A stretch of DNA of 64,000 bases from Macrostomum hystrix. Taxonomy: Eukaryota > Animalia > Platyhelminthes. Below are positions 1 to 64,000 of the stretch, in pieces. The notes beneath the pieces are model-generated. The model was not told the origin of the DNA. It saw nothing but the letters and a program-made list of their open reading frames with translations, and searched no databases. A program made the position numbers and the translations under genes. The stretch is from NCBI GenBank assembly GCA_950097015.1, contig CATNEN010000033.1, positions 4,588,001 through 4,652,000 on the forward strand. The letters run 5' to 3'. Within the stretch, counting starts at the first letter, position 1, and every line of letters starts with the position of its first letter.

Positions 1-746
1 ATTTCCATCCGATTCAAATGAAAATTAGTGCAAATGAAAGCTGGGAATCTCTGCAACATTTTCTGTTTCACCGTAGTTTTTTATTCTGGAGTGGCTCGGA
101 ACAGCTTGCCGTTTAGCACAGACAGGTCGAATAAAAAAAGTGACAGAAAGCAAGCAGTCTATGGCCAACTTTCTTCACGCGCTGACAAACTCCACAGAGT
201 GTCTAGGAAGCCTTCTGTCGATCGATCGCTCTGTGTGTGGGGTTTGCAAATTTGGTCGCATAGTGCTGAACAGTAGATTTTGGCACGACGAGATGGTTTG
301 CAATCCGACCAGCGACTAGCCTGCGTCCTCTCGAAGCGAAACGATTCTCCAACGAATTTCTTGGCTCACAACAGGCATGTCTCTCAGAAAGGGCAAGTTA
401 AGTCATGGAACTTTGCGAGGAAGCACAGGGTTATACAGTGTGCGACAGTTTAGGCCATAGACATGTCGCCTGGGGTGAAGAAGTAAAGCAAACCCCACAC
501 ACAGAGCGATCGATCGACAGAAGGCTTCCTAGACACTCTGTGGAGTTTGTCAGCGCGTGAAGAAAGTTGGCCCTGCATAGACTGCTTGCTCTATGTCATT
601 CTGTCACTTTTTTTATTTGACCTGTCTGTGCTAAACGGCAAGCTGTTCCGAGCCACTCCAGAATAAAAAACTACGGTGAAACAGAAAATGTTGCAGAGAT
701 TCCCAGCTTTCATTTGCACTAATTTTCATTTGAAACGGATGGAAAT
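1..746. repeat. Long inverted repeat (arms 1-247 and 488-746, ~240-bp spacer); foldback/MITE-like; left arm may continue beyond the window
   Basis: 488-746 is the reverse complement of 1-247 apart from two small insertions and a few substitutions (e.g. ctgtgtgtggggtttgc vs gcaaaccccacacacag). Confidence 0.9.
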
Positions 747-1276
747 TATGGATACTAGAAGCAACAGAAGCAACCGTACAAGAACTTTTGTTACACAGTA
801 TACCTCGTAAATATCCAGAACATTTTATATGATGAAACCAAGTATAATACAAAATTATTTGGGTGTTAATCAAGTCCAATACTCATGTGTATGACAATTA
901 TGCATTGAAAATGGTTGCAATGATGATGTGAGGCAGCGTAGCTATTATATATTTAATTTCACAGTTCGATTTGTGTCAAACAACAGATCAGAGAAAGTTT
1001 AGATAATAGAAGTCAGACTTACCTAAAAGATGAATGCAAAGCAATACTAAGTAAGCATGCAGTGTTCCTTGATGAACTTATCAGTATCATTTATGCATGA
1101 TAAGATACTACTGAAGGAGAGTTTTAAAAACTCAAGAAAAATTTCACAGATATGCAATTTTTTGACCAAATTCAGCATTTCGTACTGTCAGTAATATGCA
1201 AAATGGCGACTTAAGGCTCATCTAATTTATCAGAAAACGTATTTAAATGATCATCTGTAATTTCTGTGTCAGACGC

Positions 1277-2488
1277 TCACGCCTGCAGCATCATCCGCAT
1301 GGCGCGCAGAGTTTTGTAGCTCCCAATGCAAATCGTAGCCATGTACTTGGAGTTGGTAGCACCAGCAGTAAGGACAGGAGGGTACTGACCATTCGGGTTG
1401 GAGTTCATGCAGCTGCTCCACCAGTATCCGCCACTTCCATATGATGAGCTGCAGCTCGTAGAGGAAGCGTCATTGTCCTTGTCAATAGTTGAGAACGGCC
1501 GTCCTCGAGCCGACGACAAAAAATCACAGTTGATGGTAGAGTTTGCAACTACCAGACTGCCGACGCTCAGAGCGTAGTTTCCAGTGGAAGCACCGACAGA
1601 GAGTCCCGGATACTCGAAGACAAAGAACTCGCCTTCGGCCGTCACAATTTCGATTCTGGAGTTGGCTGAGCTGGTCGCCGTAAAATCGCGTATCCTTTCC
1701 AAGCCTAGGAATGTGATTATTCAATGGAATCGATTGATAGGGTTGTATCAGTTCTTTCAAAGGAATTTTTTTACTTGACTCACCGATCCAGAACTCATTC
1801 GCATTGCCAAACCCACTGACATACTCATTCCAGGTCCTGTTGAAGGCAATCTGACCTGTCTGCCTTTGCTGGAACACCCAAAAAGTCCTGCCTTCAATCT
1901 GCTGCTGGTATCCTGGACCCACAACTGGCATAAGCATCGGGTTGCTTGACGTCGTGATAACTTGGATTGAAGTGCTCCGGCTTGTTGTTGCAGTTGTCGT
2001 AGTAGTGGTTGAGATTGATGTGGTACTTGCTGCAGCCATTGAGCGATCGAAAGTCAATGTAAAAATACAGTTTTTTTAGATTACAAGGAATGCAAGAAAT
2101 CGGATGAGCACAAGTGATCTTACCCGACTCGACTCGCTTCCTGAACACAGACGCTACACCGAATCCGACGCAGTCAGCGCTGTCAGACAGTGCGCAGACT
2201 CCGTTGATGAAGCTGTAGGAGAGGCTGCTGTCTGCCTGAGAGCATTTCACAGCGCACTCTATGTCGCTACGAGCGCTCACAGTGACTGTGATGGCTGAGC
2301 AGCTCGAGTTGACTGAGACTGAGTCGAATAGATCAGCTGTTGAGAAATATTCCAGCAAAGTAAAGGATCAAAATGCAGCGTCGTAATGACGGAACGTCTG
2401 ATTGGAAACTGATATGTTTAGAAAACTCACCTTGAGTTTGTTCTAACAGAGCAGCATACAAAAGAACGAGAACCGGAAGCCTTTCCAT
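1277..2488 (-). CDS. Secreted FReD protein copy 1: signal peptide, PAN/apple-like module, Thr-rich linker, fibrinogen C-terminal domain (~314 aa)
   Basis: Exons 2488-2431, 2336-2124, 2029-1784, 1704-1277; all GT-AG and phase 1, total 945 nt. FReD motifs WVFQQRQTGQIAFNRTWNEYVSGFG..EFWIGLE and FSTIDKDND...GGYWWSSCMNSNPNGQY. Signal peptide MERLPVLVLLYAALLEQTQG. Confidence 0.85.
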
Positions 2489-4064
2489 TATTTTAGTAAG
2501 AATTTCACCTAGATTTCCAGCCTTCTTGTGCTTGATTAAATAGCGTTTTGTTTGCAGCAGCATCGATTTTACCACATGGCCTGCCTAACCTTCCATTTGA
2601 AGTATTCCACTGCAAGCGCTTTTGTTTTTCCTCTCGCTTGCCTTTCAATCAAATGGTTTAAGCAATTTTCCAATCGATTAAGACTTTTTGTCCATTCATG
2701 GCTCCCCTGTTGCCCATCGACTACATCAGCCTCAACAACTGAAATGGCACGCAGCCAGTCGTAGCGAGTCTAGCCTCCAACAGGACATTTGAAGGCAAGG
2801 GGCAATCTTTTGTTTAAGGAAAAACTGATGGGAGGAAAGCTTCAAAGCCTTTGAAAATCTCAAGTCCATATGCCTAATGGTCTTACCCTTATGCATTCCT
2901 GTCGCTATAGTACCGCAACGCAAGGCATACCAAGTTTTGTTTGGGATTTAAGGTGACTAACTGCGTTTGTTGTGACGACGCCATAAGCATGTGACGACGA
3001 CGGAATGCCACTCAGTTTCTCCAGACTAGAAGGAGGTCTATTTTTTAAGGAGAATAAGGGATGAGTGAAAGAGTGAAGTGGGAGTTTACACACGCTTGCA
3101 TTTTATCAAATAAATTATTTACGACTGCAGACGTTAAGCCAGCTCTATGAATTTCCAAACTTGGTTGGCTGCGCTCGCCTTCCCGTGCTTATTCTAGCTA
3201 AGGCAGTTCTGGTCGGTTGGGCTATCTGCATTCTGGCTGAGTCCAACCCATTTTGTTCCTCGGACCCTGAGCTGATTGGTTGGCCGTACTGCATTTTCTA
3301 TTCTCTCACCCCTGTGTGGCTTTGCCCTACCTCTTTTGCACCAAACAACTTGCTTTTAATCTACGCAGCTTTGTGCTTCCTATCTTGTTACCCAGCTCTG
3401 TGCCTCCCGTCCGTCGGGTAGACTGTCTGGCGTGTTCATTGGCTCTCTCCCTCGCATCCTCGCCCCCCCGCCGGCACTTATTGCGAATGCCCCTCAGCCG
3501 TGCTCACTACCCGCTCTACCAGCTACTACCCGCTACCTGACGCAAAACTTGTTTTGATCCGCAAACCGTAAAGACGATCTTTTCAATTTCATCCACTCCG
3601 TTGCCAAATGACAATCTATCCTTATATTCAAACTTCGGAGAGCCTCATAGAGTAGTGAGCTTCACAAGTACAACAACAACGACAACGTAAAGGCTAATGT
3701 GACGAATTCGATAGATAATATGGTGTTGCGGTTATCCTACGATGAATTACCAAGCTAGTTTTTTATTCTAAGAGTATTATTAATAAGGGAAGACACGAGG
3801 GCAGGTGGTATAAAATGCAAGGATGAAATACAAAGGGGTCACTCGAGCTCGGTCAGAACTTCCAATTAGTTTTCGAATAGGTCGAATATTAAAATTAATT
3901 TGGTAATTTACATGAAAATACACATAGTAAGGAAAGTAAGATTATACAGATAAATAATAAAGTTACGAAATTAGCTGGAATAAAGTTAATACCTAATTAT
4001 TATTAAAAAAAAAAGTCCAATAATCGATAAAGTGACATCGCCACACTGACTTGATTACAGCGTT

Positions 4065-4410
4065 AGAAGGTGTCTCGGAGCCTGGGCGCAAACATGCGTG
4101 AGGCGACCGGCAGTGTCCGGGCGCGGGCTTCAACTTGTTGGCATTCGACAAAAATCGTCGGGTGCGAGCCTGCCCTCGCCTGCAGCGTAAGCAGCAGCGG
4201 CTCCTGCATAGAAGGAGCACTCAGCAGTACGGTTCGGAGCGACCGAGGCGGCCTGCCAGCTGAAGTCGCCGGCGGTGCAACAACTCGCTCGGGCAAGCAA
4301 GGCCGGCGCGGTGATAGACTGCCTCATTGGTGGTGTGGTCATAGCCGATTTAAAAGGCAGCGACAGCGTCCGCCGCTTTGACTAGACATTCTAGGGTCTC
4401 CGCCAGCGTC
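4065..4410 (-). mobile_element. Decayed 3' fragment of a non-LTR retrotransposon ORF (post-RT C-terminal region)
   Basis: Broken-frame translation AAF*IGYDHTTNEAVYHRAGLACPSELLHRRRLQLAGRLGRSEPYC...RRGQARTRRF resembles the RRRRLQLAGH-type C-terminus of RTE-like non-LTR ORFs. Recognised from memory, not searched. Confidence 0.5.
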
Positions 4411-5412
4411 CCCGTTGTTGTGAATTAGTCTTCTGGGCTCACTTATCATTTTGAGTAGCAGCATCTGGGTTTTAAAAGCGCTGGTTAAAAGCACAGTTTA
4501 TATTGAAACGTCCCTAGTCGACAACTCAATTATTTAACTATTTTTGTAAGGCTAAGATTAGGATAATGGAACAAAAATATATTCAAAGCCGGAAAATCTA
4601 ATTACATCTGCTCGTTTCACTCAATCGAAACTATTGCTAAGCTTGGCAGTTTTCTTGACATTTGACGATGTCTAAAAGTAGGATAAAACTGAAAAACTGA
4701 TGGAAGTCATTGTGTTAGAGTCCTGCCAACATTACATGTCAGCCACATTAATTGACATGGCTTGGCTCTTTGCATGAGATTCTACCAAGAACTAACTACC
4801 TATGCCCAGAAAGAACAGCTCCGCTCCCACCTCCTTGAGAGAGAATAGGTAGTTTTCTCTTCAAGGAAAAAACAAAAGAGTGGAAGCATCAGAAGCCTTA
4901 GAAACATGCGTGTTGTGAAGGTCAATTTTCTAAGACCAGTAGGTAGTCAGGCGAATGACTGTGAAGTAGGTTCAATCGGAAATAGTGTTGCAGGGCTATT
5001 CTATAATATTTAATATCCCACCGCTTTCACTAAAGTTGTTATAGACCTTATTTAATAAATTTAACTTTTATTCTATCGCTGACACGCTGACACCGAAGTT
5101 GTTGCAGGTGGAAATTAACTATCCCACCGCTGCCACCAAAGTTGTACTAGGGCTAAATTTACAATATTTAATAACAGGCTTTTATAAGAAAATCCCACTT
5201 CAGACTCCAAAGTTGTAACGGGGCTATTTTAACAATTTCACTGCTGTTGACTCAATTTAAAAGATATTTGACTGGCGGTCCTTAAATGGGCCGTTTTAGC
5301 TTCTCAAATGGTAGCGTATGTATTTGCACGAGCGGTAACTAGGCAACTGTACACGTTTCCAGTCAATTAGGCGTCCCCGAGATTAGAGTTTAGCAGTTTC
5401 CTTTTTGCAATA

Positions 5413-5500
5413 TTCTTAGTATAATTCTGAGTATGGTTCTGAGTATATTTCCGAGTATAGTCCTGAATATAGTTCTGAGTATAGTTCTGAGTATATTTCT
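5413..5500. repeat. Degenerate 12-bp tandem repeat (ttctgagtatag), ~7 copies
   Basis: Direct inspection of the sequence. Confidence 0.75.
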
Positions 5501-6872
5501 CACTGCTAGCCTCTCTTAAAATGAATAACACAATGCAACACTTGAATCTTTTGATTTAAAACACACTTAGAAACTCTTCTTAAACACTTCGAAAACTTCA
5601 ACTTCAGAACACTTTAGTAAACTTTAGCAAGCTCAAACGACTTAAACGACTTAAACGACTTATATTTTCCCAGTCAAAATTGCGGCTATATATACAGTAA
5701 AAAATTAACTTTTGTTTTATTGGCGACTTTTTACATAGTATTATTTACAAGATACAAAATAAAACAAAATATTTCTTTTTGGCGCGTTTTTAAATTTTCT
5801 CTTTTTATTTATTTTTTACATTTTTATAGAAAACGTATTTACAGTAATGAAACTTAAAACTAAAATACACTGTTATAATAGTTTTGAACGAGCTAACAAC
5901 AGTATATTCGTCCTAGTGCCCTTTTTTCAACAAGTTGCGAATGGAAAATTTGGCGATATTTTTACAAAAGACTGAGTGCGTGTCAGGACTCCATCATGAC
6001 CTAACAAGCATAGAAAGTAGTGCAGAGAAGCACGAGCTTGGAATACGAATTTTATCACCAATAGCCGCCTGCAGTCTTGCGGAAAGTCTTAGTTTCGATT
6101 CTGCAATTTGATTAATGGATTATGCTAAATCGAACTCACGGGATATTGACATCGACCACTAGATGTCTAGACCGCTTCTGAATATCACATATTCAATACA
6201 GAGTAACAGCGAATCCAGCAGTTTCTTGTGCTTCAGAGCAATGCTTCGTCTAGAAAGCATCAGATGGAGTATGGTTGAGTATCTGACCTCTTGCTTTTTT
6301 TATGCTAGACTATAAAGCATCGATTGTTAGATTTGTCAACTTCATAGTCGAGAGAAGTGCCATGACAGTGTAGTGACGTTCGCGAAATTTCGATAATAAT
6401 AATTTCAAGAAACTTCTTCGGTAAAGTATACGACTTAAAACTTTAGAATTTTCTATGATTTAATTTCAATGCTCGCATTTACATTATTTCAATGTTTTAT
6501 TCATTATAGTATTATATTAGTACAACAAATGAATAATTCAGAACTAATTAGAATAAATAATTTATACTTGTTTTGTTAAAATGCGCAGAATTTTCTAGAA
6601 GTTTCCGGCGATGCTCCGTCTGACTATAAATAAACGACGGCCACTGCGGATAATCTTTACGCCTCTCCTTTTCCCCCTTTGACTTGGTTACAAGATCAAT
6701 TACACAAACCAAAAGAACCACCGCCTTGCTCTTAACCTCTTTTACTACTTAAACCCTCTACAACAGAAAAGATTAAGCCAAAAACAGAAAGAGAGAGATA
6801 GTGCCACCAATTATATATGGTTAATTACAGAATCTCTTTTCATGCGCAAAAAATCAAAAAAATTAAAGTATA

Positions 6873-7086
6873 TGTTATGTGTGAGGCAGCGTGGCCAAAT
6901 GAAGAACGGAGCACTGGGTTAGAAGGTTGGAAAAAACGCGAGCCCTCCAAATGCCTGTGCGCACTAATATATATTTTAGTCAGTCAGAGTAAACAACAAC
7001 CCCCGTCCCGGCCTAGACCGGTTCGGACGGACCGACCCCCCAGCCAATCAAAACACTCTAAGGCGGCATGCAAGCCGCATACAACA
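6873..7086 (-). repeat. 3' LTR of Gypsy element 1 (214 bp)
   Basis: Matches 11122-11339; preceded on the minus strand by the PPT. Confidence 0.92.
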
Positions 7087-7185
7087 TCACCCCCCTTCGA
7101 AAAGAAAAAGGGGATCAACGCATGGGGGAAAACAACAGTCCTTTGGTGCGCAAAGTTGAACAGTTCATTCCAAGCAAACTGCATA

Positions 7186-10100
7186 TCAACTCGGGCTGAA
7201 CCGATTAGGTGGTCTCCGGATCCGGTTGCCCCGCCTAGGCTGTGGCAGCGGCGTCTCGTTGCCCGCCGGCAGCCTCACCGGTGGCTCCGGCCATGGTGTC
7301 GGCGCCATCAGTGCGCCGAGTCCAACGTCGGCCGCACCATTGTCCGCCGCTGGTGCACTGGGGACGCTGACCAGGTTATCAGAGTGCCATCGCGAGCCGT
7401 CGTCGAGCAGCCAGGACTCGGGGCCCAGCCGCCGAATGATTTGCCGAACGTCGCCCAGCTGTGTCGCCAGCTTGTGAGCAGTCTGTGACCGGCGAACGGT
7501 GGCCGGCACGGTGTCGCCAGCCTGCAGTCGTGAAGTTCGGGCGTCTCGACGACGCCCGAAGAAGGCTAGCCTGGCCTTCTCCTTGTTGGCTTGGACTCGC
7601 CGCTCCGTGGCCTCCGCTGATGTCGCTTTCGATGTCGGCTGGCGGGCTGGCGGATGCCTTGGCTGCACTGGTTGAGTGGCCCTCGGAGCGGCCGGTTGAT
7701 CATCAGCTCGGCAGGCGTCAGGCCCGTGGTCGCATTCGCCGTTGACCGGTAACACTGCAGAAACTCGCAGACCGCCTCCTTGAAGCTGATGCCATCCTTG
7801 AGATGGGCCTTCAGCGACTCCTTCAGCGTACGGTTGAGCCGCTCGGCATTTGAGTTCGACTGCGGATGGTACAGCGAAGTCTTGATGTGCTGCACGCCTC
7901 GGCCGGCCAGGAACTCCTCAAATGCGTGGCTGGTGAACTGGGGCCCGTTGTCGGTCACAATCTTGGATGGTAGCCCCCATCGAGCGAACATGTCTTTGAG
8001 GAAGTCGACGATAACTTCCGTAGTCACCGAAGTCGCAGTTCGAAGCTCGGGCCACTTAGAGTGCAGGTCGATGGCCACGATCGCGAACCGGCTGCTGCCT
8101 GGAGCTTCGTGGATCTCGCCGAAAATGTCCAGCTGAATCGTGTGCCACGGCTCATTCGGCAACTCAGTCACCTGCGCTGGAGCGGCGGGTCGCTTCCACT
8201 TCTCGGCGAGGCAGCAGCTGATGCAGGACTTGGCCATTTTCTCCAGTTGAGCGTCTATTCCTGGCCACGAGACGGTGTCGCGGGCTCGGTGCTTCATCTT
8301 GACGATGCCGCAGTGCCCCTGGTGGATCAGTGCGAGTGCCGTAGCGCGCAAGCTCTCGGGCACGACTGCGCGATTACCGCGAAACAGGAAGTTGCCGATT
8401 GTTGACATTTCATCGCTGAGCTTGAAGAAGATTTTCTCCTCTTTGGTTGGCGGCACCTTCCAGCCGGAACGCAGCTTCGCGGAGACGCTGGTGATAAGCG
8501 GGTCGTCCTTGGAGTGCTTGTCGAGTAGCTCGGCTGACAGGACGCCGTCAAGCACCTGGTGGATGTCGGCCATCTGCAGGTCGTCGCCATCGCCGTCGGA
8601 TGAGTCCGGTGGTCTCTCGCGGCGCGACAGAAAGTCTGGGACGACATTGTCCTTTCCTGGCTTGTACTCGACGATGTAGTTGTACTGCAGGAGCCGGTCG
8701 TTCCATCGGTGGATGCGTAGCGGCTTGTGTCCGGTGCCCTGGGTGCACAGCAGCGCCTTCAGCGCTGAATGGTCGGTGCGCAGAGTCAGCCGTCTGCCGT
8801 AGGTGTAGATGTGCCACCGCTCGAGGGCCCAGATGCACACCAGAGCCTCCTTCTCGCTTGCCGAATACCGGGACTCCGTGGGTGTCAGTGCTCGCGATGC
8901 GTAGGCGACCGGCTTCTCCGAATCACCGACACGTTGGAGCAGCACCGCACCAAGCGCGTAGTCGGAGGCGTTGCACTCAACGATGGTCTCGGCGTTGCAG
9001 TCGAAGTGGCTGAGTACCGGCAGGCTCGACAGCTGTCGCTTGAGCTCGACAAAAGCTGTGTCGCACTCGCTCGTCCAGCGGAAAACGGAGTCTTTCTTGA
9101 GCAGCTATCGCAGCGGCCTCGCAGTCTTGGCGAAGTCGGGGATGAACTTAGCGAAGCAGTTGACGGTTGCCAGGAACGAAGAAACGGCTCGTGCTGTTGT
9201 CGGTGCCGGGATGCTGAGCACGTCCTCGACATTGGACTTGGACGGTCGAACTCCGTCGGCAGAGATCCTGCAGCCCAGGAAGATGATCTCCGGGACGCCG
9301 ATCTGACACTTCTCCCTCTTCAACACGTCAACCCGTTGTCGCTCAGTCGTTGGAGTACCGCTAGGAGTCGCTCGCTGTGCTCATCGGAGTTGACGCCGTG
9401 AATGACGATGTCGTCCACCGAGTGTCGGACACCCTTGATGTCGGCCAGGATCGTTGACAGGATTTTCTGGAAGCAGGCGCCGGAACTGGACATGCCGAAT
9501 GGGACTCTCGTGAACTGGTAGAGACCACAGTGAGTGATGAACGCAGTCAGCTGCCTGCTGCCTGGGTGCAGCGGGATTTGAAGGTAGCTCTGCTTCAGGT
9601 CCAGCTTGGTGAACACCTGGGCGCCCGCTGACTCGGCGGCCAGCTCCTCCTGCGTTGGCACGGCGAACTTGTCTGGGTTGATGGCCTGGTTGCAGTTTCG
9701 CAGGTCGCCGTTCTTCTTGGAGACTACCAAGTTCGACACCCAAGGAGACGCGTCGATCTTCTCTATGACACCTGCGGCCTCCATCTTGTTTAGTTCGTCC
9801 TTCACGCGGTCCTGCAGCGCAAGTGGCACCCGGCGCAGCGGCTCGACCGTTGGCGTCGCATCCTGGCGCATCAGCGGCCTGTGGCAGAACTTCTTGGCCA
9901 TGCCGATGCCGTTGAATATGCGTGGGAACTCCTCTGCGATGTCCTCGACGCTGCTGATCGTGTTGACTCGGATCGAGAAACCCAGCTTTTCCATGCTGTC
10001 GATACCAAGGATGTTGGCACCTCGTCGAGTGATGAAAAATCGGCAGACTGCAGACTTGCCATGGTGCGCGACCCGCAGCTCGGCCGTCCCCAGAACCTCG

Positions 10101-11122
10101 ATTGCTGATCCGGTGTAAGAGAATAGCTGCTTGTGGGTCGGCGTGATGACAAGTTGCTTCGGAAGTCGCTTTACGGTCTTCTCGTTGATGATGTTGACCC
10201 TTGAGCCGGTGTCCAACAAGAGTTTGACGTCGATTTCAGCAATGCTGCAGTCTACGAAGCTTAAAAGAGATGCGTCGCCCTGAATTGCAGACACCTCAAA
10301 TGGCTCATTGTCGTCGTCGTCATCCTTGACGGTGCGGACCTTACGTCGCTGTCGGAAACATGACTTAAAATGACCGACCCGGTGGCAGTGCAGGCAGGAC
10401 TTGTCCTTCGCTGGACACTCAAGGGCGCGGGCAGCGTGCCCAGCCATTCTGCAGTTGCCGCATCGCGCGTCCGAGCTAGACTTCTGCGGCATCGCATGCT
10501 TGGGTCCTTTGCGTGGCGGACGCTGGCTGATCTTCTGGATGCGGGACTCCAGCTCCTTGTCGTTCTTGCCGTCGCTCAGGTTCTTGGTATCGTTGATGGC
10601 GGATTCAACTTGAATCGCTAGGGCTGTGGCTGTCTCCAGCTCGAGCACCTTCTCCATGAGCAGTCGCTCTCTGATGAACGGTGAATGGGTCTTCTCTATG
10701 ATCTGGTCCCTGATTATCTGGTCTTGAAGAGCGCCGTATTCGCAGTCTGCTGCGAGTTCGCGAAGGGCGTCAACGAACCGGCTGATCGGCTCGCCAGACA
10801 TCTGGGCGCGTGATTTGAATCTGAAGCGGTTGCTGATGGTGCTATGCGACTGGCCGAAGATCGTCTTCAGCTCTTTCACCAGCTTGTCGAAGGTGTCGAC
10901 GTTTGCCGTTGGCAGATTCCTCCTCAGCGTGTAGATTCGCTGGCCCTCCTCGCCAAGCAGATGGATGAGAATCGCCTTCTTGCGTGCGTCCGATGCTTCG
11001 TTAAGGTCCAAGGCCTCCAGGTAGATCTTGAATCCTTCGATCCAACGATTCCAATGCGTGTGTGGCTGTCCTGGGTGGGCGAGAAACAAGCGTGGCTCGG
11101 AAATGCTCAGGCTGGTCGCCAT
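7186..11122 (-). pseudogene. Disrupted gag-pol of Gypsy element 1
   Basis: Two CCHC knuckles, protease LLDTGS, RT (SVDD), RNase H (YALGAVLLQ..PVAYASR), HHCC and rve (TDNGPQF, NAERLNR). Frameshift near 9325, in-frame TAG at 9105-9107, frameshift near 7670. Confidence 0.9.
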
Positions 11123-11339
11123 GTTATGTGTGAGGCAGCGTGGCCAAATGAAGAACGGAGCACTGGGTTGGAAAAAACGCGAGCCCTCCAAAGGCCTGTG
11201 CGCACTAATATATATTTTAGTCAGTCAGAGTAAACAACAACCCCCGTCCCGGCCTAGACCGGTTCGGACGACCGACCCCCCAGCCAATCAAAACGCGCCA
11301 CGCGCACTCTAAGGCGGCATGCAAGCCGCATACACAACA
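11122..11339 (-). repeat. 5' LTR of Gypsy element 1 (218 bp)
   Basis: Matches 6873-7086; followed on the minus strand by the PBS. Confidence 0.92.
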
Positions 11340-11696
11340 GTATATAGTCCCTAAAACCAAGCATTTTTTAGAGTAAAGACTGTGCCACTAAGCTAGACCA
11401 AAACACTATTTTTAATAAGCACTCATTTGCTTATCAAGTTAATCACAATAAAAACATGTCATTTGCTAGCAGTGGGAACGAGACTTACAAGAAGCGTACA
11501 ATAAATATACATTTTATTGTGATTAAATGAATTTGTTTCTAAACAGAAAAGTCAAAATGTGCCCATGGAAACAAATAAATTTAGGTAAAAGAGTTTACAG
11601 CATATAAGTAGCTCGTATGTACTGGTCTTCATTTAGATGGCAGCTCATTTGTTCACGTCCTTTCATGTCCTTAAAGCCAGCAGACACGAGACACTT

Positions 11697-12901
11697 CTAA
11701 GCTCCCACCTGCAGCATCATCCGCATGGCGCGCAGAGTTTTGTAGCTCCCAATGCAATTCGTGGCCATGTAGTTGGCGTTTGTGGCTCCCGGAGTCTGAC
11801 TGGGTGGGTACTGACCATTCGGGTTGGAGTTCATGCAGCAAGACCACCAGTATCCGCCACTTCCCCAGTTGGTGCTGCAGATAAGAGAACACCCGTCGTT
11901 GTCTCTGTCAAGTGTGGAGAATTTTTGTCCTCGAGCCGACGACAGGTAATCACAGTTGATGGTAGAGTTTGCAACTACCAGACTGCCTACGCTCAGAGTG
12001 TAGTTTCCAGTGGAAGCACCGACAGAGAGTCCCGGATACTCGAAGACAAAGAACTCGCCTTCGGCCGTCACAATTTCGATTCTGGCGTTGGCAGAGCTGG
12101 TCGCCGTAAAATTGCGTATCCTTTCCAAGCCTAGGAACGCGATTATTCAAAAGAAATCGAAACAATAGTTTAGCTTCCACTTGTTCTTTTTAAGTTATAT
12201 GTCTTATTTTTACTTGACTCACCGATCCAGAACTCAGTCGCATTGCCAAACCCACTGACATACTCATTCCAGGTCCTGTTGAAGGCAATCTGACCTGTCT
12301 GCCTTTGCTGGAACACCCAAAAAGTCCTGCCTTCAATCTGCTGCTGGTATCCTGGACCCACAACTGGCATAAGCATCGGGTTGCTTGACGTCGTGATAAC
12401 TTGGATTGAAGTGCTCCGGCTTGTTGTTGCAGTTGTCGTAGTAGTGGTTGAGATTGATGTGGTACTTGCTGCAGCCATTGAGCGATCGAAAGTCAATGTA
12501 AAAATACAGTTTTTTTAGATTACAAGGAATGCAAGAAATGAGCACAAGTGATCTTACCCGACTCGACTCGCTTCCTGAACACAGACGCTACACCGAATCC
12601 GACGCAGTCAGCGCTGTCAGACAGTGCGCAGACTCCGTTGATGAAGCTGTAGGAGAGGCTGCTGTCTGCCTGAGAGCATTTCACAGCGCACTCTATGTCG
12701 CTACGAGCGCTCACAGTGACTGTGATGGCTGAGCAGCTCGAGTTGACTGAGACTGAGTCGAATATTTCTGCTGTTGTGGGGCGAATCAAGAGCTGCGATG
12801 TAACAATGGAACGTCTAGTTTTGAATTGCGTTCGAAAACTCACCTTTGGTTGGTGCAATAGCTGCGCAAAACACAAGAATAAGCGCTAGAATTTTTTTCA
12901 T
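11697..12901 (-). CDS. Secreted FReD protein copy 2 (same 4-exon architecture, different signal peptide and FReD C-terminal half)
   Basis: Exons 12901-12844 (MKKILALILVFCAAIAPTKG), 12770-12558, 12468-12223, 12130-11697. The first three exons have the same sizes as in copy 1 (58/213/246 nt). Confidence 0.85.
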
Positions 12902-14681
12902 TCCGATGCCTTTTAAATCAAAATGCTTTCTTGCTACGAGCTATTAGCAAACATTCTTACAAATTAAATAGCTTCTAGTCTGCTATGGCAACGAAAATAT
13001 ACAACAGGGATCGCGCATCCCTTGCAGTTGTTTCCATTCTTTTCGTTTTCCCCAGAGTTGAGCAGAGCCAGCTCAAGGCAATCGATTGCAGCTTCTTTTG
13101 CGTTGGTGCTTGGGGCTTGCTTGACGCTCACCTGAAGACAGCAACCCAGCAACTGAGAATGTGTCTAGTTAAGTGAGAAGCTTGCTAATTCCTCACTGGG
13201 AGTAAAAAGCCAACAACAATCTTTGTCTGAAAGAGCAGCTTTGTCATTGTTTTGGTAGAGCCTGCTCTGCTGTCTCTAAAACTCTGCTGGCTCTCGTATG
13301 ATGAGTGGTCCGCAGTTTGTTTGGGATTCTTGAAGTGTTGCAATGACGGCTGCTTGACAAGTGAAATCTTAAAATGTAGTTTCTAGACTCACCTCTGCGA
13401 AGTGGAGCAGAAGGTTTGCCAAGCTTGTGCATTGCGCGACTGTTTTAATGCGTTGCAGTGAACTCGAGAGCTCATCGACCTCATGTCATTGTTCGCTCGA
13501 ACGAGCGCGGTTGCGTGGCTTCTTTGTCTTGCCGACCGATAACTTCCGGGAAAAATGGAAATAACTTTACAATAACTTCCAACTGGAATAACTTCCAGTT
13601 GTTTCATTAGATTCAACTCAGTCAGCAAAAGTTATATAGTAAATTAATTAGATTGGTACGACGATTTAAAGCAAGATGGGCGGGAAAATTGAACGAGGAG
13701 CACTTTAGAAAGTGCAACTGCATGTACTATTATAGTGAACTTTCTTCGTCTTCAGGCTGTGTTAAAGTCTGCCTGAACGTCTGCCTGAGCGGCGTGAGCG
13801 GGGTTCTGTGTCCTCAGGATTGCGCGACTCCGGGCTCTGGTGTCTCTGCGGTTCATCGGGCCAGATATAAAAATAGTAATATCGAGAGACACACGAGTAT
13901 AGTGACATAGCGCAGAGGACATCATGGCAATACCTCATATGAAGAGCTGAGGTCATCACAATATGCCATACTCGAATATGCAAAGCTCGAAAGTCGACTT
14001 GTTTTTTGAAATACTCGTAAACTATTGACGGAGACACGTACTGCTGATCTCAGCATCATAATCTCAGGTGGCTAATTAACTGGAAAAATACCATGGAAGG
14101 ATATTTTAAATACATATTTTTTTCTTATTTACAAAAATATTCAACCAATCGCTATGAAAGTCCAGGACACAACAAAACTTTTTCCGCTCTATATACGATA
14201 AAAAACTTCCAGAATAACAAAACATCGATATTATCGAGATTTTCGACGATTGTCATCAGAGCATTCTAGAGACATTCTAGAGACATGGTGTTCTCAACAT
14301 ACGAATAGTAAAGACGCAAAAGGAAAGTTGTAAAATAAACAGACAGATCAGAAGGAAACAGTCAGCAGCGCGACTATAGCATTTGAGATAATTTCTTAGA
14401 GGAAAAATATTTGGACAAAACAGTCAGTAAAGACAGTCAAGTGGAGCAGTGCGATTTAGACTGAGTCTGTTGCTTCACAGTAGAGTGGCGTGCATATTTT
14501 GTGAAACAGAATTTCTCATTTGCTCGTAGCTCGTTGCTCGTATTTAGCTTTATGACATATATTAGACGAGAGAACAAGAAATCTAAAACTGGGAAAACGT
14601 TCAAATGTTAAGATTTATAAAATGTAAAATACTCGTAATATAGAGGATATCGATATTTTTTTCTCGTCAGGCATTTGCTGC

Positions 14682-15016
14682 TCACGCCTGCAGCATCATC
14701 CGCATGGCGCGCAGAGTTTTGTAGCTCCCAATGCAAATGGTAGCCATGTACTTGGAGTTGGTAGCACCAGCAGTAAGGACAGGAGGGTACTGACCGTTCG
14801 GGTCGGAGTTCATGCAGCTGTTGCACCAGTATCCGCCACTCCCATTTGATGAGCTGCAGCTCGTAGAGGAAGCGTCATTGTCCTTGTCAATAGTTGAGAA
14901 CGGCCGTCCTCGAGCCGTCGACAGGTAATCACAGTTGATGGTAGAGTTTGCAACTAACAGACTGCCGACGCTCAGAGCGTAGTTTCCAGTGGAAGCACCG
15001 ACAGAGAATCCCGGAT
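14682..15016 (-). pseudogene. FReD copy 3: isolated 3' fragment of exon 4
   Basis: Closely matches copy 1 exon 4 from the stop codon up to ...cccggat, where homology ends abruptly at ~15016. No upstream exons were found. Confidence 0.85.
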
Positions 15017-16275
15017 CCCGGAGTTTGTCGCGGAGTTTCTGACAGAACTAGCATCCGTTATGGTAGAAACTTTAACTGGGCTGTGCATCTGGCAAAACTG
15101 GGCTGGTGTAATATTAATCTGTCAATCTAACTAAGTGCTATAGCTGATAAACCTGTGTGTGTTATCCCGCTGGCGTGATTGGCTACACTGATGATCATCA
15201 AGCCCAACTGTCTGATGCAAGTGTGGGTTTAATGTTTTCTTTTTGCAAAACCTTAGTCAGTTCACGTACTGAACTCTGATTCTCCAATTTTGCTAGGTCA
15301 CGCGTGGATAAAAATGTTGCAAGATGATTGGCAGCTTCAATGTTTTTAAACAATTTTACTTCCTTGATTAAAACAAATCGCGTTGCAATGTTCGCGCCAA
15401 TTTAACTTGATGCTTCCGTTAATAAATCGAAGAACTATAATATATCTTCATTCTTCATACCATACCACAGCACCCATGTATCGTGTATGAGAAATCGCAA
15501 AGAGCAGCTTCTAGTAAAATTGTTTTGCAAAATGTATTTTTGACTTAATTCATTCGTACTCATGTAATGTTTATATCAATATGTAATAAATGTGTTCAAG
15601 CTTCTTACGACTTAAGCTAGTAAATTAATGGTTGTTTTATAGTTTTTAATGTAGTTTTTTATTGACAGTAATTTTTTAAGGCATATCTTTACAGGTATAT
15701 CTAAAGGTATCACTAATGAAGGTCAGCTTATGTTTCAAGTTTGTAAAATTCGTGAGTAACCATGTGTCAGCTAAGGAGAGGTCCCACAAAAAAGTTTTGC
15801 TTAAAAAATATGTTTTATGAGTATTTGGTCCAATGAGACAGTTTTTTAGCTTTTTTAATGCTATGTATTTGTAAAAATAAAATTATTCTTACAATATATA
15901 AGACATCCAGAACAGTTAGTTCTGTTAGATAAGCCCACTTAAAAATAAGAACATTTTGTATATTATAAGTGCCTAATTCTAGTGTAAGAAAGCCAGTTCT
16001 ATTTATTTCTTTTCAATTCGATCTCACCATTTTCCCATAAACTAGTCTTCTAAATTAGTCATAATGGGGCCCAAAAAGCGACAAAATATAAATGACTAAA
16101 TCAAGAATGAAAACTATGAAACTTTATTACAAAATATAGTTTTTACCTATATCTTAACTTGTTCTATATGACTTTAAGGATTATTTATAGTTTTGCACAA
16201 CTGTTTGGTTGGATTTCATTGTAATGATTTTTTTCAGATGGTGTATTTGTAGATTGTATCAGTTTGGACAAAAAT

Positions 16276-16500
16276 TATATAATTGATTACTGTTGCCAAT
16301 TGGGCCATATCTGCAGCTAATAGCATATCTGCAGCTTTTGCTTGGTCTATCTAAAGGCTGTGCAGTGTTCAGTCCATGGACTAGTGGGACACCACACCCA
16401 CTCTCACCCTCAGTTACCCAAGCTAATGCAGGTAGCCATTTAATAGCTGTTTCAGTGGAGTCAGGAATCGAACCCCTACCCTTCAAGTAGTGAGTGTAGC
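16276..16500 (-). mobile_element. SINE family B copy (tRNA-like B box plus CORE-like segment)
   Basis: Minus strand: GGTTCGATTCCTGACTCCACTGAAA...CAGCTATTAAATGGCTACCTG...GTGGGTGTGG..AGTCCATGGACTGA...TGGCCCAATT; these blocks are shared with 52692-52948. Confidence 0.6.
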
Positions 16501-16671
16501 GCTAGGCTAAAACCTAGAGACTTTTAGAACTACTCATTTATTCTAGAAGTTTGGAAGAGTGTAGAAAATCTTACATATTTTTTAAAGCGAGTAGCCATCT
16601 TCTTGTTTAAATAATACAATATCTTGTTCTTGATCATGTCAAATTTTGATCATCTCCTATGTTCTCTATAG

Positions 16672-22829
<6,158 letters not shown>

Positions 22830-22858
<29 letters not shown>

Positions 22859-22991
22859 GGAGCTTGTCACTCTGCGCTGAGGAGCTTGTCACTCTGCGCT
22901 GAGGAGCTTGTCACTCTGCGCTGAGGAGCTTGTCACTCTGCGCTGAGGAGCTTGTCACTCTGCGCTGAGGAGCTTGTCACTCTGCGCTGAG
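22830..22991. repeat. 22-bp perfect tandem repeat x7 spanning the GSR last codons and stop
   Basis: Unit gcgctgaggagcttgtcactct, followed by a terminal partial gcgctgag. Confidence 0.95.
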
Positions 22992-23099
22992 CGACTGCCT
23001 CCCCCAGCCTGACTGCCTTCAGCGGATCTCCGATGGACAATTTAGGGATCTGACTTTAGAGAGCCTTTGTTAGGACAGATTCAGTCTGCGAGTCTTCCG

Positions 23100-26090
23100 G
23101 GTGAGGATTAGGGGATCTGTCTTCAGGGGTGGGATTTTAGGATCTGTATTCAGGTAGGATTTGAGGATCTGTCTCCAGGTAGGATTTGGAGATCTGTCTT
23201 CATCTACGATTTGCGGACTGTCTTCAGGTAGGATTTGAGGATCTGTCTTAATCTAGGATTTGAGGATCTGTCTTCATCTAGGATTTGCGGACTGTCTTCA
23301 TCTAGGATTTGAGGATCTGTCTCCAGGTAGGATTTGGAGATCTGTCTTCATCTACGATTTGAGGATCTGTCTTCAGGTAGGATTTGAGGATCTGTCTTCA
23401 GGTAGGATTTGAGGATCTATCTTCATCTAGGATTTGAGGATCTGTCTTCATCTAGGATTTGAGGATCTGTCTTCAGGTAGGATTTTAGGATCTGTCTTCA
23501 TCTACGATTTGAGGATCTGTCTTCAGGTAGGATTTGAGGATCTGTCTTCATCTACGATTTGAGGATCTGTCTTCATCTAGGATTTGCGGACTGTCTTCAT
23601 CTAGGATTTGAGGATCTGTCTTCAGGTAGGATTTGCGGACTGTCTTCATCTACGATTTGCGGACTGTCTTCAGGTAGGATTTGAGGATCTGTCTTCATCT
23701 AGGATTTGCGGACTGTCTTCAGGTAGGATTTGAGGATCTGTCTTCAGGTAGGATTTTAGGATCTGTCTTCATCTACGATTTGAGGATCTGTCTTCAGGTA
23801 GGATTTGAGGATCTGTCTTCATCTAGGATTTGAGGATCTGTCTTCAGGTAGGATTTGAGGATCTGTCTTCAGGTAGGATTTGAGGATCTGTCTTCATCTA
23901 GGATTTGAGGATCTGTCTTCATCTAGGATTTGAGGATCTGTCTTCATCTAGGATTTGAGGATCTGTCTTCATCTAGGATTTGCGGACTGTCTTCATCTAG
24001 GATTTGAGGATCTGTCTCCAGGTAGGATTTGGAGATCTGTCTTCATCTACGATTTGCGGACTGTCTTCAGGTAGGATTTGAGGATCTGTCTTCATCTAGG
24101 ATTTGCGGACTGTCTTCAGGTAGGATTTGAGGATCTGTCTTCATCTAGGATTTGCGGACTGTCTTCATCTACGATTTGCGGACTGTCTTCAGGTAGGATT
24201 TGAGGATCTGTCTTCATCTAGGATTTGAGGATCTGTCTTCATCTAGGATTTGCGGACTGTCTTCAGGTAGGATTTGAGGATCTGTCTTCAGGTAGGATTT
24301 TAGGATCTGTCTTCATCTACGATTTGAGGATCTGTCTTCAGGTAGGATTTGAGGATCTGTCTTCATCTACGATTTGAGGATCTGTCTTCAGGTAGGATTT
24401 GAGGATCTGTCTTCATCTAGGATTTTAGGATCTGTCTTCAGGTAGGATTTGAGGATCTGTCTTCAGGTAGGATTTGAGGATCTGTCTTCATCTAGGATTT
24501 GAGGATCTGTCTTCATCTAGGATTTGAGGATCTGTCTTCATCTAGGATTTGAGGATCTGTCTTCAGGTAGGATTTGCGGACTGTCTTCAGGTAGGATTTG
24601 AGGATCTGTCTTCAGGTAGGATTTTAGGATCTGTCTTCATCTACGATTTGAGGATCTGTCTTCAGGTAGGATTTGCGGACTGTCTTCATCTACGATTTGC
24701 GGACTGTCTTCAGGTAGGATTTGAGGATCTGTCTTCATCTAGGATTTGAGGATCTGTCTTCATCTAGGATTTGCGGACTGTCTTCATCTAGGATTTGAGG
24801 ATCTGTCTTCAGGTAGGATTTGCGGACTGTCTTCATCTACGATTTGCGGACTGTCTTCAGGTAGGATTTGAGGATCTGTCTTCATCTAGGATTTGAGGAT
24901 CTGTCTTCATCTAGGATTTGCGGACTGTCTTCAGGTAGGATTTGAGGATCTGTCTTCAGGTAGGATTTTAGGATCTGTCTTCATCTACGATTTGAGGATC
25001 TGTCTTCAGGTAGGATTTGAGGATCTGTCTTCATCTAGGATTTGAGGATCTGTCTTCAGGTAGGATTTGAGGATCTGTCTTCAGGTAGGATTTGAGGATC
25101 TGTCTTCATCTAGGATTTGAGGATCTGTCTTCATCTAGGATTTGAGGATCTGTCTTCATCTAGGATTTGAGGATCTGTCTTCAGGTAGGATTTGCGGACT
25201 GTCTTCAGGTAGGATTTGAGGATCTGTCTTCAGGTAGCATTTTAGGATCTGTCTTCATCTACGATTTGAGGATCTGTCTTCAGGTAGGATTTGCGGACTG
25301 TCTTCAGGTAGGATTTGAGGATCTGTCTTCAGGTAGGATTTTAGGATCTGTCTTCATCTACGATTTGAGGATCTGTCTTCAGGTAGGATTTGAGGATCTG
25401 TCTTCATCTAGGATTTGCGGACTGTCTTCAGGTAGGATTTGAGGATCTGTCTTCAGGTAGGATTTGAGGATCTGTCTTCAGGTAGGATTTGAGGATCTGT
25501 CTTCATCTAGGATTTGCGGACTGTCTTCAGGTAGGATTTGAGGATCTTTATTCATGGATGGGGACTTGAGCATCTGTCTTCAAGAATTTCGATTTGAGGA
25601 TCTGTCTTCATCTAGGATTTGCGGACTGTCTTCAGGTAGGATTGGGGGTCTGTCTTCAGGTAGGATTGTGGATCTGTCTTCAGGTAGGATTGGGGATCTG
25701 TCTTCAGGTAGGATTTGGGGATCTGTCTTCAAGGATGGGGATTTGGGGATCTGTCTTCAAGGATGGGGATTTGGGGATCTGTCTTCAAGGATGGGGATTT
25801 GGGGATCTGTCTTCAGGTAGGATTAGGGGATCTGTCTTAAGGTAGGATTTGTGGATCTGTCTTCAGGTAGGATTGGGGATCTGTCTTCAAGGATGGGGAT
25901 TTTGGGATCTGTCTTCAAGGATGGGGATTTGGGGATCTGTCTTCAGGTAGGATTTGAGGATCTGTCTTCAGGTAGGATTTGAGGATCTGTCTTCAAGGAT
26001 GGGGATTTGGGGATCTGTCTTCAGGTATGATTGGGGATCTGTCTTCAGGTAGGATTTGAGGATCTGTCTTCAGGTAGGATTTGTGGATTT
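23100..26090. repeat. ~3-kb satellite of 24/25-bp units with higher-order structure
   Basis: Units TAGGATTTGAGGATCTGTCTTCA(GG/TC) and TAGGATTTGCGGACTGTCTTCA(GG/TC); divergent GGATGGGGA variants after ~25550. Confidence 0.95.
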
Positions 26091-26787
26091 CCCTTTTGAT
26101 ATTAGTGTTTAAAGATCTGCCTGCAGGTATGAGGAGTTAATATCTTGCATTCCGTGATTATGGTTTAGAAATCTGTATCGAGGCAGATTTTTCTGTTACA
26201 ATTGCAGATTTGGTAGGGATCTGTGGATCTTTTATCACAACGTACGCCTGGGAGACCCCTAAAGTAGCTTTTTTAAATTTGTTCTTAACTTCGTATTTGT
26301 AAACATATCTCCGACTTCTTCAACTGTTTGTAGCAGACGACACAATGTGACCGCATTGATTATTGATTATAAAACGTGTGCCTACTAAGCTATATTAGAA
26401 GAAACCAATCCAAGTGTTAGAAAGCGTTAAAAATGATTAGGAGAATTAATTTTGCGTGTTAACTGTTCCCTTTTCAACTGTTTTGTATTCATGTTTGTGG
26501 TTGTTTTATAAATACCTTGTTAGCTGCCTAATTGGCCTGATCTTCCAGCCCAGGCAGTTTTTGGCTTTTTATGACAGATAAAAATCTACGAGTACCAACA
26601 ATGTAAAAAAAGGTAGAAAAAACTATATGGAACTTGATTTCTACTCTAATTAAATAGTGACTAGAAATTTATTGTCACATTTTTTTCATTTTATTAACTA
26701 CCGTTTCCTGATACTTTGATACTCTCAGTTCAGTGAAAAAAGATTAAAATGCTATTCATTTTCATTTACATCACACAGAAACCTCTA

Positions 26788-27560
26788 ACTCACAGCACCT
26801 CATCACCTCACACAGCACCTCATCAACTCACACAGCACCTCATCAACTCACACAGCATCTCATCAACTCACACAGCATCTCATCACCTCACACAGCATCT
26901 CATCAACTCACACAGCACCTCATCACCTCACACAGCACCTCATCAACTCACACAGCATCTCATCAACTCACACAGCATCTCATCACCTCACACAGCATCT
27001 CATCAACTCACACAGCACCTCATCACCTCACACAGCATCTCATCAACTCACACAGCATCTCATCAACTCACACAGCACCTCATCACCTCACACAGCATCT
27101 CATCACCTCACACAGCATCTCATCAACTCACACAGCATCTCATCACCTCACACAGCATCTCATCAACTCACACAGCACCTCATCACCTCACACAGCATCT
27201 CATCAACTCACACAGCATCTCATCAACTCACACAGCATCTCATCACCTCACACAGCATCTCATCAACTCACACAGCACCTCATCACCTCACACAGCATCT
27301 CATCACCTCACACAGCATCTCATCAACTCACACAGCACCTCATCAACTCACACAGCATCTCATCACCTCACACAGCATCTCATCAACTCACACAGCATCT
27401 CATCAACTCACACAGCACCTCATCAACTCACACAGCATCTCATCAACTCACACAGCATCTCATCAACTCACACAGCACCTCATCACCTCACACAGCATCT
27501 CATCAACTCACACAGCATCTCATCAACTCACACAGCATCTCATCAACTCACACAGCACCT
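26788..27560. repeat. 20-bp minisatellite, ~39 copies
   Basis: Unit catca(a/c)ctcacacagca(c/t)ct. Confidence 0.95.
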
Positions 27561-28497
27561 TAGAACCGACTGTGTGCATCATCAATGTTTACTACCAATA
27601 AATTAGGCCATAATTTAAGTTTTGCATTCGCCTTTATGTTTCCTTCTGGAATGCCGTGGCGCGATCCTACCTGCACAGATAGCACAGCTCTAAAATTTAC
27701 ATTATGTTCCTTGTTTTATATTTAGCTGCCCAGTTTAAATGTCACGAGTGTCTGTCTGCGCTTTGGACGCTACAGGTATGCGATCCACTCTAGTGGGAGG
27801 GACTATAGGGGGCTTAGAGAATGCAAAGAAACAGTTTTATTTCCGGAAGAAATCAAGAAGCAAGACAATTCAGTGACATTGCGAACAACAACAACAATAG
27901 ATTTGTCTGCTTCAATTATCTCCAATGACTACGCTCGTAGTTTTTTGTAAAGTGCTTTCCGATGATACGTGCTACTTCAGCACCTGTTTCACCTGCTCCA
28001 TTCTTTCACTAATTCTATAGATTTCTACAAATACTGCTAGTTAATAAAGAAGTTTTGTTTACAATAATTGATCGAACAATGCGACAAGCGTTGTGGGAAA
28101 ATCTTACAAAAAGTTGTACGATAAAAATGGCTAGATTTTGATATTGCTAGAATTCATGAACACAAACAGCCTGCGACAGTCAGGCAATTACTGTCGCAGA
28201 AGTTTTAGATCCTATATTAAAATTATTCTTTTGATTGAGTACTAGTTCAGCAAAGATAAGCACGGGCAGAAAAATTGTTAGTTAGATACGAACGGAGATT
28301 TAATAAATGAGCTATTCAATAAATAGATGCTGCGCCAGATGCTAGAGGTCAAATTGATGGCTCTGATTGATTTTCACCTGCTGCTAAAATCTGTCCACGT
28401 CTCGTTCTGGCTCGCTGGCAGATATTCCTGAAGCTTTCTCGGTTTCTTGAATGTACTGTTGTCAACTCGCGCTGCTGAGGCAGATTATAAATTTCAG

Positions 28498-31400
28498 TCA
28501 ACGACGTCGCCGTGCCGCGTCCCGGCTGCTGTCCATACTGTGCTCAAAGCACGAGGAGCAGCAAGTTGACTGTACATAGCTGCACGCTCCCGGCTCTTGC
28601 TGCAGCACCAGGCTGCAGTACTCAGCGTCCTGGTCCACACAGTCCCGTGGAGGCACGGTGGCTGCGGGATGGATTGGAGCTGGTGAGATTCTGCAGCGTG
28701 CTAATGTCAACTTAGCCAACTAAAATCAGTAGCTGGTCGATCCAGGCGACTAGAAACGCCGAGGCATCTCACCCAGTCCTTCCCAGATTTTAGCCCCATT
28801 GGCTCTCAAATAAAGAGCAAGCCACTCCTACCAGAACACAAACACATGCAGACTGCTAGAGGTATATCCTTCTGAACACTCGGGCACATTAAAAAGGAGA
28901 GCAGCCAACAATGCTCACCAGGTATGCACTCGACCGCGAACTTCGTGCAGTCATTGATGTCAAGACAGCTGGGGCGGCAGACATGACCCCTCTGGCAGCT
29001 GTCCTCCTGGCAAGGGGTCACGCACTGGCAGGTGGGGCAGTCGCTCGCGTCTTTTTTGTAGCCGTAGCGGCAGATGGTGTCGCACTGAACGTTACGGCAT
29101 TCTGCAGCGTCAGGGAGACCGGCAGCGAGTGTTCGAGATTGAGGAGAGATATTAAGAACCAGCAATACAATACAACAACAGAGATGTCATTGCCCAGACA
29201 CCAGATTGCAGCCTATCTTAAGAAGGACCCTTCTGCATTTCTGGCGAATAATTTAAGCGGATCGCACTGACGCTTCAAACTCAGCCAACATCGGTCAACC
29301 AAAGCAGTCGAGGCACATACATTTTTTATTCATAACAAAGCTTTGCGTAGCCACGAAAGCCACAGATTTTATCATAGGATGCGACAGCACTCACTCGACT
29401 CTACTTTGATGGCGATCCGCTCCGACTCCACCGTCTGAAACTGGTTGCTGATCCGACAGAAGTAGCTCCCGCTGTCCGACATCTTCAGTGGGCTTAAATC
29501 CAACGACATGCCGATGTCTCGCGGCAGAAAGGCGGCTGAGGAGTTGTCTGCAGCTCCAGGCGGCCTCACCTCTTTGAACCATTGGAACAGGTGCGGCGTC
29601 GGATAGCCCGTCTCAGAGCGGCACTGCAGCCTATTTCGGCCGCCCTCAACGCTTCTGCCATCCAGCCTGATGACCTCCACTGAGGCTCGCAGCGACTCTC
29701 GAAATTCCACTCTCACCTTGGCGCTGGCAGGCGGGCCGGCGCTGTTTGTTGCTTGGCATGTGTACTCGCCCACAGTGGCGGGGCCCGCCGTCAGTGTCAG
29801 ATTGGAGCCCTGAGTCATTTTTTTTAATTATTAGCACTTTTTTTTCAAATAACGAGAAGTACTTTTGGAAATATGCGATTCAGATCATGCTTGAAGCTCT
29901 TTGGGCGAATTAGTATCGATATTAAACTGCGAGTGATTGATTTATAGGAGTGATTTCCATAGGAGGCATATCAGACGACAAACATTACTGCGAAAACTCC
30001 GGCAGACTCACCGTCTCACCCGCCATCGGGGCGCCATTTCTTAGCCAGGTGATTTCCGGCTCCGGCCTGCCGCTGGTTTCACAGGTAAGCTGCACTGCTT
30101 CGCCTCGCACAGTCAGTGGCTGCGCCGGTGCCTGTACACCTAGAACAGCGGCCGGGACCTGAACCTCCAGCCGGATCCGGTGCGACTTCTGGCCTTGCGA
30201 GTTGAAGGCTGAGCACTCATACTCACCAGAATCAGCTTCTGCGACCTGGCGCAGCATCAAACGCTGGCCGTCGACACGGACCCTCTGGCTCTGTGTAACT
30301 GGCCGGTTGTCCTTCAGCCATAGCACCTTCGGCTGTGGCACGCCCAAGAATCCACAGTCCAGACTCAGCAGAACGCCCAACACCTTGACAATTTCTGTCT
30401 CCGTGCCGTTCATCTTGAAGGGAATCGGCTGGAACGGAGGACAGTTGGTGAGCTTCGGCTCGGCTGCAGCAGTTTTCCCATCAGGACAACAGCCGAACGT
30501 TGTCTGGTCGCATGGGACCTCCGGCGGTCGGCTGGTTGTTGGTGGCGGTGACGTCACGTGGGGATCCTGGCAAGCCCGGCCCTGTGCGCAGCCGATCTGA
30601 CAGCACTTCTGCTGTTCGTTTGGGCAGTCCAGGTCGAAGTCGCACTGGCGCTCACAGGTGTCGCTGGAGATTCGGATGGGTGGACAGTCGCCTGGCCGGG
30701 TCACTGCAGTTGTTTCGAATGATATTGTGAGAGCTTGATCGCGCACACACATCACTAAGGCGTAGATTTTAACCCTAATCATCCCAACTCACAAGCTAAG
30801 CACTTGGTGTGCACCTCAGTACACCGCTCGTCACTGCAGCTTGCTTTGCAACGCTCAGTTGGTGGGCATTTTCCCTCACAGGGATCGAAGCAGCTGCAGA
30901 CCAGGCACCCGTTGCTGTTTATCTGCTGAACGTGTTGCTTGTACTTGCAATTTGCCGGACAAGAGCTGGACGGGCACTCTGCAAGAAATAGTAGTTTTCC
31001 TGGTGTCGAATTGCATCCGGCGCTAGTGTGTATAAAATCTAGACAATAAAACTCACGCTTTGTCACCGTCGGGCAGGACGTCTCACAGTCCGTGCGACTC
31101 CAGAATGCGGGGCCGCTCAGCTCCGAGTCGTTGCAGGCCAACGCTGAAGACTGGAGTATGTTGCAGTTGAAATTCTGGAACGCGAAGATCTGACGTAGAT
31201 GAGTTTCAGGGCAGGAGCTGACTGGGGTTTTACTCGTCACGCTGGGTGATTGGCCCAGGCACACATCAATGCTGAAGGTTGTGGTTGGCTTCGGTACGTC
31301 AGTTGAAGTTGAAGTGGCTGCGGTGGTTGTTGCGGTGGTGGTCGTGACCATTGGAGCTGTTGTGGAAGAGACAGCACTGCTCCCTCTGCCTGTGGGCCGT

Positions 31401-34400
31401 ATCGCGACGATGCGCTTGGCTTTACATTGGGTCTTGCACTGCTCGCCTGTGACAAACAGGTTCTGGCTGCCACCACAGCCGTAATACGTGAACTCGTGGC
31501 AGTTTTTCGTTGTACTACTGTAAAAGTACATAGCTCTTTGCGAAGCTTCCACTGTCTGTCCTGGGCAAGTGTGACCGTGCGAAGGAGGGTATAAGCAGGG
31601 ATTGCTCTGCAGCTGACTCTGGCACATCTTGCGGCACTCGTGCATCGTAAGGAAGCGATTCCGGTTGCCAAGGCAACCACCGTAAGTCATTTCGTCGCAT
31701 GCTCCCGTGTCCTGGTTGAAGTAGTAGCGCTTCAAGCTGACATTGCACGGGCCCGTCTCCTTCGGCAAAAGGCAGATCTGGTGGCGCTTTTCCGGGTAGC
31801 AGTAGTTCTTGCAATCTGTCCACGAGCTGAAGAAGTTCAGGTCGCTGCCGTGCCTGCCCATCGACTGGTAGCAGTTAAATGAGGAGCTGTCGTAATAGAA
31901 CCCGAGTCTCTGTCGATTCTCGGCACTGGTATCTCCACTCGGGGGCCTTGAAGGTGCTGGAGCGTCTTTTGGTAGCTGACAGCGGTCCTGCACCATGTCC
32001 AAGGTCATCCAGCCACCACTGCAGAGCTTTTGGTGCGCCTCGCACAAGCTGCCGGGCTGACAAGACGTGGGCGTCACCTGGCACAACGATTGTTTGCTCG
32101 AGACTGAAAAGCATTGATGAAAAGAAGGTTCCAGAGAGAAAAAAGTTCATTACAGATAGCTCGTAGTTCCTTAATATGATAATCATTATCATGTTTCTGT
32201 ATCACAGTTGCGATGTCTATTCCACTCTTATATACGAGATTATAGCTAGTTCATCATTTTTCTAAGCACCAATAAGCAACCAGTCAGTGACTTCAAAGGC
32301 TTTTTTGAAGCTTTGGAATCTATGAATTTCCTTACCATAGTTCTTGCAGGCGTAGATGCAGTCTTCGGCGGTCTCGAAATTGTTGCCGTTGCCACCGCAG
32401 CCAGTGTACTTAAATACCGAGCACTTATTCCTCTTTGAGTCATAAAAGAACCTCAAAAGCCTCTTCCCGTCCGTCATCGGACAGGAGCCTGCTGACGGTC
32501 GTAGGCCGCAGACTCGGCCTTGAACCAGCAGAGGCGCTTGGCCCTCCGCTATCGGCAGGCGGCTGTTGTGGGCAGACGCGCGCTGTGGCGGTGACGTTGC
32601 TGGTTCAACAATACAAGTCTTTTGGCACGCAACCTCATCGAAGAATCGATTTTTGTTGCCATGGCATCCAGTGTAGGCGAACGACAGGCACTTACGCTGC
32701 TCTGGGCTGTAGTAGTAACGAATCAGCTCTTTTCCCTGCGAGGCGCACGCACCGGGGTCCTTCGGTAAGCTGCAGAGCTCTGAGATTGGAGAATGGCGAA
32801 ATTTTTGGGCTGGTGGACCACACACAGAGCTGCACCGTTGAATACTGCGAACAGATTTCTAAGTCGGAAGGTCATGTCCGGCTGGCGGCACGCATCTAAG
32901 GGCCCTCTGTTGCTACATCCCATCCTATATCCTATTTTTCGTTTTCTGTGTGTGCCGGCTTACATTCCGTCAGCGTGATCTTCTACCTGTATTCCACTGC
33001 TAAGGCTGCCTCCACTCGCCCAATGATGCCAGCGTCTAGTCCGCTCCTCGACGGAAGAGTTGCGGAATGTTTTGTGTGGGCCCTCGATCACACGCCAGGT
33101 CAAATTTGTCTTTAATTTCTATAGGCATTCGGGTTTGGCTAGCCCTTATCCCTCTCTGCTCCTGTTGCCACATCGATGTTTAAGGCAAATAATAGTGCAG
33201 GTATCAGTCCTGCTGGGAACGTGCCAAACCTTCTACAGAGCTGGGCAGGCAGAACTTCTGGCACTCCTCTCGCGAAGCGAAGCTATTGCTGACCCTGTCA
33301 GTGCCGCAAGCCCGACGACTGATGCACTGCTTGGTCTGTTCGTTGTAGAAGTACCTTTTCTCTCGGTAGGGGCACACTATGCCGTCCTGTTCGGAACTGA
33401 AAACAGCGAAGCATCGATCTGGAATTGTTTAAAAAATGTGTGAATTGCTTTTTAAGCTTGGACCCACAGAAAAAAAGAATAATGCTTCCCGCATTACACA
33501 CCTTGGATGATGCTGTCCTTGGCGGGGATCAGACACTGGTCACTGCAGGCTTGCTTCTGCCGAAAGAACTTGGAGTCTGCGAGTCCGCCGCACTCAGGAT
33601 TATCTCTGAGGACGGCCTGAATGCAGGTGCCGACCTTTTTAACATAATAGTACACCAGGGCACTTGACGAGTACCTGGAGCTGTCGTAGTCGATACAAGC
33701 GCTGGCCTCCTCAAACGAGCAGTTGGGCTTGTTAAATTCTAAGTAGGCAATTGAAAATGTTATTCAATATTATTAGGTCAGAAGATTTTAGTTATGCAAA
33801 TCATCAAAAGTGGGAAACGTGGATCTAGAACGCACGTTGAAAACGCCTCAAACAGAAGATCTCGCATTCCTCCATCGAGTCGAAGCGGTTTGAGGAGCCG
33901 GCACTCCCGTAGTAATTGTAACTCCTGCATTCACCATCGTTGGGCACATAGCCATAGGCGGTGATGGCTTTTGAGTCCGACATCCCATCAATCATGTTTC
34001 CCTGGCTTGTCTCCTGGCGACAGGGTTCGAAATCTAAAAATATTTTCGTTGCGTCACAATTTTTCGTAATATGCCAGCGTCATAATAAGTAAACGTAATC
34101 AGCGAGGCAAAACCCAACTTTCAGTGCGTTCAGCTTAAAGCTTTCCCCCTACAGCTTTGTCAAAGCAAATAAACCAAACAGTCACATCCATATGGATGCA
34201 GGTAAATCAACAGTAAAAAATTGGATTAATAGCTTCCTACAATAGTTACCTACTAACAAGAACATATTTATGAGAATAGTTAAAGATCACGTACTTAAAA
34301 TGGGCATCGAATTGGTGCGTGCAGGGGCTACAGTTGTGAAGACTGTTTGATTTGAACTTCTTCCAACTACGGGCCGCTTTAGACGGTCATTCGATGAATC

Positions 34401-37400
34401 CGATAGAGTTGTGTCATTTTGCATTACATTTGCCTGTGTGGTAGTCGTTGAAACTGTTGGTTCCTCTGCTGTCGTCGTTGGTTCCTCAGTTGAAGTCGTT
34501 GGTTTAGTTCTTGTGGTCTTGTGGTCAGTTGTGGTTGTTGTTTCAACTACAGTGGTCGTAGGTTCCTCAGTTGTCGTCGTTGTTTCCACAGTTGTTGTGG
34601 TTGGTTCCTCAGTTTTAATCGTTGGTTCCTCAGTTGTAGTCGTTGGTTCCTCAGTTGTAGTCGTTGGTTCCTCAGTTGTGGTCGTTGTTTCAGCTATTGT
34701 AGTCGTTGTTTCCTCAGTTGTAGTCGTTGGTTCCTCAGTAGTAGTCGTTGGTTCCTCAGTTGCATTCGTTAGTTCCTCAGTTGTTGTAGTCGTTGTTTCC
34801 TCAGTAGTAGTCGTTGGTTCCTCAGTTGCATTCGTTAGTTCCTCAGTTGTTGTCGTTGGTTCCTCAGTTGTAGTCGTTGTTTCTTCAGTTGCGGTCGTTG
34901 TTTCAGCTATTTTAGTCGTTGTTTCCTCAGTTGTAGTCGTTGGTTCCTCAGTTGTGGTCGTTGTTTCAACTATTGTAGTCGTTGTTTCCTCAGTTGCGGT
35001 CGTTGTTTCAGCTATTGTAGTCGTTGTTTCCTCAGTTGTAGTCGTTGGTTCCTCAGTAGTAGTCGTTGGTTCCTCAGTAGTAGTCGTTGGTTCCTCAGTT
35101 GCATTCGTTAGTTCCTCAGTTGTTGCGGTTGGTTCCTCAGTTGTAGTCGTTGTTTCTTCAGTTGCGGTCGTTGTTTCAGCTATTTTAGTCGTTGTTTCCT
35201 CAGTTGTAGTCGTTGGTTCCTCAGTAGTAGTCGTTGGTTCCTCAGTAGTAGTCGTTGGTTCCTCAGTTGCATTCGTTAGTTCCTCAGTTGTTGCGGTTGG
35301 TTCCTCAGTTGTAGTCGTTGTTTCTTCAGTTGCGGTCGTTGTTTCAGCTATTTTAGTCGTTGTTTCCTCAGTTGTAGTCGTTGGTTCCTCAGTAGTAGTC
35401 GTTGGTTCCTCAGTTGCATTCGTTAGTTCCTCAGTTGTTGTAGTCGTTGTTTCCTCAGTAGTAGTCGTTGGTTCCTCAGTTGCATTCGTTAGTTCCTCAG
35501 TTGTTGTCATTGGTTCATCAGTTGTGGTCGTAATTTCAGCTGTTGTTGTCGTTGGTTCCTCATTTGTAGTCGTTGGTTCCTTTGTTGTAGAGGTTGGTTC
35601 GACAATTTTAGTCGTTGGTTCCTTAGTTTTAGTCGTTTTTTCAGCTGCTGTAGCAGTAAGGATTTCAGCTGAAGTCGTTGGTTCCTCAGTTGTTGTGGTT
35701 GGTTCCACAGTTTTAGTCGTTGGTTCGACAGCTGTAGTCGTTGGTTCCTCAGTTGAAGTCGTTGGTTTAGTTCTTGTGGTTGGTTGTACCTGAGTTGTGG
35801 TTGTTGTTTCAACTGCTGTCGTCGAAGGTTCCTCAGTTGTAGTCGCTGTTTCCCCAATAGTTTTCGTTGGTTCCTCAGTTGTAGTCGTTGTTTCCTCAGT
35901 TGTAGTCGTTGGTTCCTCAGTTTTTGTCGTAGGTTCCTCAGTTGTTGTCGTTGGTTCCTCAGTTGTTGTCGTTGGTTCCACAGTTGTAGTCGTTGGCTCC
36001 TCAGTTTTAGTCATTGTTTCAGTTGCTGTAGTAGAAAGTTCCTTAGTTGTAGTCGTTGGTTCCTCAGTTGTGGTCGTTGTTTCAGCTGTTGTAGTCGTTG
36101 GTTCCTCGGTTGTAGTCGTTGTTTCAGTTGCTGTAGTAGAAAGTTCCTTAGTAATAGTCGTTGGTTCCTCAGTTGTGGTCGTTGTTTCAGCTGTTGTAGT
36201 CGTTTTTTCCTCAGTTGTAGTCGTTGGTTCCTCGGTTGTAGTCGTTGGTTCCTCAGTTGTAGTCATTGGTTCCTTAGCTGTTGTCGTTGGTTCCTCAGTT
36301 GTAGTCGTTGTTTCAGTTGCTGTAGTAGAAAGTTCCTTAGTAATAGTCGTTGGTTCCTCAGTACTAGTCGTTGTTTCAGTTGCTGTAGTAGAAAGTTCCT
36401 CAGTTGTAGTCGTTGGTTCCTTAGTTGTGGTCGTTGTTTCAGCTGTTGTAGTCGTAGGTTCCTCAGTTGTTGTCGTTGGTTCCACAGTCGTAGTCGTTGG
36501 TTCCTCAGTTGTAGTCGTTGTTTCAGTTGCTGTAGTAGAAAGTTCCTCAGTTGTAATCTTTGGTTCCTCGGTTGTATTCGTTGGTTCCTCAGTTGTAGTC
36601 TTTGGTTCCTCGGTTGTATTCGTTGGTTCCTCAGTTGTTGTCATTGGTTCCTCAGTTTTAGTCGTTGTTTTAGCTGTTGTAGTTGTAAGTTCTTCAGTTG
36701 TAGCCGTTGGTTCCACAGTTTTTGACGTTGATTCCACAGTTTTTGACGTTGGTTCCTCAATTGCAGTCGTTGTTTCAGTTGCTGTAGTAGAAAGTTCCTC
36801 AGTTGTAGTCTTTGGTTCCTCGGTTGTATTCGTTGTTTCAGTTGCTGTAGTAGAAAGTTCCTCAGTAATAGTCGTTGGTTCCTCAGTTGTAGTCGTTGGT
36901 TCCTCAGTTGTAGTCGTTAGTTCCTCAGTTATTGTTGTTGGTTCCTCAGTTGTTTTCGTTGGTTCCACAGTTGTAGTCGTTAGTTCCTCAGTTGTAGTCG
37001 TTGTTTCAATTGCTGTAGTAGAAAGTTCCTCAGTAATAGTCGTTGGTTCCTCAGTCGTAGTCGTTGGTTCCTCAGTTGTAGTCGTTGGTTCCTCAGTTGT
37101 AGTCGTTGGTTCCTCAGTTGTAGTCGTTAGTTCCTCAGTTGTAGTCGTTGCTTCAATTGCTGTAGTAGAAAGTTCCTCAGTAATAGTCGTTGGTTCCTCA
37201 GTCGTAGTCGTTAGTTCCTCAGTTGTTGTCATTGGTTCCTCAGTTTTTGTCGTTGTTTCAGCTGTTGTAGTTGTAAGTTCTTCAGTTGTAGCCGTTGGTT
37301 CCACAGTTTTTGACGTTTGTTCCTCAGTTTTAGTTGTTGGTTCCTCAGTTGTGGTCGTTGTTTCCTTGGTTTTATTCATTACTTCTTCTACTGTAGTTAT

Positions 37401-37803
37401 TGGTTTAAACATTTTATAAGTAGTTGTTGTTGGTCCAGTTTTCACTTGCGTCTCTGTTGTGTAACCTTCCGCTTCCTTTGATGTATTCGACTTTGCAGGC
37501 TTCTTGGTTGTTTCGAAAGTCTCATTTTGGAAGCCGAGTCGACCAAGAGCTTCGTTTATGTTAATTTTGTCACCCTCTGTTCTTGCTTCTGTGAGCGGAA
37601 ATTAAATTTTGGGTGAAAATTCGTATATTTAAATATTAGATGTTGTGAACAGGTTACGATAAAATTCGTCACCAGGAGAAAAACACAGTGAAAATCTAGC
37701 CAGGAACTCAACGCTTACCAGTTTGAGCATGGACGGCAGCCATCCTCAGCAGAAGAAGCAGTGGCACGACTGCCGCGGTAGCAGCGATGGTTCGCGCCAC
37801 CAT
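28498..37803 (-). CDS. Large secreted papilin-like protein: signal peptide, Thr/Glu mucin stalk, multiple Kunitz, antistasin-like, WAP, GCCPDG motif, 3 Ig, antistasin-like, PLAC/ShKT-like tail (~2,383 aa)
   Basis: Phase-consistent exons 37803-37719, 37588-34295, 34033-33836, 33738-33502, 33418-33230, 32779-32336, 32103-31057, 30978-30793, 30703-30012, 29809-29395, 29101-28919, 28679-28498 (7152 nt). Kunitz motifs such as YTGCGGNGNNFETAEDC; WAP ..CDFDLDCP..QKCC; Ig W...C pairs. Confidence 0.8.
34430..37440 (-). repeat. Coding 21-bp-based repeat (TTTTEEP and variants) forming the mucin exon
   Basis: ORF 34287-37445 is ~1,000 aa of T/E/P-rich repeats and is stop-free. Confidence 0.9.
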
Positions 37804-39129
37804 CTGGGGTCCTTGGCCTGTAGTTCTGAGTTCGGAGCAAGCGAACAGAGGCACTATTCAAAGCGGCAGCCGGGAAACTCGATGGAGATGTCAGATTCAA
37901 GTGAAGCCCAAGCAAATAGGTACAGAAGTTTTCGGAACCAGGACCTGGGCCTCTTACACTGAGCGGTGGGCAGACTTCCTTATTTCAGACTTCGCGTGGA
38001 ACTTCCAATAGACTGAGGGGAAAGAAATACTAGATTGGGAGCGAGATGAAGTGAATTCGCCCCGGTAATGACTTTCACGGCATTGGCCCAATCAGCATAG
38101 GAACCTCTCGGGTCTGCTTCCAACGCAACAGAATGCTGCTGTGCAGTCGGTGTGCGCATCTGTTGCCCCTCACACCCAGTCTCCTGGGCTCTCTGCAGAG
38201 AGGAATGAATGGTCGAAGCCCCCTGAAGACTGCTGGATGCTATAGTCTGAACTACCATCGCGTTAGAGAATTAACAAGGAGCCGCTAGGCCTCATCTGCC
38301 AATTTAATTCTTCTTAGAGTGACGTAACGTCCGTCTACTGGATCTTCCAGTCAGGAAAATGGCGGTTGCATAACCCAACGATTGCTGGAGCCTGTGGCTC
38401 TTTACCGGGGCAGCAATACCTGAGAGGATATTAAAGAGTTATCAAATCTCTTTGATCCATGGTTTGATCCAAGACCATGTAGCTCGTAGGCTTATCTAGA
38501 TCGTATTCGTATCTAGGGAATCGAACTGAAGCATTCAGTCAAGATCCACCCATGCAGCTGCCCTTCAATCTAGTTGCTGGCCTTGACTTAATTAACACCC
38601 TCCTTTGTTGCCCGCCAGAAGACGGTGGTTCAAATTCCACATCACAAAAATGTATAAGCTTCCTCTACCTAAAACTAATAAATTCCATTTCAACCGATTC
38701 CGACCTCATAGCAATGCTTATTTTTGCCAAGCTCAGAGTTTAAACCAAGTTTGGACCCTCCGAGTCGTATTTTGAAACTTCGTATCTCTCGTATAGGCCC
38801 AGAAGTCGAGGGTAAGCCAGAAGAAATATGTGTTTTTCCGAGCGAAGCTTTGCGGCGTAGAAGGCCTTTATTACTAGAGTGGCACGTCGTTAGGACTTCG
38901 ATTGGTGCATTTTTGCTGCACTTCAATAGCATATGCGCCTTGCTGCTATACATCAGGTTGGGTATCTGCCAACTTTTTGTGTGAGGAGTCCCAGATCGCG
39001 AGGCATTTTTATGATGCTTAGATTATCACCGAAAGTCGCCAGAACCGAACGGTTTACTTTGAACACACTATCTTACTCGTCAGTAGCTGAACGGTTGTCG
39101 TTAGCACTTTTAGTGAAATTTGAATAGTA

Positions 39130-40310
39130 TGCAAAAACTAGTCTTCACAGTAAGACACTAACTGGATGCAGTCACACACAGCGCGACAAAAGCAAACACA
39201 CACGATGGGCCGCTCATTTATTTAATTGGGTGGGTGAATTTTGGAGATAAAATAATGGGATGGCGGAGCGCACACAAGTAGAGAATGGAAAGATAAAGAG
39301 AGGCACAGAAAATCGATAGCATGCTACCTGCGAGCGTACATAGGGAGAGATGGAAGAGAAAGAACAGACAGAACGGACAATTAGATGGGCTGGAAGGGCA
39401 TGAGACAACGCTACGATAGTAATAGAATTCTGCGACACTCCCCCAAAAATTTAGAATTTTTTCCTTTTGAGATGAAGTACGTCAATGATACTGAGAAGCG
39501 AATTAGTTGACTGAATAGCAACCAAAAATATGAAAGCGAAACAATGCAGAACGGCGTGCGCTGGGAGCCTTTTTGCAATTAGAAGTATGAAGACTCGAAC
39601 GAAAAACAGCAATAGTGAAAACGATAAACCATTACACGAATGTAATTATCAGACTGACACCAATGGGGACACAAATTTTACTAGCCAATAAACAAGGTAC
39701 GAGTGTAAAAATGACGTGAAAATGAAGTACGAACTCAAGAAAAAAAGCACTGCATGAAAAAATTAAATCATGAAGCAACAATGAAACGTGACGCTACTAC
39801 TAAAACTGTGAGTTGAATTGAGCTGACATGGAGAGAGATGGTTTGAGCGCTACTCGGTGAGCTCAAGAGGGTTAACAAGCCTGAACCGGCGCTCAGCCCC
39901 CCCCCTCGGGGACCCCGATCCTGCACTGGGCCAAGCGAACCACGTCGGCAGAACGAACGGCGTCGTCGCGAACGACAGCGACGCGTTTCGATGACACCGA
40001 TCCTCCAGCAAAACGAGGTTAATTCCGCTCTCCTTGAATCATGACCACATCTCCGACCTTTGCAATAGAAACTCCGCTCTGAGTCTTCAATACTCTTTCT
40101 CTCAACTCTGATGCATACTGATCTCAGAAAACGCTGACAGCAGACCGAGGGAATCGCAATCGCTTCTGCAAGGGTAACAGCGCCGCTGGAGCACTGCCGC
40201 CTCCGGGAACGGGTTCCTGGATAACTCGAAAAATCGTCAAAAATCGAGTCAGAGCGGACAATTAGATGGCTGAGAGGGCATGAGGCAACACGACGCTAGT
40301 AATCGCGACA
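39130..40310 (-). mobile_element. Internally deleted BEL/Pao LTR retrotransposon remnant
   Basis: Minus strand: LTR-like start TGTCGCG at 40310, matching TGTCGCAG at 39437, which follows a GGGGGAG PPT. Between them is a decayed translation F*DQYASELRER...KVGDVVMIQGERN*PRF..WRIGVIE..DDAVRSADV, typical of the BEL/Pao post-integrase (DUF5641-like) region. Left boundary tentative. Confidence 0.65.
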
Positions 40311-40870
40311 TAGTTTATGCGGCAGCACTAGAGTTTTCGAAATGAGGCACTTGGAGTCGGCGCACCTTCATTCCATTATAGGTAGCTTAGAAATTAGACG
40401 TAGCTTAGAAGAAGTTTTCTACAGGGCCTGGTCTTTGTCTTTGATGCAGTGCATTAATATCGTTCTAGTTAAAACATGGTTGCAATGGAGTTTTTTCTGT
40501 TGGGTGGATCCCCAGTTCCACCCATTTAAGTTCTCCATTCTAAAGATTCCAAGAAATGCGACTGTGTTCGTTCATTTAAGTATTCCAGATCTTAATTGCC
40601 GCATTTAAAGGGGAGAATTATTTATTTTATCGCTCTACTTTCTTTCTAGTCCATTGAAAACTGATTGGCTCATCTCGTTGGTCCAGTGCAATGTATCATT
40701 AATAGATTATGAGGACAAGGCAGATGGACTCCTGAGAGAGGCCTGTAACTGCTTCGTCGCCACTCAATGTGCCAAAGGGCGTATAAGTCTAAATTTGGAG
40801 AGTTACTCGTTAAGGAAAGACTGCTTGTGGACGAAAGGCGTTCTCCGAGCGATCATTTGAAATCTTAGCC

Positions 40871-43178
40871 ATGACTCATCAGCAGCATCAGCAGCAAGTG
40901 GCGTCGGCGGTAGCATCCGCTGTGTCTTCCGCTACCACCTTGATTAGGGTTCGGCCAGAGTTCTACCTGGCCGACCTCGGTTCTCAGAACCCGCCGGCGC
41001 TCACCTTTGCCTTGCCGTCGCGAGCATTTAACTTCAGCGGCATCAGCGGTGGCGATAGTGGCGGCGGTGGCGTCAGCGGCATCGTCAACAGCGCCTCCTC
41101 CAGCTGCTCGCTGCCAGCGGACATCTCAGACGCAGGACGTGGCGGAGTTGACGAAGATGAAGCTCCTCCTGCTTCTGACAGTCGCCGGCCGCCGCTGCGG
41201 CCGCAGCGGAAGAGTTCGGCCACGAGTCCGCTGGTGGTATGCACCTGCCGTCGGCGGCTGATGAGCAATGACGAGGATGAAGACGACGGCCAGTGGCTGC
41301 CACCGCGACCGCCACCAAAACAGCTGCAGCCGCCGACGCAGCATTCAGTCGTTAGTGACTTAAACTTTAGTATTCAAAGCTGATCGATTGAGAGTTGGAA
41401 TGCCAAAGAAATCACTGATTTCATAAGGTCGCGCGATTTTATGGCGCAAAACTATAATCTTCTGGCAATTTATTTTTCCTGACTAGAAAGCCGTAAACGA
41501 ATCCCGCAGAATCATTTGTTCGGACGCGCCGGAGAGCAGCGCGGGCATTATTCAGCTTTCGAGTCCTCATCATACTCTATGGAAAACCTCCATCAGGTTT
41601 GGCTTCATGTCTTCCCACCTGCAAACTAACGAACTGCTTGGGTCAGACAGGTTTCGCCCAGCCCTGTGACAGGACTGATACTTGCAGGAATGGGTTTCCA
41701 AAGCTGCGGATTAGTCTGAACCGGATGGCAGATGAGGCACATCGCTTGTTGGGGATGGGGGCTGATACCTGGGCTTAAGTAAAGTCTGTCTATCCATACA
41801 GGCTTGGCTTATTTCGGCGACGGATGCTGGATTAAGGTTTGGGGTCTAATCAGAGCTTATGAGCATACTCAGCTAGCAAAATGACATGCGTCATTCGAGG
41901 TTCAGCAGTTTCTGGCCCTCCAGATTATCGAGAATTTCAACCTGGATTGGTGGCTAGCTGAACCTTGAAGATTCGTTAAAACTTATTCCTGGGAGGCTCA
42001 GCTATGCTTCATCAGATCAGTTTGAGAATATATTAATAGCAAGCTGAGCTGATTCAATCGTCCTATAATAACTTAAGAACACTGAAACTTTCCGCAATGC
42101 ACTCTGAAAATGAACTCAATCTGTGCCATAGGTGCTATAAGTAGTCGGAAGAAAAAATCGGTTGCATTGTAGTCCCATTGATGTTTAAAAATCCCAAAAA
42201 GCTAAAGCTAATCTCTATAAAGCTTGGGGCACCCACCACAAGTCCAAGAACTCGTTATAAATGCCGCACACTCATCTCTTTTAGCCCAGTAATTAGACCT
42301 TCGGACATAAAATTCACCCAGCTGTAATATGGCTCCGCTAGGGAAGACTTTTTTTCGTTTTGTGTGGCTACCCCTCTTCCCAGTCCATGGACTGAACAGT
42401 TGTATGCTTTGCCCTAGAAGCGCCGCGCAATAGTAGATCTAGCCAGAATGGGTTCGCTGTCATTTAGCTTCTCAATGAAGAAAAATCACGAAAACCGTCG
42501 CCTTAGTTTGTCTCCCAAAAACTCAAAAGGCAGCGGAGCGCGAGCGGGACGGCTTCGCATCGGCGACCCGTCGTCTCGAGGAGGAGAACGAAGCTCTGCG
42601 GCGTCAGCTACGTGACGCACGTCGCCAGCTGGAGGACGCGGAGCGGGAGTCCGAGCGACTGCGCGACGCGCACCTGCGTGCGGAGAGGGCACTGGAGGGC
42701 CGGGAACGGCTGCAGCGGCTGCGAGTCCGAGCGCTGGAGCAGCAGGTGCGCGATCTTACGACGCTAATCAGAAACTAAAAGTCAACACAATTGAAACACA
42801 AGTCAAAACAATACAATTGCCCGACCGTCATCTCTAAAGATTTCAGTGCTCAAGGAGCAGCAGCTCCGTCTTCAGCAGCGGCAGGTGGATGAGGAGGCAG
42901 GTGAGTCGCGCAGCCGCGCAGCCAGGCGATCGCATTCCCTCCGCCGGCATCAACGGCAGCTCCTCGATGGTGACGACCGAACGGGTATCGAACTGATGGA
43001 ATTGCGCGGCCTCCTGGACGCCTCTCTGGCGACAGTAAGTCAGGATCCTCGACTGGGTTCGGCGCTCCTGGAAGCTGAGACCCGTCGGCTCAGCGATGCC
43101 CTGCTGCTCCGTGGCGGACGTCGACACCTTCAGGAGGATGTTACACAGGCCGGCCGGCAGGGTGCCTGGAGGCGGTGA
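40871..43178 (+). CDS. Multi-exon coiled-coil protein of unknown family (model incomplete)
   Basis: Candidate exons 40871-41350 (low complexity), 41510-41596, 42534-42745 (TRRLEEENEALRRQLRDARRQLEDAERESERLR) and 42840-43178. At least one exon between 41596 and 42534 is unresolved (phase mismatch). Confidence 0.5.
42310..42405 (+). mobile_element. SINE family B fragment
   Basis: TTCACCCAGCTGTAATATGG...GTGTGG...CAGTCCATGGACTGAACAG, shared with the other family B copies. Confidence 0.5.
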
Positions 43179-44056
43179 AAGTATATCGGTGGCGTCTTTG
43201 GCCAGTGGTGTCTAGCAACGCTGTCACTTATCTTTTTTTAGATGGTAATAAAAGTCACCCACGAAAAGTACAGTACTTGCACTTGACAAAAAGTACATTG
43301 TAGAGCATGCTGATACTCGTAGCCAAGCTAAATTCCTGTAGTAGCGAAACAATGCTAAATACACTCGTATAAGCTTTGGGCTGGACCCGACGACATGCAC
43401 TTTACAAAATGCATATCCTAGCTCTTCTCTTTGGTCACTAGACCGCGACTTCAATTATAATTGTTTGACAAATAACAATAATGAACTGTTGAAAGTGTGA
43501 TTTTCATTTGTTTCAACCAATCGCTCAAGCAATAAAAAGGAATATAAGCATCAGCTAATCACGAATTTTTGTCCTAGATTTCATTCCACTGATTTGATTC
43601 GTGCACATTTTCTTTGTTTTCTTTGATAAGTCTTTTAGTTTCTTTAAAAGAGAATTTCATTCTGAGGGTTTCAGCCCTAAGCAAACTATATGACTGGCTC
43701 TATGATGTCTACAGGTATAATCTGTTTACAGTTGCGGATATGCCAGATTTGATTAGATTTTTTAAACATTATCTCAATCCCTATTTCAAATTTTAGCTCG
43801 TACATGCGCAACATCGCGTGACTTCATAAATCGCGAAATCAGACTTCGAGACTAGATGAAACTGTGACAGCCAACCGAATCGCTTGCTGCCAGCAAATCA
43901 CTTAGAGCTGTGGCCAATCAGACGAATTTCCCGCATGCCATTGATATAATTTAACAGTGCAGTTTAGCTTTACCTGCTCGTCTGCAGACAAGTCCTGGAG
44001 CATATTACCACCATATAATAGTACCAAACTGCTGGGCAGATAAAACTCAAGACAAT

Positions 44057-44420
44057 ATGAGGTGGCTGCAAATTATCCTACTGACTGCACTGGTCGCCAG
44101 TTCCGCGAACGCGCTCCTACGTCGCGGCCGTCACGACCTTCGTTCCGTCATTGTAGCCCAGCCGGCCGACTTCTTCGGCAATCCAGAATCGCTGAAGGAA
44201 TATCTGCACAGCCTCAACGGCTACTTTGCTGCGCTAGGCAGGGCGAGGTATGACGTCTGGCTTGAGAATGCCTCTCTGAGTTCCTAATTCATTATTTATT
44301 ATTGAATATAGCTTTATTGCCACAACTTTTTATTTCAGGTACAACAAGCGGGCCATCGAGTATGCCAACGAGCCGCTCAAGAAGGCGGCCTCGGAACTGG
44401 CGACGGACGATCAAACCTGA
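44057..44420 (+). CDS. npy: Neuropeptide Y/F-like precursor (90 aa) ending ...GRARY-N-KR
   Basis: Exons 44057-44247 and 44339-44420; phase-2 intron in the last Arg codon of RxRY, a hallmark of NPY/NPF genes. Hydrophobic signal peptide; LKEYLHSLNGYFAALGRARY; AATAAA at 44484. Confidence 0.88.
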
Positions 44421-46667
44421 CTTGAAATTTCAACTTGAAGTGGCACCAGAGATTTAGCTGAGGATGCTCTCTGAGTTATTTTTAATAAAGTCATAATTAG
44501 ATGAGAACTTATTGAATGTCTTTTAAATACACCATGAAAACTAAGTCATGTACTTTAGAAAACTGAAAAAGTCTCAAGACTGTCAACCATGCTCTGCAGA
44601 GGAATCAGACCATGCGAGCTAGGAGTCAAAATATTATCAATCACTTGTAATTCCGGCTATTTTATTTATTGTATTATTTTTTGTTTAAGTACTCACGCCA
44701 TAAACCACAATTGACAGCTATATACTGTTCATATCATGATGACAAAATATTACAATATTACATTTTATTTAAATCGTATTATCGTATCGATGATCATGTG
44801 GTCGTCGGCAAGGAAGCATCGATAAATGTCATGCGGGTATTCGCCATGAAGTTAGAACAGATAGTTCGGCCTGTCCCCTACTAGAAATCAGAATTGTCAC
44901 AAGCAGTGGCGAGAATTTTGAGAGCGAAGACTTTTTGGTATTTTAGTTGAAAGGTACCTCGATTTCCTTGAGTGGCTAGCTAGTAGTGTTTCCAGTATAA
45001 TATACACGATACGAATTATCATAAATATACACGATACAATGCTAAATTGTACCTAACAAATTACATCGATGCAACAGGCAACGATCTGCAACAAATTACA
45101 GTACGCGGTGCAAGACTTTTTTATTAAAGCAAGGGGTGAATTTTTAATCTGCTGATAGTTACATACGACAGCACATTTATCCATCAAAACCAATGATTGA
45201 ATATACGGACCTTCTGTTTTCGCTGCTCATTTGAATTTCAAAAGCCAGTTACATATTGCTTAATTTAGATCTGATAGATCATGGCACCCCAAAAAACGAC
45301 ACCTAGTCTATAGCATGCATGTTGTTAAAAATGTAAAAAATTGAGATTTGACACTCGTAGACTTAAAAAAGAGATTACTTTAGTATAGATTTCTCTCTTC
45401 TTGCTTTCGCTTTATTTTCGAACCATTTTGCCCGAGTAATTGAGAATTTTAATTTTTCTTTTAAGATATGTAGCTGCGACCTGATACATGTTATTGGGTT
45501 AAGCTGTTAGGTGGGCTGAGGGCTGTTTTAGTCCAGAATGCTCTTCAACCATAAAATTATGACTGACTTATTTCGTATTTAACGAATTTTGTCACAGTTT
45601 AAAAAATAAGCGCTGCGTATTAACTATTTATAACTTTAACTTTGTAATGTTGTATTGCATATCAAAACAATTTTTAAAGTAGCTCTGTAGTAAGTAACTA
45701 ATTTAATGCTACAACACAATTTGTGTGCATGAACATGATATGAAGTCAATGAAGTAATTAATTAAAGATGAAGTTTTCCTTTAGGGCCTATAGCATTTTA
45801 TTTAGGCTTTTACTTTTCCAAGATCCAAGTTAACTATTCCTTAACTTTAAAAAATAAACTGCGAGATATGCCTAAGTAAAGTTAGCCATCTTTTTGTATC
45901 TATCTGAACTAGGGCTAGGCCCCTAGTAAATATTGCACTGAGCAATTTTGCAAAATCACAGTAAATATATATGCCTTCACTTTATTACTTATTACTTGGC
46001 AGTTAAAAAATGTATGGAATATTGTGATCATGTTGATTGTTAGCAAAAGAAGTAGCACACTTATAAAACTTTTAAGGCAAAATGTACATATAATTTTAGC
46101 TCAAAGAAATATACTAATTCATAAAGTAGGCCTATATTAGAAATAAAATGCTATAGTGAAACTGTTTTTAATAAATAAATTCCAACACAATATTTACCTA
46201 AACTTTAGAATTTGAATGGGACTGGTAGGTTGCAGCAGTACTTTTAGATAATCTGTATGAATAGCCAGTGCATCTTGGTAGTGACCATCTGCCAATAGAT
46301 AATGTGGTTGCTTAATGATTAAATTCAAAATTTCATTTCAAACCAATTAGATGGCTCATAAAAAACAAAGAGCTAATGCCAGTGAAAACAGTTTTAGAAA
46401 TGCCACTAACCAATTGAATTCCTCATTTCATTAAAAAAAGTTGCATCTCAGATATTCTCTGAAGAGCTAGTTTTCATGTAAAACTAAAAGACAATGGCAA
46501 GCTTTAGTTGGTATTTGGTCTTAAACTGTTCTATGTTTTTTTACATTACAAAAATATCTTAGTCCTAACTGATCAGAGACTGGCAATCTCTCAATTAGGA
46601 AAGAACCCAATAATTACTGTTCAACAAAGTTTTTTTTAGAATTCTATTCAAAATTAGACATAAGACA

Positions 46668-46818
46668 GGGGGTTGGTAGCAGAGTGGTTAATGTGTTTGC
46701 CTCTCACACCATGGTCCCTAATTTCAACTCCCATGGTGAGGTCACATTTATTTGGGGTGCAGCCACAGAGAGAAGGCTTGCTCGCAGCCCTCCTGCAATA
46801 TTTTTTTATTATTTTATT
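46668..46818 (+). mobile_element. SINE family A, internally deleted copy
   Basis: Head and 3' tail match 52259-52628 and are joined at aaggcttg|ctcgcagccctcctgcaa. Confidence 0.75.
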
Positions 46819-46889
46819 CAGACATTAGAGAATTTATTTCATGTGCGACCCTTGCCGTCTGCATTTCCTCAGCTGACCCACCTGCCAAC

Positions 46890-47348
46890 ATGTCGCTGAT
46901 CATCCCGGCCAGCTTCAAGCACATCATTCGCATCTCCAACACCAACATCGATGGCAAGGTGATGGCCCGCACTGCCCTGACCTCAATCAAGGGCGTCGGC
47001 AGGCGCTACGCCGACCTGGTGGCCAAGCGGGCCGGCATCAGCCGCGACCGCCGCGCTGGCCAGCTGTCCGATGACGAGATTGAACAGCTCGTGACCATCA
47101 TTATGAATCCTCAGCAGTTCAAGATCCCGCACTGGGTGCTCAACAGGCAGAAGGACATCAAGGACATGAAGCACCGGCACGCCATTGGCAACCAGCTGGA
47201 CACCAAGCTGCGCGAGGATCTGGAGCGGCTGAAGCGCGTGCGCGCGCACCGCGGCCTGCGCCACTTCTGGAGCCTCCGAGTGCGCGGCCAGCACACCAAG
47301 ACCACCGGACGTCGCGGCCGAACCGTCGGTGTGTCCAAGAAGAAGTAG
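46890..47348 (+). CDS. RPS18: 40S ribosomal protein S18 (uS13), intronless CDS, divergent (152 aa)
   Basis: [23 protein letters not shown]...KGVGRRY...LNRQKD...LREDLERLK...[33 protein letters not shown]. Confidence 0.95.
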
Positions 47349-47929
47349 GGATAAGTCTACTTGGCGATGGCTGGATGGACTCTTTGAGTAATATAGAATG
47401 CAGTTGCTAAGCAAATACAAAAGAATGGTGCAGCAATCAAGGCTTTGTGAATTGTGTTAAGGCTGATTGGCTGAGTGTTGGATTAAAAATGTGTCGCTTG
47501 TTGAGGCTTGTTCTTTTATCTTTATCGTGACCAATTTTAGCTAGAGCTGCTTTTCTTCACTGATTTAACTTACTGAGCAAGTGAGCGCCAATGCGACTAG
47601 GCCACCGAAATTCTTTTGAAAAGCAGTAGAAGCGAAGGGAACCATTTTTGTATTTAATTCTCCCACCGCAAACCATGACAATAGCAGTCTATTGTGTATA
47701 TTAAATGATGCTTTTTCGCATTTTTAAGCAAGTTTTGGCAAATGTCTTGCGGTCAAACGAGTATATCTAAAAATGAGACAATAAAAATATAATAATAGCG
47801 GGTCGACTCGACAGGAGAGATAAGACATGGAATGGATAAGACGGGGAGATGAGACACTGGAGTGATAAGACAGGAGAGGTGAGAAATTTAATAAATGAAA
47901 TAGGATAAATGAGACATCTAGTGGATAAG

Positions 47930-48490
47930 ACAGGAGAGAAGACATGGAATAGATGAAACAGGAGAGATGAGACATGGAATAGGTGGAACAGGAGAGATGA
48001 GACATGGAATAGTTGAAACATGAGAGATGAGACATGGAATAGTTGAAACAGGAGAGATGAGACATGGAATAGATGAAACAGGAGATATGAGACATGGAAT
48101 AGATGAAACAGGAGATATGAGACATGGAATAGATGAAACAGGAGATATGAGACATGGAATAGATGAAACAGGAGATATGAGACATGGAATAGATGAAACA
48201 GGAGAGATGAGGCATGGAATAGATGAAACAGGAGATATGAGACATGGAATAGATGAAACAGGAGAGATGAGGCATGGAATATATGAAACAGGAGATATGA
48301 GACATGGAATAGATGAAACAGGAGAGATGAGACATGGAATAGATGAAACAGGAGAGATGAGACATGGAATAGATGAAACAGGAGATATGAGACATGGAAT
48401 AGATGAAACAGGAGAGATGAGACATGGAATAGATGAAACAGGAGAGATGAGACATGGAATAGATGAAACAGGAGAGATGAGACACTTTAA
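47930..48490. repeat. 30-bp minisatellite, ~18 copies (degenerate copies back to ~47810)
   Basis: Unit gacatggaatagatgaaacaggaga(g/t)atga. Confidence 0.95.
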
Positions 48491-48849
48491 GCACATGAGA
48501 CAACGGATCCTTGTGGGTCGTATCTGGCAAGCTACCATTTTTCCGATCCCTGTTTCAAAGGTTCAATGCAGTGGTGCCACCACATGTTGGGAAAATCTGC
48601 CAGTAATACGAGTACCAATAGCAAATATGAGACAGGAGACAGGACAGGTGATGAAAGGGTCCAGAGGGTAATGAGTCGGATTTCACTCATTTTAGGATAC
48701 TCAACAGTAGGACTACCAAGCCATTTTGCTGCCCGTTTTCTCCTCCCGGCCCCTGAAAAAAATTTTGGCAGCGCCCGAATGCTAACAGCTTTAGGTGGTG
48801 ACTGATTGGTTGACAGACTAGGCGAGGGTGTCCTGTGGTTGAGCTGCGC

Positions 48850-49170
48850 CTAATATTCAGGCTTGATCAGTGAAATTGGAGAAATTGGCGTCAGGGTGTC
48901 CATAGTGGCCTAGTTCTACATGTTGTAGCCCTTGAAGGTCCAGCAGTCCGTGTAGAATGTAGATAAAGCTAGGTGACCACCGAAGAGGGAGATGATGCAG
49001 GCACATTCGGGTGACATAAATTTTGAAGGCCTGGCAAGGCAGCACTGAGGCGCAGTGCTAATTTGGGGTATATCAAATACACTAGCGCTTACAGGAAAAA
49101 TCTGATCTTCGGCGAGAATCATTGAATATCTCGACGGTCTGAAGAGCTGGCGGCTTGATTCTTGTTTCAG
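48850..49170 (-). mobile_element. Possible highly decayed Merlin/ISXO2-like transposase remnant
   Basis: Pieces in different frames (QTVEIFNDSRRR, STFYTDCWTFKGYN, LGHYGHPDANFSNFTD) occur in the order expected for TVEIDES / TIYSDCWKGY / HxTVNHSxNFVD. Confidence 0.3.
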
Positions 49171-50878
49171 AAGATGCGCAACAAAAAGTTGGCCGTGTTC
49201 TTGAGTTTGGTGTGAACAGTAAAAAATGGTCAGGAGGGAAACTTTTTGTTACTAGGAAACGAATCAAGTCCCCCCTTTGTAGTTTGGTTGGTTCCGGCAG
49301 TGATACGCCCGCTTTATATACTGCTGTCCTATATAAGTCGTTAGTAGTACAGTTGAAAAATGCTAGAGGAAAGTTTATTAGCGAAAAGACGGAAGCCAGC
49401 AAACTGCAGAGGTACGTCAGAGCCTGGATTTTGCAGCCTAAAAGCTCTCTGCCTGATAGACAGCCTAGGCAAACAGTGCTTTGAACTCTGGTAGCTCTCA
49501 AAGCCAAGCTTAGCTGCTCTTCACAAGCACACACTTGCATGGTTAACGAGCCATTACAGGTGCGTAAATCTGTGGGGATCGCAAGTCATGGCTGTTTAAA
49601 GGCTTTCACTTGTGCCTGTCAGCTTTTGCAGTCTACAATAAACTGTACTGGTTCTCTTTGCTACAGTTGAACACAGGTCCCCTATAGACTACGGAAGATA
49701 CTTTAAATTAGGTTCATATATTGCAGAATGTGAAAGTCTCTTATGCTAACCTCCGTATACAGTTGCACTTTTATCTCGCAAATTAAATTATAACTTCAGC
49801 ACAATCTATATAGCTCCTTGGTTATCGAGGTAGATTCCATTCAGAGGCACAATGAGACGTCTCTCACTGTTCTGAGCAGAAGATGGCAAGTCTTATCCCT
49901 GCCATTGTGCAACAATGGAACAAGTCTCTCGGGCCAGTTTAATTCTGAGTCGTTGACGGTAAGCATCAAGGCAATAGGCCGCTGGGGGTTGATATGGGTA
50001 TCCTCTGCTGCTGCTAGTTCTCCATTATTGATGGCAGCTTGGTGAGGCGGACGGTATGTATCTGCGGTGAGTGCTTCAAGTGTTTGTGAGCATATACTAG
50101 CTTTATTGGCTTGGAGTTGAGTCTGCCATGTGTGATGATGGCTCAACATTCAGAGAGAAAAGTGGTGACAGCTGAGCGGGTACACCTGAAGCCATGCTGA
50201 GCTTGCATGGACACACAGCTAGCTGGCTAATTTAATCAGATGAAAAAATTAGCTTTTACTAATTCAGAGGGAGAGCAGCCTGTTGACTGGGTCCTTCGGA
50301 CAATAAGCTGATTGTATTTTATAAAAACACTTCCAACGATACCGCATGCAACTACCTGGACACACCTGTTGTTGGTCAAGGACTGATCGATGACTAATCT
50401 CCTGCATGCCACTGGACCGGCATAGGGTTGGCAGCTGACTGAATAGCCTCGCTCTCATTGGATGAGCCAGTTGGTCCAAGGATTGTATAAGGCTTTGAGG
50501 TTCCAATTCCTTGCCTGCATTTTTATTAAACAAACAAAAAGGCATCGCGTGGCTCACGCAGCTTCGCCTTCTCGTCTCGCTGAAGAGCGCCAAGTTTTGG
50601 CTGCTGTCAAATACCGAGCAGCCTCCAGTCCAGCTGTCTGCTATATAATTTTCTCATTCTTTACTTTCTTGTCAAACTGACCTCTCCCCGTGTCTCTCGA
50701 CCTGTGTTGAAGTAGTATTACAGTTAGCTGCCCTATATAGAACATACTCGTACACACAACGGGCCATTGTTTAGCGGTGCAGCCACTCAACTAAAACGCT
50801 GCGCAAGTTCATCTCTGGTCTCCGCTCTCTTCATCTTGAGGAGTTTTGCCTTGGCGTGCCGCCAGCGGCTCTCCCACC

Positions 50879-53800
50879 ATGACCGCGGCGGCGACTGCGC
50901 ATTGGGACGCCAGGCGAAACCCATTGCGGTCCGGCCCCGCTGGTGGCAGCTCTTCCAGCGAGATCCAGGTGAGGCGGGTTGAGGGACTTCTTTCAGTGAG
51001 ACTGAGTTTATCAGATAACTTTTTACACATACGGCTCGTAGAAGAATGACAACTTTCCTCGAATTTGATTGACATCTTGACACCGTTCCCGGCCGCCGAA
51101 TTCTCAACCCAGGGTCACCTGGCCTGGCTGAACTCCAACCTGGCGCTGGACTCATCCCCAGGTAGCCAGCAGCGCCGGCCGCAGTCCATCAGCCTTCAGG
51201 CTGCCGTGGCCGACGGTCTGTCGCTGCCACTGCTGGTGGAGAAGCTGCGTGAGTGGCGGGTGTTATGACACCTACCGACACGCCTATGACTGGTGTGCTT
51301 ATGACACCTGTGACTGTTGTGCTTATGACACCTATGACTGGTGTGCTTATGACACCTACGACTGGTGTGCTTATGACACCTGTGACTGTTGTGCTTATGA
51401 CACCTATGACTGGTGTGCTTATGACACCTATGACTGGTGTGCTTATGACACCTATGACTAGTGTGCTTATGACCGATACACCTATGACTGGTGTGCTTAT
51501 GAGTACAAATTTATCTTGTCACTGAGCTAGGCAGCGCTCGTTGAAGTTAACAAACTCGAATTTGAGGTCTCCTAAAAAATGCCGTCCGCATTTCAGTGGA
51601 TCAGCCGATTGCCGGCCTAAATCGAGCTCCACTGACTCGGGCCGCTCGCCTAGCAAATCTGGACCTGTGCGTGAGCCACCTGTGCCGGCTGGGTGCTGCT
51701 CAGCCAAGCAGCAGCGCCTCAGGTGAGCCGCAAACCTCAGGTTACCCACTTAGCCATTGTCCACTTTTGACGGAGCCAATCGACCTTAACGCATCCGCAG
51801 AGATCATTTCCGGCTCGCTGTACCAGACGTTGAACTTGGTCCGCTGGGTCAGGAGCTTCTGTGATGCCAGAGCTGCAGCAGCCGCGGCGGCCGCTGTAAG
51901 TAGCCATTGTGGTAGCTATGGTGATGCTGTAAGTAGCCATTGTGGTAGCTATGGTGATGCTGTAAGTAGCCATTGTGGTAGCTATGGTGATGCTGTAAGT
52001 AGCCATTGTGGTAGCTATGGTGATGCTGTAAGTAGCCATTGTGGTAGCTATGGTGATGCTGTAAGTAGCCATTGTGGTAGCTATGGTGATGCTGTAAGTA
52101 GCCATTGTGGTAGCTATGGTGATGCTGTAAGTAGCCATTGTGGTAGCTATGGTGATGCTGTAAGTAGCCATTGTGGTAGCTATGGTGATGCTGTAAGTAG
52201 CCATTGTGGTAGCTATGGTGATGCTGTAAGTAGCCATTGTGGTAGCTATGGTGATGCTGGGGGGGGGTCGGTGGCAGAGCGGTTATCGCGTTTGCCTCTC
52301 GCACCACGGTCCCTAAGTTCGATTCCAGGGCGAGGCCACATTTATTTGGGGCGCAGCCGCGGAGAGAAGGCTTGGGGGGCTTGTCGTGCAATTTACGCTC
52401 TTGAGGGCCAACCTCCAAGGCACAGTGAGAGTGTACACTGCCTGACGATGAGAAAGTCAGGGCAGATGTACACACCTGTGTGAGCGTGTGCCTGCGTACA
52501 GTATCTGTGTGCGTGTGTGCTCAGGAGTCAGCGAAATGGGCAGAATTGCCTCCTCGCTGGTTGCGGGTCTAGTGTCACTAAATGATGTGCCACTGCCCGC
52601 AGCCCTCCTGCAATTATTATTATTATTATGGTAACGCTGTAGGCAGCTATTGTGGTTGCTATGCGATTGCTGCAAATATTATACATATATTTAGCTCAGT
52701 GCTCAACAGCATCGGACTGTTGACGTGAAGGTCGTGTAATCGATTCCAGACTCCACTGAAAAAATTGTTTACTTTAGCAAGAGACTAAACACTGCATTTA
52801 TTCAGTCCACTTAACTCTTTTATGGTTACAGGCATTGGGTAGGGAGTAATTAAGTGTGTGGGTGTGGCACCCCGCAGTCCATGGACTGAGCAGCCGCAGC
52901 CTTCAGATCTGCACATCTGGCCCAATTAGGGCAGGCTTAATCAATAACTGCTATGGTGATGCTGCAAGTAGCGATTGCATAGAGATCCCGTGCATGAGTG
53001 AAGTAGTGGCTGAAGAGATTCCGTGCATGAGTGAAGTAGTGGCTGAAGAGATTCCGTGCATGAGTGAAGTAGTGGCTGAAGAGATCCCGTGCATGAGTGA
53101 AGTAGTGGCTGAAGAGATCCCGTGCATGAGTGAAGTAGTGGCTGAAGAGATCCCGTGCATGAGTGAAGTAGTGGCTGAAGAGATCCCGTGCATGAGTGAA
53201 GTAGTGGCTGAAGAGATCCCGTGCATGAGTGAAGTAGTGGCTGAAGAGATTCCGTGCATGAGTGAAATAGTGGCTGAAGAGATCCCGTGCATGAGTGAAG
53301 TAGTGGCTGAAGAGATCCCGTGCATGAGTGAAGTAGTGGCTGAAGAGATCCCGTGCATGAGTGAAGTAGTGGCTGAAGAGATCCCGTGCATGAGTGAAGT
53401 AGTGGCTGAAGAGATTCCGCAACTCGTGCAGGCTCGCGCTAAACCCAGGACAACAGTACAGCAGCAGAAACAGCAGCACCACAGGCAGCAGCAGTTGAAG
53501 CAGCAGCAGCAGCAACTGCCAATCACTCAGCAGCCCGTGTCACCTGGCAAGGCAGCTCCACCTGCGCCTTTGACCCGCATCGACCCCGTCTATCAGCAGC
53601 CGAAAGAGGAAGACGGTGAGATCTTTTAACAAAGGCTTTTCTGCATCTTGGCAATATCTCCATAGAACTTTAAAATGGCAACAGAGATGCTACATGTATA
53701 ATCAAATGATAAATTCTTGCCTTTTATATTGAGTTTCAGTTAACGGACAGCTGACCAGTAGAAGCAGTCAAGTTCGCCTCATCACAGTGGTAAGAGAAAC

Positions 53801-56800
53801 TATATTTTCACTACCGAAGGCGACTGTCCTCCAAGTGCAACTACAGATAAAAGCTTTGATTCTGCCTTATCAGCAATCAGCCAAGCCGCAGGCGCGCAGC
53901 TCCAGTGTCACCGTGCAGAAGATAGCCGAGACATCTTCTGTGACCGTCACAGAGGAGGATCTTCGAGAAGTCCCGGATTCAGTGAGTTTGGGAGAGTTGG
54001 AAAAAGCACTTTCAAGTATACTTTTTCGATATTTACAATTGAAGTTATTGTTTTATTCTTCTGCAGCATTCGAAAATAGACTCTATAAATCATTAGAAAG
54101 AATTTTCTAGAAAAATGTATTTTTATATTCTCTTTTCTTTTATTTCTACTATAAGTAGCTTTCACGGAAATGACTGATTAATTTTGGCCATATTCTTCGT
54201 AAAGAATGTTCTAGAAAGACCTGTCTAAAAATAGCACTCTGCAGCTTGGGCAAGCGGGTGACGGGCTGTGTGGAGAGTTCTGGAAGTTTCGCGAAGACGG
54301 GCTGTGGTCTATAAAAGAAGGCGATATTGCGGGCTCCTCCATCAGCAAATTCGGATCGCAACCGAAGCAAACCAAAAGCCAGAAGCATCTCACAAGCGAC
54401 TCACAAAGCGTCAGTGCTTTGCGAAGCTATCAATTGAAGCTAGAGAGAAGCGACTCAAGTTCTGAGAAGCAATTCCAAGCAACATGGGCAAGAGGAACGG
54501 ACCCGCAATCGGCATCGACCTGGGCACCACGTACTCATGCGTGGGCGTTTTCCAGGCAGGCAAGGTGGAAATCATAGCCAATGACCAGGGCAACAGAACC
54601 ACGCCGAGCTACGTGGCCTTCACGGACACCGAGAGGCTGGTGGGCGATGCGGCGAAGAACCAGGTGGCGATGAACCCGGAGAACACAGTGTTTGACGCCA
54701 AGCGGCTTATTGGTCGCAAGTTCAGCGACGAGACGGTGCAACGGGACCTGAAGCTGTGGCCGTTCAAGGTGGTGAGTGACGGAGGCCGGCCGAAGATTGA
54801 GGTTCAGTACATGGGCGAGAGGCGCAGCTTCTACCCGGAGGAGATCTCGGCCATGGTGCTGACCAAGATGAAGGAGACTGCGGAGGCCTACCTTGGCGAG
54901 AAGGTGATGGACGCTGTGATCACGGTGCCGGCCTACTTCAACGACAGCCAGCGGCAGGCGACGAAGGACGCGGGCGCGATCGCCGGGCTGAATGTGCTGC
55001 GGATTGTGAACGAGCCGACGGCAGCTGCTCTGGCCTACGGGCTGGACAAGAGCCTGGAGGGCGAGAAGAACATTCTGATCTTCGACCTGGGAGGCGGCAC
55101 GTTCGACGTGTCCATCCTGACGGTGTCGGAGGGCAGCATGTTCGAGGTGCAATCGACGGCTGGCGACACTCACCTGGGCGGCGAGGACTTTGACAACCGG
55201 CTGGTGGAGCACCTGATGCAGGAGTTCAAGCGCAAGTACCGCAAGGATATGAGCGGCAACGCTCGCGCAGTGAGGCGGCTGCGCACGGCGGCCGAGCGAG
55301 CGAAGCGAACTCTGAGCAGCTCGGCGCAGGCGAGCATCGAGATTGACTCGCTGTTTGAGGGCGTCGACTTTTACACCAGCGTGACCAGGGCTCGCTTCGA
55401 GGAGCTGTGCGCCGACCTCTTCCGCCAGACGATGGAGCCGGTGGAGCGAGCGCTGAGGGACGCCAAGATGGACAAGAGCAGCATCAGCGAGATTGTCCTG
55501 GTGGGCGGATCCACGCGGATCCCGAAGGTGCAGAAGCTGCTGCAGGAGTTCATGGGCGGCCGGTCGCTGAACAAGTCGATCAACCCGGACGAGGCGGTCG
55601 CCTACGGTGCGGCAGTTCAGGCGGCCGTGCTGACCGGCGTGAAGGACGAGAAGATCGAGGACCTGCTGCTACTGGACGTGGCTCCGCTGTCGCTGGGCAT
55701 CGAGACCGCCGGCGGCGTGATGACCAAGATCGTGGAGAGGAACAGCCGCATCCCGACTAAGGCGACGCAGACGTTCACGACGTACTCGGACAACCAGAGC
55801 GGCGTCACCATCCAGGTGTTTGAGGGCGAGCGGGCGCTCACCAGGGACAACCACCTGCTGGGCCAGTTCAACCTGGATGGCATCCCGCCAGCGCCTCGCG
55901 GAGTGCCGCAGATCGAGGTGACCTTCGACGTCGACGCCAACGGAATCCTGGTGGTGTCGGCGAAGGACAAGAGCACCAGCCGGGAGGAGAAGATCACGAT
56001 CACGAACGACAAGGGCCGACTCTCGAAGGACGAGATCGAGCGCATGGTGCGCGACGCGGAGAAGTTTCACGCGGAGGACGAGCGGCACCGCGAGCGTCTG
56101 ACAGCCCGCAACCAGCTGGAGTCGCTCGCCTTCCAGTACAAGCAGGCGGCCGAGGACTGCAAGGATCGGTTGGGCGAGAAGGAGGCCAGCGATGTGACCG
56201 CCGCGTGCAACCGCGTCATCTCCTGGCTGGAGAACAACCAGACCGCCGACAAGGACGAGATCGCCGAGCAGCAGCGCCAGCTGAGCAGCCTGTGCTCACC
56301 TCTCATGGCCAAGCTGCATCAGCAGCAGCAGCAGCAGCCGCCGCAGCACGGACCGCAGCGAGCGGGTCGCGCCGGCGGACCAACCGTCGAGGAGGTCGAC
56401 TGAGCGCATCTCCATGCACTGACTGAGCGTCCCTTTCTCATATTGTAGCCTTTTGGACTTACCTTAACGAGTACATGTTAATATTTGTGAATAAATTTAA
56501 ATATTTTGTTTACTGAAGCCAACATTGTGGTTAAAATTTCTATTCATAGAGAGAGTTGCCCTGCTCTCCTCAAGAATTTCAACTGTACATGTTTGTTTTA
56601 TATTTTTGACAGCCATTGTTTAATTCCTGCTTCGTTCGTTGAAGTTAAAATAAAAAATATTTCGGTTAAATTATGTAAACAATTGTGATACAGCTATAAA
56701 GTTATATTGTGTTGTTTCATAACACTGTTCATCAATCCCAATGAGCACTTAGTTCTTTGCTTGAGTGGCCGTCGAGTTGCGATCGACGGCTGGCGACACT

Positions 56801-59353
56801 CACACGAGCTTCGACTTTTCTGACTTAACTGTCATCTTGTCTCCATTACACTGCTGCTAAGTTATTATACGCATGTAACAGTTCTAATTTTAATTCGTAA
56901 TTGCTAACTGCAACAAAATATACGTCTCAATAGCTCGTAAAAGCTGTATAGATATTTTCTCTGTAGAATCCTAATCATATTTAACTTTGGTCTACTTTGT
57001 TAGTTTTTCTGTAATTCGCCTGCCATGTGTGGCAGTTGCACGAAGAACTATAAAAGTCTTTATAATGGTGTTTATAACCAAACGTTTGTTGTTTGACTGA
57101 ATTTGTAGCTCGTAATTTGATAAGTATGAGTAATGATAATGATTTCGAACCGATACAGGTCAACACTAAGGACATCGGCAGCGGCAGCAGCGGCAGTCGC
57201 AGGTTGGAAGGCCTGGCCAAGCACGCCGTGCCGCCGCTGAGAGTGAAGCACGAACTCGTGAGTTGCTGGCGGACTGAAATTTCCGACCTCTTAACTTTGA
57301 AGACTTAAAGACTCTTAAGACTCTTAAAGCGAAGCTTAAAGAGTACTTTAACAGTTTAAATTAGGCTGGTATTTTCTCATTTGATTACGTCTCCATTTTA
57401 CTTACCGCAATACTTATTCATAATTCACGACTTGCCCAGCCGGCAAAGCCCAACACGCCTCCGCCGCCACCTGGATTTGAAACTCCCGTGTCACAAAAGC
57501 CTCAGTCGTCAAAGACTCAGTCAAGGGGCCAGTTGGACGAGGGTCCATCGGACGCGTGAGTTTAGAGCCTAGCAGGGTATGATTCATTGTGGAGATTTAG
57601 GCTAGAGATTTTGAGCAGAAAGCTGATAACCGAACGCCCCGCAGGTACCAGCCTAAGTCACCGGGCACTGGACGCGACAATCTCGCATTTCAGCTTGACA
57701 GCCCGGCAGCGGAATCGAAAGCTGTCACTTCTGCGCAATCCGTAATAGCTGCAGTGAACAACGCCGTGGTTGTCACTAGCGATGTCGACGACAACGAGGA
57801 GGAAGAAACACTGCCGGAGCTCGATTTCAGTCGACCAGGCAGTGGCGACGTCCCGAGCCCGGAGGCTGTGACGAATCGACCGCCACCGCCGCGCCCTCCA
57901 CCGCCGAAGCATCCGCGTCCAGCACAACCGCCGCCACCGCCACCACCACCGCCACCGGACATTCGACAAAGAACTATCGGTCGCTATCGGACACTCATCG
58001 AAGCATCATCAAAATGGACGTCGAGAGTCGAAAAAGCGTCGATCATCGAACTCGCGCAGTAGTAATAACAGTAGAAGAAGACGACGACAAAAGGTACCCG
58101 ACGATGACGATGATACGTCTGACGACAGACGCGACGAAAGCATTGACGAGTCGGAAGATTCTAATTCAACAACTGATAGTGACGGAGCTGCAGTGAGGTG
58201 CGTTTAACTCAATTAGAGAGCAATCGGTTATATTCCTTCCTCCGTGATTGGCCGGCTTTTTACGTTCGTATTAGCAAAGACAAGCTTTGTGCTTTATCAC
58301 TAATCGGAAAGTACGTGTGAGCAAATTCTACATTTTCCATAGACTCAACGCGGGTCATAGCAGTCGATATAATCAAGCTTCCTCATTTTATTTACGTTTT
58401 TTTACAACTTCATCTAATCTAGAAAAAACTGCGTCCACACACACCACAGAGCGCTAGAGCACAGAGTCAGACGTTTGGAGCGCCACGTGACCCACCTGAG
58501 CCAGCGGCTGAACCAAGCACTGAGCTTAATGACGTCAAGCGATCCCCAGCAGGTACAGCTGGATGGCTTACAGCAGGCCAACAACAGCAAAGTGGCAGAT
58601 TCAGCAGAAGATTATGCGGAGTTCTTGAGTCCTTCAGGTGTAAATACTACTGGCACCGGGTTGACATGGCAACGCGACTGGCCGCCAGACCGTCCAGGCA
58701 TTCTAGGCTACATGACGCACCCGTTGAGGCACAAGAAGCTCAATTGGTTAGTTTTCTTTCCGATTGGTTGGTTGGTTGGCTATTGATCATATACATGAAC
58801 ACATCAGGTTTTATTGACATAGAAATATTCTTGTAGATTAATCGGAATTAGCATCTAACACAGTTGAGCCAGATTTACTGCCAGCCGCAGCTATCGATGC
58901 ATCCATAGGATGTGTACAGCTGCTCAGTCCATAGACAGAGGGCCGCCACTCCCACCCGAATTTCTATCACAGCTAGTGCCGGTACCGATTTAACAGCCTG
59001 GTCAACCGCAGCAACATCTTCAGTCTCAACATAAGAAATCCAAACCTATTGTTAACAGCCCGAAACAGCTGAGCAGCAACCTTCCACGGCTTCGATTGTA
59101 TAAGATAAAAGTCACTCTCAGCTCCCTCTCACTGACTGCCTGCAGGTTCTTCGGCTCCGAGCCGCCCTTCCTGCGCCAATTCTTGGATTACCTGGGCTAC
59201 GGGCAGTACATTCCGCATTTCGAGCAGCACGGCATCGGGGTGCGCGAGCTGGTGTGCATTGACGACCGCGGCCTTCGAAGCATCGGCCTGCCGAAGGGGC
59301 CTCGGGCGCGCATTCTCCAGGCGGTGAGGGAGCACCTGCCACCTGTGCCCTGA
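50879..59353 (+). CDS. Multi-exon protein: N-terminal calponin-homology domain (DIXDC1/NAV-like), Q/P/acidic low-complexity regions, coiled coil, C-terminal SAM domain
   Basis: Exons 50879-50968, 51113-51248, 51597-51722, 51801-51895, 53432-53615, 53881-53981, 57159-57257, 57440-57555, 57645-58197 (needs one 1-nt frameshift near 57957), 58471-58746, 59146-59353. CH: [49 protein letters not shown]: [37 protein letters not shown]. The CH and SAM exons are well supported; joining them into one gene is less certain. Confidence 0.6.
51258..51502. repeat. 24-bp minisatellite, ~10 copies, just after a splice donor
   Basis: Unit gtgcttatgacacctatgactggt. Confidence 0.9.
51893..52258. repeat. 33-bp perfect tandem repeat x11 carrying a 5' splice site in every unit
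   Basis: Unit GCTGTAAGTAGCCATTGTGGTAGCTATGGTGAT; GTAAGT at 51896+33n. Confidence 0.95.
52259..52628 (+). mobile_element. tRNA-derived SINE family A, full-length (~370 bp)
   Basis: A box TGGCAGAGCGG, B box GTTCGATTCC, unique body, (ATT)n tail; flanked by ATGGTGATGCTG / ATGGTAACGCTG (possible diverged TSD). Confidence 0.8.
52692..52948 (+). mobile_element. tRNA-derived SINE family B copy
   Basis: TAGCTCAGTG A-box-like head, TCGATTCCAGACTCCACTGAAA, and GTGGGTGTGG..CAGTCCATGGACTGAGCAG..TGGCCCAATT. Confidence 0.65.
52983..53418. repeat. 33-bp minisatellite x13 next to the acceptor at 53431
   Basis: Unit gagat(c/t)ccgtgcatgagtgaagtagtggctgaa. Confidence 0.95.
54099..54316 (+). promoter_or_regulatory. 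HSP70 promoter: three heat-shock elements plus TATA box
   Basis: nGAAn arrays AGAATTTTCTAGAAA (54099-54113), AGAATGTTCTAGAAA (54203-54217) and GTTCTGGAAGTTTCGCGAAG (54277-54296); TATAAAA at 54310-54316. Confidence 0.85.
54484..56403 (+). CDS. HSP70: Cytosolic heat-inducible HSP70 (intronless, 639 aa)
   Basis: Signatures [35 protein letters not shown]; C-terminal GPTVEEVD; AATAAA at 56490. Confidence 0.98.
58870..59030 (-). mobile_element. SINE family B fragment
   Basis: Minus strand TTGACCAGGCTGTTAAATCGGTACCGGC...GGGTGGGAGTGGC..TCTATGGACTGAGCAG. Confidence 0.5.
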
Positions 59354-60274
59354 ATTTCACGGTCCGAGCACAGATCACTCAGACAGAATCAGGGCAAAAT
59401 TTCGGTGTTGAATTGAGCTGGTTGTTTAAATGCATGAATAAACAGAGTGATTCTGGTGAGGATCGGCTTCAACCAGGTTGTGCCGTGTATTGTTAATTTT
59501 TCTCTTTTTTCTGAAATTTAGAATTAAAGTACATGTGTAGCCCTCCAATTTCTTGTATTTAACTTTCACTTAGGTTGACTCTGCTTTTAGTTTTCTTTCT
59601 ATTGACTGACGCTCTACTTCAGCCAGCAATGATCGAATGGGAATTGCTGTTTATCTTTATAAAATATCTCGTGAACCTCTTACGAACATATCGTCTCTAC
59701 CCTTCAGCTCTTGTATAGTCATTGGCATTGGAGATTGTGACTTTTTAAACAGCAAATTTTCCTGAAATTATCCAGGACTTCTGGAAGAACTGCATATTGA
59801 CCACCTGCCACGAGTATACGAAGGATTTGTTAATTATTTTTTGTTTCCAAATCTAGAGATTCTTACTAATAGTTAGTATGGGGTTTTTGTGTCCACAGCA
59901 AAATAAAATGTATTTATTTTTTTCAAGAATTTAGCGCGCGTACAGCAATGTTATGATTATTACAGTACTTCACCGAACATGGTCGTGACGAAATCACAGA
60001 CGCATTTATATACCTACTCTTTCTCACGCTCTCCCATTTGCATGCGACTGAAAAATAAATTAGTCTATAGTTCAAAATTTGTAGAGGTTTATACAGAGCA
60101 ATCTTATTCCTTGTATATATATATATATCCTTACATATTAAGAAACTTGATTTAATTTTACAGCTGAGACTACTATACTCTAAATTTACAAGTATTAATT
60201 ATAATGTATAACTATACCACGCACACACCCGCAACACGGACTACTAAATAGTCGTTTATTAGTCTGTGACATGG

Positions 60275-60276
<2 letters not shown>

Positions 60277-60324
<48 letters not shown>
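60277..60324. repeat. (AC)24 microsatellite
   Basis: Direct inspection of the sequence. Confidence 0.95.
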
Positions 60325-60329
<5 letters not shown>

Positions 60330-60663
60330 CGCAATGAAACTTTAAGCCAAACAATATTACAATCAGCACAGCAAAAAGGTGAAGAATAATTGATTCTGAC
60401 CAGTCCATGGCCGAATGATGGGATGCGTGCAGCAACAGCACCAGCTGCACCGACTGCTAGGCTCAATCTAGGCTCTGCATCTGCGCGGCTGATAGCCTGC
60501 TAGTTTGACTTAGGTAGGTAGGTAGGCAAGGTAGGTTGGCTCAGGCAAGCAGCTTGTTTTGCCAATATCATTTTATTTTTATTTGGATGGCCTACAATTA
60601 GGAAAAGTGTTCAAAGGTATAAATTTTATGCTTGTAAGGAGTGCTGAGCCGAGAGATGATTTG

Positions 60664-60856
60664 TGTAGACGAAAAAGCCTAAAGCGAAGTAGGCTCTGAG
60701 CAATCGGTTATATTTGATATTTGGTGATGAACATGCAACGTGCGGCCGATGGGTGCAGATGTACATTAATCGCTCGCAACTCCACGCACACTACGATATA
60801 ACTCAGGGCCTACAGCTAACACGGCTAAATGAACGCGCGCCCACTTGGCGCCTACA
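60664..60856 (-). repeat. Putative 3' LTR of Gypsy element 2
   Basis: Starts TGTAG directly after the PPT. The left boundary is chosen from the TGTAG...CTACA inverted ends; 60725 is an alternative. Confidence 0.6.
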
Positions 60857-61096
60857 CTTCTCCCCAACTAGAGAGATTGCCGGGGGATAAAAGAGAAAAG
60901 AGCAAAGCTTTAGAGCAAGGGATTGTTGCAACAATCTAGCGGAAAAAGTCCATAGAACGCAAGACAGTCCATAGCAACTCATTTGAGAAAATACGGCCGC
61001 ACGCAAAATGAGTTATTGTTTATAGCTAAGCACTTTGCTACGCGCAGCCCTGGGATGCTGTCGTGTGGCGACACCATCGCTAGGGTTAGCGGTTGG

Positions 61097-61386
61097 CTGG
61101 CTGGCAGACTGGCCGGCGGACTGGCCGGCGGACTGACCAGCAGAGTGGCCGGCAGACTGGCCGGCGGACTGGCCGGCGGACTGACCAGCAGAGTGGCCGG
61201 CAGACTGACCGGCAGACTGGCCGGCGGACTGGCCGGCGGACTGGCCAGCAGAGTGGCCGGCGGACTGGCCGGCGGACTGACCAGCAGAGTGGCCGGCAGA
61301 CTGACCGGCGGACTGGCCGGCGGGCTGGCCGGCAGACTGGCCGGCGGACTGGCCGGCGGACTGGCCTGCGGACTGGCCGGCAGACT
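61097..61386 (-). repeat. In-frame 12-bp repeat encoding ~23 GQSA/GHSA units in the integrase C-terminal tail
   Basis: Translation of ORF 61013-62017. Confidence 0.9.
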
Positions 61387-64000
61387 CTATCAGGGGCCGC
61401 AGTTGAGTGACGTGTCGCATGCACGATTGTTCGCCGCGTTGAAGGACGCACGTGTCTCCCTGGACCAGCTTGACAGTCCACGGAGAAGGCTCAAAAGGCA
61501 GTTGAAGCTTGTTGCGCGGTTGCTGCTTTCGTAGAACTTTGCTGCCGTCAATGATGCCGTGCTCCTGGGCAGCCTTGCGGTCATCGAATCTTGATTTCAT
61601 ATCTTGCACGTAATTCCGGTGCCAGTCTTGAACTTCTTCATGATTCACCTCGACCGGCTGAGACGGCTTAGTGGTCGGGATGCCATCGTTCATCTTCCTG
61701 CCCATGAGGAGTTCAGCGGGTGCGCGGCCGGTTGCTCGGTGCGGTGTTGTGCGGAAAGCCAGCAGCCAGTCCTCGATGGCCTCCTTCCAGTTACGCCCTT
61801 CGGCCACAGCCGTCTGGATGACTTTTCCAATGCTCCGGTTGACTCGCTCTGTCGCTCCATTGGATTCAGGGTGGAGTGGGCAGATAAGGCGATGTCGAAT
61901 GCCATAGGTGGTGAGGAAGCTGCGGAAAGCGGCTGAATTGAATGGCGGGCCGTTGTCAGTGACCACCTCGATAGGTACGCCGAATCTACCGAACAGTCGG
62001 CGAAGGTGCGGGCTCACGCTCTCCGCTGTCGATGAGTTCAGGAAGCTGACTTATGGATATTTTGAGTAGAGGTCTGTGATGACTAGCAGCATCTGGCCCT
62101 GTACTGGTCCGTAGAAGTCCATGCCTAGAGTGAGCCAGGCACCGTCTGGGATCTGCGTTGGTTTAAGAGGCGTTTGACGCGCTCCAGTGGAGGCGGCCTG
62201 GCAGAGCGTGCAGCACTGAACAAAGCTCTCGCAGTCGCTGCGCATGCGAGGCCACCAGACTTTCGTTTGCAGCCGCTTCAGGGTTCGGTCAGCGCCTAGA
62301 TGGCCGGTGTGCGCTAGTTGGAGGACAGGCCTGCGCAGTGTCTCCGGGATGACGATGAGGTCGCCCCTTAGCAGGACGCCGTCACTCTCTGAGAGCTCGT
62401 TGCTGACGGTCTTGTAGGAGCGCTGGGCCGGGTCGCGGATATTCCAGTTACCGGTTCGGATGGCGCTTAGCGCCGCCTGGATGCCGCTGTCGGTGCCCGA
62501 CGCTTCCCGCACTTGAGCGAGGCTGAAGCCCTTTGGCACAGCTCCAGCCGACACGGCGTTGACGAAGGCGGTGTCAAGTTCTTCACCTACGTTCCTCCTT
62601 GATTCTGGCAGTGGCTGCCGGCTTAGCAGGTCGGCTGGATTGGTCGGCCCGGGTCGGTAAATCAGATCGAAGCGGAGGTGCTGGATGCGAAATGCCATCC
62701 GTTCGATTCGTGGCGGTGGACGAGAGCCAGGCTTGAACAGCGGCACGAGTGGTCGGTGGTCTGTTACTACAGTGAAGCCTGGGTCTCCGGCTAGGTAGTG
62801 TTCAAACTTCAAGCACCCGAATTTGATGGCCAGAGCTTCTCGCTCTATCTGCGCGTACCGCTGTTCCACTGCTGAAGGGGCTCTGCTGGCGTAAGCCACG
62901 GGTCTGCTGCTGCCGTCCGGCTGCCTCTGCGTGAGGATGGCGCCCAGTCCGACCGGGGAGGCGTCCACTAGGAGCTCGGTTTCCCGCCTGCGGTCGAAGA
63001 AGGCGAGCGTTTCCGCGGCGCCGATTGCTTTTTTAATGCTTTCGAATGCCGCAGTGTGCTTATCCGTCCACTCCCAGACCTGGCCCTTCTTAGTCAATTG
63101 ACGTAGGGGCCCGGCGAGGTGAGCGAAGTTTGGGACGAATTTTGACAAGAAGTTCGTGGTGCCGAGGAATGAGCGGACGTCGGAAACGTTTGCAGGTTGC
63201 CGAAAGCTCTGCATGGCCTCAATTTTCTCAGCAGCTGGCTCCATGCCCCGAGCAGTCAGGCGCATGCCGAGAAACTCGATGGACGGTCGGGAGAACCTGC
63301 ACTTGTCCCTGTTGAGGGTGATGCCGTACTCACGCAGGCGCTGAAGGCACGCGTCCAGTCTCTTATGGTGTTGCTTTAAATCAGATGCGTAGATCACCAC
63401 GTCATCGTGCGCCCACCGGACGCCTTCAATGTCGCTGAGGATGCCCAGCATGATCCGTTGCAAAATCTCCGAGGCATTCGTGAACCCCATGCTAAGTCTT
63501 TTAAGTCGCATTAGTCCGAGAGGCGTGCTGAAGGTGAAGTAGTGGCGGCTGTCTTCGTGAACTGGAATCTGGTAGAACGCCTTGCGGATGTCTAGTTCAC
63601 TGAAAATTTTAGCGTTGGCCATCTCCTCCGTGATATCTTCTAGCGTGGGGATCTGTTGTTTCTCCGGTATAACGAAAGCGTTGAGGTCGCGGAGATCCTG
63701 GCAGATTCTGACGCCCCCATCGGTCTTGGGCACTACTACCATACGGGATACCCAGGCGCTTGGTCCTTTGACGGCCTCAATAATGTCCTGCTTCTCTAGT
63801 GCCCGGAGTTCGTTAACTACGGCTTCTTTGAGGTGAGCAGCTACCCGGGAAGGCGCCTGGCATACCGGAATGGCATTTTCGGATAGCTGGACTTTGACCT
63901 CTACGCCCTTGATGCAGCCGATGCCGTTGAATGCCTCTTTGTGTCGGTGCAGGATTGCGTCGAGTTGAGGATCGTTTGACTGCGGTGACGGCGTGTCAGA

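What the first reader, a model, noticed from the sequence alone, without database searches (positions are those of the whole stretch)
44057..44420. NPY/NPF-like neuropeptide that cannot be amidated (GRARY-N-KR)
Seen: cleavage after Arg29 gives a 36-aa peptide SVIVAQPADFFGNPESLKEYLHSLNGYFAALGRARY with Tyr at 20, 27 and 36, and the family-diagnostic intron splits the last Arg codon. However, the residue before KR is Asn (AAC, 44343-44345), which is at least two base changes from any Gly codon. Established: NPY/NPF peptides end RxRF/Y-amide, derived from -G-KR, and the amide is important for receptor activation. Inference: a processed free-acid peptide ending RYN that may be an antagonist, a ligand for a diverged receptor, or a neofunctionalised paralogue.
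Basis: partly seen in the sequence, partly recalled or inferred. Interest (0 to 1): 0.75.

Follow-up and report, generated by a model that had tools for sequence, protein, structure and literature searches.

The report
Flatworm NPF-like hormone gene lacking amidation glycine
A small two-exon gene of the flatworm Macrostomum hystrix encodes a neuropeptide Y/F-type hormone precursor in which asparagine replaces the glycine normally needed to amidate the peptide's end, and the same oddity is kept in the distant relative M. lignano, so it is a real, conserved variant and not a mutation or a sequencing error.

Summary
Window 44057-44420 (+) is a two-exon gene: exon 1 44057-44247, a 91-nt GT..AG intron in phase 2 inside the last Arg codon, and exon 2 44339-44420. 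Exon 1 alone passes Pfam's cut-off for Hormone_3 (NPY/PP family). Exon 2 reads Y-N-K-R, with Asn (AAC, 44343-44345) where the family has Gly.

The genome is the published Macrostomum hystrix assembly. It holds about 16 NPY/NPF-type loci. All others give R[FY]-G-basic, except the closest paralogue, which reads RY-RRR.

An orthologue exists in M. lignano (Mlig008652, three copies, auto-named "Neuropeptide F"). It has the same intron and the same TAC AAC AAG CGN, and it sits in microsynteny. The intron is scrambled to shuffle level, while dN/dS in the peptide core is about 0.25. So the lack of Gly predates the split of the two species and the gene is under selection.

No alternative Gly-bearing exon lies within 20 kb downstream.

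Most likely product: a secreted long NPF-like peptide ending ...RxRY-Asn with a free carboxyl end.

The scan had earlier noted other NPF-type genes on other contigs of this genome, but not this one.

Verdict: new variant of a known kind, of moderate interest.

The parts
44014..44020 (+). TATA-like box (TATAATA), 37 nt upstream of the ATG
   Evidence: Read. The M. lignano orthologue has a TATA-like CATATATAG about 35 nt upstream of the first base of a transcript-derived partial model. Promoter function is inferred, not tested.
44057..44247 (+). Exon 1: start codon, signal peptide, pro-region and NPF-like peptide up to the first two bases (AG) of the last Arg codon
   Evidence: 63 complete codons plus AG.
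44057..44113 (+). Predicted signal peptide (19 residues: hydrophobic core, then Ala-Asn-Ala before the cut)
   Evidence: Inspection of the translation. No signal-peptide predictor was available. The N-terminus is similar in the M. lignano orthologue.
44156..44245 (+). Core matching Pfam Hormone_3 (residues 34-63 of exon 1), with the Tyr/aromatic spacing of NPY
   Evidence: 29.6 bits, cut-off 28.7. (C33:4632156-4632251 = window 44156-44251, 36.7 bits).
44248..44338 (+). Intron, 91 nt, GT..AG, phase 2 inside the Arg codon AG|G
   Evidence: The position is the same as in about 14 paralogues of this genome and in the M. lignano orthologue. It is described as typical of vertebrate and planarian npy genes in PMC2953531.
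44339..44420 (+). Exon 2 coding part: G (completes Arg), Tyr, Asn, Lys-Arg, a 22-residue C-terminal flanking peptide, stop TGA
44343..44345 (+). Asn codon AAC at the position of the amidation-donor Gly
   Evidence: The same codon AAC is present in M. lignano.
44346..44351 (+). Lys-Arg dibasic processing site (AAG CGG)
   Evidence: It is conserved in M. lignano (AAG CGT), while the peptide after it has diverged almost completely.
44484..44489 (+). AATAAA polyadenylation signal, 64 nt after the stop
   Evidence: Read. Function is inferred.

Best explanation
This is a functional, genus-conserved paralogue of the flatworm NPY/NPF neuropeptide gene family in Macrostomum hystrix. Its precursor cannot yield a C-terminally amidated peptide.

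**Shown here**
- The gene has the family's sequence signature, its R-x-R-Tyr end and its phase-2 intron in the last Arg codon.
- Asn replaces the Gly that peptidylglycine alpha-amidating monooxygenase needs.
- The same R-Y-N-K-R is present in the syntenic M. lignano orthologue.
- The peptide core evolves under purifying selection.

**Inferred from the standard prohormone pathway**
- The signal peptide is removed.
- A prohormone convertase cuts after Lys-Arg.
- A carboxypeptidase trims Lys and Arg.
- This leaves a long (roughly 36-46 residue) helical NPF-like peptide ending ...Arg-x-Arg-Tyr-Asn with a free carboxyl group.

**Further inference (weaker)**
The R-x-R-Tyr motif and the dibasic site are kept, while the flanking peptide drifts. 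The C-terminus therefore probably still contacts a receptor. That receptor is most likely an NPF-receptor-type GPCR paralogue that has adapted to a non-amidated ligand.

Rough odds:
- Real conserved gene without an amidation site: 0.85.
- Processed free-acid peptide: 0.7.
- Signalling through an NPFR-type GPCR: 0.4.
For: **Gene model and family**
- Gene model.
- Family signature: PF00159, 29.6 bits against a cut-off of 28.7; 36.7 bits.
- In this genome all other split-codon paralogues give R[FY]-G-KR or RFG-RRRR in exon 2. Only this gene (RY-NKR) and its nearest paralogue L003 (RY-RRR) lack Gly. The genome therefore uses the normal amidation route elsewhere.
- No alternative exon encoding R-[FY]-G-basic lies in the 20 kb downstream.
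- The gene is single-copy.

**Orthologue**
- A profile search of 1.84 billion proteins found P0003 (E 2.7e-8, full-length match). This is M. lignano Mlig008652g2.
- Two further copies exist, P0025 and P0026. All three end ...GRPRY-N-KR.
- Its locus L028 has the same phase-2 intron (80 nt), and exon 2 begins TAC AAC AAG CGT.
- Orthology is supported by reciprocal best similarity.
- It is supported by a tree (WIN+Mlig008652, support 93/92).
- It is supported by a collinear conserved upstream neighbour gene.

**Constraint**
- 19 of 30 core residues are identical, 7 of them through different codons.
- dN 0.23, dS 0.92, ratio 0.25.
- Intron identity is 53/91 against 50.7 +/- 2.4 for shuffles.
- UTRs and intron are unalignable.

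**Species**
The assembly statistics equal those of the M. hystrix assembly.
Against: - There is no direct transcript or peptide evidence in M. hystrix. The word search with exon 1 found no transcript-derived protein.
- Expression is inferred from the M. lignano models, one of which (P0025) starts in the 5' UTR and so looks transcript-derived.
- Only two species could be compared. Conservation of the single Asn residue has little statistical weight by itself.
- The nearest paralogue has Arg, not Asn, at that position. The identity of the residue may therefore not matter.
- By established pharmacology, free-acid NPY-family peptides are very poor agonists of vertebrate Y receptors. An NPFR-type receptor is thus not a given.
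- The N-terminal boundary of the mature peptide is unknown.
- The spliced two-exon product was never searched or folded as one sequence.
Confidence: 0.8

Rival explanations
1. It is a decaying duplicate. In a family of about 16 loci, one copy lost its amidation Gly, is no longer useful as a hormone, and is drifting towards a pseudogene.
For: The family is large and redundant. A second copy, L003, has also lost Gly, by a change that may be a single base (GGC to CGC). No M. hystrix transcript product was found.
Against: The open frame, signal peptide, splice sites, R-x-R-Y, Lys-Arg, TATA-like box and AATAAA are all intact. The Gly-less state is shared with M. lignano across a divergence that has randomised the intron. 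dN/dS is 0.25 in the core. All three M. lignano copies are intact.
Confidence: 0.08
2. The gene model is wrong. The real mRNA uses another acceptor or another last exon that supplies R-Y-G-K-R, and the Asn is never translated next to Tyr.
For: The splice was inferred from sequence only in M. hystrix. Several paralogues have introns of 1-6 kb, so a distant exon is conceivable in principle.
Against: A scan of all AG acceptors for 20 kb downstream finds no exon giving R-[FY]-G-basic. The chosen acceptor has a strong pyrimidine tract. The bases right after it (TACAACAAGCG) are identical in M. lignano although the intron before them is unalignable. The annotated M. lignano proteins use the same junction.
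Confidence: 0.04
3. It is a real gene, but its active product is not a classical NPF-type receptor ligand. The precursor has been recruited to another secreted role, for example a gland, seminal-fluid or antimicrobial peptide. Bovine seminalplasmin arose this way from a PYY duplicate. Alternatively, it acts as the uncleaved protein or through its C-terminal peptide.
For: Loss of the amide, which is held to be essential for Y/NPF receptor activation (established knowledge), fits a change of role. The precedent of PYY2/seminalplasmin is my own knowledge; PMC2698874, only equates the two names.
Against: The part that stays conserved is exactly the receptor-binding end (R-x-R-Y) and the helix core. 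The C-terminal flanking peptide is almost entirely different between the two species. The dibasic site is kept in orthologue and paralogue alike. There are no expression data either way.
Confidence: 0.2

Closest known systems
Macrostomum lignano Mlig008652 (PAA91104.1, PAA85310.1; UniRef A0A1I8J1G8, auto-named 'Neuropeptide F')
   Same: It is the orthologue. It has the same two-exon layout, the same phase-2 intron, the same R-Y-N-K-R with the same Asn codon, a similar signal peptide and the same upstream neighbour.
   Different: Identity in exon 1 is about 50%. It is present in databases only as an automatic or hypothetical entry. I found no paper that mentions it or its missing Gly.
Planarian NPY-superfamily genes npy-1 to npy-11 of Schmidtea mediterranea (Collins et al. 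2010, PMC2953531)
   Same: It is an expanded flatworm family with both Tyr- and Phe-ending members. It has an intron inside the Arg codon before the aromatic residue, and a signal peptide followed by one long peptide and then a dibasic site.
   Different: That paper's Figure 2 legend marks a conserved alpha-amidation site in the planarian precursors. The atypical npy-11 lacks the aromatic residue. Here the aromatic residue is kept and the amidation Gly is missing.
Paralogue in the same genome, C38:26927717 onward (L003)
   Same: It is the nearest relative in M. hystrix (48-51% over exon 1). It has the same intron phase, a short 79-nt intron, an RY end and no Gly.
   Different: It reads RY-RRR, so trimming would leave ...RPRY with a free carboxyl and no Asn. 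Its place in the tree is unresolved: it could share the loss with this gene or have lost Gly independently. No M. lignano orthologue was found.
Vertebrate NPY / PYY / PP and invertebrate NPF
   Same: It matches Pfam Hormone_3, has Tyr at the positions of NPY Tyr20/27/36, ends R-x-R-Y, has the phase-2 intron in the last Arg codon, and is followed by a dibasic site and a flanking peptide.
   Different: Those peptides are made from ...[YF]-Gly-Lys-Arg and are alpha-amidated. This one has Asn for Gly.
Bovine seminalplasmin / PYY2 (my own knowledge; named as PYY2 in PMC2698874)
   Same: It is a lineage-specific duplicate of an NPY-family gene that no longer makes an amidated Y-receptor hormone.
   Different: To my knowledge seminalplasmin's peptide sequence has changed radically and acts outside the nervous system. 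Here the NPF-like core and the R-x-R-Y end are conserved.

Membership tests
NPY/NPF precursor gene family (Pfam PF00159 Hormone_3) | Sequence match to the family profile above the curated cut-off | tested here: met
   exon 1 alone scores 29.6 bits against a cut-off of 28.7, E 7e-7, profile positions 2-33 of 36; 36.7 bits in the genome scan.
NPY/NPF precursor gene family (Pfam PF00159 Hormone_3) | Intron in phase 2 inside the codon of the Arg that precedes the C-terminal aromatic residue | tested here: met
   AG|gt...ag|G at 44247/44339. The feature is described for vertebrate and planarian npy genes in PMC2953531.
NPY/NPF precursor gene family (Pfam PF00159 Hormone_3) | C-terminal R-x-R-[Tyr/Phe] motif with aromatic residues 9 and 16 positions upstream | tested here: met
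   ...Y..L..Y......R-A-R-Y. The spacing equals that of NPY Tyr20, Tyr27 and Tyr36.
NPY/NPF precursor gene family (Pfam PF00159 Hormone_3) | N-terminal signal peptide followed by a single long peptide | tested here: met
   by inspection only: a hydrophobic core and A-N-A at residues 17-19. No predictor was run.
NPY/NPF precursor gene family (Pfam PF00159 Hormone_3) | Gly directly after the aromatic residue, as amide donor | tested here: not met
   Asn (AAC, 44343-44345). It is also Asn in M. lignano. By descent the gene is a family member, but its product is not an RY-amide/RF-amide peptide.
NPY/NPF precursor gene family (Pfam PF00159 Hormone_3) | Dibasic processing site after the amidation position | tested here: met
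   Lys-Arg at 44346-44351, conserved in M. lignano.
NPY/NPF precursor gene family (Pfam PF00159 Hormone_3) | Mature peptide detected, with its actual C-terminal chemistry | not testable with these tools
   This needs LC-MS/MS peptidomics.
NPY/NPF precursor gene family (Pfam PF00159 Hormone_3) | Activation of an NPY/NPF-type GPCR | not testable with these tools
   This needs receptor assays.
Spiralian NKY peptides | Long peptide ending in an RY/RF-amide motif (as described in the preprint read) | tested here: not met
   The amide cannot form. The best hits and the tree place the gene among Macrostomum NPY/NPF-type genes. NKY membership was not pursued further.

The most novel reading that the evidence does not exclude
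Macrostomum carries a genus-wide NPY/NPF-type hormone that is naturally non-amidated (ending ...R-x-R-Tyr-Asn-COOH) and signals through its own co-evolved receptor. To my knowledge and in the papers I could search, this would be the first documented member of the family in which the C-terminal amide, held to be obligatory for receptor activation, has been given up while the rest of the pharmacophore is kept. The second Gly-less paralogue (RY-RRR) would then mark a small free-acid subfamily.
Probability: 0.3. Interest if true: 0.65.

Novelty: new variant of a known kind. Interest (0 to 1): 0.45.

Why it matters
The C-terminal amide is treated as a defining and functionally essential feature of NPY, PYY, PP and invertebrate NPF. 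Here a paralogue keeps the helix core, the R-x-R-Tyr end, the dibasic site and the diagnostic intron, under purifying selection, in two deeply separated Macrostomum species, yet has no amide donor. This is a natural experiment on whether the amide is really indispensable, and on how ligand and receptor co-evolve after duplication.

M. lignano is a transgenic and RNAi-amenable model, so the question can be tested directly with peptidomics, in situ hybridisation, receptor deorphanisation and knock-down of Mlig008652.

On the sober side, flatworm NPY/NPF families are already known to be large and to contain atypical members. This adds a variant, not a new kind of system.

Tried and rejected
**Blank or near-blank searches**
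- The word-index protein search with exon 1 and with the paralogue's exon 1 gave nothing. These blanks only reflect the tool's need for shared 5-residue words.
- The word-index search with the M. lignano orthologue returned only itself. No further species could be added.
- Literature searches for a non-amidated NPY/NPF, for Macrostomum neuropeptide catalogues and for the gene name Mlig008652 found nothing relevant. Subscription-journal flatworm neuropeptide surveys are not in the library, so prior mention cannot be excluded.

**Ideas tested and dropped**
- Alternative last exon with Gly: scanned 20 kb downstream, none found.
- Second copy or haplotig of the gene in the genome: none.
- Assembly or sequencing error: rejected. 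Two bases would have to be wrong, and M. lignano has the same codon.
- Whether the paralogue L003 shares the Gly loss with this gene or lost it on its own: a 34-column tree and pairwise scores could not decide.
- Pfam scan of the conserved upstream neighbour: no family.

**Steps not run**
- Structure prediction. It would only show a helix.
- Any search, look-up or fold of the joined two-exon product. Exons were handled separately by reference.

Full report
**1. What is in the sequence**

Window 43700-44800 was read directly and translated exon by exon.
- An ATG at 44057 opens a 63-codon stretch that ends ...GGC AGG GCG followed by AG.
- GT follows at 44248. A pyrimidine-rich acceptor (...tttttatttcag) ends at 44338.
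- Exon 2 begins G TAC AAC AAG CGG and runs to TGA at 44418-44420.
- The intron is 91 nt and lies in phase 2, splitting the Arg codon AG|G.
- The product therefore ends ...G-R-A-R-Y-N-K-R plus a 22-residue flanking peptide.
- A TATA-like TATAATA lies at 44014-44020, and AATAAA lies at 44484-44489.

**2. Is it an NPY/NPF-type gene?**

Exon 1 alone scores 29.6 bits on Pfam PF00159 (Hormone_3, cut-off 28.7, E 7e-7). In a six-frame scan of the whole genome the same place scores 36.7 bits. Four further features are family traits:
- the hydrophobic N-terminus with A-N-A;
- the Tyr spacing (0, -9 and -16 from the C-terminal Tyr);
- the R-x-R-Y end;
- the phase-2 intron in the last Arg codon.

The intron trait is described for vertebrate and planarian npy genes by Collins et al. 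2010 (PMC2953531).

**3. Which genome?**

The own-genome search reports 220,453,370 bases in 42 contigs. Contig lengths include 35,345,953 and 13,505,968. These are exactly the total length, contig number, longest contig and N50 given for the Macrostomum hystrix assembly in Wiberg et al. 2023 (PMC10468722, Table 1). The best outside hits are M. lignano proteins. Two earlier notes of this scan had already called the genome a Macrostomum and noted other NPF-type genes on other contigs. This gene was not among them.

**4. The family within the genome**

PF00159 finds 19 matches over the cut-off, at about 16 loci. I derived the 3' exon for every locus with a split Arg codon.
- Thirteen give R-F/Y-G-K-R, or RFG-RRRR once.
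- The intronless multi-copy precursors all carry ...RPRFG.
- Only two genes lack Gly: this one (RY-N-KR) and its nearest paralogue on contig C38 (L003).

L003 is 48-51% identical over exon 1. After a 79-nt intron with a strong acceptor it reads R-Y-R-R-R and then a short acidic tail. So the animal uses the ordinary Gly-dependent amidation route for the rest of the family, and the absence of Gly here is specific.

**5. Could the model be wrong?**

I scanned every AG acceptor for 20 kb downstream of the donor for an exon that would complete Arg and continue with an aromatic residue, Gly and a basic residue. None exists. The gene is single-copy in the assembly.

**6. Orthologue**

The word-index search with exon 1 was blank.
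- Of 24 hits, one (P0003, 78 residues, E 2.7e-8, aligned end to end) ends ...G-R-P-R-Y-N-K-R plus 13 residues.
- It is M. lignano Mlig008652g2 (PAA91104.1).
- Two more copies exist. One is auto-named 'Neuropeptide F' in UniRef. One is a partial model that begins in the 5' UTR and is therefore probably transcript-derived.
- All three copies read RY-N-KR.
- The genomic locus (L028) shows the same phase-2 intron, 80 nt long. Exon 2 begins A TAC AAC AAG CGT.

Orthology is supported in three ways:
- reciprocal best similarity;
- a small tree, with this gene plus Mlig008652 at 93/92 support, and the Gly-bearing pair L020 plus Mlig022158 at 97/92;
- microsynteny: two coding segments of an unnamed upstream gene (window 42528-42758 and 42963-43139) match L028 924-1154 and 2073-2249 in the same order and strand.

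**7. Constraint**

Between the two species the intron is no more alike than shuffled sequence (53 of 91 against 50.7 +/- 2.4), and the UTRs do not align. In the 30 codons before the split Arg:
- 19 residues are identical, 7 of them through different codons;
- dN is 0.23, dS is 0.92, and the ratio is 0.25.

Directly after the acceptor, TACAACAAGCG is identical in both species, whereas the peptide after Lys-Arg is almost entirely different. From my own knowledge, M. hystrix and M. lignano belong to the two deep clades of the genus. The Gly-less state is therefore old, and the gene has stayed under purifying selection since. This rules out a private allele and argues strongly against a pseudogene.

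A caution is needed. With only two species, conservation of the single Asn is weak evidence that Asn itself matters, and the paralogue has Arg there.

**8. Most likely mechanism**

The steps below are inferred from the standard prohormone pathway. They are not shown here.
- Co-translational removal of a 19-residue signal peptide.
- Convertase cleavage after Lys-Arg.
- Carboxypeptidase trimming of Lys and Arg.
- No substrate for the amidating enzyme, because it needs a C-terminal Gly.

The product would be a long NPF-like peptide ending ...R-A-R-Y-N with a free carboxylate. For the paralogue it would end ...R-P-R-Y.

The N-terminal boundary is open. There the alignment shows a conserved G-R-H a few residues earlier. 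Depending on the cut, the peptide is 36 to 46 residues long.

Selection keeps R-x-R-Y and the dibasic site, so I think the C-terminus still contacts a receptor, most plausibly a diverged NPFR-type GPCR. This is inference.

**9. Rivals**
- A decaying duplicate: about 0.08.
- A wrong gene model: about 0.04.
- Recruitment to a non-hormonal secreted role, as with bovine seminalplasmin/PYY2, or action through another part of the precursor: about 0.2.

The evidence for and against each is given in the Rival explanations section.

**10. Comparison with what is known**

Flatworm NPY-superfamily expansions with Tyr- and Phe-ending members and one atypical member (npy-11) are published (PMC2953531). That paper's Figure 2 legend marks a conserved amidation site. 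Spiralian NKY and sNPF peptides also end in RY/RF-amide. I found no paper describing a non-amidated NPY/NPF-type precursor in flatworms, or naming Mlig008652. The library lacks most subscription journals, so earlier mention cannot be excluded.

By descent the gene is a member of the NPY/NPF precursor family. By product chemistry it fails the family's amidation criterion. I file it as a new variant of a known kind.

**11. Limits**
- There is no expression or peptide evidence for M. hystrix.
- Only one other species was available.
- The position of the RY-RRR paralogue in the tree is unresolved, so one ancient loss and two independent losses remain equally open.
- All searches used exon 1 or exon 2 by reference.
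- No contig here looks human.
- The retrotransposon ORFs in the window were only named, nothing more.

Noticed in passing
L003 1387-1711 (G000:C38:26927717 onward, + strand): This is the nearest paralogue of the gene. It has the same layout with a 79-nt phase-2 intron, but exon 2 reads R-Y-R-R-R followed by a short acidic tail, so it also lacks the amidation Gly. Gly to Arg here could be a single base change (GGC to CGC). A TATA box and AATAAA are present. Whether it shares the loss with the window gene is unresolved.
   Followed up: partly
L013 (G000:C34:3172617-3172910, -), L005 (C34:3167768-3167968, -), L008 (C38:10193196-10193390, +), L022 (C5:5302909-5303010, +): These are intronless precursors that carry two or three NPF-length units in one open frame. 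Each unit ends ...RPRFG: SRPRFG in L005, L008 and L013, and NRPRFG and GRPRFG in L022. All units but the last of L008 and of L022 are followed by a basic cleavage site. A krill protein found in the profile search (P0002) has a similar triple arrangement.
   Followed up: partly
L006 / L026 (G000:C30:2951451-2951537, +): This NPF-type gene appears to use a GC donor (AG|GCAAGT) at the conserved phase-2 position, with an RFGKR exon 684 nt downstream.
   Followed up: no
window 42528-42758 and 42963-43139 (+): These are coding segments of an upstream neighbour gene with no Pfam match. They are 52-75% identical at protein level to segments at the same relative position in the M. lignano locus L028 (microsynteny).
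   Followed up: partly
window 46752-47348 (+): An open frame with a full Ribosomal_S13/S18 domain (E 4e-46) is the downstream neighbour of the neuropeptide gene.
   Followed up: no
window 7566-11191 (-) and 62051-63742 (-): Long ORFs carry reverse transcriptase, RNase H and integrase domains (LTR-retrotransposon type). They were only named; no further work was done on them.
   Followed up: no
window 54484-56403 (+) and 30779-32086 (-): There is an uninterrupted 639-residue HSP70 ORF and an ORF with Kunitz domains.
   Followed up: no
P0013 / P0028 (M. lignano Mlig022158) and L020 (G000:C41:2343992-2344075, -): This is a Tyr-ending, Gly-bearing (RYGKR) orthologue pair that forms one clade with the two Gly-less genes. 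The Macrostomum RY subfamily therefore contains both amidated and non-amidated members.
   Followed up: partly
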